A stretch of 64,000 nt of DNA from Bacilli bacterium. Lineage in GTDB: Bacteria; Bacillota_I; Bacilli_A; RF39; UBA660. The stretch lies in contig JAVBQF010000005.1 in NCBI GenBank assembly GCA_031549195.1, positions 13,462 through 77,461 of the forward strand, written 5' to 3'. Below, one piece after another: positions 1-64,000 of this stretch. How positions within the stretch are numbered: the first letter of the stretch is position 1; each line of letters opens with the position of its first letter. The notes below the pieces were generated by a model. It was not told the origin of the DNA, ran no database searches, and worked only from the letters and a program-made list of their open reading frames with translations. A program made the position numbers and the translations under genes.

Positions 1-151
1 CTTTATCTGTTCCATTTCTATAAGTTCCCTTTGAAGTACAAAACTTGCATTTGTTTTTACAATCAAAAGGGACATAAACGGTAACCATTCTATCTTTCTT
101 ACTAGATATATCATATTGAACTTCTGTGTCTGCTAAAATAAATTGATTCAT
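1..151 (-). CDS. Radical SAM enzyme, N-terminal fragment (gene continues beyond window start)
   Basis: Minus-strand translation from ATG at 149-151 gives MNQFILADTEVQYDISSKKDRMVTVYVPFDCKNKCKFCTS..., containing a CxxxCxxC radical-SAM cluster motif; RBS-like ggtgagg upstream. Truncated by window edge. Confidence 0.45.
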   Translation of the reverse strand, partial: MNQFILADTEVQYDISSKKDRMVTVYVPFDCKNKCKFCTSKGTYRNGTDK

Positions 152-340
152 TTCCCTCACCTCTAAAACTATTATATAGTGAAGTTAATTATAAATATAA
201 TACATATATGTCATATTTAATATAACCAACAGTTATGAATTCAAAGACTATATTAACAATTAATATTTCATAAGCAATTCAAAATAATCCCTATCATTTA
301 CTATATTGCAAATAAAATACTGTAAGTTGATAGATATGAT

Positions 341-907
341 TTAAATATGATATTGCTTTAGAGCCTGTAGTAACATTTTACATTCTAGTTGTCTTGGCGC
401 AAAAGATAAATTACTAGTTCCATTTTCAGTTTTTTCAAACTCTTGAAAATCTATAAACTTAAGTTCAGATATTTCTCTTGGGTTTATTCTCATTGAAGCT
501 ATTTCTAGATTTGTCTTATATAAAAAAGTATCAAAAAACATATTACTTGTTCCATATGTTTCGAAATCTCTTCTCAAGCAATATAAATATATTAACTCAT
601 TTTTTTCAGCTTCAATTCCAAGTTCTTCCTTTATTTCTCTTATTGCAGTATCAATAGGTAAATCACCAGAAGTTATATGTCCTGCTACAGATATATCCCA
701 TAAACCCGGGAAAATCTTTTTGCTTTCGTCTCTTTTTTGTATTAAGATTTGATTTTTATCATTTATTATCCAAATATGCACAGCTTTATGATACAAAAGT
801 CTCTCTTTAGCATCTACTTTAGTGGTAACTTCTCCTGTTAAAGCTCCGTTTGCATCATAAACATCTACAAGCTCATTTGGATTATATTTTAAAATACTAT
901 TACTCAT
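341..907 (-). CDS. NUDIX hydrolase
   Basis: Nudix box GHITSGDLPIDTAIREIKEELG (Gx5Ex7REUxEExGU) in 188-aa ORF. Confidence 0.8.
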   Translation of the reverse strand: MSNSILKYNPNELVDVYDANGALTGEVTTKVDAKERLLYHKAVHIWIINDKNQILIQKRDESKKIFPGLWDISVAGHITSGDLPIDTAIREIKEELGIEAEKNELIYLYCLRRDFETYGTSNMFFDTFLYKTNLEIASMRINPREISELKFIDFQEFEKTENGTSNLSFAPRQLECKMLLQALKQYHI

Positions 908-1056
908 TATTACTCCTTCTCATTAGTTCAATAATTCTATAATTAATTATATATAATAAACTAATCTTAAGCAATACCCATATATTATCATGCCCTATAT
1001 AACTTTAAGAACCTATTCACTTAATAAATAAATTGTTATAAAATCCTTTTGATAAT

Positions 1057-1902
1057 CTACAACTCTCCAATATTTTTTATTATAACATTGACTTTCTGGC
1101 TAATTAGTTTCTCTGATATTTTATTTAATTTTAATAATGATGTATCTAAATCACAATTCATGGTTATCAGTTTTTCATTTACAGATATTTTATTTAAATT
1201 ATTTACTATTAGCTTTACTAATTTAGTATTACCACTATTTCTAACAAAGTTATTTATATCTCCATATTTTAATATGTTAGCAGCTGTTACCTGGCCAATC
1301 CCTTTCACACCTTGTATATTATCACATACATCTCCAGTCAATGATTTGAAACTTATATACTGTTTAGGATGAATATTATACTTTTTCTTTATTATTTCCT
1401 CGTTGTATAAAATACTATGCTTACCTCTTGATACAAGCAGGAATACATGTTTATTGATTAATTGAATAAAATCTGAATCAGTAGAAGTAATTATAAACTC
1501 AAAGCAATTAAATTTCTCATTATTTATTATAGAAGCAATATAATCGTCAGCCTCATTATTTTCAACTTCTAGATGGCAAATATTTAAATACTCTAATGCT
1601 CTTTTTATCATAAACAATTGCGAAAACGGGTTATGATTTTCATTTATGTTAGAATAATCTTTCCGATTAGCTTTATATGTCTTATCAATTTTCTCGTTAT
1701 TATTTTTGCTTGTTTCACTATCAAAAATTACAGCGACGGAATATGGTTTAAACTCCGCAACAAGTTTTTTAATACTACCAATGAAACCTATTAGGCCTTT
1801 AATCTCTCTTCCCCTAGTATTTTTTATTGATGAGGGAATACCATAAAACATTCTAAACAATAAATTATGACCATCAATTAGTAGTACTATTTTTCTTTTC
1901 AT
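1057..1902 (-). CDS. 5'-3' exonuclease (FEN/Pol I N-terminal-like, ExoIX/YpcP type)
   Basis: LLIDGHNLLFRMFY N-terminal PIN-like motif and H3TH region GDVCDNIQGVKGIGQVTAANILKYG. Confidence 0.85.
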   Translation of the reverse strand: MKRKIVLLIDGHNLLFRMFYGIPSSIKNTRGREIKGLIGFIGSIKKLVAEFKPYSVAVIFDSETSKNNNEKIDKTYKANRKDYSNINENHNPFSQLFMIKRALEYLNICHLEVENNEADDYIASIINNEKFNCFEFIITSTDSDFIQLINKHVFLLVSRGKHSILYNEEIIKKKYNIHPKQYISFKSLTGDVCDNIQGVKGIGQVTAANILKYGDINNFVRNSGNTKLVKLIVNNLNKISVNEKLITMNCDLDTSLLKLNKISEKLISQKVNVIIKNIGEL

Positions 1903-2005
1903 ATAAATTATCTCCTTTTAAACAAAAAGATAGCTATGATTAGATCATACCTATCTCTAGGGCCCAGTCCAACTGACTGAAATAAACAAATTTTTTGCAT
2001 GCTAT

Positions 2006-3097
2006 TTATTGAAATTTTGTTATATCATCTATTCTACTAGCAAAATATGGCATGCTTTTTCCTTTTTCTCTTAAGAAAATAGCAAAGGTATCATCAATAT
2101 AGAAATTTCTTGATTGATTTGGTGCTGAAGATGTCGCCTTCATATCTATTCCAGCTTCACTCTTTACTTCGCCACCCTTTTCATCTAAATAAAATTGAAT
2201 AGTTTGAATGGCTTTAGCTATTTGTCCTTCTTCCCCTTTTGCAGTTAAAAATGGTTTGTTAGCTAATTCATCATATTCTTTCAACTCATTAAATTTAAGA
2301 TTAGGTGCTTTGAATTTATCAATTGCTACATTTTTTTTACTTTCTTTATATTTATTTACTTCTATATTCATATTATCATAAATTTCCTTAAATGTATTAC
2401 CATTTGGATTCTTATAGAATATTACTTCATCTTCTGTTTTCGTATTAATAAGAATTGCAAAGTCATCATCTGAATTATAATATAACACCTCAATTTGTTC
2501 TCTTTGCTCATTAGTAGAGCTATTATCAAGCCCAAAATATTCTATATCTTTATATTCACCAAAATCTGCTTTTTCTAGTTTATTAAATTCCTTTAAATAT
2601 TCAAACTTTCTATATAACATAACATAGAAAAAATACCTATTTACATTTGAATTATCAGGATTATCTAGAGCCTCTTCTGACCAATCAAAATCATCTAAAA
2701 TATCACTTTTTTGATTGAACTTTTCCTTAATAGCTTCTTCTATTTCTTTTTTCAATTCACGTGTTTTTAGACCATACTTTTTATAATAATAATCTTCAGT
2801 TATCATATCAGTAGTAAATTCTTGTTTGTTCAAATTAGCTACCATAATTTCTTGAGGATTAAAGACGACATCATTTTTTACTACTTCATTCACCAAATCG
2901 TTCCATACTAATTGAAAGGTTCCAGTCCAAGTACTATCAGCAGTTATTTCATCCTGCATAGTTGGAACGATAGTTAATCCCTCAGTTTTTCTTGGAGCAA
3001 TAAATTCTGAGCTCTTTATTTTATTCAATAAAAAGATTACCCCAACAACAAAAATTACTATTGCTATACTGATAAAAATTTTGATCTTTTTATTCAT
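2006..3097 (-). CDS. Membrane-anchored hypothetical protein; C-terminal 60 aa resemble serpin hinge/s1C region
   Basis: N-terminal TM helix (IFISIAIVIFVVGVIFLL); C-terminus DEKGGEVKSEAGIDMKATSSAP...FYIDDTFAIFLREKG...PYFASRI resembles serpin GTEAAA hinge and FxxDRPFLFxIRE...GRV motif, but body is about 65 aa too short for a canonical serpin. Confidence 0.5.
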   Translation of the reverse strand: MNKKIKIFISIAIVIFVVGVIFLLNKIKSSEFIAPRKTEGLTIVPTMQDEITADSTWTGTFQLVWNDLVNEVVKNDVVFNPQEIMVANLNKQEFTTDMITEDYYYKKYGLKTRELKKEIEEAIKEKFNQKSDILDDFDWSEEALDNPDNSNVNRYFFYVMLYRKFEYLKEFNKLEKADFGEYKDIEYFGLDNSSTNEQREQIEVLYYNSDDDFAILINTKTEDEVIFYKNPNGNTFKEIYDNMNIEVNKYKESKKNVAIDKFKAPNLKFNELKEYDELANKPFLTAKGEEGQIAKAIQTIQFYLDEKGGEVKSEAGIDMKATSSAPNQSRNFYIDDTFAIFLREKGKSMPYFASRIDDITKFQ

Positions 3098-3179
3098 TAT
3101 ATTTCCTCATTTCTATACCATGATAGTTTATCTTAAAGTATTTGATAGTTAAATTGTATCTTTTTTTACTGAACATTAA

Positions 3180-4007
3180 TTATATTTCATATAAAACAAC
3201 CGTCTTCTCTTTTCCGTATTTCTCATAATCAGTTTCTGCAACAGCTTCAACATAATCATCAAATGTGTTTGAATCAAAAGTTTTGATATTGCTAAAGAAG
3301 TCACCTCTATTAAAATAATTTATAAATCCATCAGAATATACAATTACATAGTCTCCCTTACTAATTTTTACAATTCCATTTCTTATATAATGCTCTGCTT
3401 CTTTCTCTCCAGTTATAGCACCATATGAATATTTATTTTCAGGTTTATTTCTATAATCTCGTCTTACAATTAAACGAGCATTAGGATTATGCCAAGGATA
3501 TCCTTTTGCATCAAAATACTTATCAACTCTACTCATATCATCATCTGTTTGAAACTTAATGTTACCATTTTTATCAAATACAATTATTCCGCAATCACAA
3601 ATATATGCATATTCTAGCAACTCATTTCTAATCCTTATTGCAGATGCAACTGCACCATAATAATCATTAACTAAATAATCAACTGTTTCAATATATATAT
3701 CATTGACATGTTTCACTTTTTCATTTGCACTAATAAGCATTGCTGTCAATGTTAACTTCTCACCAGACATTTTTTGAAATTGATTACAAATAGTCTTAGA
3801 AGCAATTTCTGCACCGCTTGGCCTTGGATATTGTTTTATCATCTCTTCAAAATTTAATATTGATAAATCTTCCACAGAATCTCTAGTTATTCCATCTGCA
3901 ACAACTGCCATACTATCTTCACTATAGTATGAATCTTCTATTGGAAAATTACTATTCTTTGTTTTTATATTTTCATAAGTTTTAGAATATAAAAGCATTT
4001 TACCCAC
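3180..4007 (-). CDS. PP2C-family (PPM/SpoIIE-like) serine/threonine phosphatase
   Basis: MAVVADGIT (metal-binding DG motif) and VIVYSDGFINYF C-terminal aspartate motif typical of PPM phosphatases. Confidence 0.6.
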   Translation of the reverse strand: MGKMLLYSKTYENIKTKNSNFPIEDSYYSEDSMAVVADGITRDSVEDLSILNFEEMIKQYPRPSGAEIASKTICNQFQKMSGEKLTLTAMLISANEKVKHVNDIYIETVDYLVNDYYGAVASAIRIRNELLEYAYICDCGIIVFDKNGNIKFQTDDDMSRVDKYFDAKGYPWHNPNARLIVRRDYRNKPENKYSYGAITGEKEAEHYIRNGIVKISKGDYVIVYSDGFINYFNRGDFFSNIKTFDSNTFDDYVEAVAETDYEKYGKEKTVVLYEI

Positions 4008-4122
4008 CTCACAATAAAATTATATTATATAATACTATTTATGTTAATAACTTTTTATAACTCAATTATATCATTTCCTAACAAAAAAACGAACTACTTT
4101 GACATAGTCCGTCATTTTTTAA

Positions 4123-4209
4123 TGGTGCCCGAGGTCGGACTTGAACCGACATGATATTGCTATCACTGGATTTTGAGTCCAGCGCGTCTACCGATTTCAC
4201 CACTCGGGC
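4123..4209 (-). tRNA. tRNA-Leu (anticodon CAA) with long variable arm and encoded CCA
   Basis: Reverse complement reads GCCCGAGTGGTGAAATCGGTAGACGCGCTGGACTCAAAATCCAG...GTCGGTTCAAGTCCGACCTCGGGCACCA: 7-bp acceptor stem, anticodon loop CTCAAAA, long variable arm, GTTCAAGTC T-loop. Confidence 0.85.
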
Positions 4210-4259
4210 ATAAACAAATTATAGCATATCAAATAAAATAAGAAAAGAATAAACTTTTC

Positions 4260-5963
4260 TTATTTACCAATGATATCTACATATTTTTCATTATTCTTCA
4301 TAAGTTCTTGATGTTTCCCTATTGCATCAATATGACCTTGCTCTAGTACAATAATCTTATTTGCCTTAGATAATATATTTTCTTCATTAGAAACAATTAT
4401 TATAGTGTGATCTTTTTTCATCTTTTCTAATATTTCCATTACATTTCCTTTTGTAGCATTATCCAAAGATCCAAAAGCATCGTCAAATAGCATGATTTTT
4501 GGTTCCTTTAATAGTACTCTTGCAATACTTAAAAGATTTGTGACTGTTGGATTTATATTATCACCTGTACTTGTAAGCATTGTATTATAGCCGCTTTTAA
4601 GCTTTGTAATATACTCATGAATACCTAATTCCTTACAAATATTAACAATTCTTCTAAAATCATTATTAATTACACTTAGGTTATCTTTAATACTTATATT
4701 AAAGAAAGTTGATTCTGTATTTACTGAGGATACTAAATTATAGTAATCATCTGTACTGTAACTATTTACATCAGCACCACCGATTAAAATATCCCCCTCA
4801 TGTTGCCTATTAAGCCTAAGAAGTAAATCTATAATGCCTGTTTTACCACTACCAGCTTTACCAGATATACAAGTAATCTCATTTTTATTAATATCAAAAC
4901 TTACTTTATCAAGAGTTGGATTATCCTTATAACCATACAAGACATTGCTAAATATTATTGAGCCATCAAATTCTTCAGTTGACTCTTCCTTTTTATCATC
5001 ATCTACTCTACTATATTCAATTATTTTATTGAATCTGTTTTCAGATACTTTTAAGTTTCTAAAATTGACATTAATAGTAGTAAACTCACTAAAGTTATCT
5101 ACTAACTGTCCATAATAATTATAAACAACAATTAATACTCCAAGTTCCATTTGTCCTTGAGATATTAAATATATTCCATAAATAAATAGTCCTAATTTAA
5201 ATAATTCTATTAAACCTAAAATTATATATTTAAAAGCATCTTCTGTTGTTCGTTGCTTTAATATTGCTTCTATATAATTATCTGTTGATGATTCACTTCT
5301 TTCCTTGATTGCTGGAAATATATTAAATGCCTTTATTTCTTTTATGCAAAGAAGCATTTCATGTAATACTCCACTTTTCTTATCAAGCTCTTGTGCCCTC
5401 ACAGAATTTACTTTTTCTATTTTCTTACTTGATATCATGATTATGAAAAGAGCGATTAGTGATACTCCAACACCTGCAAATCCAATAAAAATATTTATAG
5501 TAAAGAAATATACAAATATTATAAAGAACTCTGCTACCTTAATTAATCTTACAGGCAAATTACAATAAAAATCACACATTACACCAATATCATTATTCAT
5601 AATGTTCATATATTCACCAATGCTAATACGAGACAAGCTGAACAGCGAATTATTATATGTGCTTTTAAGTCCATATTCATTATATACTTTATACATTTTA
5701 TTATACAGTTTATGCCAATAATAAGTGCTTAACCAATCAACAAAACGATACACTATTATCACACCAATCATGATAAATAGCATTAAATAAGCGTTATCAT
5801 AATCACTTTTAGAGATACTATCAACAGCCATACCAAATAGCATAGGAATAATCATAACTGCTGCTCTTACTATAAAAGAAGTAATAAATTTAAACAGCAA
5901 TTCAACTTTAGACTTCTTAAGTGCTTCTTTAGTTATTCCTCTTGCATCTAACTTCTTATTCAT
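4260..5963 (-). CDS. ABC transporter, fused permease/ATP-binding protein (exporter type)
   Basis: Six N-terminal TM segments; Walker A SGKAGSGKTG, ABC signature region and Walker B MLFDDAF in the C-terminal half. Confidence 0.85.
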   Translation of the reverse strand: MNKKLDARGITKEALKKSKVELLFKFITSFIVRAAVMIIPMLFGMAVDSISKSDYDNAYLMLFIMIGVIIVYRFVDWLSTYYWHKLYNKMYKVYNEYGLKSTYNNSLFSLSRISIGEYMNIMNNDIGVMCDFYCNLPVRLIKVAEFFIIFVYFFTINIFIGFAGVGVSLIALFIIMISSKKIEKVNSVRAQELDKKSGVLHEMLLCIKEIKAFNIFPAIKERSESSTDNYIEAILKQRTTEDAFKYIILGLIELFKLGLFIYGIYLISQGQMELGVLIVVYNYYGQLVDNFSEFTTINVNFRNLKVSENRFNKIIEYSRVDDDKKEESTEEFDGSIIFSNVLYGYKDNPTLDKVSFDINKNEITCISGKAGSGKTGIIDLLLRLNRQHEGDILIGGADVNSYSTDDYYNLVSSVNTESTFFNISIKDNLSVINNDFRRIVNICKELGIHEYITKLKSGYNTMLTSTGDNINPTVTNLLSIARVLLKEPKIMLFDDAFGSLDNATKGNVMEILEKMKKDHTIIIVSNEENILSKANKIIVLEQGHIDAIGKHQELMKNNEKYVDIIGK

Positions 5964-5965
5964 AA

Positions 5966-6526
5966 TTACTCCTCTTTATATTTTGATTCATATAAATCTT
6001 TATCATCAGTCTCTTCATATACTATTTTATCAAACTTAGGTAATTCTTCTTTTGACGCTAAACCAAAGTAATCTAAGAATTCGCTTGTCGTTGCATACAA
6101 TGTTGGCCTACCTATACTATCGCTTTTACCGACTTCTTTTACAAAGCCTTTAGCGCATAATCTTCTTACCATATCACGACTCCCTACACCCCTTATTTCT
6201 TCAATCATACTTACAGTAAGTGGCTCGTTATAAGCGATTATTGCAAGCGTTTCAAGTGCAGCTTGTGTAAGCGCATTTGTCTCTGGATTCTCTATTAATT
6301 TTTGATAATAATCCCTATGTTCTTTTTTAGTTGTTAGTTTAAAGCTATTACCAAGGAAATTGATTCGAATTCCCCTATCTTCCTTTTCATATTGTTCTCT
6401 TAATTCCATTACTAATGCTTTTGCATCCTCTTCATTAAGTTCTAATATATCTTCTATTTGATTAAGAGTAAGACCTTCATCTCCAACAACAAATAATAGA
6501 CCTTCTAATACTGCTAATTTATTCAT
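5966..6526 (-). CDS. scpB: Segregation and condensation protein B
   Basis: LEGLLFVVGDEGLTL...LETLAIIAYNEPLT typical ScpB winged-helix tandem; located downstream of scpA. Confidence 0.9.
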   Translation of the reverse strand: MNKLAVLEGLLFVVGDEGLTLNQIEDILELNEEDAKALVMELREQYEKEDRGIRINFLGNSFKLTTKKEHRDYYQKLIENPETNALTQAALETLAIIAYNEPLTVSMIEEIRGVGSRDMVRRLCAKGFVKEVGKSDSIGRPTLYATTSEFLDYFGLASKEELPKFDKIVYEETDDKDLYESKYKEE

Positions 6527-7236
6527 TATGCCACCTCACAGATAATTTCTCCAAATTTATCTTCTTGAGTAATTTTCAACTCATTCTTTCTAGCCATTTC
6601 AAGTATTGCCAAAAATGTTACCACTACATATTCTTTGGTTAAAACATCAAACAATTCAAGAAAATTAACTCTCTTTTTGATATGTAAAATATTTCTTATG
6701 GAAATTCTTCTTTCTTCTACACTTATCTCTTTTTTTGTTACCTTAGTACTTATCGGTTGATTTTGTTTTTGTCTCTCCAAAAATTTACTAAAAGCATCTA
6801 ATAAATCATCCAGGGTAACATCACTATTTTTTATTACATTATCATCTACATATTCAGTATAACTTGTAGGTAGTTTTGTAAATATTGTTTTTCTTTCTTC
6901 TTCTAAGTTCTTAAAAGCTTGAGTTAAATCCTTATATCTTTGATATTCAATTAATTTTTTAACTAAAGTCTCCTTAGGATCATCCTCTTCCTCTACTTCC
7001 TCTTCTCTTCGTGGAAGTAGCATTCTTGATTTCATTTCAAGTAATTCACTAGCCATCACCAAATAACTGCTTGCAATATCCAAATTCAACTTTTCCATAG
7101 CTTTAATATAAGCCATATATTGATCTGTTATTTTCTCAATAGATAAATCCAATATATTCATCTTTGATTCTTTTATTAAGTGAAGTAAAAGATCTAATGG
7201 ACCTTCAAATTCATCTATCTTAAGCGTATATTCCAT
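6526..7236 (-). CDS. scpA: Segregation and condensation protein A (likely start at internal Met MEYTLK)
   Basis: MEYTLKIDEFEGPLDLLLHLIKESKMNILDLSIEKITDQY is the conserved ScpA N-terminus; ORF-track start at 7305 adds an implausible 23-aa hydrophobic extension. Confidence 0.85.
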   Translation of the reverse strand: MEYTLKIDEFEGPLDLLLHLIKESKMNILDLSIEKITDQYMAYIKAMEKLNLDIASSYLVMASELLEMKSRMLLPRREEEVEEEDDPKETLVKKLIEYQRYKDLTQAFKNLEEERKTIFTKLPTSYTEYVDDNVIKNSDVTLDDLLDAFSKFLERQKQNQPISTKVTKKEISVEERRISIRNILHIKKRVNFLELFDVLTKEYVVVTFLAILEMARKNELKITQEDKFGEIICEVA

Positions 7237-7311
7237 ATAATCACTACCTATCATCATAATAATGATATCATAATTTTCAATTATTAAAAAGAAAAAGAAC
7301 TCCAATAGTCC

Positions 7312-7731
7312 TTAATCTTCTATAAATAAAATATTGTTATTAAAATCTTCTTTTAATTCTCTATAACTATTCTCATCACCAATAAAAATTACTTCGTCGA
7401 ACTTATCAATATGAGATAAGTAATTATTATAATTATTAGAGATGTCTAAGATAATAGATATATTTGATTTTAAACTTTCAAAATTCTTTATTAAATAATG
7501 AGATATTCCTAAATAGTTATTATTTGTAAATACTATTACATTCTTTATGTTATATAGAATTGCACTAACGATAACCTTGTATGTAATATATGGATTACCT
7601 TCTGATAGAACTAGTATATTATTTAAACCATTTAATTCCTTAAGTACTTTTATATTATCTTTAATACTTAATAAAAACTCCTCAATATTAAATATATCCC
7701 CCATTACTTCTTTATCGACTTCATACATCTT
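7312..7731 (-). CDS. Hypothetical protein (start uncertain; 7839 in ORF track would overlap upstream gene)
   Basis: Open frame with coding-like composition; no recognisable motif. Internal Met MYEVDK avoids 95-nt overlap with 7745..9388. Confidence 0.35.
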   Translation of the reverse strand, partial: KMYEVDKEVMGDIFNIEEFLLSIKDNIKVLKELNGLNNILVLSEGNPYITYKVIVSAILYNIKNVIVFTNNNYLGISHYLIKNFESLKSNISIILDISNNYNNYLSHIDKFDEVIFIGDENSYRELKEDFNNNILFIED

Positions 7732-7744
7732 ATATAGTATTTCT

Positions 7745-9388
7745 CTATTTTCCAGCAGAAGTTGTTGGTACTGCTCCAAGAGCTCTACATTTTGCACTAC
7801 TATCACCATCCAATGATTTAACACTTCCGAGTTGTTCACCTAAAATTCTAAGAGTATCTAAATGATCTGTTGTATATCCTGTACTATTAATTTCTCTTTG
7901 AACACGATCCTGCCATGTAGGAACATTTAGTCTTTTTTTAGTATGATAAATTCTCTTAACATTTGAATTTTCTGTACTATTTATACGTTCTAATATTTCA
8001 GGTTTTGATAACTGTGACAACTCGATAAAATTGTTAACTGACATTACATAAATAGCCTGCCCAGTTGCTGGTATATTACGTCCTTCATCTAAGTAAAATC
8101 TTTCAAATATTACTTTACCATTAGGATAAACATACCCAACATACCCAGAAAATTTATCTTTTCCTCTTAGTTTAATATCATATCCTGTACTATCAAAGCA
8201 AGCCAATTTTTCTTCCAATAACGCATTGGCAGATTCTTGTTCTAGCCTAAGTTCTTCAGAGCTTTTCCTAGTTTTCATTCTTAGTGACTGTGTCCCATTT
8301 GTTATTGATTCTATTTTTTCTCCTTCTGGTATAACTTCCCAGTTAAGTGCAGTCTCAGCAATAAGTGCCTTTCGTCTTGCAATCTCTTCTTCTCTTGCAA
8401 TCTCAGCCAATCGTTGTTCATATGCCTGACCCATTGCATCTTTTGCTCCCTGATAACTTCCAGCATAATCTATTTTTCCATTAAGTGTTTTATCTGGTGG
8501 CAATGAGTTAATAAATTTTGTGTATATCTCATTAAGTAAACTTGCTGTTACAGTAGTATCAAGTCCAGAAATATTAATATATCTTATTCTGCAACTTTTA
8601 TCTTCTTGACCTCTTAAACTATTTATTGCTAACAAAGTACTATAACCATCGTTAAGTAAGTCCCCAACAGTTTCATCTTTTATATTTCCAGCTACAAAAC
8701 TTTCATAACAAATTAAAAGTGCTAACTTTTCTAAATTAATATCGTCCAATATTGAATAATCCAATTCTCTATCAAGCTTCTCTATGAAATTAGGTAAATA
8801 TCTAATTAATTTAATTATTCTATTTTTTCTATATTCATTAAAATCCATAATAGTAGCTGTTGGATGATTCTTTTTAAAACGTTTATATTTACCCTTGGTA
8901 ATTTCTGACTCATCTGGTAAAGTTCTTATATCAAAACTTGCAACTTCTTTCCTTTTTTCCCTTAGGGATTCAATTATACGATTTAACAATTCATCATTAG
9001 ATAACGATAATACCTCATCCCTATCTATATTTAATTCTTCATATGCAATTAGTTTCGTTAATAAAGCAACTCTACATCCTTTAAATATTCTACGAGTTAA
9101 TTTATTATAATCATCTTTACAGTTAGGAGCAAGCTCGATTATCCAAAACAAATCTTCTGGCTGACAGGCTATATCACTATCTGTAATAATATCACCAGAT
9201 CCAGATTTCCACCAATTCAGTAATTTATTTTTTAGGTTTTCTTTTGCTTTTTCATTATCACAACACGCCAATAAACTTTCTATTGTTATAGGAACAGAAG
9301 TAGGATGTGGATAACTTAAGTTAATCAATGCTTTAACATCATGATTTTCAAATATTTTTGTATAATCAGGTAATTCTGATGCTTCCAT
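7745..9388 (-). CDS. Large hypothetical protein (547 aa), coiled-coil centre, no recognisable catalytic motif
   Basis: Long uninterrupted ORF with good RBS context; central AEIAREEEIARRKALIAETALNWE coiled-coil-like stretch; Cys-poor, soluble. Function unknown. Confidence 0.6.
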   Translation of the reverse strand: MEASELPDYTKIFENHDVKALINLSYPHPTSVPITIESLLACCDNEKAKENLKNKLLNWWKSGSGDIITDSDIACQPEDLFWIIELAPNCKDDYNKLTRRIFKGCRVALLTKLIAYEELNIDRDEVLSLSNDELLNRIIESLREKRKEVASFDIRTLPDESEITKGKYKRFKKNHPTATIMDFNEYRKNRIIKLIRYLPNFIEKLDRELDYSILDDINLEKLALLICYESFVAGNIKDETVGDLLNDGYSTLLAINSLRGQEDKSCRIRYINISGLDTTVTASLLNEIYTKFINSLPPDKTLNGKIDYAGSYQGAKDAMGQAYEQRLAEIAREEEIARRKALIAETALNWEVIPEGEKIESITNGTQSLRMKTRKSSEELRLEQESANALLEEKLACFDSTGYDIKLRGKDKFSGYVGYVYPNGKVIFERFYLDEGRNIPATGQAIYVMSVNNFIELSQLSKPEILERINSTENSNVKRIYHTKKRLNVPTWQDRVQREINSTGYTTDHLDTLRILGEQLGSVKSLDGDSSAKCRALGAVPTTSAGK

Positions 9389-9523
9389 ATTATCTTCTCC
9401 TTTTTTACTTTAATTTATTAATAACACGAATTAATTGACTGTTATTTTATCACATTTTCTCTTATAAATCAAGAATTAATAAAAGCCATTCCTTTCAAAA
9501 TTAAATATTAATACACTTATAAT

Positions 9524-9551
9524 TACAAAATAGTACCGTTTATGGTACTAT
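9524..9551 (-). terminator. Rho-independent terminator downstream of gtrA-like gene
   Basis: Minus-strand RNA AUAGUACCAUAAACGGUACUAU hairpin followed by UUUUGUAAUU. Confidence 0.5.
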
Positions 9552-9578
9552 CTTATTTACTATTAATTAATATATCGT

Positions 9579-9998
9579 CTAATTATCTAATGATTTTCCA
9601 AAGGTGAATATCTTATTTAAAATAAATTGGGTAACAGCAACAAATACTATTGATAATAGCTTAACAATAGTCTCATCGAATCCCATCATTTTTACAAAAA
9701 CATGCATTATAACCATAGATAGTACTAGACCTATATATCCAACAAAATAAAATCTCGCGGCTCTTTTTACTACTTTATCTTTCTTTTTAAAATTGAAGTA
9801 AGTATTCAAGAAAAATGACAATGTTATCCCTAAATTTATACTTATAAAATTTGCCAAATAGAAATTTAAATTAACATTTCTTAATAAAGTAAAACTTATG
9901 GCATCTAATGCTGCGGATGTCGCGCCAATTATACCATATAATAATATTTCTTTAATAATTGGATATTTCTTTAATAATCCCATTAATTTTTTCTTCAT
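9579..9998 (-). CDS. GtrA-family membrane protein (polysaccharide/teichoic acid glycosylation flippase-like)
   Basis: 139 aa, four TM helices, GtrA signature layout (LYGIIGATSAALD...FVGYIGLV...FILNKIFTF). Confidence 0.8.
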   Translation of the reverse strand: MKKKLMGLLKKYPIIKEILLYGIIGATSAALDAISFTLLRNVNLNFYLANFISINLGITLSFFLNTYFNFKKKDKVVKRAARFYFVGYIGLVLSMVIMHVFVKMMGFDETIVKLLSIVFVAVTQFILNKIFTFGKSLDN

Positions 9999-10001
9999 AA
10001 T

Positions 10002-10952
10002 TTATTTTAATTCCTCTTCAACAATATATCGTGGTCTTTCTTTTGTTTCACTATATACTTTACCAACATACTCTCCAACAACACCAAGTGAAAGCATCTG
10101 AACACCCGCAATTAACCATATTGATGTAACAATAAATGTCCAACCACTAACATTATTTCCTAGAAAATACATAATTACTGAATAGCTTATCATAATTATA
10201 CTTATAAGAAACATTAACAATCCTATTGAAAATATTAGTCTTATTGGCTTTATACTGAAAGAAGTTATCCCATCAAAAGCAAACATTAGCATCTTCTTAA
10301 GTGGATATTTTGATTCACCAGCAAATCTTGCACTTCTTTCATATTCAACAATCGAAGATTTAAATCCAATTAAAGGAATTATACCTCTTAAAAACAAGTT
10401 GACTTCCTTATATGTCTCAAGATGGTCAAGTGTTCTTTTACTCATAAGTCTATAATCAGCATGATTATAAACAACCTCTACTCCCATCTTTTTCATAAAT
10501 TTATAAAATCCTTCAGCTGTAAATCGTTTAAAGAATGTATCTGTTTCTCTTTTGCTTCTAACACCATAAACTACATCAGATCCAGAATAGTACTCACTTA
10601 CAAACTTATCAACAACATCTATATCATCTTGCAGATCTGCATCCATACTAATTACCATATCTGCATATTTTTTAGCGGTCATAAGTCCTGCAAGTAAAGC
10701 ATTTTGATGGCCTCTATTTCTTGATAAATTAACACCACAAAAAAGTGAGTTTTCTTTATTCAATGCTTTTATCATATCCCAAGTCTTATCCTTACTTCCA
10801 TCATTTACAAGCATAACTTTACTTTTTTCAGAAATCACTTTCTTATCAATCAATGTCTTCATTTTAATATTTAATCGTTTTGATGTTTCCGGAAGAACTT
10901 CTTCCTCATTGTAACAAGGTATAACAATATATAATGTTTCTACTTTTTTCAT
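10002..10952 (-). CDS. Family 2 glycosyltransferase (GtrB/undecaprenyl-phosphate sugar synthase-like) with C-terminal TM helices
   Basis: LYIVIPCYNEE...LVNDGSKD...MDADLQDD DxD GT2 core; two C-terminal TM segments as in GtrB/CsbB. Confidence 0.85.
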   Translation of the reverse strand: MKKVETLYIVIPCYNEEEVLPETSKRLNIKMKTLIDKKVISEKSKVMLVNDGSKDKTWDMIKALNKENSLFCGVNLSRNRGHQNALLAGLMTAKKYADMVISMDADLQDDIDVVDKFVSEYYSGSDVVYGVRSKRETDTFFKRFTAEGFYKFMKKMGVEVVYNHADYRLMSKRTLDHLETYKEVNLFLRGIIPLIGFKSSIVEYERSARFAGESKYPLKKMLMFAFDGITSFSIKPIRLIFSIGLLMFLISIIMISYSVIMYFLGNNVSGWTFIVTSIWLIAGVQMLSLGVVGEYVGKVYSETKERPRYIVEEELK

Positions 10953-10958
10953 AAACTT

Positions 10959-12263
10959 CTACTCCTTATCAAATTTCTCTAATTCTTTTACCACTGTATA
11001 TCCAAGTTTAATAGCATAATTTAAACCTCTATCCTCAGGATATATTTGAGGCATAGATGCATTAAATATATTCTCTTTTTCTATTTTTAAACTTGGCAAT
11101 ATTTTAGAATAGTTTTTTGTTATTATAGGTTGTGCATAATTTTCTGTAAACAATTCTATTCTAATAACATCTTTTTCAGAAAATTCTTTATTTATTTTCT
11201 TTAACATAGGTAGGTAAATTTTAAATAATTCCTCTTTATTCTTTTTAAAAAGTGGATCGCCATGAAACATATAATTAGATATATATAAAATATTTTCATT
11301 ATTGTACTTACTTTTGTCAATAAAATTAGTGTGCTCAATTAACCCACCGAATGGTATTTTTTTATCCCCATTATTCAACCAGTAAAATGGCATAAAGCTC
11401 TTTTTCATAAAAAGAATCATAACTTTAGCACCAGTATATTTTATTAAGGATAGATTATGTTTTTCTTTTTTAGTTAAAAATGGATTAGCAAAATCTTGAA
11501 AGTATGGATAAGCCACTGTTGACACTACAAAATCAAAGTCTTTATACTTCTTTTTTGATGCTACTATCGTATATTTACCATCTTCTTTTTTAACTTTATC
11601 TACTTTATTACCACAATTGATTTTTACTTTTCTTTTTTTTAAGTCTTTTTCTAAATAATCAGTTAAAACTTGGTAGCTTCCATCAAGATACCCTAATGAT
11701 TCCCCGTCTTTTTCGTTTGAAGATCCTCTTAAAACAATCTTCCCCCACATCCAAGTCATAGAAACATCTTTATAAGAATTACCAAATTTTGAAATTAAAA
11801 GGGGCTCCCAAATCTTTTCATAAGCATTCTTCCCAGCTACTTTCATTAGCCATTCATGTGCTGATATATTCTCAAGTTTTCTATAGTCCTTTATTGTTTT
11901 AAGTCTAAGTATACTTAATCCAAATCTAAACTTATCAATCAGGTTAAGTGGTTTAAATTTTAAAAGTGATATCGGTGTACCAAATTCATAAATCTTACCA
12001 TCTGTAAAATAGCCCATTTTTGTTTTTGGCCATAGCATCTCCTTTTCAATACCAAACTCTTTCATTAAACCTAAAACATAACTATCACTTTTGAATATGT
12101 GTCTGTAATAGTTTTCTAACTTATCTCCATCGGTTTTAAAAGTAGCAGTCATTCCACCAATAGAATCCATACTTTCAAATACTGTTACATCATATTTTAA
12201 ACTCAATTCTCTTGCTGCAATTATTCCTGTATACCCTGATCCAATTATTGCTATTTTTTTCAT
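10959..12263 (-). CDS. FAD/NAD(P)-binding oxidoreductase (amine oxidase/phytoene desaturase-like fold)
   Basis: N-terminal Rossmann motif KIAIIGSGYTGIIAARELS...VTVFE...GGM. Confidence 0.7.
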   Translation of the reverse strand: MKKIAIIGSGYTGIIAARELSLKYDVTVFESMDSIGGMTATFKTDGDKLENYYRHIFKSDSYVLGLMKEFGIEKEMLWPKTKMGYFTDGKIYEFGTPISLLKFKPLNLIDKFRFGLSILRLKTIKDYRKLENISAHEWLMKVAGKNAYEKIWEPLLISKFGNSYKDVSMTWMWGKIVLRGSSNEKDGESLGYLDGSYQVLTDYLEKDLKKRKVKINCGNKVDKVKKEDGKYTIVASKKKYKDFDFVVSTVAYPYFQDFANPFLTKKEKHNLSLIKYTGAKVMILFMKKSFMPFYWLNNGDKKIPFGGLIEHTNFIDKSKYNNENILYISNYMFHGDPLFKKNKEELFKIYLPMLKKINKEFSEKDVIRIELFTENYAQPIITKNYSKILPSLKIEKENIFNASMPQIYPEDRGLNYAIKLGYTVVKELEKFDKE

Positions 12264-12290
12264 TTTATTACTCCTCTTTATACAATTGCC

Positions 12291-13799
12291 TTAAATTAAC
12301 TTATATAATAAAAATCCATCACTATCCATAATAAATTTATAATTATTTTCTAATATTTCCATCATTTTCCGTATAACATATCCTTCACTTTCAATTACTT
12401 CAATATTTAAAAATATATACTTTGGCTTTTCCCTATTTATATCTTCAATATATTCATGTGCTATTTTATTATCAACTTCACTAATAGGAAATTGATAAAA
12501 ATATTTCGATGCTGATAAAGAATTAGATACTAAGTATATCCTTGAAAAGTTACCAACAACTGTAATCTTATCAGTAATCAAAACTTCTTTTTCAATATAA
12601 TAAGAAATATCTTTTATAGTATTTTTACATTGAGTACTAAATATTTGTCTTTGGAGTATTTTATAAATTGCATTATAGTCACTCTTAAATGCATAAATAT
12701 AAAATGCCGACGAAATTATTAAAATAGAAGCAACAACTAATTTCCTGTTTTTAATAAACTTTTCTACTATACTTTCGAAAAAATCAAAAGACATACCTAC
12801 AAATATTGATAAAGGTGGAATAAGAACCAATGCATAATGCAGATAAATTCTTCCTGATAACGATAATAAGTAATATGATAAAAATAAATATAGAATACTT
12901 ATAATCAAAAACAAGCGATACTTCCTTTTGCTAGAAATAAATAAGATAGATAATGCAAAGATTGAAACTTTTAATAGATTATTTTTTATAAAAAATTGAA
13001 ATGCTGTTATTTTTTCTAAATAATTAACAGAAATATATGAAAAGTTAAAAACAAAATAACTGTCAAAAAATGGCTGTAATGTATTGGTAAGTAAAAAGAA
13101 AATTACAAATGGTAAAATCACACTAAAAAAGCCTATTCCCATTAAAACTAATGATTTAAATGATTCTTTGAAACCTTTTTCACAGAATATTTTTATGATC
13201 ACTGCAGGAACAAATACAATCCATAAAGCTATCATATTCTGCCTTAAGAAAAATACAGTTGCACAACAAATCCCTATTAATATATTACCAAAACCATTTA
13301 TTCTCTCATTTTTTATAAAATATTTTGTAAAAATATATAATGATATAAACATAAAAGGCAATGCATATTCTTCTACAAGATTTCCACCTTCTAATAATTT
13401 AATTATACTACTATAAGCTATAATTGAAGAAGCAATTGAGACTGTCTTACTAGCAAAAAGTCTTATCATTTTATAACAAAATATTATGCCAACCATAAAA
13501 AATACAGTTTCAATTATATATATTCCAAGTTCATTTGGAACAAAAGAACCAATATAATTTATAAGGTATATAATAGGTCCTTTATGATCAAATAAATCGC
13601 GATAAGGTAATAAACCATTACCCAGTTGTTTACCTATATACATGAAAACCGAACTATCTGTAAACATACATATAGGATTAAAAGGTGAAAAAGTACTGCT
13701 AATTAAAAGAATACCAGATACTATAAAAAAGATAATGTATTGAAAATAATTAATTATGGCTTTTTTCATATTATTTAAGGCATTCACTACTTCACTCAC
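12291..13799 (-). CDS. Polytopic membrane glycosyltransferase, GT-C fold (PMT/ArnT-like)
   Basis: About 12 TM helices; first extracytoplasmic loop carries DSSVFMYIGKQLGNGLLPYRDLFDHKGP motif typical of GT39/GT83-type lipid-linked sugar transferases. Completes GtrA/GtrB/GT-C trio. Confidence 0.6.
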   Translation of the reverse strand: MSEVVNALNNMKKAIINYFQYIIFFIVSGILLISSTFSPFNPICMFTDSSVFMYIGKQLGNGLLPYRDLFDHKGPIIYLINYIGSFVPNELGIYIIETVFFMVGIIFCYKMIRLFASKTVSIASSIIAYSSIIKLLEGGNLVEEYALPFMFISLYIFTKYFIKNERINGFGNILIGICCATVFFLRQNMIALWIVFVPAVIIKIFCEKGFKESFKSLVLMGIGFFSVILPFVIFFLLTNTLQPFFDSYFVFNFSYISVNYLEKITAFQFFIKNNLLKVSIFALSILFISSKRKYRLFLIISILYLFLSYYLLSLSGRIYLHYALVLIPPLSIFVGMSFDFFESIVEKFIKNRKLVVASILIISSAFYIYAFKSDYNAIYKILQRQIFSTQCKNTIKDISYYIEKEVLITDKITVVGNFSRIYLVSNSLSASKYFYQFPISEVDNKIAHEYIEDINREKPKYIFLNIEVIESEGYVIRKMMEILENNYKFIMDSDGFLLYKLI

Positions 13800-13888
13800 C
13801 TATCTATTTTATTAAGAATCAAAGTTTGTACATAAATAAATTATACATTAAAAAATATAATTAATCAAATAATTATATTCTTAGAATT

Positions 13889-13912
13889 ATCTATAAAAAA
13901 CACTATTGTGTT
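13889..13912 (-). terminator. Candidate terminator after spoVA genes
   Basis: Minus RNA AACACAAUAGUGUU hairpin followed by UUUUUAU. Confidence 0.4.
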
Positions 13913-13916
13913 CTTA

Positions 13917-14267
13917 TTAATTTTTTGCTTTAAACAATAAGCTGAGTATAAATGTAAATATGATTGCTGATGTTATTCCTGCTGCTGTTAAATCAAACAT
14001 GCCTGTGAATATTCCTATAAATCCTAAATCTGCAGCTTTTTCTAAAGCGCCATGTATTAGTGAATGTCCAAAACTTGTAATTGGTACTAAAGCACCGCCT
14101 CCGACATATTTGATTATTTCGTCATAAATACTAAAGGTATCTAGTGCTGCTCCAATAACTACAAATAAACTTGTAATATGCCCTGCTGTTAGTTTTGTAT
14201 TATCAAGTATTACTTGTCCGATTAAGCAAACCAATCCACAAAATAAGAACGAATATAAATACATCAT
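13917..14267 (-). CDS. spoVAEb: Stage V sporulation protein AEb
   Basis: 116-aa membrane protein; follows spoVAD with 4-nt overlap; GHITSLFVV...GGALVPITSFGHSL pattern shared with SpoVAC/AE family. Confidence 0.8.
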   Translation of the reverse strand: MMYLYSFLFCGLVCLIGQVILDNTKLTAGHITSLFVVIGAALDTFSIYDEIIKYVGGGALVPITSFGHSLIHGALEKAADLGFIGIFTGMFDLTAAGITSAIIFTFILSLLFKAKN

Positions 14268-15265
14268 TTTAACACCTCCAAGCTAACAGCATGAGCAATG
14301 GATAGAATGTTTTCTTTTTGAAATATAAATGTTGGTGAGAATAATGCTCCTGTTGCTACAACTAACACTTTGCTTAATTCTCCCTTTTCTAGCATCGGAA
14401 GTATTTTAGCATATGTCACTAATGAACAACAAGCTGGTCCAGAGCCTCCAGCCATGCATTCCTCTTGTTGATCAAGATCATATAGCAATGTTCCAGTATC
14501 ATTATAATTATTACTTATATCTATCCCATATTCACTATTCATATATTCAATTAATATCTCTTTCCCATATGTCCCAAGATCACCTGTCAATATCAAGTCA
14601 TAATAACCAGCTTCTCTTTTCATGTCTTCAAGATGTTTTTTTATTGTAGCACCTGCCGCTACTGCCATTGCCGCTCCCATATTAAGTGGATCATTTTGAG
14701 CCATATCACATATTTTACCAATTGTAGAAGACTCTACTTTTATTTTACCTTTATTTGACAAGAATAAGGATGCTCCTCCTGTTGCAGTGAATGTTGCTGT
14801 TTTAGGTTTAGGTGCTCCATATTCAGTAGGATTCCTAAACTGTTTTTCACTGGCCATATTATGTGAAGAAATAGCTGTAATACAATTTTTTATCTTCCCT
14901 GTATCTATTAGTGATCCACCTACTATAATTGCTTCCATACTAGAAGCACAAGCACTATATATGCCCAGATGTGCTATATTAAATTTTTTAGCAGCATAAG
15001 TAGAAGCGGTTGTTTGATTAAGTAAATCACCTGATATTAATAAATCAATATCTTTTTTATCTTTCTTAATCTTTTTTAAAAGAATATCTATACTTTCTTC
15101 TTGTAATTTGACTTCTGCCTTCTCCCAAGTATTTTCTCCATTATATAAATCATCGTATGACTTATCAAACTTTCCTTTTAATGGTCCATCGTTTTCATAA
15201 GGGCCGACTACTGTAGCATATCCATTTATAAAAACATTACTATATTTAAAAGTCATATTAAGCAC
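14264..15265 (-). CDS. spoVAD: Stage V sporulation protein AD (thiolase-like fold)
   Basis: 333 aa; KYSNVFINGYATVVGPYENDGPL N-terminus and thiolase-like Cys region; positioned between spoVAC and spoVAEb. Confidence 0.85.
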   Translation of the reverse strand: MLNMTFKYSNVFINGYATVVGPYENDGPLKGKFDKSYDDLYNGENTWEKAEVKLQEESIDILLKKIKKDKKDIDLLISGDLLNQTTASTYAAKKFNIAHLGIYSACASSMEAIIVGGSLIDTGKIKNCITAISSHNMASEKQFRNPTEYGAPKPKTATFTATGGASLFLSNKGKIKVESSTIGKICDMAQNDPLNMGAAMAVAAGATIKKHLEDMKREAGYYDLILTGDLGTYGKEILIEYMNSEYGIDISNNYNDTGTLLYDLDQQEECMAGGSGPACCSLVTYAKILPMLEKGELSKVLVVATGALFSPTFIFQKENILSIAHAVSLEVLK

Positions 15266-15701
15266 CTCCTAAAAATAAGTATCTTATCATTCCAAAGAAC
15301 CAAGCTGATACTATACCATATAAGATAACACTACCTGCAAGTTTGAAAATATTACTTCCAAGTCCATAGATTGGTCCTTCAGTTTTATATTCAATACCTG
15401 CACTTGTCATTGAATGTGCAAATCCTGTTATTGGAATGATTAAACCACACTTTGCAGCAGTTACCCATTTGTCAAAAAAACCTAGGGCAGTTAATACTGA
15501 TGCTACAAATACTAAGGTAACTATCATAAATACTGATGCATCTTTTGTAGGAATATCCAAATAATATGAATATACATCTATTAAAATTTGCCCTACTGCT
15601 CCAATCATTCCACCAATCATAAAAGAAATAAAAGCATTGTATGCTCTTTTCTCTGTTGGCTTATGTTTTTCTACTATTGTTTTATAATCCTTTTTTTCCA
15701 T
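15258..15701 (-). CDS. spoVAC: Stage V sporulation protein AC
   Basis: 147-aa 4-TM protein, paralogous to downstream SpoVAEb (GLIIPITGFAHSMTSAG), first gene of spoVAC-AD-AEb trio immediately downstream of sigF as in Bacillus. Confidence 0.8.
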   Translation of the reverse strand: MEKKDYKTIVEKHKPTEKRAYNAFISFMIGGMIGAVGQILIDVYSYYLDIPTKDASVFMIVTLVFVASVLTALGFFDKWVTAAKCGLIIPITGFAHSMTSAGIEYKTEGPIYGLGSNIFKLAGSVILYGIVSAWFFGMIRYLFLGGA

Positions 15702-15755
15702 AATATCACCATTACTAGTGTTAACAACTATTTTAACTTTTATACAAAAAAAGAA

Positions 15756-16427
15756 TTAGCACGCTATTTTACTATTTAGCGTAGCTAATACTTTTGTTTC
15801 TCTTCTTGATACTTGTACTTGCGTCATCTTAAGTACTTTTCCTGTTTCACTTTGTGACATATCATTATAGAACCTTGACGTTATTAATAACCTATCTTGC
15901 TCTGGCAATTCCCCTATAGCCATTCTGAGTGCTGCAATATCATCATTATACCCTGGCTCTATATATGGAATTTGATCATGTAAACTTATTTCTTTTTCAC
16001 CAGTACTATCAGCTTCTTGATCAAGACTCATAACAAAGTCAGTTGCTATTTTAGCATCAACTAGCCTTTCTTCTGGAACTTCTAAATAACAAGCAAGTTC
16101 AAATGTCGTTGGTGGTCTTTGTAACTTTTGCGTAATCATATCCGCAACCTGATCTGCTTTTCTATTTAATGTTATTAATTTTCTATCAATCTTTATTAGA
16201 TTATTATCTCTTAAATATTTAAAAATAGAACCCGTTATAAAAGTATCTGCATACGTTAAAAAGGTATTCCCTTGGTTCTGATCAAATCCTTTACAAGCAT
16301 TAACAAGCCCAAGCATTCCTTGTTGATATAAATCATCTACATCTGCTATACGTGCATATTTTTGTGCTTTACTATATACATATCTCCCATATTTTTCTAC
16401 TAATTCTTCTTTATTCAATGTTTCCAT
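15756..16427 (-). CDS. sigF: Sporulation sigma factor, SigF-like (group 3 sigma-70)
   Basis: Region 2 DDLYQQGMLGLVNACKGFDQNQGNTFLTYADTFITGSIFKYLRD, region 4 HTH SQSETGKVLKMTQVQVSRRE; directly downstream of spoIIAA-like gene and upstream of spoVA genes. Confidence 0.75.
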   Translation of the reverse strand: METLNKEELVEKYGRYVYSKAQKYARIADVDDLYQQGMLGLVNACKGFDQNQGNTFLTYADTFITGSIFKYLRDNNLIKIDRKLITLNRKADQVADMITQKLQRPPTTFELACYLEVPEERLVDAKIATDFVMSLDQEADSTGEKEISLHDQIPYIEPGYNDDIAALRMAIGELPEQDRLLITSRFYNDMSQSETGKVLKMTQVQVSRRETKVLATLNSKIAC

Positions 16428-16438
16428 ATTATGCTCCT

Positions 16439-16783
16439 TTAAATATTAACTATATTAAATACACTTATTTCATTATTTGTTTCATAAATATCAGTTGTTA
16501 AATTACTACTCTCTATTTTTAATCTGACAATTTCACTAAATCCACATATAAATACTTTTCCATCATTATCCATTAACTTTTTACACTTCTCATTAATAAC
16601 TTCTATTCCACTATTATCTATTGAATAAAGCTTTTCACAATTAATAAGCAAATACTTTATACCAGCTTTAGAAATAATCTTTTCTAAAGTAGCATTCAAC
16701 TCATTACTAGTTTTTTCATTTAATATTCCTTTTAATCTAACAAAAAGAATTCCTCTTTTATATTCAATATCTATATTTAACAC
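16439..16783 (-). CDS. spoIIAA: Anti-sigma-F factor antagonist SpoIIAA (STAS domain)
   Basis: 114-aa STAS protein with phosphorylatable-serine motif YSIDNSGIEVI (cf. DSSGLGVI of B. subtilis SpoIIAA). Confidence 0.75.
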   Translation of the reverse strand: MLNIDIEYKRGILFVRLKGILNEKTSNELNATLEKIISKAGIKYLLINCEKLYSIDNSGIEVINEKCKKLMDNDGKVFICGFSEIVRLKIESSNLTTDIYETNNEISVFNIVNI

Positions 16784-16941
16784 TTATAGATTCACCTCGC
16801 ATATTCAATATAGAGCATATTTTATACATTTTATACAGATTCGACAAAAGTAGATTTTTTTTTGATATTACATTATTCGACAAATATGTTCTCTTAATAT
16901 TATGATAGAACTTATTTTGTCAATTTCCTCAAACAAAAAGG

Positions 16942-17469
16942 CTAAATTACATCGCCTTTTAACAAGTCACCAAAAGTTTTAAAGAAATACGAAATAAATC
17001 CTTGCTTTTCTACATCAGTATCTACTATTAACTCTATTTCCTTTAATGTTTTGTCTTTATATTTTATGATTAATTTACCTACTGCATCACCTTTATTTAA
17101 AGGTAATTTAATATCTTTATCTAATGATACTTCTTTAGTATATTCTACACTTACTTCTGATTTCTTACTTATTATTGTTACATCTTCTTTAGGATAAACA
17201 TTTACTTTACTGACACTCGATTTATTTAATTCTATTGTATCTATTACATCTGTCTTTTTATGTATAAGGGTAGACTTATATAAATTAAATCCATAGTCTA
17301 AAAGTGCTGTTGTCTCTTCATTTCTCACCTTACTTACAGCTTCGCCTAATACGATTGCTACAAGCCTTAAGTTATCCCTTTTAGCAGTTACAGACATACA
17401 ATATTTAGCTGCATCTGTAAATCCAGTTTTAAGTCCATCAGCACCCTCATAAAAACGTACTAGTTTGAT
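16942..17469 (-). pseudogene. dacF: dacF-like D-alanyl-D-alanine carboxypeptidase, C-terminal fragment (KTG motif plus PBP5 C-terminal domain) separated from its 5' half by the inserted element
   Basis: In-frame translation upstream of ORF-track Met reads ...LVRFYEGADGLKTGFTDAAKYCMSVTAKRDNLRLVAIVLG (KTG box); no SxxK/SxN part and no start/signal peptide here; the matching N-terminal half lies at 28331..28978. Confidence 0.7.
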
Positions 17470-17546
17470 TGTATGTTAATATTGCAATAACGAAAAATAC
17501 AAGTATTTATAAGGGTATTATAGAGGAAACAGAGATAAAAATCAAA

Positions 17547-20096
17547 TCAATTTTTAACTTTATATTCAGTAGTGAAATTTGTAATTATCATATCTCCTTG
17601 TAATTTAAACTGATTTAATAGTCTGTCCATTTCTATAACTTGTTTATAAAAATTAGGATCTGCAACATTTTCAGCAAAGTTAGAGATTGCACCTCTAAGT
17701 TTTTCAAGTAAATCTGGAGTCATGATGCGTATTTTAGGATTTGGAGAACAAGCGTGTTCAAATATATGACTATTATGTATCATCACGGGATAATAAGTAA
17801 ATTCGTTGCCTTCATATTCATTTTCAAACCAAGTAGCTGAACCATTCAATTGATTACAATCATGTTTATTAATTGTGTCTGTAGTAGTACCATTCTTACA
17901 CTCAATGACAAAATAAATACCATTTCCAATAACCCAAAGATTATCGGGACCTTTTCCATTGTCTGCTTCCGGACGAGATGAAGTTATTCCTAACATATGC
18001 GAAATATCTTTCAAAGAACTTTCAAAAGTTTCTGCTGTATCCACTGAAAATTCCAATTTTTCCAATAAGGTATTGGCTTTCAAAATATAAGAATTGGAAT
18101 CTAAATTGTTATCATTAATATAGTCTATTATTTTCTGTGCTTGCGTACCAGCTTTTTCAATAAGACGCTGATGTCTAATACCATCTAGTGGGCGAATTAT
18201 ATTTCTATTATATTGCTGTGCTGATAAAAGAATTTGCTGTGCCTCACCTTGATTTGAAAAGTTTGTATACTCAGCCAAAACTTGCATCAAAAATCCTTTT
18301 GTACTTTCGTCAGAAATAGTGTTTTTTGCTTTTTCTATAATTTTTGCTGCCTGAGAATATTGAAAAACTTCTGCACTTTCAAATGCCTCTCGCAAAGCAA
18401 CTGAAATATCATCTATTTGAGGACTTCTTTCATATGATAAAGAAGATAATGCATCTCTACTTGCTTTTATCCAATCAACGTTTCTTGGTAAATTTAGTGA
18501 ATAATTTGTTAAAGAAAATATCTCATCTATGCTAGGGTTAGGATTTCCCATTCGTAATTGATCCCATAATTGCTGAGACAATTCAAATTGTGCAAGCGTT
18601 GCTTTACTAAAATATTCTTTTCCATCCCCACGTATAAGAATATCTTTTAATCCTTTCCCCATAAACACAGCGACACAGTAATCATTATTGGAGCGAACTC
18701 CTCGACCGATACCCTGTTCAATTTTTTGAATTTTATCACTCAACAATCTTTTGTTATTTGGATTGATACCCAGCATTATCGCATCATATTTATTGGCAGT
18801 ATTAGCTACACCATCAATTACAAGAATACGACATGCATCATCTGGCAAATCTATTCCATCATATTTGTTTATTAAAACTACTAATCCAACATGCTCATTT
18901 TTAAGTTGGCTAACACCATTATCTATATTCAAATAATCTAAAGTTAAATCTGAAACATCACTCCAAAAAGCAGCTCTATTTCTAGACGGAACGATAACAA
19001 CAACATTATGAAGTAATGAAAGACTTTTTAATTTTAATTTAATTTCCACATCATTGATTCTTTTATTTATTACTTGAGGGAAAATTAATAAGCGATCTCC
19101 AATATCATTTGCTTTTTCAGGTGTAATTATATTTGTTATTTCGCTCTGTCTTAATCCCATTGCCGTAACAAAAACACTATCATCAGCCAAAGTTGCACTC
19201 ATAAATATTCTACGTTGTGCCTGTTCAAAACTTTTAATTTTTGATATCGGTATGCAATTAGGAGTAATTTCTATGCAACGAGCAGAAACTACACAGTTAC
19301 ACAACGATAAACAATCTTTTATTAAGGGTAGTTTAAACTTGATAAAATCCTTATCACTGTGCTTGTGTAAAATATCTCCAACTTCAGATACTTTATTTTG
19401 CCATACATAAAAAGGAATAAGCATATTAGTGAACGGGTCATGTATCTCTGAAATTTCTTGATATTTTTGATTTGAATATGATTTTAATGCTGTTGAAAAA
19501 ATAGACATTATTGAAGAATATACTTCTTCATCCTCTATAGGAATAGTTATCGTAAACTGATCACCAATAGTTTCTAAACATGCATGAGCATCATCTATCA
19601 AAATGCTACCAATATTAATATTATTATTATCTGAGCGCATACCAAAGACACTCTTACCATTAACTAGTTTATGAATATTGATTACAAGAATAGCTTGTTT
19701 TCTCATAAAGGGATAGTCTTCTTCATCTTGAACTACTTTGATACCTAATTTCTCTGCTTCACTACATACTTGCTGTACAAGATAATTATCTGGGACAACA
19801 TAAACTGCTGGGCCTTTTCCCTCATCAATACAACTTTTTAATATAGTAAGTCCTACAACTGTTTTACCACTTCCAGTATTCATTTTAATAATCGTATTTT
19901 TCTGTTCTCTACTTTCAAACCAAAGTTTCCAAACTTCACTTTGCACATCTCGTGGATATTCATAACTTTTATTCTTCGTTGGCAGTGACATAAAAATATC
20001 ACGTGGTTCTATACTTGATGGTGTTTTTTCAACACCCAATTTGCTAAAATCAATCATCACTTGTTCCTCCATAATATTTAACAAAAAAGATATCAT
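17547..20096 (-). CDS. SF2 DEAH-box helicase with C-terminal VRR-NUC (PD-(D/E)xK) nuclease domain, phage-type
   Basis: Walker A MNTGSGKTVVG, motif II ILIDDAHA, motif VI QGIGRGVRS; C-terminal GKGPDNLWVIGNGIYFVIECKNGTTT matches VRR-NUC G-PD...ExK. Confidence 0.75.
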   Translation of the reverse strand: MISFLLNIMEEQVMIDFSKLGVEKTPSSIEPRDIFMSLPTKNKSYEYPRDVQSEVWKLWFESREQKNTIIKMNTGSGKTVVGLTILKSCIDEGKGPAVYVVPDNYLVQQVCSEAEKLGIKVVQDEEDYPFMRKQAILVINIHKLVNGKSVFGMRSDNNNINIGSILIDDAHACLETIGDQFTITIPIEDEEVYSSIMSIFSTALKSYSNQKYQEISEIHDPFTNMLIPFYVWQNKVSEVGDILHKHSDKDFIKFKLPLIKDCLSLCNCVVSARCIEITPNCIPISKIKSFEQAQRRIFMSATLADDSVFVTAMGLRQSEITNIITPEKANDIGDRLLIFPQVINKRINDVEIKLKLKSLSLLHNVVVIVPSRNRAAFWSDVSDLTLDYLNIDNGVSQLKNEHVGLVVLINKYDGIDLPDDACRILVIDGVANTANKYDAIMLGINPNNKRLLSDKIQKIEQGIGRGVRSNNDYCVAVFMGKGLKDILIRGDGKEYFSKATLAQFELSQQLWDQLRMGNPNPSIDEIFSLTNYSLNLPRNVDWIKASRDALSSLSYERSPQIDDISVALREAFESAEVFQYSQAAKIIEKAKNTISDESTKGFLMQVLAEYTNFSNQGEAQQILLSAQQYNRNIIRPLDGIRHQRLIEKAGTQAQKIIDYINDNNLDSNSYILKANTLLEKLEFSVDTAETFESSLKDISHMLGITSSRPEADNGKGPDNLWVIGNGIYFVIECKNGTTTDTINKHDCNQLNGSATWFENEYEGNEFTYYPVMIHNSHIFEHACSPNPKIRIMTPDLLEKLRGAISNFAENVADPNFYKQVIEMDRLLNQFKLQGDMIITNFTTEYKVKN

Positions 20097-20120
20097 AATT
20101 TTAATGATATCTGAACTAGT

Positions 20121-20648
20121 TTAATTATAGCACATTCTTAGCTTTTTCTCCAGCTTATTTTGACATTTTGATACATTTCCTTGCTTACATCCTAATTCCT
20201 CTGCAAGTACCACCTGAGTCTTCTTATTACACCCTATTCCATATAAGTTTTTAATTAGATAACCATCTTCTTTATTAAGTACATTATCTAATAAATATTT
20301 AAGATAATTTAATTGTTCATCTAATATTATTTTTTCTAATATATCAGGTTTATTACTTTCTATAATATCTTCGATAGTTATGCCTTCTCCTATTTCAGTA
20401 CTTAAAGAAATACATATTAGTTTTGATTTCTTTAAAGTATGTAGTATTTGATTTCTAATACAAGTATAAGCATATGTAGAAAAAGATACATTCTTATCTT
20501 CTTTGAATGTATCTACTGCATTAATTAATCCTATTACTCCTTCATTGGTTAAATCTTCATAATCATTAGAATTAATTTTTATATTTAATTTCTTTAATAC
20601 AAAATAAACTAGAGATAAGTTATTTAAAATAATTTCATCTCTAGTCAT
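20121..20648 (-). CDS. Sigma-70 family sigma factor (phage/element-encoded, 175 aa)
   Basis: Region 2 NEGVIGLINAVDTFKEDKNVSFSTYAYTCIRNQI; region 4 HTH KKTQVVLAEELGCKQGNVSKCQNKLEKKLR. Confidence 0.7.
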   Translation of the reverse strand: MTRDEIILNNLSLVYFVLKKLNIKINSNDYEDLTNEGVIGLINAVDTFKEDKNVSFSTYAYTCIRNQILHTLKKSKLICISLSTEIGEGITIEDIIESNKPDILEKIILDEQLNYLKYLLDNVLNKEDGYLIKNLYGIGCNKKTQVVLAEELGCKQGNVSKCQNKLEKKLRMCYN

Positions 20649-21141
20649 TAGATTCTCCTATACAGGAATGAATAAATTTCTTCATCTCTTCTTGTTCTTC
20701 TAAAGTAGCGTTTTTGCTTTCACACCTAACTCCATTCCAAAGCATTACTCCATCAGTATCATAATCGATTATTTTATTATTTATATTATTTTTATAGTTA
20801 TTATTATGTCTATCTCTTGGAATAACCTTTTTATTATCTCTAGGAATAATATTACTATATTCCTTTGACCATACATCATCATTTAAAAAGATATACCTTT
20901 TACTTCTATTAGGTATATCTTTCTCATATTTAACATTTATTAATTTTAAATCTTTTAACTTTTTAATTGCTACTGATATAGCATTATTTTTAACACCATA
21001 CATATTAGCAAAATAGCTGTTAGTAGCATAGCAACATTTATTTATGTGACATAAAGCTGTTATTCTTTCAAAGATTAATTTATCTAGGAAAGATAATTCT
21101 TTAGTCTTATATACTTTTTCATCTACAATAGTGTAAATCAT
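20641..21141 (-). CDS. Winged-helix/HTH protein, phage replisome-organizer (DnaD-like N-terminal) type
   Basis: LSFLDKLIFERITALCHINKCCYATNSYFANMYGVKNNAISVAIKKLKDLKLI resembles N-terminal HTH of phage replication organiser proteins; overlaps sigma-factor start by 8 nt (operon). Confidence 0.5.
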   Translation of the reverse strand: MIYTIVDEKVYKTKELSFLDKLIFERITALCHINKCCYATNSYFANMYGVKNNAISVAIKKLKDLKLINVKYEKDIPNRSKRYIFLNDDVWSKEYSNIIPRDNKKVIPRDRHNNNYKNNINNKIIDYDTDGVMLWNGVRCESKNATLEEQEEMKKFIHSCIGESND

Positions 21142-21173
21142 TATATATTTAGTAATAATAAACTCCTAGATAG

Positions 21174-21344
21174 TTATTCATTAGAAAAGTCCTTATCTTT
21201 ATAACTATCATATTTTAATTTAGTAATATAACCTATCTCTAATAATTCAATCATTATTTTAGATATTGGTTTATTGTAAAACTTAGCCATTAGTTTTATT
21301 CTTTCAAATAATTCTAATCTAAGCCAAAATTCAAATCTCTTCAT
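21174..21344 (-). CDS. Small (56 aa) putative ribbon-helix-helix/regulatory protein
   Basis: ATG preceded by AAGGAGGAG RBS; MKRFEFWLRLELFERIKLMAKFYNKPISKIMIELLEIGYI... ; not in ORF track (below length cutoff). First ORF after the long leader. Confidence 0.4.
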   Translation of the reverse strand: MKRFEFWLRLELFERIKLMAKFYNKPISKIMIELLEIGYITKLKYDSYKDKDFSNE

Positions 21345-21817
21345 TTAACTCCTCCTTCTATTATGGACAATTATTTACTTTATTTTAGCAATATTTATAA
21401 AAGCAGGATAAGATGATTACGTAACTCTACTGATTATTACCTTATTTCATGAGAAATCAGCTTACGTAATTTCTTATTTTGCACTTGCAAAATTGTCCAT
21501 ATTGTTTGTTTTTTTTATCCATGATTTGAAACATTCCCTTGATTTAAAAGGAAATATAAGCTTTATAATTATCCATTCTAATATCCATAAACATACTTAC
21601 AATTAAAAAAGTATGGATATTTTCATTCATAACGATCACCTCCTAAAATACAAAATAATTTCATGAAAAAAGTGACCACTTCATTTAGTAATCACTTCAA
21701 CTTATAACTATTTCTATTATATCAAGCATAGCACCCCGCAATAGTTCATGCAACGCCTATTGCACTACGAATGCACTACTAATATGTATCTATATAAGTA
21801 CTATTTCGTGTGATACT

Positions 21818-21846
21818 ATATTATACTTATCACCGGTTCTTTTCAA
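21818..21846 (-). promoter_or_regulatory. Sigma-A-type promoter (TTGAAA-17nt-TAATAT) reading leftward into a ~470-nt leader
   Basis: Minus strand reads TTGAAAagaaccggtgataagtaTAATAT with exact 17-nt spacer; followed by GC-rich hairpins, an 8-codon uORF with perfect RBS, and two TTACGTAA palindromes before the RHH-like gene. Confidence 0.5.
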
Positions 21847-21883
21847 GCGCATTTCGGTTTTATTTGGCATGAATTCGGTTTAT

Positions 21884-22687
21884 TTAATTATTATTTGTAT
21901 ATTTACTTAATATTATATCTTTTTCATTTTTCAAATTTTCTATTTCTGAGTTTCTAAATGCACTTAGCAATAGTACAAAAATAAGATCCATCATTTCTAA
22001 TCTATCCTTATCTTTTAGATTATTGTATCTTAAGTCAGTTCTTTTCTTCTCATTGTGTCGAAATAAATTGTTTGAGATTTCTCCAATCAAATTACTGAGA
22101 TCTTTAGATACATTCCCCCTAATACTTTCAAACTTTTTATATATTAAAAATAATATTTTTTCTTTTTCTACAATATTAGTGCTAATTTTAAAGTCACAGT
22201 ACTCGATTAATAATTTTCCTGTATTTTCTGGGACAGTTTTCAACGTTGCATCAAGGTCAGCATTTTTTCTAATAAACACATAACCATCTTGATCAGTATT
22301 TGCTTTTGTTTCATATCCCATTTTTGAAAGAATGAAATGTATGTTATCAATTATTAATGTTTCTACTTTTTTTAATTCAGTGCTTATAGGGTAAAGTTTG
22401 TTAAGTTTATTATGAAAAATTATTATATTGAAGAGAAATTCCATTGTAAGCAAAGCTCTGTTCTCATTAGTCTTACTATATTTTTCTATCTTATCTTGAA
22501 ATTCCTTGCAATTTATGCATCCACATCGGTATTGCCACGAGCTAAAGCAAGTATAATCAATTTGTTCTGATGGTGATCCATAAGCCTGAACTCCTGCTAC
22601 ACCATTTATATAGAAAATTTCGTATAATTTCATTATTTCTTCATCCAAGTCAATATCCTTTGTATATAATTCAAAAATATTTTTCAT
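21884..22687 (-). CDS. Hypothetical protein (267 aa), possibly Abi-like
   Basis: Clean ORF, Cys cluster FSSWQYRCGCINCKEF near N-terminus; no assignable family. Confidence 0.5.
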   Translation of the reverse strand: MKNIFELYTKDIDLDEEIMKLYEIFYINGVAGVQAYGSPSEQIDYTCFSSWQYRCGCINCKEFQDKIEKYSKTNENRALLTMEFLFNIIIFHNKLNKLYPISTELKKVETLIIDNIHFILSKMGYETKANTDQDGYVFIRKNADLDATLKTVPENTGKLLIEYCDFKISTNIVEKEKILFLIYKKFESIRGNVSKDLSNLIGEISNNLFRHNEKKRTDLRYNNLKDKDRLEMMDLIFVLLLSAFRNSEIENLKNEKDIILSKYTNNN

Positions 22688-22782
22688 TTTTCCATCACCG
22701 CTTCCTTTAATAATTAATTTATTTTACTTACAATAATTACATCAGATTTAATTTCCATTCTATTTCATATAATTACTATTTT

Positions 22783-24654
22783 TTATCTACTACATCTTGA
22801 TTTAAAATATTTTTGAAGGTTTTTATCTTCACACCAAATATAGCAACCCTTCATTCCTCTAGTCATCAAAGTACGATATGTGTTTTTAATTATTAAGTCA
22901 GCTTGTTTTTGAGCTTCTATAGGATTTTCAGCCATTAATTTATTAATCCCTTTTAATGATTGATCTGTTTTAGCTCTTTTTGTATAATCAGTTACAATTT
23001 GTCCATTTTCATATCTTATATCTTTTCCAATTATAACCCCAACATAATCAAATTCTAAACCTTGACAAGTATGTATGCAACCCGCTTCATTAACTGAATT
23101 AGCATCTATTGCCCATGTTTGAGAATTACCTAAATTCCAGCTCATATTAAAGTCATATTCAGGAATAGTAATATCGTAAATTTCAGATTTGTTTTTTCCT
23201 TCACTTATCCAGTTCCAGCAATAACCAGCAACAACCCTAGATTTATTATTTATTCTATTTTTTTCTACTATTTGGTTTCTCAGTTCACATGGACTATCAA
23301 TTACTTTAAAATCATAATCATAGTCCATATCATCGAAATTAGCAGTATTTCTAATATCAAGCATTTGATCTAACCATGCTAGATATCCATCTGATCCATT
23401 ACATCTAAATTGGCTCTCTAAATCTACTATTTTTATGCCTGCTCCTAATTCATTAGCATATTTTTTTATTAGATCTACTGTTCCGACATCTTTCAAGGTT
23501 ACTTTTTGATTCTCATCAATAAAGAAAACTGAAAAGTTAGAGGCTTTAATTATTTCCTTAACTTGATTCTCTCCTAAATTTGAAAACAGTCCAGATTTAG
23601 CATTTAATCTATGGGCTTCATCTACAATCAAACAATTAATTTCATTGTTATCAGATTCAGTAAATGACCCTGATCCTTGAAATAGATTATTTATATATGT
23701 CATTTTAAATGTTCCTTTTAGCTTGTCTCTAAATACTGCTCTTGGAGCGCTATTTTTTGTGACATAAAAACTTGTCATGTTTCTTTTAGTAAATTCTACT
23801 AACAAATTTATAGCTAAAACAGATTTCCCTGTTCCAGGACCACCTTGAACAATAAATACTGTTTTATCATCTGCTGCAATAGTATCTATTGCTAATCTAA
23901 TTGCATCTTCATAAATAACTTTTTGTTCATCAATCATATTAAACTCTTTGCTTCCTTTTAACATCATTGATAAAGAGTCTTGAAGTCTCTTAGATGGTCT
24001 TATTCTTCCATTTTCAATTTTATATAAAAGTTCTCTATCATCACCTTCGAAAATATATCTTTTAATAAAAATTCTTAATTTATCAAAATCATTAGTACCA
24101 AATAATGGTGCAGCATCTATATACTCTTTATACTGCTCACTATTTATTGGATCACTTTCTTGTAAGTCATAATTATGTAGAAATGCACATGGATATAAGC
24201 CTATTTCTTCTAGCTGTACAGTTTCATTAAAATCTCGTATTAAATTAGCATAGCTCATTGCTTGATATGAAGGATGTGCAACTTCTCTTATTCCGTGGCC
24301 TGTATAAGTTGATACAATTCCATCTTTACCATCTACCGCTGTACACGTTTCCCATTGTTTTAGTTCAACAATAATTACTGAATCTTTTTTATTTTTATCC
24401 TTACCAGATAATATAAAGTCTATTCTTTTTGATGTTGTAGGAATATTAAATTCTATTGCAACTCCACAATTACCAGGTATTTCTCCATCATCTAAGACAC
24501 CTCTCATATATTGCATAGAATTCTTCCACGAATTTAATTGAGATTCACTTGTTTTTCCAAAAAAATGTTTATATTTATCATAAATCTTGTTAACAATCAA
24601 ATTTAAATTTACATCATTAATAAACTCAGATTTAATTCCTTCATATACTAGCAT
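22783..24654 (-). CDS. DUF2075/Schlafen-like nuclease-ATPase: N-terminal PD-(D/E)xK (Mrr-cat-like) domain fused to SF1-like P-loop helicase core (Nhi-like architecture)
   Basis: N-terminal DSVIIVELKQWE (D...ExK); Walker A FIVQGGPGTGKSVLA; Walker B CLIVDEAHRL; C-terminal VVAGYCWNW region typical of DUF2075 proteins. Confidence 0.7.
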   Translation of the reverse strand: MLVYEGIKSEFINDVNLNLIVNKIYDKYKHFFGKTSESQLNSWKNSMQYMRGVLDDGEIPGNCGVAIEFNIPTTSKRIDFILSGKDKNKKDSVIIVELKQWETCTAVDGKDGIVSTYTGHGIREVAHPSYQAMSYANLIRDFNETVQLEEIGLYPCAFLHNYDLQESDPINSEQYKEYIDAAPLFGTNDFDKLRIFIKRYIFEGDDRELLYKIENGRIRPSKRLQDSLSMMLKGSKEFNMIDEQKVIYEDAIRLAIDTIAADDKTVFIVQGGPGTGKSVLAINLLVEFTKRNMTSFYVTKNSAPRAVFRDKLKGTFKMTYINNLFQGSGSFTESDNNEINCLIVDEAHRLNAKSGLFSNLGENQVKEIIKASNFSVFFIDENQKVTLKDVGTVDLIKKYANELGAGIKIVDLESQFRCNGSDGYLAWLDQMLDIRNTANFDDMDYDYDFKVIDSPCELRNQIVEKNRINNKSRVVAGYCWNWISEGKNKSEIYDITIPEYDFNMSWNLGNSQTWAIDANSVNEAGCIHTCQGLEFDYVGVIIGKDIRYENGQIVTDYTKRAKTDQSLKGINKLMAENPIEAQKQADLIIKNTYRTLMTRGMKGCYIWCEDKNLQKYFKSRCSR

Positions 24655-24658
24655 AAAT

Positions 24659-24982
24659 TTACTCCTCTTCTAGTTTATTGTATTTTGTACTTTTCCCTTT
24701 CGACTTGTCTATGGGGTATTTCAATCTAGTTTTTTCTAGTTTTTCTAAAACAATATCTTCTAAATTAACATTTAATTTATTTGCAAGCAATATACAATAA
24801 TTAAGAACATCAGCTAATTCTTCGCAAACTTCATTATGGTCAAATTCAGAATTCCACTGAAAGCACTCCAATAGTTCTCCAGCTTCGATTGAAATTGATT
24901 TAGCTAGATTCTCTGCACTATGAAATTGATCCCAATCACGTTCTTGATTAAATTTAATTATTTCTTCTTTAACCTTATCCAT
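24659..24982 (-). CDS. MazG-like nucleoside triphosphate pyrophosphohydrolase (small all-alpha NTP-PPase)
   Basis: FNQERDWDQFHSAENLAKSISIEAGELLECFQW with downstream EELADVLNYCILLAN match MazG/HisE-type EExxE...D motifs; likely start at MDKVKEE (24982). Confidence 0.7.
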   Translation of the reverse strand: MDKVKEEIIKFNQERDWDQFHSAENLAKSISIEAGELLECFQWNSEFDHNEVCEELADVLNYCILLANKLNVNLEDIVLEKLEKTRLKYPIDKSKGKSTKYNKLEEE

Positions 24983-25090
24983 ACTACAAACATCCTCCAA
25001 TAATACTTTAATTATATCACAAAACCAGTCATTATCTCGACAAATAACGACCAATATTTATTTTTAATATCAAAAAAATCACTATTTTTA

Positions 25091-25297
25091 TTAAACGGTG
25101 ATTTTGTTATTTTTTTCTTTAATGTATTTATTATTATAATTACTTTTATCTGCAAAATATTCACATTTATTTGTTTCATTATCATAATTAGTTTTCATAA
25201 AATAAGATTGTAATTTTGCTGATTTTGCAACGTATCTAATACAGTTCCTTTTTAAAGGGCACTCTTCTCCTAAGCACATTGTTATATCTAAATCCAT
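25091..25297 (-). CDS. Small Cys-rich (zinc-ribbon-like) protein, 68 aa
   Basis: MCLGEECPLKRNCIRY...NKCEYF four-Cys arrangement; tightly packed between fic and mazG-like genes. Confidence 0.4.
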   Translation of the reverse strand: MDLDITMCLGEECPLKRNCIRYVAKSAKLQSYFMKTNYDNETNKCEYFADKSNYNNKYIKEKNNKITV

Positions 25298-25313
25298 ACT
25301 ACTCCTCTTATTT

Positions 25314-26159
25314 TTAATCTATATTAGAATCTTCAATGACTAAATCATTATTACTCAATTTATTTATTCCATTATTAAGTAGGTTCTCAAAAAATTTTAT
25401 TAAATATTCGTTTGTTTGATATATATTTTTAGACCTATTAGAATAATTACTTCTAACTAAAGCATTTCTAAAATATAAGGAATGTTCTTTAAATAAATCA
25501 TTGTTAACATTATATCCAAGACTTCTTAAATATTTTTCTATCATAACTGCAACAGTTCTAGTATTCCCTTCTCCAAAAGGATGAACTTGCCAAATACTTG
25601 AAGTAAATATCGCAATATGTTCTATTTGTTCTTGTATAGTTAATTTAGAATAATCATATCCCATTTCTTGCTTAAAATCATATTCATAGGTTCTTTCAAT
25701 TTCATTATAATCCGCATAAACAACTGTATCATTTTGTAATATAGGTTCATCTTTTGTAATATTATAAGTTCTATACTTTCCTGCAAAATCATAAATACCT
25801 TTGAATAAGTATTCATGTATTGATTGCAATGTTATTGGCCTTAATGAAAAGCTATTATCATTTAATAATTCAACTATTCTAGTTGAAACTAAATCACATT
25901 CTTGTTCATTAGCTATTTTTATATCACTTAAGTCTTTAGTTTTATAATAACTATGAAGAGACTCCTCTACTTCATAGTTAGTTATTTCGCCCTCCACGTT
26001 TTTATTAACTAATTCTTTTAGATAATTAGAAGGAGTCAAACCATCGACTTGTTGTAATCCAATTGCCATATTCCAATATAATTGTTTCACATAGCTATCT
26101 TTTGTTTCATCAATCTTTTTATATTCAATCTCATCGTTCATCTTAATTACTCCTTTCAT
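25314..26159 (-). CDS. Fic/Doc family protein (AMPylation/adenylyltransferase fold)
   Basis: Canonical Fic motif HPFGEGNTRTVAV (HxFx(D/E)GNGRxxR). Confidence 0.8.
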   Translation of the reverse strand: MKGVIKMNDEIEYKKIDETKDSYVKQLYWNMAIGLQQVDGLTPSNYLKELVNKNVEGEITNYEVEESLHSYYKTKDLSDIKIANEQECDLVSTRIVELLNDNSFSLRPITLQSIHEYLFKGIYDFAGKYRTYNITKDEPILQNDTVVYADYNEIERTYEYDFKQEMGYDYSKLTIQEQIEHIAIFTSSIWQVHPFGEGNTRTVAVMIEKYLRSLGYNVNNDLFKEHSLYFRNALVRSNYSNRSKNIYQTNEYLIKFFENLLNNGINKLSNNDLVIEDSNID

Positions 26160-26273
26160 AAGTTATATATATTATATCATTTTTAAAGCAATAAATATAC
26201 TTTATACATCGAATTAAGTATCAAAAAAGTCACGACTTTCGTGACTTAAATTCGATTTATTAGATAAATACTT

Positions 26274-26591
26274 TTATATTATGATTGGTAATACGTTTAA
26301 TGCTGTCAATAGTAGCATTAGTAAATACATTACTCCTAGTGTTACCATATAAATAAAGAAATAAATTATAGAACCTAAAGTTGGATTGCTTCCTCTATCA
26401 TAAAACTTTCCAGTTATAAAATAACTAATAGCCCATAATATAGAATATAATGATACTACTTCCAAAAGAATATTATTATAAATTGGATTCTTTAATATCG
26501 GAATATTATCAATAGTGCAATAACACAAATAAGCTCTTATTAAAAAACTAATTCCGCTAACGATTGGATACATAATTACCAGACCTCCCAT
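26274..26591 (-). CDS. Small membrane protein (3 TM), hypothetical
   Basis: 105-aa hydrophobic ORF directly downstream of recombinase gene. Confidence 0.35.
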   Translation of the reverse strand: MGGLVIMYPIVSGISFLIRAYLCYCTIDNIPILKNPIYNNILLEVVSLYSILWAISYFITGKFYDRGSNPTLGSIIYFFIYMVTLGVMYLLMLLLTALNVLPIII

Positions 26592-26636
26592 TTAGTTAAT
26601 TATTATATCATAAAACTAAAGGAATCTAGCCGTTTT

Positions 26637-28079
26637 TTAAAATTCTAGCTTAGTAATTACTACTTCATTACCTTCTTTTTTTACGCTTATTACTTTAACA
26701 AATCTTTCTAAAAAGTTCTTCTTTTCTTTATTAGTTAAATATTGCCAATTAAGTTTAATACTATTAACTATACCTGATATATCTTCTAATTCTATTGATT
26801 CTTCAATAGGCTCTTCTATAGTATTTATTTCATTTAATATTTTTTCTTTTTTATCGTTAAGCTCTTTAAGTAATAATTGATATTCATCTACTGGTAATTG
26901 ATCACTCATAAATAGATTTCTAGTCTCATTCTTTTTATTTTCTATTCTATTTAATTCTCTATTTAATTTATCTTTTATTTGTTTAATGTCAATTACTTCT
27001 TTAGATTTTAGTTCTATATCTTTTAAATCTACTTTAAAGTTTTCTATATTATCTAGATATTTTAGAAATACTTCTTCTAATTTATTGTGTGAAAATCCAG
27101 GTGCTTTGCATGTACCATTATAATGGCCATTACAAGCGTATGTGATGTACTTCTTGCCCTTTTGTATTTGCTGTCTCGCATGATACTTAGAACCACATAT
27201 ATCACACCTTAGACTATGAAAGAAGTATGTATCATCGCTAGAATATTTTTTAGTATGAAATTGTTTTCTTTTCTTTAACATATCCTGGGCATTATTCCAT
27301 AAATCAAGTTCTAATATTGATTCTATGTTTTTACCAACAGTCTCAAATTTTTTTAATTTATTATTACTATTTACTGCATATCTAACATTACCAATATAAA
27401 GAGGATTAGTTAAAATACTTCTAATAGTAGATTGACTCCATTTCCCACCTCTTTTAGTTGGTGTTTTATTTTTGTTTAATTCCTTACAAATAGATAGCAT
27501 AGAATCTCCATTTAAATAAGATTCATAAATATCTTTTACAATTATCTTTTCTTCTTCATTAACTTCTAACCCTTGTCCTATTATGTAGTTATATCCATAC
27601 ACTCCATTGGTATTTGTATAATTACCTTCTCTTGTTTTTTGTTCATAGCCAAATGCTACTCTTTCTGCTAAATTCTCTCTTTCAAATTCTGCGAATATTC
27701 CTAGCATTTTTACAAACATTCTTCCTACTGCATTCGTAGTATCAATTTTCTCTGTTTGTGAGTTAAATGAGCAATTATGACTTTCAAATAGATTAATTAA
27801 ATTAATTAAGTCTGCAACACTTCTTGTTAGTCTATCTAGTTTATAAACTAATATATTTCTAATCTTACCAGCTTTAACATCATTAATTAATCTATTCACT
27901 TCTGGCCTATCTTTAGTATTCTTTCCACTTATACCATCATCAATATAATAATCATGTATATCCCAGTCATTTAATTCAGCATATTTAGTTAGTTTTTCTT
28001 TTTGAGCATTAATAGAAAATCCTTCTTTAGCTTGATCTTCAGTTGATACTCTCATGTATATCGCGGTAGCTGTATTCAT
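26637..28079 (-). CDS. Large serine recombinase (resolvase/invertase catalytic domain plus recombinase and zinc-ribbon domains; SpoIVCA/CisA/phage-integrase type)
   Basis: N-terminal AIYMRVSTEDQAKEGFSINAQ (catalytic Ser), DRLTRS motif, central recombinase domain, Cys-rich zinc ribbon CDICGSKYH...CNGHYNGTC, C-terminal coiled coil. Confidence 0.9.
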   Translation of the reverse strand: MNTATAIYMRVSTEDQAKEGFSINAQKEKLTKYAELNDWDIHDYYIDDGISGKNTKDRPEVNRLINDVKAGKIRNILVYKLDRLTRSVADLINLINLFESHNCSFNSQTEKIDTTNAVGRMFVKMLGIFAEFERENLAERVAFGYEQKTREGNYTNTNGVYGYNYIIGQGLEVNEEEKIIVKDIYESYLNGDSMLSICKELNKNKTPTKRGGKWSQSTIRSILTNPLYIGNVRYAVNSNNKLKKFETVGKNIESILELDLWNNAQDMLKKRKQFHTKKYSSDDTYFFHSLRCDICGSKYHARQQIQKGKKYITYACNGHYNGTCKAPGFSHNKLEEVFLKYLDNIENFKVDLKDIELKSKEVIDIKQIKDKLNRELNRIENKKNETRNLFMSDQLPVDEYQLLLKELNDKKEKILNEINTIEEPIEESIELEDISGIVNSIKLNWQYLTNKEKKNFLERFVKVISVKKEGNEVVITKLEF

Positions 28080-28330
28080 AGTAAGTCCTCCTATTTATCT
28101 ATTAAATAGTTGTACTTCTTTCTTTTAATATTCTTGGAACACTGGTATTCATAAAAAATTTCATAATTTCTATTTGTAGTTCTTTTGGTAGTTTAATCTT
28201 CATAAACATTCCTCCATTCACTACATTATAGAAGTTTTAAAATTAAATATTCCTCCTTTTTCTTTGTTCCAAAAATACAACACCCGTTTATAACCTTATT
28301 TTATAATGGTTTACAGGCGTTATTGTAATA

Positions 28331-28978
28331 TTAATATACGACTTTATTGGTATTAACAAGCCAAAACTTATTTGGAGTATCTGTTCTTAAATAGTCTTCA
28401 TAGACAGATGAGAACTTTAATATATCTTCATGCTTTAATAATTCTTTTGCAATCATTGCTACATCGTATGCAGTTGAATAATGACTATCTTCATCTAAAC
28501 CGGTACTATTTTTAAACACGGTGTTTTTTAAACCCAATTCTTTTACTTTATCGTTCATTAACTTAACAAAGTTATCTTCACTACCTCCAATACGTTCTGC
28601 TAAAGCAACAGCTGCATCATTAGCACTGGCCATAGAAAGCCCCTTAAACAGATCTCTTACTGTCATAACTTCACCTGGCTGTAACCATATTTGGGTCCCA
28701 CCCATGTCAGCAGCCTTCTTACTTGCAGTTACCTTTTCTTCCCACGACAATGTACCATCTTCTATATGCTCTAAAATTATTATTTGCCCCATCATTTTAG
28801 TTAGTGACGCTATTGCAACTTTTTCATGTATATTTTTCTCATATAAAATATCTCCAGTCGATGCCTCAATTAGTATTCCACTTTTAGCATTCTTAATTAC
28901 ATCTTCTTCAGCATAAACATTAGGAATGATAAGAACAAACAACAGAAATGCTAACAATAACTTTTTCATAAAATTCAC
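28331..28978 (-). pseudogene. dacF: dacF-like D-alanyl-D-alanine carboxypeptidase, N-terminal fragment (signal peptide, SxxK, SxN) ending at element junction
   Basis: Signal peptide MNFMKKLLLAFLLFVLIIPNVYA, active-site ASLTKMM (SxxK) and SANDAA (SxN); frame terminates at ...FWLVNTNKVVY* with no KTG box; remainder found at 16942..17469. Confidence 0.7.
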
Positions 28979-29032
28979 CTCACTAATAAATATGACAATT
29001 TTTGCATATATATTATTAAATTAGGTGATCAT

Positions 29033-29875
29033 ATGAAAAAAATAATAATATTTTCCTTTATTTTACTGTTTATATGTACTGGATGTACTTCAAAGATGCA
29101 TAAAGTTAATACTGATAATAAAAAGAAGACATTAAAAGATAAATTATCTGAACTTGATAATATTAATGAACAACTAGATTTCTTTAAATCAGATTATATT
29201 GATAGATATATAAAATATAAAAATAGTAATTCATCATTATCATTAGAAGAAGTAATAGTACATGTCAACATTGGTCTTGATAATGATTTCTATACCAATT
29301 TAAAAAGTAGCACTAATTTAAATACTGCTTATATGATTGTAAACAAATATAATAATTTAGACAAAGACTATATTCCTATAGATTTAGAGTCAATTAACAG
29401 TAATTATTCTATTGGTGATAAAAAATTAATACATATTGCAAAAGTTGCTTTTGAAGAATTAGCAAGTTCTGCCAAAATGGAAGGCTTTATCATTAAAGCA
29501 ATGTCTACCTATAGAAGTTATTATACCCAAAATTACCTATATAGCAATTATGTAAACACAGACGGCAAAAAAATAGCTGATAAATACTCTGCAAGACCAG
29601 GATTCTCAGAACATCAAACAGGACTCGCAGTTGATGTACAAAACAACACAACAACTTATACTAATTTTGGGAGTACTAAAGAATTTACTTGGATGAAAGA
29701 AAATGCGTATAAATATGGATTTATTATGCGATATACTGAGGAATATCAATCTATTACAGGATACATGAATGAGCCATGGCATTATCGTTATGTTGGAGTC
29801 AATATAGCAACATACATTTATAATAATCCAATGACATATGAAGAATATTATGTTAGATTTATTGAAAAAAAATAG
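29033..29875 (+). CDS. VanY-like D-Ala-D-Ala carboxypeptidase (peptidase M15B) lipoprotein
   Basis: Lipobox LLFICTGC; M15 zinc motifs SEHQTGLAVD and NEPWHYRYVG. Confidence 0.75.
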   Translation: MKKIIIFSFILLFICTGCTSKMHKVNTDNKKKTLKDKLSELDNINEQLDFFKSDYIDRYIKYKNSNSSLSLEEVIVHVNIGLDNDFYTNLKSSTNLNTAYMIVNKYNNLDKDYIPIDLESINSNYSIGDKKLIHIAKVAFEELASSAKMEGFIIKAMSTYRSYYTQNYLYSNYVNTDGKKIADKYSARPGFSEHQTGLAVDVQNNTTTYTNFGSTKEFTWMKENAYKYGFIMRYTEEYQSITGYMNEPWHYRYVGVNIATYIYNNPMTYEEYYVRFIEKK

Positions 29876-29898
29876 AATAGTTCAACCATTCTACTTTT

Positions 29899-31128
29899 TT
29901 ATTCTACAGTAAATAATTCGTTAAAATCAACTTCGCTATCAAAGTCCTCTTTTACATAAAGCCTCGCAATAACCTCATCTTGTTCTATCATATCACCAAT
30001 GCCTTTGCTAAAAATTACTCCAACGCCATAATCAATGTTATCTTCCTTATTTATTCTTCCAGCACCTAGTCTACAAGATAATTCGCCAATGCCAAGTGCA
30101 TCAATACTTTTTATAATTCCACTTTTTTGTGACCTTACTTCAACTGAATGAGTACTTAATTTAACACCCTTGATATCACCATTTTGATATTTAACAAATT
30201 CTAAAAATTTATCATATGCCTTACCTGATGCAAGTAGTTCTTTAGCTAAAGTCTCTGCTTCTAAATAGCTAATATTTCTTCCCATGCTTATCATATTAGC
30301 AGCAATATCTATAGAAACATCCAATAAACTGTTTTTTATTTTTCCTCTTAAAACCTGCATTGCTTCAATTACTTCTAAAGCATTACCAATACAAAATCCT
30401 AACGGATTATCCATATCATTTATAAGACATCTTACTTCTCTACCATATTTATTGCCAATTCTAATCATCAAATCCTTTAATTCTTCTGCTTCCTCATAAG
30501 ATTTTAATAATGCACCGTTTCCTACTTTAATATCAATTAATATTTTATCAGCACCACTTGCTATTTTCTTACTCATTACGCTTACTGCAATTAGATGAAG
30601 CGACGATACTGTTCCGGTTGTATCACGAAGAGCGTATATGACTTTGTCCAAAGGAGTTAAGTCTTCTGTTTGACTAGTTATTGCCATTCCTACTTCTTGT
30701 AGTTCTGTAATAAACTCCTCCTTAGTTAAATTAACATTAAATCCTGGAATGCTTTCCAACTTATCAATAGTACCACCAGTATGCCCTAATCCTCTACCAC
30801 TCATCTTAGGAACAACTACTCCTGATGCTGCAACGATAGGCGCAACTATCAATGTGGTCTTATCACCAACTCCGCCAGTTGAATGTTTATCAACCTTAAT
30901 GCCATTAATATCGCTTAAATCTAATATTTCACCACTGCTTATAAATATATCAACTAAATCAAACACTTCGTCATCAGTCATACCATTAATACATATCGCC
31001 ATAAGAAGTGCTGACATCTGATAGTCTTTTATTTTCCCATCTAAATATCCACCAAATGAGTAACTAAGTTCATCCCTTGTTAATTCTTCACCAAATCTTT
31101 TTTTATTTAGTATTTCTAGAATATTCAT
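29899..31128 (-). CDS. pdp: Pyrimidine-nucleoside (thymidine) phosphorylase
   Basis: KHSTGGVGDKTTLIVAPIVAA...GRGLGHTGGTIDKLESIPGF glycosyltransferase family 3 motifs. Confidence 0.9.
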   Translation of the reverse strand: MNILEILNKKRFGEELTRDELSYSFGGYLDGKIKDYQMSALLMAICINGMTDDEVFDLVDIFISSGEILDLSDINGIKVDKHSTGGVGDKTTLIVAPIVAASGVVVPKMSGRGLGHTGGTIDKLESIPGFNVNLTKEEFITELQEVGMAITSQTEDLTPLDKVIYALRDTTGTVSSLHLIAVSVMSKKIASGADKILIDIKVGNGALLKSYEEAEELKDLMIRIGNKYGREVRCLINDMDNPLGFCIGNALEVIEAMQVLRGKIKNSLLDVSIDIAANMISMGRNISYLEAETLAKELLASGKAYDKFLEFVKYQNGDIKGVKLSTHSVEVRSQKSGIIKSIDALGIGELSCRLGAGRINKEDNIDYGVGVIFSKGIGDMIEQDEVIARLYVKEDFDSEVDFNELFTVE

Positions 31129-31306
31129 AAAATCACCTACTATATATTTAGTATAACAAATATAATAAAAATTTGTAGAAAATTTATATAAATAATGTAA
31201 AGTAAGACAAAAAGAGAGATCCCTTTAATACTAAAAAATAGCATGAAAGCACAATGTAAAATAAAAAATGCAGAAAAATTCTACATTTATTTTATAACAA
31301 ATACTT

Positions 31307-32422
31307 TTAGGCTGCTTTTACTAGTCCTTTTCCCTTATTAGGAACGAAATCTGTAAAAGTTATTTCTGGATGATTTGGAAGACCAAACAATCTATTTACT
31401 CCCCTTGAAATAATTAGTGGAGAACCACCATGATTTTGTGGATTATAATGTATTTTCAAGCTATGATTTTGGTTTCCAAAGTTCTCTTCGTTAAAATCAC
31501 TACTTTTTATTGGATCAGCATACTCAGCAGATGTTCTACCTTCTTCTCCAATCATATGCATACCACGACAAAGATCAATTCTCTCATATCCTGGTAATTT
31601 TATCCTTACTTTCCCTTTTTCATCACTTATAACCGGAGAATAATTTTTAATCTTTGAAAACATTTCCCAATATCCAAAATCTTCTTCTCTTAGTTTATGC
31701 TTTGCCTCTTTCTTTAATGAATAATATCCATTATGCAAATGTCCTGCATAGCTACAATCAAACTCGCGAATTCCTGTAGCATAACGCCCAACGTATGGGT
31801 TAGCAACTGGATGTGGTGGATGAACCGCTAATAACTCTAATGATTTTGAATCAGTAGAAACTCTTAAGTTTGCTTTCTTCCAATCTATTACAAAATTTTC
31901 AGCACCTTTTCCACTTTCGTGATTACCTGGTTTATATGCAGCTCTTTCTGGAGAAAACCCTGTTATACGCACACCGTCAAACTCCATACTTTTATTATCA
32001 AGTGCGTAAACGTTCTTAATATTACTAAGTTTTCTAAAATTTTCTCTGCCGTATTCACTCATTCCAACTAAATCATGGTTACCAAGTGTAATTACGACTG
32101 GAGCAACTGTACCCAACTTGTCTAGAAAAGAACTTAGCTTTTCATATGAAGTTTCTACCTTTTTTCCAGTAAAAAAACTCTTAACTCTTGAAACAATCGA
32201 TGGTTTATTGTCATACTTTGCTCCTTGCATAGTATCACCAACAATTAAAATATAATCTGGATTAAGTTTTTTAACTGAATCTATTATATCTTGCGCATTT
32301 TCATCATTTGAAAATATATCGTGAAAATCTGTTAAAGATGCAACTCTTACTTTCTTTTCAATTTTATCACTTGGTATAGTATAGCCTGTGATAACTGGCT
32401 CTAATTGTTTCATAATATTCAC
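31307..32422 (-). CDS. Calcineurin-like metallophosphoesterase
   Basis: ILIVGDTMQG and ITLGNHD metal-binding motifs. Confidence 0.7.
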   Translation of the reverse strand: MNIMKQLEPVITGYTIPSDKIEKKVRVASLTDFHDIFSNDENAQDIIDSVKKLNPDYILIVGDTMQGAKYDNKPSIVSRVKSFFTGKKVETSYEKLSSFLDKLGTVAPVVITLGNHDLVGMSEYGRENFRKLSNIKNVYALDNKSMEFDGVRITGFSPERAAYKPGNHESGKGAENFVIDWKKANLRVSTDSKSLELLAVHPPHPVANPYVGRYATGIREFDCSYAGHLHNGYYSLKKEAKHKLREEDFGYWEMFSKIKNYSPVISDEKGKVRIKLPGYERIDLCRGMHMIGEEGRTSAEYADPIKSSDFNEENFGNQNHSLKIHYNPQNHGGSPLIISRGVNRLFGLPNHPEITFTDFVPNKGKGLVKAA

Positions 32423-32520
32423 CCCTTAATTCTTACAAAACATTATATAAATTTATGTGTGAATTATATCACAATTTGTCGCTTTCGTCAACTTTTTAAA
32501 ATAAAAAAGGACCATAGTCC

Positions 32521-32877
32521 CTATCTTAGCTTTTTTTCGATTAATTCAATTGCTCGCTTTGGATCATCAATTATTTTTTCATATAGTTCTATATGCTTTC
32601 TTAATTCTTTTATTAATTCTATTTCATTATTAGCCATTTTAATTACATAAGCTACATCAGAATCAGATACAACATAAGAATCATTGCCAATTAAATAATC
32701 TAGTTGGACATTAAATAAGTTTGCAATATCTAGAAGTGTTTCAAGAGATGGAGTTCTTGTTCCATTTTCATAACAACAAACGCTAACTTTAGTAACATTT
32801 ATTTTGTTTCCTAATTCTTGCTGAGTTAATCCTAGTTTTTTTCTTAACTCTTTAAGCCTTTTTCCAAACAATATCAT
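32521..32877 (-). CDS. XRE-family HTH transcriptional regulator
   Basis: LRKKLGLTQQELGNKINVTKVSVCCYENGTRTPSLETLLDIANLF HTH_3 pattern. Confidence 0.75.
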   Translation of the reverse strand: MILFGKRLKELRKKLGLTQQELGNKINVTKVSVCCYENGTRTPSLETLLDIANLFNVQLDYLIGNDSYVVSDSDVAYVIKMANNEIELIKELRKHIELYEKIIDDPKRAIELIEKKLR

Positions 32878-32952
32878 TTTAACCTCCTAAAACACTTCCA
32901 TTATAATTAAATAGCTCAATTAAATGTTTAAAGTTAACTAAAAAGAAACCTA

Positions 32953-33283
32953 TTATTCTTCTTTATTTGATGATAGGAAAGTTACTTTCTCTGCTACTAC
33001 ATCTGTATAATACTTTTTAGTGCCATCACTTTGTTCAACAGTCCTACTTTGTATTCTACCCTTAACCCCTAAAATATTACCAATTTTACAATATTCAGCA
33101 GTATTTTTTGCAACAGCATCCCATAAGATACAATTAATAAAGTCTGTCTCATACTCTCCATTAGAATTTTTAAAACTTCTAGGAACAGCAAGTGTAATAT
33201 TTGATATTTGTTTACCATTATCAAGCTTGTTTAATTCTGGATCTCTAACTAGTCTTCCTACTAGTACTATTTGGTTTAAAATA
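32953..33283 (-). CDS. ssb: Single-stranded DNA-binding protein, short SsbB-like form lacking acidic C-terminal tail; non-ATG (ATT?) start
   Basis: Minus-strand translation (I)LNQIVLVGRLVRDPELNKLDNGKQISNITLAVPRSFKNSNGEYETDFINCILWDAVAKNTAEYCKIGNILGVKGRIQSRTVEQSDGTKKYYTDVVAEKVTFL matches the SSB OB-fold nearly position by position (cf. MLNRVVLVGRL...ADFINCVTW...GVDGRLQTR); RBS AAAGGAGG present but no ATG/GTG/TTG in frame. Absent from ORF track. Confidence 0.55.
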
Positions 33284-33446
33284 ATAATTCCTCCTTTCTT
33301 GAAAAGTACTTTAACACTATAAAAATACTAATGCAAAAGGCTAAATAACAATTTGTTTTAAAGGCAAAAAAAGAAAACTTATTTTTCTTATAATGAATTT
33401 AAGTTTTCTTTAAATTTATCTAATTAATTATCAAAAAGTATACTTT

Positions 33447-34754
33447 TTACAAATTTTTTTTAAGCAATTGATTAAGTTCTACTGCATATTCCATAGGTAA
33501 CTCTTCTCTGAATTTTTCAATGAAGCCTAAAACTATTAACTCTGTAGCTTTCTCTTCTGTTAATCCTCTTGACATCATATAGAATAAATTCTCATCGCTT
33601 ACTCTAGATACAGTGGCTTCGTGTTCAATATTGCTTGATTTATTTCTACATACATTAGTTGGAATAGCATCACTCTTTGAGTTCTTATCAAGTAGCAAAG
33701 TATCACATTTAATAATTGCCTTACTATTAGTAGCATTTTCCTTTATATCAACTTTACCTCTATATGTAGCATTACCACCTGATCTCGCAATACTTTTTGA
33801 TATTATATTGCTCTTTGTATTTTTACCTAAATGAATCATTCTAGCACCACTATCCTGTTGCTGATTAGTTGACGCAACACTGATAGTAACACAAGTACCT
33901 GACGAATTATCGCCTTTTAATACACAACAAGGATACTTCATTGTAACTCTACTTCCTATGTTACCATCAATCCATTCCATGGTACCATCTTCCTCAACTA
34001 ATGCTCTCTTCGTAACCAAATTAAGTACATTATGTGCCCAATTTTGAATAGTCGTGTACCTACACTTACTTCTTTTCCCTACATATATTTCAACAACAGC
34101 TGCATGTAGTGAGGAATCCGTATATGTTGGTGCTGTACACCCTTCGACATAATGAAGTTCACTATCATCATCAACAATAATTAGAGTTCTTTCAAATTGA
34201 CCCATACTTTTACTATTAATTCTAAAATAACTCTGAAGTGGTCTATCCAACTTTGTATGAGGGGGAATATAAATAAAACTCCCCCCTGAGAACACACTAC
34301 TGTTAAGTGCAGCAAATTTATTTTCACCATTCTTAACAATTGTTCCAAAATACTTTTTCACTATTTCTGGATGCCTTTTCATGGCTTCTTCAATTGATGT
34401 AAATATAACATTCTTAGATTCTAATTCTTCAATCATATTATGGTATATTACTTCACTTTCATACTGTACTCCTATACCATCTAGATGTTGTTCACTTTCA
34501 ATTACACCAAGTGAACCTAATTCTGTAGCAATTGCACAGTCAACTTTTTTCCAATCTTTTTTTATACCATTATCATTACTTTTATAATAAATTATCTTAT
34601 TAAAATCAAGCTCGTAAGTAGGACCAAAATTAGGAAATGATAGCTTATTAAATAATTCAAAACTACTTAAACGATAATTAAGTATCCAGTCTTCTTCATT
34701 TTTTATGGAAGAGATGTTTCTAATGCCCTCTTCTGTTAATCCTGTTATCTCCAT
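33447..34754 (-). CDS. sufB: Fe-S cluster assembly protein SufB
   Basis: 435 aa SufB/SufD beta-helix family, last gene of suf operon. Confidence 0.85.
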   Translation of the reverse strand: MEITGLTEEGIRNISSIKNEEDWILNYRLSSFELFNKLSFPNFGPTYELDFNKIIYYKSNDNGIKKDWKKVDCAIATELGSLGVIESEQHLDGIGVQYESEVIYHNMIEELESKNVIFTSIEEAMKRHPEIVKKYFGTIVKNGENKFAALNSSVFSGGSFIYIPPHTKLDRPLQSYFRINSKSMGQFERTLIIVDDDSELHYVEGCTAPTYTDSSLHAAVVEIYVGKRSKCRYTTIQNWAHNVLNLVTKRALVEEDGTMEWIDGNIGSRVTMKYPCCVLKGDNSSGTCVTISVASTNQQQDSGARMIHLGKNTKSNIISKSIARSGGNATYRGKVDIKENATNSKAIIKCDTLLLDKNSKSDAIPTNVCRNKSSNIEHEATVSRVSDENLFYMMSRGLTEEKATELIVLGFIEKFREELPMEYAVELNQLLKKNL

Positions 34755-34774
34755 AATTCCTCCTACTTATACTC

Positions 34775-35197
34775 TTATTTTGTATTATCCATTATCTTCT
34801 TCATTGACTCAAACGGAAGTAATGCACACCTTTTTCTACTTGGTTGCTTATAAACTTCATCGTAAATATTTAATTCTGCTAACATATCACCATCATATGG
34901 TAATTCGTTGATCATTCTCTCATAATTATCAATTACAACTTTAGCTTCTTCTAGAGTTTTTCCAACTAATGTCTTAATCATTACCGATGTTGCTGAGGTA
35001 CATATTGCACAAGCCTCTCCATCAAATCTTAAATCAACTATTTTACTATCTACCACTTTAGCCATAACATCAATATTATCAACACAAGAAGAATTCCTTG
35101 TATTAATTTTTATATAACTAGCATCTTCTATCAAACCTCTATTTTGAGGATTTTGATAATTGTCAAGTATGATATCTCTTTTTAATTTACTATCCAT
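34775..35197 (-). CDS. sufU: Fe-S cluster scaffold SufU (IscU/NifU-like); start at internal Met MDSK
   Basis: Three conserved Cys (CVDNI...DGEACAICTS...CALLP). Confidence 0.85.
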   Translation of the reverse strand: MDSKLKRDIILDNYQNPQNRGLIEDASYIKINTRNSSCVDNIDVMAKVVDSKIVDLRFDGEACAICTSATSVMIKTLVGKTLEEAKVVIDNYERMINELPYDGDMLAELNIYDEVYKQPSRKRCALLPFESMKKIMDNTK

Positions 35198-35219
35198 AGC
35201 GCACCTTTTCTCCTTCTTT

Positions 35220-36416
35220 TTATACAACAGTATCAAGTATTTTATCTTGATCCTTTAATACTTCTATTAATTTATCTATTTCTTCTCTTGTATTATATAA
35301 ATAGAAACTTATTCTACAAGTATTTGTAGACTTAATAACATCTTTCAATATTTTTGCACAATGATTACCTGCCCTTACACATATTTTAAAACAATTCAAA
35401 TATATTGCGACATCTTGACTAAAATATTCACCTACATTAAATATTAAAGACCCCGATTCCAAATTGTTATTATAGATTCTTATATTTGGCACTTCTTTCA
35501 ATCTGTCTAATAAATATTTTTTCAGTTCTAATTCATGCTTATGTATTTGATCTAGTCCAACGCTAGTTAAATAATCTATTGCTGCACCCATTCCAATGAC
35601 TCCAGCAATATTGCTCGTACCTGCCTCTAATCTCTCAGGTAATGGTTTAAGTTCAATTTCCCCATCACTTTCAAAGAAAGCATTCATTCCACCACCATAT
35701 TCAGTAGGAATTAAATTATGTAAATACTTATATTTCCCATATAGCACACCTACACCAGTTGGGCCTAACATCTTATGAGCCGAAAAGCCAAGAAAATCTA
35801 TATTGCTTGTTTCAACATCAATCTTCATATGACCAATGCTCTGTGTTGCATCAACAACAAATATAATACCTCTTTCCTTACATAGTCTACCAATAGCATC
35901 TACTGGCCTTACATCACCTATTGCATTTGTTATGTGTGCAATCGATATAACTTTTGTATTATTCGTTATTACTTTCATTAAGTTATCCATTGTAACTTCA
36001 TGATGTTCATCCAACTCAACATATTTAATAGTAAAGCCAATTTTTTTTGAGAGCATCATCCAAGGTAGTATATTAGAGGCATGTTCTGCTTTAGTTAAAA
36101 TTACCTCATCACTATCTTGTAGATAGATAGACATAAAGCCAAATACTATCATATTAAATGCCTCAGTTGATCCCTTAGTAAATATAATTTCTTCTACCAC
36201 TTTAGCATTTATTAAATCTTTAACTTTCTCTCTTACACCCTCATATCTTTTATCTACTTCTAAACTATTATCATAATCCCCTCTATGAGCATTTGCTGTA
36301 TATTTAGTATAATATTCTACAGTAGCATCAACAACGCTTTTGGGTTTCATCGTAGTTGCTGCATTATCAAAATAAATTAAGCCATCTTCAAAAATTGGAA
36401 AATCCTCACGATTCAT
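35220..36416 (-). CDS. sufS: Cysteine desulfurase SufS (class V aminotransferase)
   Basis: PLP-lysine region FLGFSAHKMLGPTGVGVLYG; catalytic-Cys loop RAGNHCA. Confidence 0.9.
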   Translation of the reverse strand: MNREDFPIFEDGLIYFDNAATTMKPKSVVDATVEYYTKYTANAHRGDYDNSLEVDKRYEGVREKVKDLINAKVVEEIIFTKGSTEAFNMIVFGFMSIYLQDSDEVILTKAEHASNILPWMMLSKKIGFTIKYVELDEHHEVTMDNLMKVITNNTKVISIAHITNAIGDVRPVDAIGRLCKERGIIFVVDATQSIGHMKIDVETSNIDFLGFSAHKMLGPTGVGVLYGKYKYLHNLIPTEYGGGMNAFFESDGEIELKPLPERLEAGTSNIAGVIGMGAAIDYLTSVGLDQIHKHELELKKYLLDRLKEVPNIRIYNNNLESGSLIFNVGEYFSQDVAIYLNCFKICVRAGNHCAKILKDVIKSTNTCRISFYLYNTREEIDKLIEVLKDQDKILDTVV

Positions 36417-36429
36417 AGTTCACCTCCAA

Positions 36430-37152
36430 TCAAATATTATCTATAATTTTTAAAGCTTCTTCCAACTCTTCTTCATTAAGAGCCATATTAGATAACATAA
36501 ATCCTTTTATTAACAAATAATTACAATCTTTGTCACTTAACCCTCTTGTTTTTAAATAAAATAGTAATTCGTCATTAAAACTTCCTCTATATGCCCCATG
36601 ATTTGCTACAACATCATTATTATCCACAATTAAATTAGGATGAATGAAGCTTTCACCATTATCTAAATTAATTATTTTGTTATCTTGTTTTAAATTACTT
36701 CCAATGCTATCTTTATCAATATTACCATTAATTACAAAACTCAATTTCTTGTCATTTGCATTTATTCCATGATTAATTACTGTACTTGTACTACCACTCC
36801 CATAATGATAAATATTTTGAACATATTCATTATCCTTATAACTAACTAAACTAGTAATATAAGTAATAGAAGCATTATTACCACTTATCTTAATATTAGT
36901 TACATCATTACAATCTACACATATTTTATTAACTATTACATTAGCACCATCTCTTAAATTATAAGTAATATTATTAGTAGTATTGTTATTTATTTCAAAT
37001 ACCATTAGATTTTGATTTTCCATAACATCTATATTGATAATAGAACCTATATCATTAAGATTTATTTTTATATACATATCTTCTGTTACAATGATATCAC
37101 TAATGTCATCTTTGTTATCTACTATTAATGTATTCATAAAATTAATTCTCAC
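36430..37152 (-). CDS. sufD: Fe-S cluster assembly protein SufD (short form)
   Basis: 240-aa Asn/Ile-rich beta-helix repeat protein between sufC and sufS. Confidence 0.65.
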   Translation of the reverse strand: MRINFMNTLIVDNKDDISDIIVTEDMYIKINLNDIGSIINIDVMENQNLMVFEINNNTTNNITYNLRDGANVIVNKICVDCNDVTNIKISGNNASITYITSLVSYKDNEYVQNIYHYGSGSTSTVINHGINANDKKLSFVINGNIDKDSIGSNLKQDNKIINLDNGESFIHPNLIVDNNDVVANHGAYRGSFNDELLFYLKTRGLSDKDCNYLLIKGFMLSNMALNEEELEEALKIIDNI

Positions 37153-37897
37153 TTATACCATTTAACTCAGCATAACCATTTTTTTCTATCTCAAAGGCAA
37201 AATTTTTGTCTCCAGTTTTAACTATTCTGCCTCCAACCATCATGTGTACATAGTCTGGTGTAATATATTCAAAAATTCTAGTGTAGTGTGTAATCATCAG
37301 TATAGAGGTATCTTTATGAGTCTCCAAGTATTTGTTTATATTAGTGCAAACTATTCTAAGGCTGTCCACATCAAGACCAGAATCTATTTCATCTAATATA
37401 ATTAGTTTTGGTTCAAGTAGTTTAGCTTGAAGAATTTCATTTTTCTTTCTTTCTCCACCTGAAGCCCCTTCATTTATAGATCTATGAATCATATCTTTTG
37501 ACATAGAAAGCTCTGAAGCAGAAGTTTCTACTTTTTTTATAAATTCATATAATCCAATTGGAGTTTCTCTATTCGCATTAACCGCCGTTTTTAAAAACTC
37601 ACTATTACTAACACCTTCAATACTAACAGGACTCTGCATTGACAAGAATATTCCAAGTCTTGCTCTTTCATCAGTTGTCATATCATTCATTATTACACCA
37701 TTAAAAATAATATCTCCTGATACTATTTCATAGTCTTTGCTTCCTAAGATTACTTTTGAAAGAGTACTCTTACCAGTTCCATTAGGACCCATAATTCCAT
37801 GTATTTCACCGGGCTTAATATCTATATCAAAATCTTTAAGTATTTCTTTATCTTTTACTTTGACATTTAGTTTCTTTATTTCTAACATTGTTTTCAC
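37142..37897 (-). CDS. sufC: Fe-S cluster assembly ATPase SufC
   Basis: Walker A GPNGTGKST, signature EGASGGERKK, Walker B LIILDEIDSGLD. Confidence 0.9.
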   Translation of the reverse strand: MKTMLEIKKLNVKVKDKEILKDFDIDIKPGEIHGIMGPNGTGKSTLSKVILGSKDYEIVSGDIIFNGVIMNDMTTDERARLGIFLSMQSPVSIEGVSNSEFLKTAVNANRETPIGLYEFIKKVETSASELSMSKDMIHRSINEGASGGERKKNEILQAKLLEPKLIILDEIDSGLDVDSLRIVCTNINKYLETHKDTSILMITHYTRIFEYITPDYVHMMVGGRIVKTGDKNFAFEIEKNGYAELNGISEN

Positions 37898-38039
37898 CTC
37901 AATATATATAAAATATTATATCATAGTCTTTTTATATTTAGTCGAAAAAATAATTTGTTTTGTGAATAAAAAAAAGTGAATGGTAACAATATAATAGTGA
38001 TATTGCTGAATTCACCCAAGGAAATGCCAAAAGGCATTT

Positions 38040-38531
38040 TTATTTTGTAGTATTATTGCTTTGAATCTTTTGTAGTTGCGTATGATAATTATCTGTTAAT
38101 TTTTGATATCTATCTTCCATATACGATTTTGGAATACCAAATCCAACGGATTCTATTCTTTCTTTTGTTTCGCTAGACAAAGGGTTCTGATCTATATCAC
38201 ACTTATTTTCTCCGAAGCGCTGTGTTAATACCTCCTGTACAAGTTCAGGAGACATAATTGTATAGAAGTCTTGTAAAATAGAATTTGGATCTTGCTCTTG
38301 CAATCTAATAAATGCATTTGAAAGTGTGGTTTCTTTAGCTGCACTTTTGCAATAATCAAAAACTTCATAAGATGAAATAATAATTCTACTTAATATATAT
38401 TCCATTATTAGATTTTCCTCATTACCATTATAGACTTCATACATGGCAGTCCCTAAAGCTTGAAAGGACTCAGGTGCGATTCCCTGCCTTAACGTATCTC
38501 TTACATACTCTTTGAAAGTTACTTCTCTCAT
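38040..38531 (-). CDS. Hypothetical protein (163 aa)
   Basis: Clean ORF followed by hairpin terminator (AAAUGCCUUUUGGCAUUU); no motif recognised. Confidence 0.45.
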   Translation of the reverse strand: MREVTFKEYVRDTLRQGIAPESFQALGTAMYEVYNGNEENLIMEYILSRIIISSYEVFDYCKSAAKETTLSNAFIRLQEQDPNSILQDFYTIMSPELVQEVLTQRFGENKCDIDQNPLSSETKERIESVGFGIPKSYMEDRYQKLTDNYHTQLQKIQSNNTTK

Positions 38532-38550
38532 ATTTCACCTCTTACTCTGA

Positions 38551-39516
38551 TTACTCAATCATTGTATTTTTATCTTTTTCTCTTGCCTTTTTATAAATAA
38601 AGCTTCCTACAATTGCATCTTGAAACCCTAACCCAACTAAATCTGCAAGTGTAATATCTGTATCTTTTCTATTAAAATTATCTATTACTTGGCCAAGTTC
38701 AACCACTTGACTAATATCTATCAATCCTTTTTTCAATGCATGTGCTAACTCTCCATTAACACTACACATTTCCTTTGAATCAGTAACTACTATTGCGTTA
38801 CTTAATATATTCTCATCTAACTCTTGCATGTTTGGTCCACATGCACCAACTGCAGTAATATGCATCCCTTCTTTAATCCACTCACTCTTAATAATAGGGG
38901 TATCACTATACGTTGTTGTAATAATAATATCCGTATCTTTTAAAGAGTCTTCTATTGAATCATAACATTGAACTAAAAGATTTGGAAATTTTTCTCTCAT
39001 TTCACTGACATACAACAAAACATTATTTTTATTTCTTCCCCATACCTTTAACACATCAATATTCATTACTTGCATTAAGGAAGTAATTTGCATTCTTGCT
39101 TGTAATCCACTACCAATAACTGTAACTACCTTACTATTATTTCTCGCTAGTTCTTTAGTCGCAATTGCACCAGCAATACCAGTTCGATATGCAGTTAAAA
39201 ATCCTACATCATCAATAATACAAAGTGGTACCCCTGTTTGAGCACTAAATACAATAAAAAGTCCATTATCAACAGGTATATTAAGCTTCTCATTTTCCCA
39301 AAAGCCACCTGAATATTTCAAAGTAAAATAGTCATCACCAAGTATATGTCCAGCCTTAAAGTGAACATGACCTTTTGCTTTTTCAATTTGAAAATTAATA
39401 TATGGAGGAGTCAAGGTCAAATAATTAGAATACTTTTTAAAACCATCTTTTGTTAATTCTACTATTTTATGAAAATCTAATAATTTGCTTATTTCACTTT
39501 CCTTAATATAAATCAT
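38551..39516 (-). CDS. Ornithine cyclodeaminase/mu-crystallin family protein
   Basis: Rossmann VVTVIGSGLQARMQI and overall OCD-like layout. Confidence 0.7.
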   Translation of the reverse strand: MIYIKESEISKLLDFHKIVELTKDGFKKYSNYLTLTPPYINFQIEKAKGHVHFKAGHILGDDYFTLKYSGGFWENEKLNIPVDNGLFIVFSAQTGVPLCIIDDVGFLTAYRTGIAGAIATKELARNNSKVVTVIGSGLQARMQITSLMQVMNIDVLKVWGRNKNNVLLYVSEMREKFPNLLVQCYDSIEDSLKDTDIIITTTYSDTPIIKSEWIKEGMHITAVGACGPNMQELDENILSNAIVVTDSKEMCSVNGELAHALKKGLIDISQVVELGQVIDNFNRKDTDITLADLVGLGFQDAIVGSFIYKKAREKDKNTMIE

Positions 39517-39659
39517 TATATCACCATCTTAATTATACAACAAATTTATTAAAATTAATATGGTATAAAAGTGCAGTATAATATAGTAATTAAATTATTA
39601 TTATCTTGACATAGAACGATTATTGTATTAGTATAAAAAGCAATTTTTAGGAGAAGATT

Positions 39660-40394
39660 ATGGCATACTCAAAAGAAGATTTATTTGATCTACAAAAAGA
39701 CAAATTAGACAGAATACTTACAATACCAAATTTAATATGTGTAGCGAGAATTCTATGGTCAATAGAATTTGCTAATAGAACATCAGCAAATGGAGTTATT
39801 CCAATACTTAGTGCGGAAGAAGCAGGACTAATTGGTCTATCTGATGCAGCCGATGGATATATAGCAAGAAACTATGATCAAAAAAGCAATCTTGGAAAAC
39901 TACTAGATCCTCTTTCCGATAGATGCTATGCTATTTCAATGATATATACTTTACTAAAAACCGGACAAATACCACTTGAATGGCAATCAGTTGGTCCTTT
40001 AAGTGCAATTGCTGCTAGAGATATATTATTAAATATTGCAGGCTTAGTATATATAAGTAAAAACAATGTATCAATGGCAAAAGAATCTAACGTATTTGGC
40101 AAAGTTAAAACCGGGTTATTAACAGCATCTATTTTATCTGCATTTCAATTTGGTTTTGGAAATGAAGGGGCTGAATTAATTGCACCAGTTTCATTAGGTT
40201 TAGCCGCAGCAACAATTCCGCCAGAAATAGCTTATATTTTAAAAAATCTAAGAAAAGAGAGTAAAAATGGAGAGAATTCTGAAATAGATTCGTGTAGTAT
40301 TGATGCCTTTGAAGAAAAGTGGGCGCAAGAAGATAAATCAAAACAAGAACAAGGAAATAATAAAGTATTAGCAAAGCAATCCATTATGGTATAA
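39660..40394 (+). CDS. CDP-alcohol phosphatidyltransferase family membrane protein
   Basis: Motif DAADGYIARNYDQKSNLGKLLDPLSD (D-G-x2-A-R-x8-G-x3-D-x3-D). Confidence 0.7.
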   Translation: MAYSKEDLFDLQKDKLDRILTIPNLICVARILWSIEFANRTSANGVIPILSAEEAGLIGLSDAADGYIARNYDQKSNLGKLLDPLSDRCYAISMIYTLLKTGQIPLEWQSVGPLSAIAARDILLNIAGLVYISKNNVSMAKESNVFGKVKTGLLTASILSAFQFGFGNEGAELIAPVSLGLAAATIPPEIAYILKNLRKESKNGENSEIDSCSIDAFEEKWAQEDKSKQEQGNNKVLAKQSIMV

Positions 40395-40541
40395 TAAATG
40401 TAAATAAAATTGAGTTTGCTATAAGAATAAGATTTATAGCTCTACAATTTTGCCATTAATTCAAAAATGGTACAATAGTAACAGAAACATGTAAGATAGT
40501 AAAAGTAAGTGAGGCACATAATAAGAAGGGATAAAAGAAAT

Positions 40542-40943
40542 ATGGATTGTATTTTTTGTAACATTATTAAAGGTACTATACCAAGTTATACAGTATATGA
40601 AGATGAATTAGTAAAAGTGTTTTTAGATATTAACCCATCTACAAAGGGAGATATGTTGATTGTACCTAAAAAACATCTAGTAGACATTAGTGAGTTAGAT
40701 AATGACTTAATATTACACATCCACAAAATTGCTAATAAATTATATTTAGAACTAAAAGATAAGCTTAATATGGAAGGATTGACACTTGCTGTTAATTCTG
40801 GCTGCGCACAAGAAGTGAAACATTACCATTTGCATTTCACTCCTAGATATGCAGCTGATCATTTAATGCACACATTTGATAAAACTTTATTAGTGGATTT
40901 AAGTGAACTAATGGAAATCATTAGAAAGAGGAATAAGGTGTAG
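40542..40943 (+). CDS. HIT-family (histidine triad) nucleotide hydrolase
   Basis: Zinc-finger-like CIFCNII at N-terminus and HYHLHFTP histidine triad; start at ATG 40542 with AGAAGGG RBS. Confidence 0.8.
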   Translation: MDCIFCNIIKGTIPSYTVYEDELVKVFLDINPSTKGDMLIVPKKHLVDISELDNDLILHIHKIANKLYLELKDKLNMEGLTLAVNSGCAQEVKHYHLHFTPRYAADHLMHTFDKTLLVDLSELMEIIRKRNKV

Positions 40944-40944
40944 T

Positions 40945-41805
40945 ATGGATAGAAGCGGATTTTTTGAAGACTATTTAGAAATACTTCATTTAGACCCGAA
41001 TTTTACCAAAGAAGAATTACAAGCTGCAATGGTAATAGCAACCAAGAATGCTTCATCCAAAGACATAGATAGATATTTAGACATGTATTTGAAATTAACT
41101 GGCACTAAGAAGGATGAATATATTAAGGATTGTTTAGCTTTTAGAGAAACAGCAAGATTATTTGATAAAAAAGTAGATACACCTAATGGTCAAGCCCCTA
41201 AATTACCATATGGTATTGAAATACCAAAAATCATTGACGAGCGTCCCTGTGAATTATTTCCATACGCAACCAGTATGGGATTTATTGTTGGTTTTAGTTC
41301 TATAACAGTTGATGATAACTTAGAAGTGATTTTGTATCACCCAGGAACAAGAGCAATGATTTATCTAGAGGTAGAAGAAAATGGTACAATATCAAGTAGA
41401 TATAATGGAACTCCTATTGTTCATTTCCCAATAAAAAAAGAACTTAGTAGCGGATCAACAGTTTTAGATACAATTGAAATAAGACATTTACCACTTACAG
41501 ATGATACTATGAATATTATTAAAGGACATCGCTTAGCTGAATGGCCACCACTAGAAAATGATACTTTAAGCTTTATAAACTCTATTAGTGATGAAAAAAC
41601 AACCGAACAGATTTCTCAAGAAAACGGAGAAGATGCTGCAAAAAAATTTGCATACATAAGAACTTCACAAAAGATATTCTCTTCAGATAATAAAATGAAG
41701 GATATGCTTGGATATTATAATGTACAATTAGTTAGTGATACAGTCCAAGAATATGGAAAAGGTGTAAAAGAAGCTATAGATGGTGCGACTGGCAAGAAGA
41801 GATAA
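40945..41805 (+). CDS. Hypothetical protein (286 aa)
   Basis: ORF translationally coupled to hit gene; no motif recognised. Confidence 0.45.
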   Translation: MDRSGFFEDYLEILHLDPNFTKEELQAAMVIATKNASSKDIDRYLDMYLKLTGTKKDEYIKDCLAFRETARLFDKKVDTPNGQAPKLPYGIEIPKIIDERPCELFPYATSMGFIVGFSSITVDDNLEVILYHPGTRAMIYLEVEENGTISSRYNGTPIVHFPIKKELSSGSTVLDTIEIRHLPLTDDTMNIIKGHRLAEWPPLENDTLSFINSISDEKTTEQISQENGEDAAKKFAYIRTSQKIFSSDNKMKDMLGYYNVQLVSDTVQEYGKGVKEAIDGATGKKR

Positions 41806-41835
41806 AAAAAAGAAGACTAATCTTCTTTTTTATTA

Positions 41836-41940
41836 TTAACAGAACCAGCTTCCTAATAGGATTGCTAATAAAATGTATAAAACTATTATTATTAGTGCCC
41901 CATTATTTCTGCAAACAGGTTCTACTGGTTGACAAGACAT
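41836..41940 (-). CDS. YjcZ-family small sporulation membrane peptide (34 aa)
   Basis: MSCQPVEPVCRNNGALIIIVLYILLAILLGSWFC; GGAGGTG RBS 8 nt upstream; matches YjcZ pattern (Gly-rich head + ALIVVLFILLIIVG tail). Too short for ORF track. Confidence 0.55.
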   Translation of the reverse strand: MSCQPVEPVCRNNGALIIIVLYILLAILLGSWFC

Positions 41941-41958
41941 TAATTACACCTCCTTAAA

Positions 41959-42039
41959 CTAGATCCAAGCACCTAATATGATCACTAGTAAAATGAATAA
42001 AACTAAAACGATAGCTGCTGATGATCCACAATTATTCAT
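41959..42039 (-). CDS. YjcZ-family small sporulation membrane peptide (26 aa), tandem paralogue
   Basis: MNNCGSSAAIVLVLFILLVIILGAWI; AAGGAGG RBS upstream. Confidence 0.55.
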   Translation of the reverse strand: MNNCGSSAAIVLVLFILLVIILGAWI

Positions 42040-42188
42040 AATTCGATCCTCCTTTTTTCATTACTCACATTATTTTATGGGATTTTTCAAAAAGTGTTCG
42101 GACTTATATGAAAATTTATCTAAAATAATTGTAATTCACACCTATATTTGTTATGATTATAATGTACATTTGAAGGGAGAGTTAACAA

Positions 42189-43163
42189 ATGAAGAAAATA
42201 TTAGCAAGTACACTTATAATGTTATTATTTGTAACAAGCTGTGGAAAGATACCTACATTAAGCAATGGAGAGGAAGCTGTCGTTACACTTGATGATGGTG
42301 GAATATCAGTGAATGAATTATACGAGGAAATGAAAAATACATATGCACTTAGTACCTTACTTGATTTAATTGATAATAAGATATTAAGTGAAAAATATCC
42401 AAGTGGAGAAGATGAAGAAAGTTACATTAAAGGACAACTTGATAGTATGCAATTATATTATGATTACTATTATAAAGAAAGTTATCCATCATTTGAAGCA
42501 TTCGTTTATTCACAATACAATGTATCAAGCATTGATGCCGTTAAAAAGATATTAGGACTTGAGTACAAAAGAAATCAAGTTGTACTTGAATATGCTAAAG
42601 GATTAGTAACCGATAAGGAAATTCAAAACTATTATGATGATGATGTAATTGCAGAAATTAGAGCAAGTCATATATTAATAACTACGGATTATGCAGATGG
42701 TGCAACAGATGAACAGAAAGCAGAGATTGATAAAACTGCATTAGAGCAAGCAAAAAGTATTATTACAAAATTGAACAATGGTGAAAAATTTGAAGATTTA
42801 GCAAAAGAATATTCCAAAGATAATAGCGCTTCTAATGGTGGAGATGTCAATTGGTTTGGTCATGGTGAAATGGTTGAAGAATTTGAAAATGCTGCTATTA
42901 AACTTAAAAAAGGTGAGTATACAAAAGAGCCTGTTAAAACGAAATATGGTTATCATATCATATTAAAGACTGATGAAAGAGAAAAAGCTAAATTAGAAGA
43001 TATTAAAGAAGAAGTAATCGAATCAGTCGCTGAAGATAAAGTTGAAAATACTAAAAATATTAAAATTTTAGCACTTATTGATTTTAGGAAAGACAATGGA
43101 ATAAAAATAGAAGATCCTGAACTTGCAAAACAATATAAAACATATATAGAAAATTATAAGTAA
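42189..43163 (+). CDS. prsA: Foldase PrsA (parvulin-type peptidyl-prolyl isomerase lipoprotein)
   Basis: Lipobox LLFVTSCG; parvulin core ASHILI...GGDVNWFGHGEMVEEFENAA...KYGYHIILKTD. Confidence 0.85.
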   Translation: MKKILASTLIMLLFVTSCGKIPTLSNGEEAVVTLDDGGISVNELYEEMKNTYALSTLLDLIDNKILSEKYPSGEDEESYIKGQLDSMQLYYDYYYKESYPSFEAFVYSQYNVSSIDAVKKILGLEYKRNQVVLEYAKGLVTDKEIQNYYDDDVIAEIRASHILITTDYADGATDEQKAEIDKTALEQAKSIITKLNNGEKFEDLAKEYSKDNSASNGGDVNWFGHGEMVEEFENAAIKLKKGEYTKEPVKTKYGYHIILKTDEREKAKLEDIKEEVIESVAEDKVENTKNIKILALIDFRKDNGIKIEDPELAKQYKTYIENYK

Positions 43164-43194
43164 AAGAGAGAAATCTCTTTTTTTAGGAGAAAAT

Positions 43195-43761
43195 ATGATG
43201 ATAATTATAGAATATATTAGAAGGTTACTCCCCTATATGTTAATAGCTCTACCATTCTACATTGCTATTAGATATATTATAGTAAAATTAAAAAGAGACT
43301 TTAAATTTAATCTCTTTCATGAACTTGGTTTGCTGATCTTTATAATCTTTATATTTTGGTTTTTATCATTAACTATAAGAGCTAAACTTCCTTATACATT
43401 TTCTTTTAAAGGAAGTATTAATCTTATTCCATTCAAAACTATTTTAAAGCAAATAAAAGGATTATTTGAGTATAATCAACAAAATAACTTTTTGATAAAT
43501 ATATTAGGAAATGTTGCAATGTTTATACCAATTGGTTTCTTTCCAGCATTGCTATATGAAAAAGCAAATATAAAAGTCTCACTTTTATCAGGTTTTTTAT
43601 TGTCATTATTTATTGAATGTTTGCAACTAATACTACCAAGAACAACTGATATTGATGATATAATATTAAATACAATAGGTGCACTGCTTGGATATTTAAT
43701 ATACAAATTAATTGCAAAGTCCAAATTTATTAGAAAGTTTAAATATCACTATTATAATTAG
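43195..43761 (+). CDS. VanZ-family membrane protein
   Basis: NILGNVAMFIPIGFF...IECLQLILPRTTDIDDIILNTIGALLGY matches VanZ-like conserved core. Confidence 0.65.
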   Translation: MMIIIEYIRRLLPYMLIALPFYIAIRYIIVKLKRDFKFNLFHELGLLIFIIFIFWFLSLTIRAKLPYTFSFKGSINLIPFKTILKQIKGLFEYNQQNNFLINILGNVAMFIPIGFFPALLYEKANIKVSLLSGFLLSLFIECLQLILPRTTDIDDIILNTIGALLGYLIYKLIAKSKFIRKFKYHYYN

Positions 43762-44503
43762 AGAAGCCTTGTCTATACATCTTCTCTTTTATTTTGTATT
43801 CAAGTTCATTGCCTTGATATTTCCTCGATAACTTCTTATAAAGTTTATCATACTCTTTTTTTGCTATATCTATATCACTAATTATCTTTTCCTTCTCAAC
43901 TAAGGATACAATCAAACACTTTTCATATCCTAAGTTAGATAAGTAGTTTATTATTTTATTTTTCAACATTATTGAGCTTTTATTTCTATTAGTAGACTTA
44001 AGTTTATTAATAATTTTATTAATTTTTTCTATTTGAAGTGATTCATTAAATAAGATTAAATTATCTTGAATAATTGATTCATCTACTCCCTTTTTTTCAA
44101 GTTCTCTAGCTATTTTATAAGGACCATCACTACTTAAATGTATCCTATCATTAATTAAAGACTTGGCATAACTATTATCATTCAAATATCCTCTTTCAAC
44201 CAATATTCTTATAGTATTATTTATTATATCTTTATGGACTTCATATTTTAAAAGATATTCTGATACTTCTTTTATGCTTCGCATCTTAGTAGAAATATAC
44301 TTTATAGCTTGATCATAAGCAATAAAAGTAATATTTTCTTCTAATAACTTTTCCATCTTTTTATCATCTATTTTTTTATTAATAAGTAAATCATATTTAA
44401 GTATTAAATCTTCATGTACTATAATTGACTCTTCATTATCAAGTTCTATTTTATACTGTCCATTCTTTTGTTTTGTAAACTTATTTATAAGCATTTTTAT
44501 CAC
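43739..44503 (-). CDS. recX: Regulatory protein RecX
   Basis: Three-repeat helical RecX architecture (YAKSLINDRIHLSSDGPYKIARELEKKGVDESII). Confidence 0.75.
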   Translation of the reverse strand: MIKMLINKFTKQKNGQYKIELDNEESIIVHEDLILKYDLLINKKIDDKKMEKLLEENITFIAYDQAIKYISTKMRSIKEVSEYLLKYEVHKDIINNTIRILVERGYLNDNSYAKSLINDRIHLSSDGPYKIARELEKKGVDESIIQDNLILFNESLQIEKINKIINKLKSTNRNKSSIMLKNKIINYLSNLGYEKCLIVSLVEKEKIISDIDIAKKEYDKLYKKLSRKYQGNELEYKIKEKMYRQGFSNYNSDI

Positions 44504-44593
44504 CTAAGCACATTATATATCAAACAAACATTTGTGTAAATAATTAAAATAAAAATTATTTATAAAATTACTATATACATTTAAAATGAAGAC

Positions 44594-44810
44594 TTATTCA
44601 GTCTCCATCTTTACTGTTATTAAATTTTCAGCAATCTCTTCTAATGCTCTTCCAATATTTTTCTTTGATACATATTTGTTGCTTTTCATTTGATAATGAT
44701 CAGTAGCAGTCATCTCTTTACTACGTCTTGCTGAAATATGAACAAGTTGATATTTAGAATCAACTACATTTAATAGTTTATCGATTGATGGATATATCAC
44801 AAAAATCACC
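44594..44810 (-). CDS. rpoZ: DNA-directed RNA polymerase subunit omega (GTG start likely)
   Basis: (V)IYPSIDKLLNVVDSKYQLVHISARRSKEM...KYVSKKNIGRALEEIAENLITV aligns with B. subtilis RpoZ [30 protein letters not shown]; ORF-track N-terminal extension implausible. Confidence 0.7.
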
Positions 44811-44919
44811 TTCCCTAGTATAAGAATACATTTATTTACATTTGATTTCAATAGTTTTTGTAAAACTTGACAATCATTTACAAATATATACATTTTGTGC
44901 TAGGTTTCGACATTGTAAA

Positions 44920-45858
44920 CTATAAATCTTCTTCTGTTTCACCAATTATATATACTGGCCTATTTTTTGTTTCAAGATAAGTTTTCGCAAGATATTGACC
45001 TAGTATTCCTGTACAGAATAATTGAATTCCTGAAACAAAGAATATAATACATACAAGTGACGGCCATCCGCTTGTTGGATCACCCATTGCAAGTGTTCTA
45101 ACAATAATAACCACTATCATAATCATAGATATTAAGAAAAATAATATTCCCATTATACTTGATATTATTAATGGTACTGTAGAAAATCCAATTATACCTT
45201 CAAGTGCATAACCAAATAATTTCCAAAATGACCACTTAGTAACACCAGCAACTCTGTCTTGGTTTTCAAATGCTATCCACTTTGTTTTAAAGCCAACAAA
45301 ACTAAATATCCCTTTAGAATAACGATTGTATTCTTTCATTGAAAGAACTGCATCTACCATTTTCCTTTTCATCAATCTAAAGTCTCTAGCACCATCAACC
45401 ATTTCAGTCTTACTCATTGCATTAATTATTTTATAAAACCATTTTGTACAAATTTTTCTAATAAATGAATAACCCTTTCTTGAAACACTTCTAGTAGCAA
45501 TACAGTCATAATCTTCTTCCTCAAGTGTTTTTAATAATTCTGGTAATAAACTTGGTGGATCTTGTAAATCTGCATCCATTACACAAACATAATCACCACT
45601 TGCCAAGCTTAATCCTGCATACATAGCTCCTTCTTTACCAAAGTTTCTTGATAATGAAGCATACCTTACTCTCTTATCACTTCTTGCCAATTCTCTCATG
45701 ATTAATAATGTGTTATCACGCGATCCATCATTTACAAAAATAAATTCGAAATTCACTTCTTTCATCTTATTTGCAATTTTACTTGCTTCATCATAAAATA
45801 ATGGTAATGACTCTTGTTCGTTATAACAAGGTACAACAACTGATATTTTCTTTTTCAT
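44920..45858 (-). CDS. Family 2 glycosyltransferase (GtrB-like, second copy)
   Basis: ISVVVPCYNEQ...VNDGSRD...MDADLQDP with C-terminal TM helices; paralogue of 10002..10952. Confidence 0.85.
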   Translation of the reverse strand: MKKKISVVVPCYNEQESLPLFYDEASKIANKMKEVNFEFIFVNDGSRDNTLLIMRELARSDKRVRYASLSRNFGKEGAMYAGLSLASGDYVCVMDADLQDPPSLLPELLKTLEEEDYDCIATRSVSRKGYSFIRKICTKWFYKIINAMSKTEMVDGARDFRLMKRKMVDAVLSMKEYNRYSKGIFSFVGFKTKWIAFENQDRVAGVTKWSFWKLFGYALEGIIGFSTVPLIISSIMGILFFLISMIMIVVIIVRTLAMGDPTSGWPSLVCIIFFVSGIQLFCTGILGQYLAKTYLETKNRPVYIIGETEEDL

Positions 45859-45868
45859 AACTATCTCC

Positions 45869-47365
45869 TTACTTCTTTACACCTTTTTCAATTGCTTCAA
45901 ATATTCCAAAATATTTGACATCTATTTTTTTATTACTTGGTATATTGTAATACTTTTTAAATATTTCTTCTTCCCTATTAGTTGTAGGATTATAATCAAA
46001 TACCAAGTGTAAAGGGTTTGCTTTTACTTCAATAACTTCATTATCTGTAACAATCTGCTCTTTAATATATTCTTGTTTGGTATAATCAATATATCTAATT
46101 ATTCCTAAACTTATTATATAATATATTGCTACAACTACAAGCAAAACCTTTAAAATATGAAAATTTAGATTCAAATTTAAATCTTTAATAGCAACGACTG
46201 AAGAAAAAATAAATACTAAAATAAATATTATAGAATATCTGTCATACCATATTGGTATAAATAGCATAACTACTGATATAGAAACAGCCATAAATAATAA
46301 AAGTAATATTAAATTTCTGACTTTTTTATCATTAATTATTATGAATATACTATAAATAAATAGTCCTAAAAATAATAACCAATAAAAGATAAAATATGAA
46401 TTATATGTATTGAATATGCCATGATAACTACTTATTACTAAGTTTAAATTAAACGGTATCAACAATGAAAAGTTACATATAATTGTAAATATTGGAATTA
46501 TATTAAACAATACTATAACTAATCTATTATATGGTTTAGATTTAAATACATCAATTACCACATAATTAATTGGTATCAACATGAGAAGCATTGTAAAAGT
46601 ATTTCTTGTAAATAGATATTTAATAAAGTTAGGTATATTTTCTATCTTTTTGTCCCATAAATTTAAACTTGAAAAGAACTCATTAGCACTAAAAATGCCT
46701 GTATTTTTAAGCATTAATATCAATGAAATGGAAGATACTATAGTTAAAATAAGATTAAAATATTTAATCTTTTTTGATTTTAAACTCATATATATAAGAT
46801 ATACAATATTTGTTAATAAAAAACCAATACCTATAACTTCATTAAGAAGAGGAATTGAAATTCCTAATAACAAAAGAACAATATTTTTCTTACTTTTTTT
46901 TATTTCCAATTTATTCATATAATAAAAATAATAAATTGATAATATACTTGGAAAAGTATTGAAAACACTGCCTTCAATCCAAGTATAATTTTGTGAAAAA
47001 GTTAGAGTATTTACAAGTAGTATTCCAAGAAATGGTAACAGATAGTAATATTTATTTTTAACAATTCCAAGCATCTCTGATACCATATATACAAAATTAC
47101 TCATAAGAAGGGCAAAAAGAACATCAAATATCATTTTATTACTGCATAAAACATTTATTAAAAAACGACCTAAAATTCTTCCTTCCCCATTTTTATATAG
47201 TTCTATAGCATTTGCAATAGAATCATTTATTCCGCCATTACCAATCAAAAAACTACCGTAATCCGCACCAGTTAAAGGTGCTAAAAAACTAAGAATGAAA
47301 AAAAAGAAAAATGTTCCAATTACTACTCTATATTTAAAATCTATTACTTCTAATCTTTCTTTCAT
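45869..47365 (-). CDS. Polytopic membrane protein, probable GT-C-type glycosyltransferase partner of GT2
   Basis: 498 aa, more than 10 TM helices, sits immediately downstream of GT2 as in the 10-13.8 kb module. Confidence 0.55.
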   Translation of the reverse strand: MKERLEVIDFKYRVVIGTFFFFFILSFLAPLTGADYGSFLIGNGGINDSIANAIELYKNGEGRILGRFLINVLCSNKMIFDVLFALLMSNFVYMVSEMLGIVKNKYYYLLPFLGILLVNTLTFSQNYTWIEGSVFNTFPSILSIYYFYYMNKLEIKKSKKNIVLLLLGISIPLLNEVIGIGFLLTNIVYLIYMSLKSKKIKYFNLILTIVSSISLILMLKNTGIFSANEFFSSLNLWDKKIENIPNFIKYLFTRNTFTMLLMLIPINYVVIDVFKSKPYNRLVIVLFNIIPIFTIICNFSLLIPFNLNLVISSYHGIFNTYNSYFIFYWLLFLGLFIYSIFIIINDKKVRNLILLLLFMAVSISVVMLFIPIWYDRYSIIFILVFIFSSVVAIKDLNLNLNFHILKVLLVVVAIYYIISLGIIRYIDYTKQEYIKEQIVTDNEVIEVKANPLHLVFDYNPTTNREEEIFKKYYNIPSNKKIDVKYFGIFEAIEKGVKK

Positions 47366-47374
47366 AAATCACCT

Positions 47375-47866
47375 TTAAATACTATCAATATAATTTGATA
47401 TTAAATTAATCATATTTTCTGTATTACTTTTATATTTTTTAGGTTTAAATGTTTTCACACGTTCTAATATGTTACCAAACTTTGTAAAATCCTTTAATTC
47501 CAATATATGACCATCATGAGCTAATTTACTTACTATTTGTATTTGATGATCATTGACATGTTCTTTATATTTTTCTAGTCTTGCTGCTGCTATAACAATC
47601 TTGTTGTGATTAAGACCAGATAGTATTGATCCAACTCCACCATGTGTAATTAATAAACTGCATCTTTCAATTATTTTTTCAAATTCATCGCTTTCAATGT
47701 AATCAAATGTCTTTATATTTTTTGATTCATACTTTGTACAGCCAACTTGAGCGATTACTTCTTCCTTAATACTACCCTTTTCTATTTCTTCATCTACTGC
47801 TTTTAATAATCTTTCAAAGCTTTTATCTTGAGTACCTAATGTTACAAATATCATTAATAAATCCAA
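47375..47866 (-). CDS. Glycosyltransferase family 28 C-terminal domain protein (Alg13/Cps14G/EpsF-like)
   Basis: IFVTLGTQDKSFERLLKAVD...SLLITHGGVGSILSG matches Alg13-like UDP-sugar-binding half-transferase. Confidence 0.7.
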   Translation of the reverse strand: MDLLMIFVTLGTQDKSFERLLKAVDEEIEKGSIKEEVIAQVGCTKYESKNIKTFDYIESDEFEKIIERCSLLITHGGVGSILSGLNHNKIVIAAARLEKYKEHVNDHQIQIVSKLAHDGHILELKDFTKFGNILERVKTFKPKKYKSNTENMINLISNYIDSI

Positions 47867-48327
47867 CCTCCATAAGTAGCTTTTGGATAAATTTTAAGCA
47901 TGCTTTCCCATTGTACAATAAACAGGTCAGCAAAATAATAAATTAATCTTCCAGTTACTGTTTTAGTATTCATATTAGCAAGTGTCTCAATATAAATAAT
48001 TTTACTTCCAAATATTTTTCCTATGCAGCACATTGGTCCTGCTGTATGAGCACCTGTAGTAATTATGAATTTAGGCCTTATTTTAAAATATAAGTATAAA
48101 CTTTTAACGCTGTTATAAAGTAATTTAAAAGGATATATTATAAAGTTAAGCTTGGTTCCATATACCAAAAAAGAAACTCTATTGGGATACTTATTTATTA
48201 AGTTCATATTAGATTTAGTCTTTTCAGTTATTATATGATAGTCATATTTATTAAACAAATCTTTTAACTGCATCATTTCAGACAAATGACCACCAGTTGA
48301 TGATATAAACAATATTTTTTTCTTCAT
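47854..48327 (-). CDS. Alg14/Cps14F-like membrane-associated half-glycosyltransferase
   Basis: KILFISSTGGHLSEMMQL...IITTGAHTAGPMCCIGKIFGSKIIYIE typical Alg14-like partner; 13-nt overlap with Alg13-like gene. Confidence 0.7.
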   Translation of the reverse strand: MKKKILFISSTGGHLSEMMQLKDLFNKYDYHIITEKTKSNMNLINKYPNRVSFLVYGTKLNFIIYPFKLLYNSVKSLYLYFKIRPKFIITTGAHTAGPMCCIGKIFGSKIIYIETLANMNTKTVTGRLIYYFADLFIVQWESMLKIYPKATYGGWIY

Positions 48328-48843
48328 AATTCCTCTTTATTTTGAAACTCAATTTACAATTATATTTTAACATATATATATAATGTTTTCAATTAAGAGA
48401 ATTAAAAGATGGTGGCATATAATAAAAATAATTCAATTTCTTGAATTATTTTCTAATATCTTTTTATATCATTTATAAGCATTTAACTTTTACTAATCAC
48501 AATTAAATGCAACAAAAATGGTTCCATCAAAATATGAAGTAACGCTTTGATCCAAGCAAGATTGAGATGGTTCACCACCAGCACCACATAGTTCAATTAA
48601 ATATACATCAATACCAGTGAAATAAAAGAATTGACACCATCACTATATTCATAATCATATGCTGTTACATATGTATTATTTGTTTTGTGGTGCAATGTAA
48701 AAAAATTGTTTCTATTAAATGTAAATCATATAAAATATGTAAAATATTGTCTAAACATATATAAACACAACTCATAAAATGGTAATACAATTACTTTTTT
48801 GTTATAATAATAATGAAAAAAACAATGGAAAAGGAGGCTTTTA

Positions 48844-50850
48844 ATGAATAAGTATTTAAAAAGATTTTTAGTACTATGTTTTGTTGCTTCCTATTTTCTA
48901 AATATGGCTATGGTTTTTGCTGTTTCCACCACAACAGGAAAAGTAAGTGCTACTGGCAATGGAGTATTGGTAAGAGCAAATGCTGGAAGTAGTTATTCTA
49001 ACTTTGGATATGTTGGATACGGACAAAGTGTTAATATTAATCTAGATAATTCAAAACAAACACTTGATAATACAACTGGTTGTCCATCTGGATATTGGTA
49101 CTATATAACATCGCCAAAGACTGGATATGTATGTACATCTTATGTTTACATCGATAAACCAGATTCAATAATTACAGGTGTTGATATGTCCTTATTAGAT
49201 GATGATGCCTTTGATGAGTATTTAAAAAAGGAAGGGTTTCCAGTTAGTTATTACGCTAAACTTAAAGAGCTACATACTAAACATCCAAACTGGATATTTA
49301 AAGGAGTAAATACTTATAGGAACTGGACACATATTTTAAATGATGAAAGTGTCCTTGGTATGAGTTTATATCAGCTTTCATCAAGCAGAAAATCAGCAGG
49401 CTATGAAGCATACTTATCAACTGCAAGTGGAGCATATAATTGGGCAACTGATAAATTTAGCCCATATGATGGGTCGACATGGATGAATGCAAATAGAGAG
49501 ACTATTGCATATCACATTGATCCAAGAAATTTCTTAACAGAAAGCTATATCTTCATGTTTGAAGATTTAGGGTATAATTCTTCTTATACAAAAGATGATG
49601 TAGAAAAAATTATAAAGTCAGATTATACAAATTATATATTAGAAGCATCTAAAGCTTCTAATATATCAGCGATGTTCTTAGCATCGAGAATTAAACAAGA
49701 AGGGGTTTTAATAACAAAAGCAACAACTGGAGAAAATTTTGTCTGTGATGGTAAAACTTATAGCGGATATTATAATTTTTATAATATTGGAGCAACCAGT
49801 GGGGCTGATCCTGTAACTAATGGTTTATGCTATGCAATGGCAAAGGGATGGAATACGCCTGAAAAAGCTATTAAAGGTGGAGCCCAATTTCTATCTGGAA
49901 GTTATATTAATCAAGGACAATATACAAACTACTTTCAAAAATGGAATGTTTCATCTAGTACTCAAAGTAATATAACTCACCAGTATATGACAAACATAGA
50001 AGCACCAAGAAGCGAATCTTCAATTATATATTCTTCATATAAAAACATTAATATATTAGATAGTTCTTTTGTATTTTATATTCCATATTTTAATAATATG
50101 CCTGATACAACTACACTTCCAACACTGGGAAATCCAAATAACTGGTTAAAAAACCTACAAGTTGATTCTATTTCAGTAAATAATTTTAAAGGAGAAACTA
50201 CCAGTTATATTGTTACAGTTCCTTACAATACTACATCAGTAAATGTTACTGCTAGTGCTGTTAATTCTAGTTCTGCAATAGAAGGTATTGGAACAGTAAA
50301 GTTAGAAAGTGAAGAAACTACAGCAACAATTAAGGTAACGGCTGGTAATAAAACTACTAAGTCTTATACAATAAAGATTAAAAAAGATGCAGTACCTATT
50401 GATGTTGTATTTCCAGCAATTAGTGAAATAATAAATAAAACAAATGTAAAAACTAAAGATTCTAATATGAGCGGTATACTAATAGGTACAACTGCTACAA
50501 AATTAATTGATAGCATAAAAGCAGCTAGTGAGTCTGCAAATGTGACTATAATGGACAAACAAAACAAGATTAAAACTGGATCAATGCTTGCAACTAGTGA
50601 TAAAGTTACAATAGTAAGTGGAACAGAAACACTTACTTATACAGTTATAATTTATGGTGATACTAATGGTGATGGTAATATAAGTGCCATTGACTTATTG
50701 CAAATACAAAAAGATATACTAGGATACACAAAACTTAGTGGTATATATAAAGATGCAGCTGATACAAACAAAGATGGGAAAATATCGGCAGTTGATTTAT
50801 TACAAGTACAAAAGAGTATCTTAGGATATGGAACCATTCCACAATCATAG
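48844..50850 (+). CDS. Secreted multi-domain cell-wall hydrolase: SH3b-like, GH73-like glucosaminidase, cadherin-like beta-sandwich, C-terminal type I dockerin
   Basis: Signal peptide; glucosaminidase-like region SAMFLASRIKQEGV...YYNFYNIGA; C-terminal dockerin duplicated Ca-binding repeats GDTNGDGNISAIDLLQIQKDILGY / DTNKDGKISAVDLLQVQKSILGY. Confidence 0.7.
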   Translation: MNKYLKRFLVLCFVASYFLNMAMVFAVSTTTGKVSATGNGVLVRANAGSSYSNFGYVGYGQSVNINLDNSKQTLDNTTGCPSGYWYYITSPKTGYVCTSYVYIDKPDSIITGVDMSLLDDDAFDEYLKKEGFPVSYYAKLKELHTKHPNWIFKGVNTYRNWTHILNDESVLGMSLYQLSSSRKSAGYEAYLSTASGAYNWATDKFSPYDGSTWMNANRETIAYHIDPRNFLTESYIFMFEDLGYNSSYTKDDVEKIIKSDYTNYILEASKASNISAMFLASRIKQEGVLITKATTGENFVCDGKTYSGYYNFYNIGATSGADPVTNGLCYAMAKGWNTPEKAIKGGAQFLSGSYINQGQYTNYFQKWNVSSSTQSNITHQYMTNIEAPRSESSIIYSSYKNINILDSSFVFYIPYFNNMPDTTTLPTLGNPNNWLKNLQVDSISVNNFKGETTSYIVTVPYNTTSVNVTASAVNSSSAIEGIGTVKLESEETTATIKVTAGNKTTKSYTIKIKKDAVPIDVVFPAISEIINKTNVKTKDSNMSGILIGTTATKLIDSIKAASESANVTIMDKQNKIKTGSMLATSDKVTIVSGTETLTYTVIIYGDTNGDGNISAIDLLQIQKDILGYTKLSGIYKDAADTNKDGKISAVDLLQVQKSILGYGTIPQS

Positions 50851-50858
50851 GAGGTAAA

Positions 50859-52313
50859 ATGAAATATATTAAATATTTATCCATAGCGTTACTAATAAAT
50901 CTTATCGGTATTTTAAATGTATCTGCAGCAACTGCTAATGTTTCAGTTTATTCAAACTTAGCTACAGTAGTTGTAGGTAACCAAGTAAATATAACATTTC
51001 AATTATCATCAACATCAGCACTTGGTTCGTGGGCATATCAAATAAGTTATGATTCATCAAAATTCAACTTTAAAAGTTGTAGCAACGGGCAGTCATTAAC
51101 TCAAGTTGGATATGTATCAAATGGAAATACTAAAACAACATCCGTGACCTGCTATTTTAATGCTAAAGCAAGTGGAACTGGTACATTTACACTTAGGAAT
51201 GCCGATATAGTTGCGTGGGATGAAAGTAAAATGGGAGTAAGTAATTCTTCAAAATCAGTAAAGGTAATTACACAAGCTGAACTAGAAGCATCTTACAGTA
51301 AAAACAACAACTTAAGTTCCCTATCAATTACTGGTAATAATATAACTCCATCATTTAATAAAGATACACTCGAATATAATTTAGAAGTTGAAAACGATAT
51401 TAGAAAAATAACTATAAACGCTACAAAAGAAGACAATAAATCCTCTATAACAGGGACTGGTGAAAAAGACCTCACAGAAGGACTGAACAAGTTTGCAATT
51501 GTAGTAACTGCGCAAAACGGTAGTAAAAAAACTTATACAGTTAATATAACCGTAAAAGAATTAACACCAATAATTGTAAAAATTGATAGCAAAGACTACA
51601 CTGTAGTTAGAAAAAAGGACTTATTAAAATCTCCAAATGCTTATTATCAAGACACAACAATTAAAATAGAAGACTTTGATATTCCAGCATTCATTAACGA
51701 GACAATTGGTTATACTCTAGTTGGACTAAAAGATAGTGATAATAATATTAATTTATTTGTCTATAATAAAGATAATAATACATATAGAGAATACAAAGAA
51801 ACGACATTTAATCAGCTTATACTTGAAATGGTAAATAATGATGAGAAAATGCCAGGCAATTATAAAAGAGTTACCATTACTATGAATGATGAAGAGATAG
51901 AAGGATATAAACTAGACATCAAGTCTAAATACTCATTAATATATGCAAGAAACATAGAAACTGGAGAATACAACATTTATATGTATGATAGTATTGAAAA
52001 TACTATCCAACGCTATAACACTGAAGAAGTTAATAAACTAAACGAAGAGCTAAATGAAACTAAAACTTTATATGAATACATCATAATGGGAATTGGTGGT
52101 TTCTTAATACTTACTTACTTGGTATTCTTAATATCACTTATATCTAAAGAGAAAAAAAGAAAAAAGAGTATACAAGAAAATAATAGACCAAGTATCGTTG
52201 AAGAAGAAAAAAAGGATAAAGTTGATATTAAAGAAGAAAATACTATTGATGATGCTTCAGAAATTTTAGAAGATGATAAGAAAAGCAACAAAAGAAAAAG
52301 TAGGAAGAAGTAA
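50859..52313 (+). CDS. Membrane-anchored surface protein with N-terminal cohesin-like domain, cadherin-like beta-sandwich domain, C-terminal TM and Lys-rich tail
   Basis: Signal peptide; ANVSVYSNLATVVVGNQVNITFQLSS...YQISYDSSKFNF...GTGTFTL fits cohesin beta-sandwich pattern; C-terminal TM IMGIGGFLILTYLVFLISLI then KEKKRKK. Confidence 0.6.
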   Translation: MKYIKYLSIALLINLIGILNVSAATANVSVYSNLATVVVGNQVNITFQLSSTSALGSWAYQISYDSSKFNFKSCSNGQSLTQVGYVSNGNTKTTSVTCYFNAKASGTGTFTLRNADIVAWDESKMGVSNSSKSVKVITQAELEASYSKNNNLSSLSITGNNITPSFNKDTLEYNLEVENDIRKITINATKEDNKSSITGTGEKDLTEGLNKFAIVVTAQNGSKKTYTVNITVKELTPIIVKIDSKDYTVVRKKDLLKSPNAYYQDTTIKIEDFDIPAFINETIGYTLVGLKDSDNNINLFVYNKDNNTYREYKETTFNQLILEMVNNDEKMPGNYKRVTITMNDEEIEGYKLDIKSKYSLIYARNIETGEYNIYMYDSIENTIQRYNTEEVNKLNEELNETKTLYEYIIMGIGGFLILTYLVFLISLISKEKKRKKSIQENNRPSIVEEEKKDKVDIKEENTIDDASEILEDDKKSNKRKSRKK

Positions 52314-52345
52314 ATCTTCTTTTTATTTCCAATATTGGAGGAATT

Positions 52346-54439
52346 ATGAAAAAGAAAACAAAAATCAAATTTAATAAGTTATTTATACTAATATGTTTAA
52401 TAGCTAGTTTATATTTTATAAGGTCTCTTCTTTTACTTGGACCAATAGAGAGGTTATTAATGTATCTTATAATTGGGATTGTATTAGTAATAGACTCTTT
52501 CTTTATATTAAAGTTATTCAAAGGTAAAAAGAAAAGCTTTATTACCTTTATTACAATATTTTTAACAATTATATATATAGTAATAGGAGCCAATGTAAGT
52601 AAAATATATTCTATTATTTCTGATATTAATAAAGAGTATATTACCTACTCTACTAGTCTTGTAACATTAAAACAAAACAGTTCCAATATAAAAGATATTA
52701 AAGATAAAACTATTGGTATTTTAAATGATACAAATTCAATCGAGGGTTATACTCTTGCACATAGTATAATAAAAGACAACAAGCTATTAGATAATAATAA
52801 TAAATTGATTGAGTATGATAGCTTCAACAGTATGATTGCAGCACTTTTAAACAAAAAAGTAGATTACGCTTTTTTACCCGCTAGCTATGTTGATATCTTT
52901 GGCTCAACTGAAGAATTTGAGTCATTAAGTAATGATACTAAGGTATTAACAACTGAAACAAAGAACGAAAAAAAAGACATTTCCAAACTAGAAGGAAGCT
53001 CCAAGGATATTACCAAACCATTTACTATGTTAATATTAGGAATAGATTCTACTACTAACGGATTAACAAATGCTGACTCTTTTAACGGAGATTCAATCAT
53101 GGTTGTTACATTCAATCCCAAAAATTTAACTGCAACTATGTTAAGCATTCCACGAGATACATATGTACCAATTGCATGCTTTCCTGGAAAATATGAAAAT
53201 AAAATTACACATGCCGCTAGTAAAGGTACACAGTGTATGATTGATACAATAGAAGACTTTATAGGAATTAAAATTGATTATTATATGAAAATTAACTTTA
53301 CTGGAGTTGTTGACTTAGTAAATTCACTTGAAGGTGTTGAAGTTCAGGTGCCCTATAGTTTCTGTGAACAAAACAGCAAAAGACAATTTGGTAATAAAAT
53401 GATTTATGTCAAAGAAGGAAGACAAACATTAAACGGAGAACAAGCTTTAGCGCTATCTCGTAATAGAAAGTCAAATTCAGAATTTTGTAGTAGTGAATGG
53501 ACGAAAGGAACAAGAAATGATTTTGTAAGAGGCGCTAATCAACAACTTGTAATACAAGGGATTATAAACAAAGCCAAGACTATTACAAATATCAATAAAA
53601 TTTATGATATCCTAGAGGTAATATCAAAAAATATGGATACGAATATGTCTACTTCTACAATGCTTTCTTTTTATAACATTGCAAAAGATATTCTAATAAG
53701 AAGTAAAAACTCTTCTGAGTTAGTTGCAATTGAAAAGTTATACGTTGCAGGATATGGGCAAACAATATATGATGAAAGAACGGGATTACAACTTTGGAAT
53801 TATGTACCAAATAAAAGAAGCGTTACTGATTTTGTAAAAGCAATGAAAGAAAATTTAGAATTGGTTGATCATACATTAATAAAAGAGTTTAGCTATACGC
53901 CTTCTGAGGAATATGTAACACCAGTAACCGGGAAAGGTCCATATCAAGTGTATACTACTTATGACTTATTACCAGATTTTACTAAAATGACAAAGGTGCA
54001 AGCTACTTCTTGGGCAAATAAATATAGTATAACTTTAAATTTTAAAGAAGTTAACAATTCAAGCTACTCCACAGGAAGCATTATAAGTCAGAATTATCCA
54101 GTTAACAAAAGATGTGACAAAATAGATAATAAAACTGTTACACTGACAATTGTTAATAATACTTCTGAAGTAACACCACCTGTTAAAACAAAGATTGATT
54201 GCACTGATCCGAATAATATTACAAACACAGCTTGTATTCTACCAGACTTTACTGGTAAAACTAAAAGTTACGTAAATACTTGGGCAGCAAAATTCTCAAA
54301 TGTTATTATTATTAACTATAAAGAAGAAGAAAATACACTAGAATCTAATACGATTACTAATCAATCGATAACTAAAGGAACAACAATAAGTGATATGGTT
54401 AGTGGCAGTATGATATTAACTTTAACAATTGCAAAGTAG
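52346..54439 (+). CDS. LytR-CpsA-Psr (LCP) family cell-wall polymer transferase with C-terminal PASTA-like repeats
   Basis: N-terminal TM; LCP core LGIDSTTNG...DSIMVVTFNP...SIPRDTYVPIA; two C-terminal repeats LLPDFTKMTKVQATSWANKYSITLNFKEV / ILPDFTGKTKSYVNTWAAKFSNVIIINYKEE. Confidence 0.85.
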   Translation: MKKKTKIKFNKLFILICLIASLYFIRSLLLLGPIERLLMYLIIGIVLVIDSFFILKLFKGKKKSFITFITIFLTIIYIVIGANVSKIYSIISDINKEYITYSTSLVTLKQNSSNIKDIKDKTIGILNDTNSIEGYTLAHSIIKDNKLLDNNNKLIEYDSFNSMIAALLNKKVDYAFLPASYVDIFGSTEEFESLSNDTKVLTTETKNEKKDISKLEGSSKDITKPFTMLILGIDSTTNGLTNADSFNGDSIMVVTFNPKNLTATMLSIPRDTYVPIACFPGKYENKITHAASKGTQCMIDTIEDFIGIKIDYYMKINFTGVVDLVNSLEGVEVQVPYSFCEQNSKRQFGNKMIYVKEGRQTLNGEQALALSRNRKSNSEFCSSEWTKGTRNDFVRGANQQLVIQGIINKAKTITNINKIYDILEVISKNMDTNMSTSTMLSFYNIAKDILIRSKNSSELVAIEKLYVAGYGQTIYDERTGLQLWNYVPNKRSVTDFVKAMKENLELVDHTLIKEFSYTPSEEYVTPVTGKGPYQVYTTYDLLPDFTKMTKVQATSWANKYSITLNFKEVNNSSYSTGSIISQNYPVNKRCDKIDNKTVTLTIVNNTSEVTPPVKTKIDCTDPNNITNTACILPDFTGKTKSYVNTWAAKFSNVIIINYKEEENTLESNTITNQSITKGTTISDMVSGSMILTLTIAK

Positions 54440-54579
54440 AAATAGCTTAATTGCTATTTTTATTATATAAAATATTTATGTATAGGCATTATTTGACACA
54501 TATTCACTAGACAAAAAAAAGCTTTCATAGTATAATTTCATAGTTAGTTCTTTTAATACTATATAAGAAAGGAGATTTT

Positions 54580-56280
54580 ATGAACGAAACAAAATCCGAA
54601 ACCAAAGTTATTGTTTTAGGTGGTTTAGGAGAAGTAGGAAAAAACATGTATTGTTTAATGCATGAAGATGAAATTATTATTATCGATGCAGGGATTAGTA
54701 TTCCAGATGGCGGTCTTCTTGGAATTGACTATATTTTACCAGATTATACATTCTTAAAACAAAATCAAGAAAAAGTAAAAGCTTTAATTATTACTCATGG
54801 ACACGAAGATCATATTGGAGCAATTCCTTTTTTAATACAAAACGTAGATGTACCAGCAATTTATGCTCCTAATCAAGCAAAGGAGTTAATTGCATTAAAA
54901 CTTGAGGATAGAAATGTCAGATATGACAATCTATCTGCATATAATGATGAAACAATATTAAAGTTTAAGCATTTTCAAGTTGAGTTTTTTAGAACAACTC
55001 ACTCTATTCCAGATTCACATGGAATATTAATTAAAACACCTAATGGTAATGTTGTCACAACAGGAGACTTTAAGTTTGACTTTACACCTATTGGTCCAAT
55101 GGCGGACCTGCATAAAATGGCAGAAATTGGGAAAAATGGGGTTGATCTTCTTATAAGTGATTCAACAAATGCATTAAATGAAGGAATAAGTGATAGCGAG
55201 ACTAAGGTTGACAGTGTACTAAACGAAATATTTGATGAATACACAACTAGTCGCATTATCATAGCAACATTTGCTTCAAACATATATAGATTAAAACATA
55301 TTGTAGAAACTTGCTATAATCATGGAAGAAAAATATGTGTATTTGGTAGAAGTATGGATAACAATATTCAAATTTCTATGAAAGGTGGATATATTGACCA
55401 TAAAGATATCTTAGTTACTCCAGAAGAAGCTAATTCTATGAAGCCAGGAGAAATTGCTATTCTTTGTACAGGAAGCCAAGGTGAACCACTTGCAGCACTA
55501 TCACGTATTGCAAATGGTAGTCATAAGCAAATTAAACTTATGCCTCATGACATAGTAGTATTCTCATCTTCTCCAATACCAGGTAATGCAGTTTCTATTG
55601 GAAATACAATAAACAAATTATATCTACAAGGAGTAAAAGTATTTACTAATACTTCAATGGATGGTATTCATACATCAGGACATGCCAATATGGAAGAATT
55701 AAAGCTTATGATAAGACTTATTATGCCTAAGTATTTAATGCCTTTCCATGGCGATTACAGAATGCTTAAAAGCCATGCAAATTTAGGTATTGAATGTGGT
55801 ATTCCAAAAGAAAATACATTTGTACTTCAAAACGGTAATACCCTATCTATAAAAAATCATGGTATTACACAAAGTGATTCAGTAATATCAAGTGATGTGT
55901 ATGTAGATGGTAATAGGCTCGGAGAAATAAATGGCGCAGTACTTCGTGATCGTAAGATAATGGCTAGCGATGGTATATTAGTAGTAATTGCAAATATTGA
56001 TATGAAAAATAAACAATTGTTAATTAAACCTAATATAACAACGAGAGGATTCATACTAATAAATGAAAATGAAGCTTTAATTAAAAAAATTGAACATATT
56101 GCCGAAAGTGTCATACAAAATAAATTAAAAGAACCTAACACCACTTTCAACGATATAAAAAGTCAAATAACTGCTGAACTATTTCCATTTATATATGAAC
56201 TTACTGGAAGAAAGCCAATTATATTACCCGTTATATTAGACATAAAAAAAGAAAATAAAACACAACAAAACCAAGAATAA
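54580..56280 (+). CDS. rnj: Ribonuclease J (metallo-beta-lactamase/beta-CASP)
   Basis: IITHGHEDHIGAIPFL motif; 566 aa RNase J architecture. Confidence 0.9.
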   Translation: MNETKSETKVIVLGGLGEVGKNMYCLMHEDEIIIIDAGISIPDGGLLGIDYILPDYTFLKQNQEKVKALIITHGHEDHIGAIPFLIQNVDVPAIYAPNQAKELIALKLEDRNVRYDNLSAYNDETILKFKHFQVEFFRTTHSIPDSHGILIKTPNGNVVTTGDFKFDFTPIGPMADLHKMAEIGKNGVDLLISDSTNALNEGISDSETKVDSVLNEIFDEYTTSRIIIATFASNIYRLKHIVETCYNHGRKICVFGRSMDNNIQISMKGGYIDHKDILVTPEEANSMKPGEIAILCTGSQGEPLAALSRIANGSHKQIKLMPHDIVVFSSSPIPGNAVSIGNTINKLYLQGVKVFTNTSMDGIHTSGHANMEELKLMIRLIMPKYLMPFHGDYRMLKSHANLGIECGIPKENTFVLQNGNTLSIKNHGITQSDSVISSDVYVDGNRLGEINGAVLRDRKIMASDGILVVIANIDMKNKQLLIKPNITTRGFILINENEALIKKIEHIAESVIQNKLKEPNTTFNDIKSQITAELFPFIYELTGRKPIILPVILDIKKENKTQQNQE

Positions 56281-56313
56281 ATCTTGGTTTCTTTTTTTAT
56301 AAAAAAGAAGCAA

Positions 56314-57864
56314 CTATTTTGCTTCTTCTTGTGCCCTTGTTTCTCTTATTACTGTTACCTTTATTGTACCAGGGTATTGCATTGTAGATTCAATTTTTTC
56401 TTTTACATCTCTAGCTATCTTATATGCACCTAAATCATCAATTTCTTCAGGTTTAACGATAACTCTTATCTCACGACCAGCTTGAACTGCAAATGTCTTA
56501 TCAACACCTTTTATTTGATTACCAATTCCCTCTAGTTGTTCAAGACGTTTTAGATAGTTCTCTAAGGAATCATTCCTTGCTCCTGGACGTGAAGCTGATA
56601 GAGCATCTGCAATAGCTACTATAACTGATATTACTGTATTTGCTTCATTATCACCATGATGTGATGCAATAGAATTAATAACAGTACTTGACTCATTATA
56701 TTTCTTAGCTATATCCATACCAATCTCAACATGGCTTCCTTCAATTTCATGATCAATTGCTTTACCAATGTCATGTAGTAATCCAGCACGTTTAGCTAAC
56801 ATTACGCTTTCCCCTAGCTCACTTGCAAGAAGACCGGATAGGTGTGCAACTTCCATTGAATGCTCTAAAGCATTTTGTCCATAACTTGTTCTAAAGTGAA
56901 GTTTACCAAGTATTTCTATTAACTCAGGATCAAACTTAGTTAGCCCAAGTTCAAACAATGAATTATTTCCATATTCTATAATCTTACTCTTCATATCTTT
57001 TGTAACTTTATCATATAACTCTTCAATTCTAGTTGGATGTATTCTTCCATCTTTAATCAAAGTCTCAAGTGTTACTCTTGCTATTTCTCTTCTAAGCGGA
57101 TCAAAGCTAGAAAGTACCACAGCTTCTGGAGTATCATCAATAATTAAATCAACACCAGTAATAGCTTCAATAGTTCTTATATTTCTTCCTTCTCTACCAA
57201 TTATTCTACCCTTCATCTCATCGTTAGGTAGTGCAACCGTTGTAACAGTTTGTTCACTTGATAAATCAGCAGCATATCTTTGCATTGAAGATACTATTAA
57301 TTCTTTAGCTTTCTTATCAGCCTCTAATTTAGCTTCATTTTCTCTTTCTTTAATAAACCCAGCTATTTCCTTTGATAAGTTCTCTTCCACTTGTTTCATA
57401 ACTAGTTCTTTTGCTTGGTCTTTGTTTAATTCAGATATCTTTAGTAGTTTCTCAAGTTGTTCTTGTTTTAGTTCTTCCACTTTTGCTTGTTCATCTTGGA
57501 TTTCTTTTTGAAAATCTAATATTTTTTTTTCTTTTTCATCAATTACTAATTCTCTTTTTTGGAAAAGTTCATCACGTTTATCCATGTTACTTTCCCTTTG
57601 CATAAGTCTTTCTTCAGATAATTTTAATTCTTCTTTTCTCTCTTTAACTTCTTTTTCATTTTCTAATTTCAACTTATGTATTTCTTCTTTTGCCTCAAAT
57701 AGCGAATCTCTCTTCGCTTTCTCAGCTTCTCTTCTCGCCTTTTCAATAAGTTCTTCAGATCTCTTAGCAACATTGTTTTCTTTTCTATTAGTAATAATAG
57801 AATTTACTAAAAAACCTCCTGATATTCCAACAATAACTAGCAAAACGGAGATTAATATGTCCAT
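56314..57864 (-). CDS. rny: Ribonuclease Y
   Basis: N-terminal TM, long coiled coil, KH domain ([12 protein letters not shown]), HD domain ([17 protein letters not shown]...HDIGK). Confidence 0.9.
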
Positions 57865-58090
57865 AATATTCCTCCATTCTATATATGTTAAATTTTTTAC
57901 AAATTTATAACATCTATTTCTATTGTAGAGTCTTTTATTTGGGTTGTCAACAATTATTAAACTTCACAAAGTTATCTATTTGATAATTATAATTACTACT
58001 TGTTAACATAATAAGCATCCCTACATTTTTGCATCTCAAATAGCACCTCTATTATACAATAATCAATAAATTTTCTTTGCTTTATTCACA

Positions 58091-58113
58091 ATAAAAAGCT
58101 CACATTACTGTGA
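58091..58113 (-). terminator. Candidate Rho-independent terminator after recA
   Basis: Minus RNA UCACAGUAAUGUGA hairpin followed by GCUUUUUAUU. Confidence 0.4.
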
Positions 58114-58122
58114 ACTATTATA

Positions 58123-59142
58123 TTATTGCTCTTCTTTTTTAACAGACTTAGCAATACCATAGAATTCTCTTGTTTTTGTCTCTATTTCATCACGTAATCC
58201 AGTATTTTCTTTAAGAAGTAATTTTACATTTTCTTTTCCTTGACCTAATTTTTCTCCCTTGTATGCAAACCACGCTCCACTCTTCTCAATAATATTAGCA
58301 TTGCTTGCAAGATCAATTAGTTCTCCTTCTCTACTTACACCTTCACCATACATAATATCAACTACTGCTGCTTTAAATGGTGGTGCTACTTTATTCTTAA
58401 CAACCTTGACAGTTGTTTTAGCACCAATTGCTGCATCCCCTAGTTTTAGTTGTTCCGTTCTTCTTACATCAAGTCTAATTGTTGAATAAAACTTTAATGC
58501 ACGTCCTCCTGGAGTTGTTTCAGGGTTTCCAAACATAACTCCAACTTTTTCTCTTAACTGGTTAATAAATATTGTAATTGTCTTTGTCTTATTAATAGTA
58601 CCAGATAGTTTACGTAGAGCTTGCGACATAAGTCTTGCTTGTAATCCTACGTGTGAATCTCCCATTTCTCCATCGATTTCCGCTTGTGGTACTAAAGCTG
58701 CTACTGAGTCTATTACTATAATACTAATAGCTTCACTTCTAACTAAAGCTTCACAAATTTCTAATGCCTGTTCTCCTGTATCAGGTTGTGATAATAAAAG
58801 CTCATTTACGTTAACACCTAAATTCTTTGCATAATTAGGATCTAGTGCATGTTCTGCATCTATAAATGCTGCTCTTCCACCAGCTTTTTGTACTTCTGCA
58901 ATTGCGTGTAATGCAAAAGTAGTTTTACCACTTGATTCAGGTCCATAAATTTCTACTATTCTTCCCTTTGGATATCCTCCAACACCTAATGCTATATCTA
59001 AAGATATTGACCCAGAAGAGCAAACATCTACTTCCATATGTTTACTTTCTCCTAATTTCATTATTGATCCTTTACCAAATTGTTTTTCAATATCACTTAA
59101 TACTTGTTCTAATGTTTTATCTCCATTTGCTAGTTTGCTCAT
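58123..59142 (-). CDS. recA: Recombinase RecA
   Basis: Canonical RecA: Walker [11 protein letters not shown]1/L2 loops, 339 aa. Confidence 0.95.
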
Positions 59143-59214
59143 AAATTACCTCCACATATTTACTTACAAATCAATCATACAACATAAAATTGTAAATTGC
59201 AAGATGTTTTTTCA

Positions 59215-59226
59215 AACAATTGTTTG
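59215..59226. promoter_or_regulatory. Candidate LexA/Cheo-like SOS operator upstream of recA (perfect 12-bp palindrome AAACAATTGTTT)
   Basis: Palindrome about 75 nt upstream of recA start resembles Firmicutes Cheo box GAAC-N4-GTTC with G->A in outer position. Confidence 0.3.
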
Positions 59227-59291
59227 TTTATTTTGTAATCCTTTATTTTCAAAGAAAAAAAGAATTCTATAATAGAATTCTTTATTTTTAA

Positions 59292-59888
59292 TTAGCTATT
59301 TTGATCAATTATTAATTTCTTATTAATACTATAATACTCAATCATCGAAACAATTGACATTATAGTGGCAAAATATAGTAAGAAATCTGCCACATTCAAA
59401 TTCCATAGTTCAAATGGCAAGTTATAAAAGAATGCTAATGAAGTTCCTACCATTAATGCTGCTGTCTTCAATTTTCCACTATTGATAGCTGCTACTACTT
59501 TACCTTTAGCAGCTGCCTCCATCTTAATAGCATTAACAACTATATCTCTTAATACTACAACAACTGGTATAACCGCATTTATATGACCTGTTGAAGCTAA
59601 AATAATTAAAACTGAATTTACTAATATCTTATCTGCTATAGCATCAAGCATCTTACCAGTATTTGTAACAAGTCCTCTTTTTCTTGCAAGATAGCCATCT
59701 AAAAAATCTGTAAAGCTAGCAACAATGAATAATATTCCTGATATTATATACTTTGACTCAACCCATATTTTTACAATATGCCATTTTGGGAATTCTATAT
59801 TAATCATATAAAATGGAAATAACATTATAAATACAATAACAATAGATAAAACTATTCTAGTTACTGTCAATTTAGTAGGTAAATTCAT
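59292..59888 (-). CDS. pgsA: CDP-diacylglycerol--glycerol-3-phosphate 3-phosphatidyltransferase
   Basis: DFLDGYLARKRGLVTNTGKMLDAIADKIL CDP-alcohol phosphatidyltransferase motif; position upstream of recA as in Bacillus. Confidence 0.9.
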   Translation of the reverse strand: MNLPTKLTVTRIVLSIVIVFIMLFPFYMINIEFPKWHIVKIWVESKYIISGILFIVASFTDFLDGYLARKRGLVTNTGKMLDAIADKILVNSVLIILASTGHINAVIPVVVVLRDIVVNAIKMEAAAKGKVVAAINSGKLKTAALMVGTSLAFFYNLPFELWNLNVADFLLYFATIMSIVSMIEYYSINKKLIIDQNS

Positions 59889-60375
59889 TTACATCACCTC
59901 TTATTACCTCATTTAACAATTCTGCATTTATTATTTCTTTTTTAGGCCTTCTCATTTCATTTATAGCAGTCAATATTAATATAGTAAAAAGTATAATCAA
60001 AACAATATTGACTATCATCTTCTTATTAATCTTTCTTTTCTTTATCTTGGTATAAGGAGAATGAACCTTTTTTTCTTTTTCTTCTTTATCTTTTTCCTTA
60101 GCAGCTTCCATTATATCTTCTAAAGATATTTTTGATGTGTGCTCAAATAAAAAATCATTGAATTCATCTATTACTTTTTCTGGATCAAGACCTAAGTATT
60201 TAGCATATTCTTTTACTATTTCCTTCATACTTAAGACATCTCTAAAAGCTCTTACATTTCCTTCTTCAATGTTTTCAAGTTCAAATTTCTCTATCTCTAG
60301 GTCATCTGCTGCTTCTTCTAGTTCTACACCATTAAGTTCTCGTGTCTCTTTTAAATACTCTCCTAGTTCTTTCAT
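59872..60375 (-). CDS. RodZ/YmfM-like HTH membrane protein (start likely at internal Met MKELGEYLK)
   Basis: N-terminal HTH-like ELGEYLKETRELNGVELEEAADDL, single TM IVNIVLIILFTILILTAI; conserved rodZ-pgsA-recA order. ORF-track start at 60414 would run into rnpB. Confidence 0.55.
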   Translation of the reverse strand: MKELGEYLKETRELNGVELEEAADDLEIEKFELENIEEGNVRAFRDVLSMKEIVKEYAKYLGLDPEKVIDEFNDFLFEHTSKISLEDIMEAAKEKDKEEKEKKVHSPYTKIKKRKINKKMIVNIVLIILFTILILTAINEMRRPKKEIINAELLNEVIRGDVNEFTY

Positions 60376-60394
60376 AACACCTCTATTAAACATA

Positions 60395-60746
60395 AATAAT
60401 ACTTTATAAGCCATTTTCTGTACCTATTACTAGGTGACAAACATCTATCTACCATTACTGGTCCCTACATCAGTTATGATTCCTTAGTAGGACTCCTCTA
60501 CCAAATTTGAGTTTCTCGCTCGTGGGGTTTATCGCGTTCCATTTCCACTGTTTCCAGTATCTTCGTCACTATGACACTTTTACAGTTACTCTAATCATAG
60601 CCAAAGCCTTAGATCATTTCACAGCCGTTAGATTAACTACCTAGAGTTATTTTTTTCTCTAGCACGATCACTAAAGACATTCCAGTCTTTGCGAGTATGG
60701 ACTTTCCTCTACATTATAAAAATGCAGCGTTTGTCAAAGTACTATT
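60395..60746 (-). ncRNA. rnpB: RNase P RNA, bacterial type B (rnpB)
   Basis: Minus strand contains universally conserved GAGGAAAGUCCAUACUCG (P4 5' strand), GGAACGCGAUAAACCCCACGAGCGAGAAACUCAAAUUUGGUAGAGG, GUAGAUAGAUGUUUGUCACC and ACAGAAAAUGGCUUAUAAAG (P4 3' strand), collinear with B. subtilis rnpB; GC-rich island in AT-rich genome; immediately downstream of gpsB as in Bacillus. Confidence 0.85.
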
Positions 60747-61074
60747 CATCTTTACCATAAACAATTTTTTCTAGTTGAGAAAGTCTTTTAATTACATCTA
60801 TATTTGTAACTTCTTTAGACTCACCATCACTACTTCTGGCAATTTCAATACTCATCTTCAAATTACGTATTTCTTGTTTTAAAGCCATTATTTCTTCAAG
60901 CAATTCTTCTTTTTCTTTTTCAGACTCTTTCATAAGTTTAAAAAATTGTTCATAATCGCTAATAATAGCATCTAAAAATTGATCTACCTCTTTTAAACGG
61001 TACCCTCTAGTATCAATTTTAAACTCTCTTTCCAAAATATCTTGTGGTGTTAAATTAAGCTTATTTTGATACAT
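60742..61074 (-). CDS. gpsB: Cell-cycle protein GpsB (DivIVA-domain)
   Basis: LTPQDILEREFKIDTRGYRLKEVDQFLDAIISDYE DivIVA/GpsB N-terminal domain; about 110 aa from internal Met MYQNKLNL. Confidence 0.8.
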   Translation of the reverse strand: MYQNKLNLTPQDILEREFKIDTRGYRLKEVDQFLDAIISDYEQFFKLMKESEKEKEELLEEIMALKQEIRNLKMSIEIARSSDGESKEVTNIDVIKRLSQLEKIVYGKDE

Positions 61075-61692
61075 ATTCATCACCAATCCTTTGTATATTA
61101 TCATTATCACAAAAATAGACTATTTTGTCAATGATATACTCTTATCCGCAATTATTTTAGAATTAATTAAAAAGCTTGCCTTCCTAGCATTATACATCAT
61201 AGAGTTTATAACTTCAATAACAAACGTGTCTTTCATTTTATCACCAATATGATTATATAGTAATATATTCTCATTAGCATTAACTTCGACAAAACTAGAT
61301 TAAAATTGACTTTTCAACATTATCAAGTAGGGGGAAAACAATTTCTACTCACATTAGCTGAAGATGAGGAATGGAAAAGATTAACAATTACTTTAGTCAA
61401 TTCAATGGTCGTAGTGTTGACAGATTACCAATATGGAAAGATACCTGCACTATAAAGGAAAATATACTTGGAAAAGAGGAAACCAGTTTTACACTTTCGC
61501 CACTTTCTCTTCTTGGAAAGAAACAAACTGGTATTGATATATTTAGTTCGAAAAAAGCAAAAATCCTAACTCCTCCATCTATAATGGTTGGATTTAAAAG
61601 TTTAAATATAGGCAGATAGCCTTTTTTATTTTTCACAAATCATTAGTAGATATTTATTCACTTTTATAGTATAATTTAACATAGGTGGTTTT

Positions 61693-62277
61693 ATGTTGTA
61701 TCCAAAGGGCATCAAAGTAGCAAATCAAACAAATAAAGACAATATAAAGTATGATAATAGAGGTATGGGTTTAGAGAATGATATCAATATTACAAATGAG
61801 CATTATGCTCATTGTGGCACTGGATTCATCTATAAAAAACCAACCCCTATTCAAATAACAAAAGTTGACTACACTAATAGAAGTGCAGTAATAAAAGAGG
61901 CTTTCTTTAAAGAACCATCTACAACTGATTATAACGGATTATATAAAGGTAAATATATAGACTTTGAGGCTAAAGAAACAAACAGTGTAACTTCATTTCC
62001 ACTTAGCAATATTCATAAACATCAAATTAATCATATTAAGAATATAATTAATAATGATGGCATTGCATTTATTATAGTAAGATTTACCAGACTATTGGAA
62101 ACATATTTATTACTTGGAAATGATTTCATTAATTTCATTGAAAATAATGATAGAAAATCAATACCTGTAAGTTATTTTAAAGAGTTAGGTTACCTAATAA
62201 AAGATAAGTATAGTCCTAGATGTGATTATTTGAGTATTATAGATAATATTTATGGAGGTATAAATAGTGAAAAATAA
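61693..62277 (+). CDS. recU: Holliday-junction resolvase RecU
   Basis: NRGMGLENDIN...GLYKGKYIDFEAKET...AFIIVRF matches RecU conserved blocks; followed by ponA as in Bacillus. Confidence 0.85.
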   Translation: MLYPKGIKVANQTNKDNIKYDNRGMGLENDINITNEHYAHCGTGFIYKKPTPIQITKVDYTNRSAVIKEAFFKEPSTTDYNGLYKGKYIDFEAKETNSVTSFPLSNIHKHQINHIKNIINNDGIAFIIVRFTRLLETYLLLGNDFINFIENNDRKSIPVSYFKELGYLIKDKYSPRCDYLSIIDNIYGGINSEK

Positions 62278-64000
62278 AAATAGTAAAGAAAAGAAAAGTA
62301 CAGATAAAAAAGTAAGTTCATATACGAAAAAAGAATTAAAAGAGAATTATATAGTTATTGGAATATTTTTGTTAATATCATTTATACTTGGATTAATCTT
62401 TATGGATTTTATGTTCGCAGGTATATTGGTTGGTGGATTAATATTAATTATGTTGTTATCCATGCTCGTTAGTAAGTTAAGAAGAAAAAGATGGCTTAGA
62501 ATTACTATTAATATCTTAACAATATTCTTCTTAATCGCGTGCATTGCTGCAATGGGCGGAGTTGGATGGTTCTTAAATTATGTTGTATCCAATGCCCCTG
62601 ATTTTGATCCTAATCAATTAGTTATGACTCAAACTTCCATCATCTATGATAATAAAGAAAATAGTGTTATAGAACTTGGAACAGAGAAACGTGAAATAAT
62701 CTCTTATGAAGAGATGAGTCAATCATTAATAGATGCTTTAATTGCGACTGAAGATGCCAGATTTTTTCAACATAATGGATTTGATGCTGCAAGGTTTACT
62801 TTAGCATCATTAAAACAAGCAACTGGTGATACTGATGCTGGTGGAGCTTCTACTATTACTATGCAGGTTGCAAAGAATGCCTACACTTCAAGAACAGATA
62901 AAGGATTTGAAGGTATAGTTCGTAAATTTACAGATATATATTTATCAGTATTTAGAATAGAAAAACAATACTCAAAGCAAGAGATCATAGAGTTTTATGT
63001 TAACAACCATTTCCTTGGTGTAGCATATGGTGTTGAACAAGCAAGTAGAGAATACTTTGGTAAAAATGCAGCGGATCTTACTTTATCAGAAGCAGCCCTT
63101 TTAATAGGTCTATTTAAATCACCAGCTTATTACAATCCTTTTAAGAACCCTGATGCTGCAACATCAAGAAGATTAACTGTATTAAACTTAATGCTACATC
63201 ACGGTTATATAACTGAAGAAGAAAGAGATTTAGCAGCAGCTATACCGGTTGAAAGCTTATTAAAGCAATCAAGTACTGCTGCACAACCTTATCTTTCATA
63301 TATTAACGAAGTAATTGAAGAGGCAATTAAAGTATATGGTATTAACCCAAGTACTACATCTGTATTAGTATATACTAACTTAGATACATCAAAGCAACAA
63401 GTTGTAGATGACATCATGAATGGTAAAACTTATACATGGCTTAATCCAGAAGTTCAAGCAGGTGTGGCTGTCGTGGATGTATGGAGTGGAAAATTACTTG
63501 CTGTTGGTGCTGGTAGAAATATAGACTCGCTAAGACAGATGAGCTATGCGTCGATGACAAATCGTCAAATAGGATCAGTAGCTAAACCTTTATTTGATTA
63601 TGGGCCAGGTATTGAATATAATAACTGGTCAACATATAAATTATTTGATGATAAACAATACTACTATAGTAGTGGTCAAGAAATACGAAATTCTGATAGA
63701 ACTTATAGAGGAATTATGACACTACGTTGGGCTCTTGCTGACTCTAGAAATATACCAGCATTACAAGCATTCCAACAAGTAGATAATAAAAAAATATTAC
63801 AATTTGTTAAAAGTCTTGGAATAAAACCTGAAGAATCTAATGGATATCTACATGAAGCTCATTCGATTGGAGCATTTAATGGATCTAATCCTTTGGAAAT
63901 GGCAGCAGCTTATGCAGCATTTGCAAATGGTGGTACTTATTATGAGCCATATGCAATTACAAAAATTATTTTAAGAGATACTGGAGAAGTTTATACACAC
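62267..64000 (+). CDS. ponA: Class A penicillin-binding protein (PBP1A), N-terminal part; GTG start, continues beyond window
   Basis: GTG at 62267 with GGAGG RBS; TM anchor then GT51 transglycosylase motifs EDARFFQHNGFD and GGASTITMQVAKN; start of transpeptidase domain by 63.5 kb. Not in ORF track (no stop in window). Confidence 0.85.
   Translation, partial: MKNKNSKEKKSTDKKVSSYTKKELKENYIVIGIFLLISFILGLIFMDFMFAGILVGGLILIMLLSMLVSKLRRKRWLRITINILTIFFLIACIAAMGGVGWFLNYVVSNAPDFDPNQLVMTQTSIIYDNKENSVIELGTEKREIISYEEMSQSLIDALIATEDARFFQHNGFDAARFTLASLKQATGDTDAGGASTITMQVAKNAYTSRTDKGFEGIVRKFTDIYLSVFRIEKQYSKQEIIEFYVNNHFLGVAYGVEQASREYFGKNAADLTLSEAALLIGLFKSPAYYNPFKNPDAATSRRLTVLNLMLHHGYITEEERDLAAAIPVESLLKQSSTAAQPYLSYINEVIEEAIKVYGINPSTTSVLVYTNLDTSKQQVVDDIMNGKTYTWLNPEVQAGVAVVDVWSGKLLAVGAGRNIDSLRQMSYASMTNRQIGSVAKPLFDYGPGIEYNNWSTYKLFDDKQYYYSSGQEIRNSDRTYRGIMTLRWALADSRNIPALQAFQQVDNKKILQFVKSLGIKPEESNGYLHEAHSIGAFNGSNPLEMAAAYAAFANGGTYYEPYAITKIILRDTGEVYTH

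Follow-up and report, generated by a model that had tools for sequence, protein, structure and literature searches.

Four closely spaced minus-strand genes in a 64,000-nt stretch of Bacilli DNA (the window) raise the question of whether they act together as one anti-phage system. An earlier note had read them as a composite cassette made up of a Fic protein, a Cys-rich mini-protein, a MazG-like NTP pyrophosphatase and a DUF2075 nuclease-ATPase. All four ORFs that it listed exist (22783-24654, 24659-25054, 25091-25297 and 25314-26159), and the locus comprises the following features:

About 17464 to 28345, no strand assigned: integrative island carrying the cassette, about 10.9 kb, splitting a dac gene
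22783 to 24654, minus strand: gene of the Nhi-like nuclease-helicase (DUF2075 protein), 623 aa, the proposed effector of a conserved pair
24659 to 24982, minus strand: MazG-like gene, 107 aa, starting at ATG 24982; a TTG-extended ORF reaches 25054
25091 to 25297, minus strand: 68-aa four-Cys ORF (Cys68), an orphan at the junction of Fic and MazG
25314 to 26159, minus strand: Fic-domain gene, 281 aa; the gene-caller start gives 275 aa
26227 to 26247, minus strand: terminator-like hairpin with a 9-bp stem followed by a T-run, from a consensus scan only

The MazG-like gene most likely begins at ATG 24982, and its exact 107-aa product is present in public databases. With this start the gap between Cys68 and MazG grows to 108 nt, and so the 36 nt that had been claimed for it does not hold, while the other gaps (16 nt between Fic and Cys68, 4 nt between MazG and DUF2075) stay as short as proposed. 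The hairpin lies just 5′ of Fic, between this gene and the unit of the recombinase and a membrane protein, and likely marks the 5′ boundary of a transcription unit running from Fic to DUF2075. The same scan, which found 3 terminator-like sites in all against 1.9 expected, detected none within the cassette. Both observations would fit co-transcription. A promoter scan of the locus performed no better than chance.

The 623-aa protein carries an N-terminal PD-(D/E)xK nuclease domain (approximately residues 1-200), whose catalytic residues E68, D79 and E97-L-K99 are invariant and whose fold was also recovered by structure prediction. It is followed by an SF1 helicase domain of the DUF2075/SLFN-g3 type at residues 264-610 (PF09848, 7.4e-105, full model length), with a Walker A motif GGPGTGKS and a Walker B motif VDEAHR. 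The nuclease and ATPase assignments made previously are thus confirmed by the Pfam match and the predicted fold; a structure model of the whole protein was of low quality (pLDDT 55.7). Related sequences fall into at least 8000 clusters, thousands of them at 80% or above, which amounts to very high conservation and very wide distribution. Conservation of this degree is unusual for defence genes, and a housekeeping role in mobile elements would fit it equally well.

The 107-aa protein belongs to the all-alpha MazG-like NTP pyrophosphatases, as had been supposed (Pfam PF12643, 3.5e-18). Its best match among solved structures is dCTP pyrophosphatase 1 (DCTPP1/RS21-C6; PDB 2a3q/6sqw, E 5e-17). Its metal-binding residues of the ExxE...ExxD type (E33, E36, E39, E55 and D58) recur without exception among 69 partner proteins. 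The protein shares the metal-binding Glu/Asp and the aromatic residues with mammalian DCTPP1 but is shorter, as it has no N-terminal extension, and its gene shares an operon with that of a nuclease-helicase. By homology with DCTPP1, its substrates are likely dCTP and 5-substituted dCTP, a specificity extrapolated from the mammalian enzyme. DCTPP1 is described as hydrolysing 5-methyl-dCTP and clearing 5-modified dCTP from the pool (PMC13291643, PMC4491611).

A Fic domain is present in the upstream protein (Pfam Fic, 9e-12), with VbhT and NmFic as the closest solved structures. The earlier note had also called its motif, HPFGEGNTR, perfect, and this part of the claim has to be withdrawn. The active site reads HPFGEGNTRTVA, a variant shared by 24 of 25 homologues, which retains the catalytic H, F, E, G-N and the first R. 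Compared with the canonical AMP-transferase motif HxFx(D/E)GNGRxxR it shows two substitutions: T stands where the second G is expected (GNTR), and A replaces the final R. The protein matches the PADLOC model PDC-S72, a candidate single-gene defence (2.5e-91), its residues 20-277 aligning with positions 15-271 of the 377-position model. Standalone Fic proteins, such as SoFic, have been shown to defend (Millman 2022). The window protein differs from these in its GNTR..A motif, as opposed to GNGR..R, and in lacking a counterpart of roughly the final 100 positions of PDC-S72; the SoFic model was absent from its PADLOC matches.

Cys68 had been suggested to be an antitoxin or adaptor, for which we obtained no support. 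Family searches returned only sub-threshold matches, and among 5.8 billion protein clusters two were recovered: Cys68 itself and one relative, 70% identical, in an unrelated gene context. We considered a class I Fic toxin-antitoxin arrangement of the VbhT/VbhA kind, in which a small gene of its own encodes the antitoxin with its inhibitory (S/T)xxxE(G/N) helix, and rejected it: Cys68 lies downstream of Fic and does not match VbhA. The sole VbhA-like signal is an N-terminal segment inside Fic itself (PF18495, residues 32-66, reading LQQVDG), which at E 0.01 remains below threshold.

Which of these genes belong together was studied in 80 species-level loci carrying a DUF2075 relative with 85-53% identity to the query. 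Since the loci were chosen at 53% similarity or above, the linkage described here is shown for this subfamily. A MazG-like gene adjoins DUF2075 in 75 of the 79 loci that could be assessed, and four loci (L019, L027, L074 and L081) have DUF2075 with no detectable MazG neighbour. The loci span six bacterial phyla (Bacillota, Bacteroidota, Proteobacteria, Chloroflexota, Coriobacteriia and Fibrobacterota) as well as archaeal MAGs. The same succession, annotated as "nucleotide pyrophosphohydrolase" and then "DUF2075 protein", occurs on Halalkalicoccus and Priestia plasmids and in a Microcystis phage record. MazG strictly comes first, with DUF2075 directly downstream, and the gap measures at most 57 nt in 31 loci and -4 to 28 nt in 29. 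Distance matrices of the two proteins correlate with a Mantel r of 0.79, reached in 0 of 999 permutations, although the correlation partly reflects shared phylogeny and is only 0.38 within the close Bacilli subset. The presence of a MazG-like companion in so many loci suggests a two-gene unit.

The other two genes behave differently. Fic, MazG and DUF2075 occur together in 14 of the 80 loci, with Fic upstream of MazG, and these loci form no clade in the DUF2075 distances (0.22 among Fic-bearing loci vs 0.25 between them and the rest). Conversely, six metagenomic loci (L086-L090 and L093, in which 3-6 kb or more of sequence follows downstream) encode a Fic 54-84% identical to ours and no MazG-DUF2075 pair. 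Fic is thus a separable accessory module. Cys68 was found in none of 84 related loci and is missing from all 14 other Fic-MazG junctions, which makes it a lineage-specific orphan insertion at this junction, outside any conserved unit.

These neighbourhoods bear directly on the proposal that all four proteins form one obligate anti-phage system, with Cys68 as antitoxin or adaptor and Fic as an effector under a nuclease-helicase sensor. The common strand, the short gaps and the position of the hairpin, upstream of the cassette and not inside it, agree with such a system, as do the Fic-MazG junctions, which span only 2-16 nt in the majority of the 14 Fic-carrying loci. All four genes also recur in a separate assembly (L085), but its sequence is identical and thus does not represent an independent lineage. 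Together with the scattered occurrence of Fic, its life without the pair, its listing as a single-gene candidate and the near-uniqueness of Cys68, this largely refutes the obligate four-component reading, which we regard as very improbable, and the idea of a conserved four-gene cassette was not borne out.

We therefore consider it fairly probable that separable defence-type genes are stacked here as cargo on the 10.9-kb island, and that the core of this stack is not a four-gene system but a two-gene module of a MazG-like enzyme and a nuclease-helicase of Nhi-like architecture. The pair is best read as a hitherto undescribed form of Nhi-like immunity that involves two genes, with a putative anti-phage function. 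In line with what had been supposed, no named multi-gene system was matched in PADLOC. The MazG-like protein matched no PADLOC model, and the models Nhi, AbiO and PDC-S41 cover the nuclease-helicase only in part; the Nhi match (PDLC02372, E 1.5e-13) is confined to the helicase core, where residues 255-419 align with positions 198-331 of the 470-position model. In the literature searched, no paper links MazG to DUF2075 or to Schlafen, and the pair is apparently undescribed.

The closest characterised architecture is that of Nhi-like, a single-gene anti-phage protein of Bacillus cereus FSL H8-0482 validated from a 2.3-kb clone without MazG (Millman et al. 2022). Both proteins consist of an N-terminal PD-(D/E)xK nuclease (D...ExK), a linker and a DUF2075/SF1 helicase. 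Their homology is remote (BLASTP, 23% identity over 227 aa, E 7e-5), yet the N-terminal profiles align with their catalytic motifs in register (hhalign probability 96.4%, E 1.2e-9). Nhi-like acts alone, whereas in the distinct subfamily of the window protein a DCTPP1-like gene nearly always precedes that of the nuclease-helicase. Nhi of Staphylococcus epidermidis (SERP2475) is likewise carried on mobile DNA, has a nuclease alongside a DUF2075 SF1B-like helicase and degrades phage DNA, but has no partner gene (Bari 2022; 10.1101/776245). The pair also resembles dCTP deaminase and dGTPase defences and modification-dependent restriction enzymes with NUDIX/MutT, which place a dNTP-acting enzyme in a defence context; here, in contrast, the pool enzyme has the all-alpha MazG fold, not that of a deaminase, HD or NUDIX enzyme, and is coupled to a nuclease-helicase. 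Its role may be either depletion or sanitising.

The location of the genes within a serine-recombinase element, which had been proposed previously, was confirmed, and the element could be delimited. It interrupts a D-Ala-D-Ala carboxypeptidase (dac) gene, whose halves (28343-28978 and 16942-17463), when joined in silico, yield an intact 385-aa Peptidase_S11+PBP5_C protein. Its ends form an imperfect inverted repeat, TTAATATT(A/G)CAATAACG. The recombinase gene (26637-28079) lies at one end and encodes Resolvase, Recombinase and zinc-ribbon recombinase domains. With these domains, the split but restorable target and the inverted-repeat ends, the island is a large-serine-recombinase element. Read along the minus strand, the recombinase is followed by a 105-aa membrane protein, Fic, Cys68, MazG, DUF2075, a 267-aa unknown protein, a 56-aa ORF, a DnaD-like replication protein, a sigma-70-like factor and an 849-aa helicase. 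The last of these matches PADLOC PDC-S28 (6.6e-298) and, together with the PDC-S72 match of Fic, bears out the defence-like context assumed earlier.

The gene pair also hosts cargo of its own. Additional genes stand between MazG and DUF2075 in 39 of 71 loci and represent about 25 types, among them AbiU2, AIPR, AbiEi/AbiEii, HNH, HEPN, DUF4145 and PLD-helicase-DUF3427 plus NUDIX. They are inserted directly after the MazG stop codon, with their own ribosome-binding site, and are flanked by direct repeats in only 2 of 43 cases. Defence genes framed by conserved genes are known from P2/P4-type hotspots of mobile elements. The present arrangement is similar in that a range of unrelated defence genes share a single insertion point flanked by two conserved genes across related elements, but it differs in that this point falls within a conserved operon of two genes. 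Farther out, 133 flanking proteins match methyltransferases, HNH, Mrr, PDC-S07/S16/S41/S73, Cas9_REC, AbiU2 and recombinases. DUF3427 enzymes with NUDIX occur near the pair in 6 loci, and on the Priestia plasmid MrcB_N and MutT stand directly upstream of it; modified-cytosine readers (DUF3427 or MrcB_N), each with a NUDIX/MutT gene, thus accompany the pair in 7 loci. The adjacency of DUF3427 restriction enzymes to DUF2075 has been noted before (Lutz 2019, PMC6765204).

The surroundings of the pair vary between lineages. In gut Bacilli it resembles a backbone: genes for a serine recombinase and for DnaD-like replication proteins flank it, variable genes are inserted around and within it, and Fic is often docked upstream. 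In Bacteroidota, Proteobacteria and archaeal plasmids it occurs without the recombinase/replication backbone, next to variable neighbours on the same and the opposite strand.

Such arrangements can be read in another way, namely that the pair serves mobile elements, or the cell, in maintenance or in DNA repair and replication. The task of the helicase-nuclease would then be to process element or damaged DNA, the pyrophosphatase would sanitise dNTPs, and the defence genes nearby would be mere fellow cargo. The very high conservation, the very wide distribution and the backbone-like position in gut Bacilli would suit this role, as would the missing PADLOC model for the MazG-like partner; MazG-family and DCTPP1 enzymes are classic house-cleaning enzymes. 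Nevertheless, the pair persists in lineages without that backbone, and the island already has replication-type genes of its own. Moreover, both characterised proteins of this architecture are antiviral, and restriction, Abi and HEPN genes dominate the neighbours and the inserted cargo. We thus judge a maintenance role unlikely.

The strict gene order suggests yet another relationship, in which a nuclease-helicase toxic to the host is restrained by the MazG-like protein, through removal of an activating nucleotide or direct binding, until infection occurs. E. coli MazG modulates a toxin-antitoxin system through (p)ppGpp hydrolysis, which counts in favour of such a toxin-immunity or abortive-infection couple. 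Translational coupling in the 29 loci with the shortest gaps points the same way, as does the retention of the small partner even where cargo separates the two genes. The preprint on Nhi, furthermore, considers that host DNA might be damaged and division slowed (10.1101/776245). However, the invariant catalytic residues of the MazG-like protein argue that it acts as an enzyme and not by binding alone, and its closest homologue works on substrates of the dCTP type rather than on alarmones. The nuclease-helicase also stands without a detectable MazG neighbour in the four loci named above. Overall, this explanation appears quite improbable.

If the pair is indeed a variant of Nhi-like immunity, the nuclease-helicase would be its effector. 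As has been described for Nhi, it would load on invading or replicating phage DNA, translocate with ATP and cleave by means of the N-terminal nuclease. The MazG-like enzyme would split non-canonical dNTPs to dNMP and PPi, and in this way may deny phages the modified nucleotides that shield their DNA; it may also keep modified nucleotides released from degraded DNA out of the host genome. The two proteins would then cooperate, with Fic (PDC-S72, GNTR variant) as a presumably independent accessory effector. No relatives were found in IMG/VR, and the link of the pair to phages is therefore indirect.

A further-reaching version strikes us as possible, though doubtful: that the pair is a genuine two-component immune system of bacteria and archaea, in which sanitising or depletion of modified dNTPs is required for restricting phages with modified DNA, and in which the junction serves as a docking slot for interchangeable sensors and effectors (AbiU2, AIPR, AbiE, HNH, HEPN and DUF3427 enzymes). 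Both partners have human homologues, DCTPP1 on the one side and the helicase domain of SLFN5/11/13 on the other. If true, the prokaryotic link would make a connection between DCTPP1 and SLFN proteins worth testing in human antiviral and replication-stress biology.

The four minus-strand ORFs that an earlier note had read as one composite anti-phage module are all present in the window, at the following positions:

22783-24654, minus strand: DUF2075 nuclease-helicase, 623 aa; PF09848 SLFN-g3/DUF2075 helicase at residues 264-610 (Pfam, E 7e-105)
24659-25054 (as first described), minus strand: MazG-like ORF; PF12643 (Pfam, E 3.5e-18)
25091-25297, minus strand: 68-aa ORF; sub-threshold matches only
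25314-26159, minus strand: Fic protein, 281 aa; PF02661 (Pfam, E 9e-12)

Pfam confirmed the domain calls for the Fic, MazG-like and DUF2075 helicase proteins, but the 68-aa protein has no family above threshold (DUF6078, 0.0018; phrog_20586, 2e-4). The MazG gene exists as well, but its start is most likely the ATG at 24982, which gives a product of 107 aa, shorter than the ORF first described. Gene callers use this start, and the exact 107-aa product is present in public databases, where the look-up led to the same locus in a Logan assembly. Because of this start, the gap between the 68-aa ORF and MazG is 108 nt, not 36. An exact-sequence look-up of the 623-aa protein returned no identical record, and megablast of window positions 17-29 kb against phage and plasmid records gave no match. 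A terminator-like hairpin lies at 26247-26227, just upstream of Fic, and none was found within the cassette. The promoter scan yielded 78 promoter-like matches against 77.6 expected, which is chance level; we therefore make no promoter claim for the cassette.

The gene neighbourhood was compared across 80 species-level loci, drawn from GTDB representative genomes and picked for carrying a relative of the 623-aa query protein (85-53% identity). Every island protein was searched against the ORFs of these loci. The set spans Bacillota, Bacteroidota, Proteobacteria, Chloroflexota, Coriobacteriia, Fibrobacterota and archaeal MAGs; 65 Bacillus plasmid matches below 30% identity lie outside the sample. 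A MazG-like gene adjoins DUF2075 in 75 of the 79 assessable loci: upstream on the same strand in 71, directly downstream in 1, and next to a broken helicase ORF in 3. Distances among the MazG proteins follow those among their DUF2075 partners (Mantel r 0.79, with 0/999 permutations as high), r being only 0.38 within the close Bacilli subset.

The pair formed by these two genes is also found in annotated records. On a Halalkalicoccus jeotgali plasmid a 'nucleotide pyrophosphohydrolase' lies 5 nt upstream of a 'DUF2075 domain-containing protein', and a Priestia aryabhattai plasmid likewise carries a pyrophosphohydrolase and DUF2075. Phage carriage of the pair was seen only in one GenBank 'Microcystis phage' record, where a 109-aa PF12643 protein lies upstream of the helicase; neither a protein scan nor an alignment scan of IMG/VR found relatives of the nuclease-helicase. 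Carriage in archaea is real, since complete archaeal plasmids encode relatives, namely Methanosphaera plasmid pNP174 (L100) and a Halalkalicoccus plasmid (L101), at 59% and 52% identity. Relatives at 70-82% identity occur in Methanosphaera and Methanobrevibacter MAGs (L010, L027) and in Muribaculaceae MAGs (L022, L029); these could reflect recent horizontal transfer or binning contamination.

The other two genes of the cassette behave differently from the pair. In 14 of the 80 loci, all of them gut or rumen Bacilli-type MAGs, Fic immediately precedes MazG, and in a distance comparison the Fic-bearing loci do not form a clade. Six metagenomic loci with a 54-84%-identical Fic and several kb of downstream flank contain neither MazG nor DUF2075. 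Fic is thus a frequent but separable neighbour of the pair. The 68-aa protein was found in none of the 80 loci and has a single relative among 5.8 billion clusters, which adjoins unrelated genes; its ORF is an orphan insertion at the Fic-MazG junction. For these reasons the conserved unit is the MazG-DUF2075 pair, and the reading of all four genes as one composite system is not supported.

The Fic motif, which had been described as perfect, reads HPFGEGNTRTVA; two of its positions differ from the canonical HxFx(D/E)GNGRxxR. Of 25 homologues, 24 keep the variant: the family (the window protein and 24 homologues, L007-L098) has H(P/A/S)Fx(E/D)GNTRTxA rather than GNGRxxR. The conserved GNTR..A motif argues against simple AMPylation chemistry. 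Residues 32-66 of Fic form a weak VbhA-antitoxin-like segment (Pfam, sub-threshold, E 0.01). VbhA carries the inhibitory motif SxxxEG, whereas the window Fic reads LQQVDG at that place, and a single-sequence PDB search gave no match to a VbhA-type antitoxin. Given this internal segment, there is no need for a separate antitoxin, and Fic most likely acts alone as a PDC-S72-type effector.

The earlier claim that the cassette is carried on a serine-recombinase element was borne out, as the island is delimited by a split dac (D-Ala-D-Ala carboxypeptidase) gene and carries recombinase domains. The features concerned are:

28343-28978 and 16942-17463, same strand: split dac halves; joined, they give an intact 385-aa Peptidase_S11+PBP5_C protein
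17547-20096, minus strand: 849-aa DEAD/ResIII helicase; PDC-S28 (PADLOC candidate) almost end to end (6.6e-298) and phrog_16128 (2e-231)
21884-22687, minus strand: 267-aa protein directly downstream of the nuclease-helicase, after a 95-nt gap

The dac ORF at 28331-28978 breaks off after '...LVNTNK', and the remainder ('LVRFYEGADGLKTG...') picks up at 17463 on the same strand. Since the flanking halves join into an intact protein, the 10.9 kb between them (about 17464-28345) are an integrated island. An imperfect inverted repeat, TTAATATT(A/G)CAATAACG, is found at its ends, and the two junctions (near 17464 and 28345) have a short core, CAAT.AAA, in common. One end encodes a large serine recombinase with Resolvase, Recombinase and Zn-ribbon domains. 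A full prophage reaching coordinate 1 was also considered and was dropped when the second dac half was found at about 17.46 kb.

The remaining island genes encode a 105-aa membrane protein, the 267-aa protein, a DnaD-like replication protein, a sigma-70-like factor and the 849-aa helicase. The helicase has a C-terminal nuclease-like motif, 'VIECKNG', and is by sequence a candidate for a second defence gene on the same island. The 267-aa protein had no match in Pfam, NCBIfam, PHROGs or PADLOC and no relative in 84 related loci. At 20121-21141 (minus strand) a truncated-looking sigma-70-family protein of 175 aa overlaps the DnaD-like/replication-initiator HTH protein of 166 aa; the former has a SigK-like match (2.4e-24, far below the cut-off) and a match to phrog_351. 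Relatives of the 166-aa protein adjoin the Fic-MazG-DUF2075 backbone in eight loci (L007, L025, L032, L038, L045, L046, L050 and L063), which usually contain a serine recombinase too and no sigma-factor relative. This recurrence of replication protein, recombinase and backbone suggests that gut Bacilli harbour a family of small replicative islands or satellites. Two smaller features were also observed. A 33-aa ORF (MKIKLPKELQIEIMKFFMNTSVPRILKERSTTI) at 28104-28204 (minus strand) is situated between the recombinase start and the end of the island; gene calling in another assembly of the same locus (L085) reports it, and it may be an excision/directionality factor or a leader peptide. At 21345-21883, about 540 bp separate a 56-aa ORF from that of the 267-aa protein; this stretch lacks minus-strand ORFs of 40 aa or more and could hold the island origin, a regulatory region or an RNA gene.

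Many of the 133 genes directly flanking the pair in the 80 loci match defence models. The matches include type II methyltransferases, HNH and Mrr nucleases, PDC-S07, S16, S41, S73, nSTAND3, Cas9_REC and AbiU2, as well as recombinases and integrases. That the pair is instead a maintenance module with no part in defence seems unlikely to us.

Further genes lie inside the operon itself. MazG and DUF2075 are 150-3500 nt apart in 39 of 71 loci, and the interval holds about 25 unrelated types of cargo gene, many without a Pfam match. Recognisable domains include HEPN_AbiU2, AIPR, an AbiEi+AbiEii pair, HNH, DUF4145, Hypoth_Ymh and HEPN; there are also a GIY-YIG-DUF2075 protein and PLD-helicase-DUF3427 enzymes, each with a NUDIX gene. 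The cargo fits tightly: it has its own RBS, its start codon lies at most about 10 nt past the MazG stop, and DUF2075 starts after the cargo stop. The window has nothing in this slot (4 nt), and its Fic-MazG junction holds the 68-aa ORF instead. The MazG-DUF2075 junction thus behaves as a defence-gene hotspot inside the operon. We reject a general site-specific insertion signal, because att-like direct repeats around the cargo exceeded shuffled controls in only 2 of 43 loci. In these two, L072 (about 8060-10000) and L061 (about 6610-9990), the cargo lies between direct repeats, 27-33 bp long, of either the 3′ end of MazG or the MazG-DUF2075 spacer (alignment scores of 23.5 and 23.0 versus 10 and 14 in shuffled controls).

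In six loci (L039, L054, L055, L058, L061 and L072), DUF3427 enzymes of the PLD-helicase type occur with NUDIX genes at most 7 kb from the pair. On the Priestia aryabhattai plasmid NZ_CP083270.1 (L103), an MrcB_N-domain protein and MutT lie directly upstream of the pair. MrcB_N is the 5-methylcytosine-binding domain of McrB-like enzymes. Modification-dependent DUF3427 enzymes have already been seen beside DUF2075 NTPases (Lutz et al. 2019, PMC6765204). The presence of modified-cytosine readers and NUDIX/MutT near the pair hints that it is part of a modified-DNA restriction theme.

DUF2075/Schlafen-type nuclease-helicases are antiviral effectors in bacteria and humans and are treated as single-gene systems. 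Within the N-terminal 260 residues of the window protein, E68, D79, E97 and K99 do not vary across 26 homologues whose identity to the query is 27-48%. An AF2 model of the N-terminal part built from these homologues was confident (pLDDT 91.3, pTM 0.82); a full-length model from a shallow 80%-identity alignment was set aside for its poor pLDDT of 55.7. PDB sequence searches with the full protein and the N-terminal profile gave nothing significant. Millman et al. 2022 validated Nhi-like, an anti-phage protein that works as a single gene, and the window protein has the same architecture; for comparison we took the tested B. cereus sequence from the supplement of that study. Over the linker and Walker motifs the two proteins share 23% identity (E 7e-5), and the Nhi-like N-terminus matches the window-protein profile at 96.4% probability with catalytic motifs in register. 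The PADLOC Nhi, AbiO and PDC-S41 models each cover only parts of the protein.

The MazG-like protein has no match among PADLOC models. Among solved structures, the closest to it are those of mouse and human dCTP pyrophosphatase 1 (RS21-C6/DCTPP1; E 5e-17), and E33, E36, E39, E55 and D58 are invariant among 69 MazG partner proteins, as are the aromatic residues aligning with DCTPP1. DCTPP1 clears 5-methyl-dCTP and related nucleotides from the pool (PMC13291643, PMC4491611).

In the mechanism we propose, the nuclease-helicase serves as effector in the manner of Nhi (10.1101/776245): it would translocate with ATP on invading or replicating phage DNA and cut it with the PD-(D/E)xK domain. The MazG-like enzyme would hydrolyse non-canonical dNTPs, most likely dCTP-type and 5-substituted ones, a substrate extrapolated from the mammalian homologue. 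It could thereby starve the phage of modified nucleotides that make its DNA resistant, or keep modified nucleotides released by DNA breakdown out of host DNA; the two roles are compatible. A toxin-immunity couple, in which one partner would hold the other in check, appears quite improbable beside this effector reading.

The Nhi-like nuclease-helicase, the MazG/DCTPP1 pyrophosphatase, the PDC-S72 Fic and the serine-recombinase island are of already known kinds. What appears to be new is that, in bacteria and archaea, one large Nhi-like subfamily is almost always paired with a DCTPP1-like pyrophosphatase, and that varied defence genes use the pair's junction as a slot. DUF2075 appears in only ten papers of the literature searched, none of which also names MazG, and we found no description there of Schlafen or Nhi paired with MazG or a pyrophosphatase, an absence that does not prove the pairing unpublished. 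The original observation was mostly right, with a smaller and better-supported pair replacing the four-gene system. For annotation, this is a caution against taking tightly packed, operon-like genes on an island for a system.

As this DUF2075 subfamily almost always occurs with a pyrophosphatase, across six bacterial phyla and archaea, it connects immunity by DNA degradation with control of the (modified) dNTP pool. A 2026 study (DefensePredictor, PMC13092281) lists MazG among predicted but unvalidated defence domains; the pair is therefore a concrete and abundant test case. The varied Abi, HEPN and restriction genes at its exact junction mark out a new site where defence genes of uncultured gut Bacilli can be sought, and may also show how accessory modules get recruited.

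Follow-up and report, generated by a model that had tools for sequence, protein, structure and literature searches.

A cohesin-dockerin gene pair that probably tethers a cell-wall hydrolase to the surface of uncultured gut Bacilli

Two adjacent genes were analyzed in a 64-kb stretch of DNA (hereafter the window) from an uncultured, low-GC gut bacterium. Both open reading frames were confirmed on the + strand. ORF1 (48844..50850) encodes a putative secreted, modular peptidoglycan hydrolase of 668 aa, in which a signal peptide is followed by an SH3b-like module, a GH73 domain, a cadherin-like domain, a so-called X module and a dockerin. ORF2 (50859..52313) encodes a predicted type I membrane protein of 484 aa composed of a signal peptide, a cohesin, a cadherin-like domain, a membrane-proximal domain, a transmembrane (TM) helix and a Lys-rich cytoplasmic tail. 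The intergenic gap is 8 nt, and at the junction (TAGGAGGTAAAATG, 50848..50861, + strand) the TAG stop codon of ORF1 overlaps the AGGAGG Shine-Dalgarno sequence of ORF2, a layout that permits translational coupling from the first gene to the second. No terminator-like site was found between ORF1 and ORF2, nor a terminator between ORF2 and the downstream gene of the same strand (52346..54439), which encodes a LytR-CpsA-Psr (LCP) glycopolymer ligase with two PASTA domains (Pfam LCP, 135.5 bits, plus PASTA). The LCP-PASTA gene was considered as an obligatory third component and rejected because only 20 of 69 related loci have it directly after the pair; in 34 of 84 it is no more than 5 kb away, and it is best described as a facultative neighbour.

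The signal peptide of ORF1 (aa 1–26, 48844..48921, + strand, with cleavage predicted at ...MVFA/VS) was recognized by sequence reading and hydropathy, which revealed neither a lipobox nor any further hydrophobic helix; a lipoprotein anchor was rejected because the lipobox is absent. The SH3b-like module (aa 43–101, 48970..49146, +) corresponds to a weak match to Pfam SH3_3 (PF08239; E 1.2e-4, 22.6 bits, under the gathering score of 27), a family that appears in the precomputed Pfam annotation of most of the ORF1 orthologues listed. The catalytic core spans aa 199–413 (49438..50082, +). Residues 199–412 matched the NCBIfam model of SagB with E 2.3e-24, and the best-matching solved enzyme was SagB of Staphylococcus aureus (PDB 6u0o and 6fxp, E about 1e-20; 8.6e-21 for 6u0o), with the glucosaminidases Atl (6fxo, 5.7e-14) and AtlE (4pi7, 2.3e-12) and the GH73 structure 5wqw (1.3e-8) also matched. 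Glu286 (49699-49701, +) aligned with the catalytic Glu155 of SagB and is invariant in 79 of 79 orthologues, and Tyr381, located inside an HQY(M/A)T(N/D) motif, is retained in 76 of them. ORF1 thus displays the features of a GH73 enzyme, namely homology over the catalytic domain, the catalytic Glu and the Tyr of a YATD-type motif, which bears out the GH73-like hydrolase proposed by an earlier, sequence-only reading of this DNA. The protein is predicted to be a GH73 N-acetylglucosaminidase, and we infer that it acts on peptidoglycan. A prophage endolysin origin was dismissed because of the signal peptide, the conserved housekeeping chromosomal context and the absence of phage genes nearby.

Downstream of the catalytic core, ORF1 contains a cadherin-like beta-sandwich (aa 436–513, 50149..50382, +; Pfam PF12733, 31.5 bits, gathering score 24.2) and, immediately N-terminal to the dockerin, the X module (aa 520–598, 50401..50637, +), which has no Pfam match and occurs together with the dockerin as one travelling unit in other proteins. 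The SH3b-like and cadherin-like modules could keep ORF1 at the wall without the dockerin. The claim that the dockerin stands in place of SH3-type anchoring had therefore to be abandoned, since the same protein carries both kinds of module.

Type I-like dockerins with two symmetric F-hands permit a dual binding mode. The dockerin of ORF1 (aa 604–660, 50653..50823, +) has two such repeats and matched Pfam Dockerin_1 (PF00404) over positions 1–57 of 57, scoring 56.9 bits (gathering score 22.9, E 2.4e-15); the PDB dockerins 2ccl, 2vn5 and 1ohz were matched as well. Each of its F-hand loops (DTNGDGNISAID, residue 606; DTNKDGKISAVD, residue 640) contains the canonical D1/N3/D5/D12 residues, so that the duplicated type I dockerin described from the sequence, including its Ca-binding residues, was confirmed. 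D1 and D12 are conserved in 75–79 of 79 orthologues in both halves. Positions 10 and 11, involved in recognition, show 10 and 8 residue types, respectively, across species, and are identical between the two halves of the dockerin in 85% and 71% of cases, against 28–29% expected. This symmetry of the halves suggests that binding in two alternative orientations would be possible. A homologue search with the dockerin alone returned six fragments and was uninformative on other dockerin-bearing proteins; a search of a representative library with a dockerin profile yielded mostly multi-dockerin proteins and picked out protein P0389.

The signal peptide of ORF2 ends in ...NVSA and is followed by A. 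An AF2 model of the protein, with a mean pLDDT of 85.6, placed a nine-stranded jelly-roll beta-sandwich at its N-terminus (aa 24–140, 50928..51278, +) that superimposed on solved cohesins. Pfam Cohesin (PF00963) did not match ORF2 of the window at E<=1, a PDB search with the ORF2 sequence alone gave only spurious matches of the TM region, and a profile of the ORF2 family produced only marginal cohesin matches in the PDB (E 0.018–0.6). As these searches were spurious or marginal, assignment of the domain rests on its fold and on its orthologues: Pfam Cohesin matched 10 of 58 of the latter, with a best E of 9.7e-8, and two of them, P0011 (29.9 bits) and P0116 (28.7 bits), lie above the gathering score of 24.1. 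The cohesin and dockerin structures matched in the PDB included 1ohz, 2vn5, 3ul4 and 4dh2. The N-terminal domain is accordingly cohesin-like in predicted fold and in family, in keeping with the sequence-only reading, although the protein of the window itself misses the Pfam model. The three Pfam families named there as a check were Dockerin_1, Cohesin and Glucosaminidase; the first matched ORF1, and neither Cohesin in the window ORF2 nor Glucosaminidase (PF01832) in ORF1 did so at E<=1. The two findings that would have spoken against a cohesin-dockerin pair, loss of the Ca-binding residues of the dockerin and an N-terminal domain of ORF2 unlike a cohesin, were not encountered.

Next to the cohesin lies a cadherin-like beta-sandwich (aa 152–231, 51312..51551, +; Pfam PF12733, 42.8 bits), present in 58 of 58 orthologues, and then a membrane-proximal, all-beta ectodomain (aa 236–390, 51564..52028, +) that is conserved and confidently folded in the prediction, has no known fold and found no solved structural relative. 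Of the cadherin-like domains previously read here in the plural, one therefore stands and the other is a different domain. The TM helix was located at about aa 408–430 (52080..52148, +; hydropathy 2.39, within an AF2 helix at 388–440), and the remaining residues, aa 431–484 with the stop codon (52149..52313, +), form the Lys-rich cytoplasmic tail, recognized by its K/R content. This type I topology, with a C-terminal TM helix and a K/R-rich tail, is found in 77 of 79 orthologues, the initial 15 residues of the tail containing a median of 6 K/R, and agrees with the signal peptide, C-terminal helix and tail first proposed for ORF2.

Conservation of the pair was assessed in 86 related loci. In all of them the ORF1 orthologue directly precedes that of ORF2, the distance between the two genes ranging from −31 to +25 nt except at one locus broken by Ns. 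The flanks vary, no flanking gene being common to more than 34 of 84 loci, and the neighbours are often housekeeping wall genes encoding LCP ligase, glycosyltransferases and polysaccharide deacetylase, with RNase J/Y and RecA nearby. [quoted passage not shown] The pair occurs in more than 480 species-level genomes of a lineage of uncultured, small-genome gut Bacilli, the carriers being small-genome gut MAGs such as a closed MAG of 1.31 Mb.

The canonical dockerin-binding face of cohesins is formed by strands 8-3-6-5. Coevolution of the two proteins was analyzed in 79 related sequences, using statistics uncorrected for phylogeny. Recognition positions of the dockerin, which differ between species and match across both halves of each protein, covaried more with columns of the cohesin than with those of the other ORF2 ectodomains: the difference was 0.033, compared with 0.000 ± 0.005 in controls, and was reached by 0 of 2000 control sets. 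The cohesin domain holds 14 of the top 20 covarying ORF2 columns, and of the top 14 cohesin columns 10 map to strands 3, 5, 6 and 8 (Fisher p 0.001, with strand ranges set partly post hoc). In mirror-tree analysis, the dockerin correlated with the cohesin with a partial r of 0.38, and with the other two ORF2 domains with −0.07 and −0.08. The strongest partial r between the two proteins, 0.46, linked the X module to the membrane-proximal domain of ORF2; the value for the first cadherin-like domain and the same membrane-proximal domain was 0.28. All-against-all mutual information between the proteins (79 pairs) was noisy and its top pairs were not between dockerin and cohesin, so that only the test focused on the dockerin recognition positions was informative.

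As a hydrolase ending in a dockerin is encoded next to a membrane anchor tipped with a cohesin, the pair probably keeps the cell's own wall hydrolase surface-bound. This proposal is supported by comparative evidence, namely the constant adjacency of the genes and the covariation of dockerin and cohesin, and we consider it likely that the two genes form a dedicated module tethering an autolysin to the producing cell. The domain identities, topology, operon junction, invariant pairing and coevolution on which it is built were established by sequence analysis or structure prediction; direct binding of the ORF1 dockerin to the ORF2 cohesin is what they point to. ORF1 would be exported by Sec, losing its signal peptide, as a GH73 N-acetylglucosaminidase of the SagB/Atl kind that carries accessory modules for wall binding (SH3b-like, cadherin-like) and has a C-terminus formed by the X module and a Ca2+-binding dockerin. 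ORF2, produced from a shared transcript and probably by coupled translation, would insert as a type I membrane protein, N-terminus outside and Lys-rich tail inside, exposing a single cohesin at its membrane-distal tip on a stalk made of the cadherin-like domain and the domain of no known fold. The dockerin would then dock into the cohesin, possibly in either of two orientations, and the docked glucosaminidase would therefore not diffuse away but remain with the cell that made it, at a set distance from the membrane, to trim or separate the cell's own peptidoglycan. A role in wall turnover or daughter-cell separation may be envisaged. The sequence-only reading had likewise taken the genes for a non-cellulosomal pair that tethers a glucosaminidase to the surface, and the dockerin, the cohesin fold, the adjacency in 86 loci, the covariation and the topology all favour it.

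The strong mirror-tree signal between the X module and the membrane-proximal domain of ORF2 could indicate a second contact, compatible with cohesin-dockerin binding, through which ORF2 would act as a regulator, positioning or gating the hydrolase in response to nucleoid or divisome cues received by its cytoplasmic tail, with a logic that may be analogous to SagB-SpdC or to FtsEX-controlled hydrolases. The K/R-rich tails found throughout the family, the conserved and confidently folded membrane-proximal domain of no known fold, the occurrence of X and dockerin as one unit in other proteins, and an FtsK gamma DNA-binding domain that ends the tail of two ORF2 orthologues (63 and 74 bits, gathering score 30.6) are in line with this. 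Against it, FtsK gamma was seen in only 2 of the 120 homologues listed and in 0 of 86 loci, the tail of the window protein has no recognizable domain, and the mirror-tree correlation may reflect a shared evolutionary rate rather than contact. We regard such regulation as unlikely, and tentative to the same degree is the notion of the cohesin anchor as a transmembrane coupling device whose tail would read nucleoid or division-site position and whose stalk, including the membrane-proximal domain that coevolves with the X module, would place or switch the docked glucosaminidase accordingly. If true, it would represent a cohesin-dockerin-based, cell-cycle-linked control of autolysins in a large uncultured gut lineage, with other wall hydrolases, such as an Atl-like glucosaminidase-amidase, docked in its relatives.

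Less probable still is a scavenging device, in which the docked hydrolase would attack not the cell's own wall but wall debris or the peptidoglycan of other bacteria, in order to compete with them or to obtain nutrients. Dockerins on lysozymes and cell-wall hydrolases from rumen cellulosome producers have been read in this way (PMC6487960; PMC6403190), and the carriers found here are small-genome gut organisms. However, the pair is present in one copy and strictly conserved at all loci examined, its frequent context is one of housekeeping wall genes, the nearest relatives of known structure (SagB, Atl and AtlE) act as autolysins, and the short stalk would hold the enzyme near the producer's own membrane. 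Equally hard to credit is an absence of direct binding between ORF1 and ORF2, the ORF2 domain being a generic cohesin-like or Ig-like spacer, the dockerin binding another partner or only Ca2+, and adjacency reflecting just a shared wall function. The failure of the window ORF2 to match Pfam Cohesin would fit this, but orthologues exceed the threshold of that model, domain-specific covariation and mirror-tree analysis tie the dockerin to the cohesin, the two dockerin halves evolve in concert, and dockerin and cohesin occur one-to-one in all loci.

Cohesin-dockerin pairs are familiar chiefly from cellulosomes, the plant-fibre-degrading complexes that they hold together. The anchoring scaffoldins of cellulosomes and amylosomes (SdbA and OlpA-C of C. 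thermocellum, ScaE of R. flavefaciens and the Sca proteins of R. bromii) are cell-bound cohesin proteins that take up dockerin-bearing enzymes, as is proposed here for ORF2. They are, however, anchored by SLH modules or sortase and serve many enzymes acting on plant or starch polymers (PMC12484212), whereas here a TM helix, one cohesin and one dockerin serve a wall hydrolase. NagJ/GH84C and NanJ/GH33 of Clostridium perfringens (PDB 2w1n, 2jh2, 2vo8, 2o4e) likewise contain non-cellulosomal cohesin-dockerin modules, to which sequence identity is only 12–18%. Their cohesins reside on secreted enzymes that attack host glycans and form enzyme-enzyme complexes; by contrast, the single cohesin described here belongs to a bitopic membrane protein and would pair with a predicted peptidoglycan hydrolase.

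SagB is also a GH73 glucosaminidase whose function depends on membrane retention by a partner protein. It contains a TM helix of its own at the N-terminus and associates with SpdC, an 8-TM protein, via membrane contacts, whereas ORF1 combines a cleavable signal peptide with a dockerin. ORF1 was rejected as a SagB equivalog because it scored 86.1 bits against the NCBIfam cut-off of 425 (NF052642); it also lacks a TM helix. The pair could represent a way of bringing a hydrolase, non-covalently, to a place near the membrane like that of SagB.

Dockerin-bearing wall hydrolases were known before. In rumen cellulosome producers, dockerins are fused to lysozyme-type or cell-wall-hydrolase modules (PMC6487960; PMC6403190), and R. 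albus has a GH73 enzyme with a dockerin (PMC4081043). These 'lyticome' hydrolases are part of large multi-enzyme systems thought to be aimed at other bacteria, unlike the one-to-one, operon-encoded, lineage-wide pair with a membrane anchor described here. The same idea is met in Ruminococcus bicirculans, a non-cellulolytic gut Firmicute with a single cohesin and a single dockerin, a sole pair linked to a GH73 enzyme (Wegmann et al. 2014, as cited in PMC4611034); the comparison is with a one-sentence description, which in that text does not mention conservation, coevolution or membrane anchoring.

We propose that the cohesin-dockerin plug and socket is reused here as a minimal, one-to-one, operon-encoded membrane tether of a housekeeping wall hydrolase, which suggests how autolysins may be restrained in organisms not yet culturable. 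With recognition residues that vary between species and are mirrored in both dockerin halves, the family would offer dozens of mutually orthogonal cohesin-dockerin specificities of natural origin that could serve protein engineering, and it includes a confidently folded ectodomain without a structural relative. Both proteins are publicly annotated only as 'cadherin-like domain-containing protein', and their function is therefore invisible in databases at present. The theme of a dockerin-bearing wall hydrolase recurs with a different enzyme, which favours tethering: on contigs of another lineage, of 37% GC, a protein combining Glucosaminidase, Amidase_3 and an X-dockerin is flanked by genes for anchor-like and cohesin-like proteins.

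Two closely spaced genes on the + strand of the AT-rich window (GC about 24–33%), ORF1 (48844–50850, 668 aa) and ORF2 (50859–52313, 484 aa), were confirmed at the positions proposed in the sequence-only reading. ORF1 stops at a TAG codon that overlaps the Shine-Dalgarno sequence AGGAGG, located 5 bases upstream of the ORF2 ATG (junction TAGGAGGTAAAATG). No terminator-like site was found between ORF1, ORF2 and the downstream gene (52346–54439, + strand) encoding an LCP (LytR-CpsA-Psr) glycopolymer ligase, which has an N-terminal membrane region and two fused C-terminal PASTA domains, modules usually carried by PBPs and PknB-type kinases. The LCP gene followed the pair directly in 20 of 69 related loci only, and no gene flanking the pair in the window was common to more than 34 of 84. 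The pair itself was conserved: in every one of the 86 loci fetched, an ORF1 orthologue lay directly upstream of an ORF2 orthologue, the two being −31 to +25 nt apart except in one locus interrupted by Ns.

When one genome per GTDB species was scanned, at least 487 genomes encoded a relative of ORF2, almost all of them MAGs of uncultured 'Bacilli bacterium' from the gut of humans, rabbits, ruminants and mice, and one a closed genome of 1.31 Mb. Some MAG records carrying the Bacilli-type pair (L024, L030, L038, L039, L057 and others) bear the names Muribaculaceae, Roseburia sp., Candidatus Ruminococcus primaciens or Clostridium sp.; such labels seem to reflect mistaken binning or naming in public records, because GC was 23–35% in all fetched loci irrespective of label. 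NCBI names both proteins only as 'cadherin-like beta sandwich domain-containing protein'. Family-built HMMs detected exactly one dockerin and one cohesin per locus, and likewise in the 64-kb window.

ORF1 begins with a Sec signal peptide and contains neither a lipobox nor a second hydrophobic helix. The duplicated dockerin predicted at its C terminus was upheld by a full-length Pfam Dockerin_1 match (aa 604–660; 56.9 bits versus a gathering score of 22.9), and all canonical Ca ligands are present in both F-hand loops, DTNGDGNISAID and DTNKDGKISAVD; such a dockerin terminates every complete orthologue. Pfam also reported a cadherin-like beta-sandwich (aa 436–513) and, below threshold, SH3_3 (aa 43–101). 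Assignment to GH73 held: although the Pfam Glucosaminidase model gave no match in ORF1, aa 199–412 matched the NCBIfam SagB model (E 2.3e-24, with a score far short of the equivalog cut-off), and a PDB search retrieved Staphylococcus aureus SagB (6u0o/6fxp, E about 1e-20), the Atl glucosaminidase domain, AtlE and a Clostridium perfringens glucosaminidase. In the PDB-search alignment Glu286 was paired with Glu155, the catalytic glutamate of SagB (bioRxiv 10.1101/2020.05.21.109470). All 79 orthologues examined have Glu286, and 76 of them keep Tyr381, which lies within an HQY(M/A)T(N/D) motif. Because of the signal peptide, the SagB-type homology and the Dockerin_1 match, ORF1 is predicted to be a secreted modular GH73-type glucosaminidase with a C-terminal dockerin. 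The dockerin had been proposed to act in place of SH3-type anchoring; however, among the matches listed most ORF1 orthologues also carry PF08239 (SH3_3), and therefore it supplements wall-binding modules rather than replacing them.

ORF2 has more than 2,000 homologues, and its PDB sequence search was empty. Its sole Pfam match is a single cadherin-like domain (aa 152–231), and not several as had been read. Its N-terminal domain, read as a cohesin, missed the Pfam Cohesin model in the window protein, but 10 of 58 aligned orthologues matched it (best E 9.7e-8), and two orthologues that were rescanned, P0011 and P0116, scored above the gathering threshold. The cohesin assignment was further supported by fold: in an AlphaFold model built on the 58-orthologue alignment (mean pLDDT 85.6) this domain is nine-stranded, and Foldseek ranked C. 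perfringens cohesins first (2w1n, E 1.4e-9; 2jh2, TM 0.70). The anticipated C-terminal TM helix (about aa 408–430) occurs in 77 of 79 orthologues and is followed in ORF2 by a K/R-rich tail, so that topology is type I and the cohesin is the domain most distant from the membrane.

Dockerin positions 10 and 11, the classical recognition residues, vary among 10 and 8 residue types across species, yet the two halves carry the same residue in 85 and 71% of cases, respectively, versus 28–29% expected. Such mirroring is the pattern of concerted evolution to be expected when a dual-binding-mode dockerin is under selection from its partner. For 14 variable dockerin recognition positions, APC-corrected mutual information with ORF2 columns, uncorrected for phylogeny and controlled internally by other domains of the same proteins, was higher by 0.033 for the cohesin than for the other two ORF2 ectodomains; random variable-column sets from other ORF1 domains gave 0.000 ± 0.005, and 0 of 2000 reached the observed value. 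The cohesin contained 14 of the 20 best covarying ORF2 columns, and 10 of the 14 best cohesin columns fell on strands 3, 5, 6, 8 or the 7–8 loop (Fisher p 0.001, with ranges partly set after the list was seen). Strands 3, 5, 6 and 8 form the dockerin-binding face of solved complexes. Mirror-tree correlation of pairwise distances, with the same controls and likewise uncorrected, placed the cohesin as top partner of the dockerin (partial r 0.38, versus −0.07 and −0.08 for the other two ORF2 domains). The top inter-protein signal linked the X module preceding the dockerin (ORF1 aa 520–598) to the membrane-proximal ORF2 domain of unknown fold (aa 236–390; partial r 0.46), which suggests a second contact surface.

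The best-supported reading is that the pair forms a dedicated autolysin tether, for which we infer binding, enzymatic activity and physiological role. The non-cellulosomal tethering originally proposed is thus sustained by adjacency in every locus, by the single dockerin and cohesin in each and by domain-specific covariation. Once secreted, the glucosaminidase would use its Ca2+-dependent dockerin to attach to the one cohesin topping a membrane-anchored stalk, the latter probably produced stoichiometrically via translational coupling, and would thereby be retained on the producing cell with a defined reach from the membrane. SagB needs membrane placement for function, and the ORF1 tether may resemble this by another physical route. 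Rival readings are that the two proteins do not bind directly, against which the covariation has to be weighed, or that the enzyme is aimed at foreign peptidoglycan (the 'lyticome' idea; PMC6403190, PMC6487960).

The idea that the anchor is an active regulator reading cytoplasmic cues is kept alive by the X module signal and by a bona fide FtsK gamma (DNA-binding winged-helix) domain ending the cytoplasmic tail of two ORF2 orthologues of 45–46% identity, P0009 (aa 471–531) and P0014 (aa 478–537), with 63 and 74 bits versus a gathering score of 30.6. This domain, found neither in the window ORF2 nor in the 86 loci, hints at a link of the anchor to the chromosome or division site.

Cohesin-dockerin pairs outside cellulosomes are already established, e.g. 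in C. perfringens and Archaeoglobus, and structures from both were among the matches to the ORF2 cohesin domain. Dockerin-bearing GH73 or lysozyme modules have been listed for Ruminococcus albus and rumen metagenomes (PMC4081043; PMC6487960), and our literature search found no paper joining RF39 with dockerin. [quoted passage not shown] 2014, as cited in PMC4611034). The principle is thus known; new here are the TM-anchored architecture with its one-to-one operonic pairing, the conservation of this architecture across the lineage and the evidence for coevolution.

The X module and dockerin (ORF1 aa 520–660; window 50401–50637 with 50653–50823) recur jointly in unrelated proteins (P0389, P0380, P0379, P0374, P0290). 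A homologue search with the dockerin by itself yielded fragments only. P0389, from a dockerin-profile search over 1.8 billion representative proteins, combines Glucosaminidase (PF01832), Amidase_3, X module and dockerin, and is encoded on contigs of 37% GC (L089, 1–2756; L090, 1–2602). The sequence upstream encodes the C-terminal portion of an ORF2-like anchor, comprising the membrane-proximal domain (E 1.2e-15), a TM helix and a KR tail; the gene downstream begins with a signal peptide followed by a cohesin-like domain (E 1.3e-9). Here, in another lineage, the docking theme would recur with an Atl-like bifunctional hydrolase, and hydrolase and anchor genes may alternate. Since P0389 is flanked by anchor-like and cohesin-like genes, wall-hydrolase docking onto such anchors appears to extend past one enzyme and one clade.

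Divergently transcribed from the pair, a glycopolymer cluster (44920–48327, − strand) encodes a GT2 glycosyltransferase, a polytopic membrane protein of 498 aa and, as a split Alg13/Alg14-like pair, Glyco_tran_28_C-like and Alg14-like proteins, as identified by comparison with annotated loci L004 and L005; it was common to only 6–9 of 84 loci. The window also contains one tRNA (4126–4209, − strand) and a bacterial class B RNase P RNA (60402–60742, − strand; 267 bits), which fits a Firmicutes/Mollicutes-type organism.
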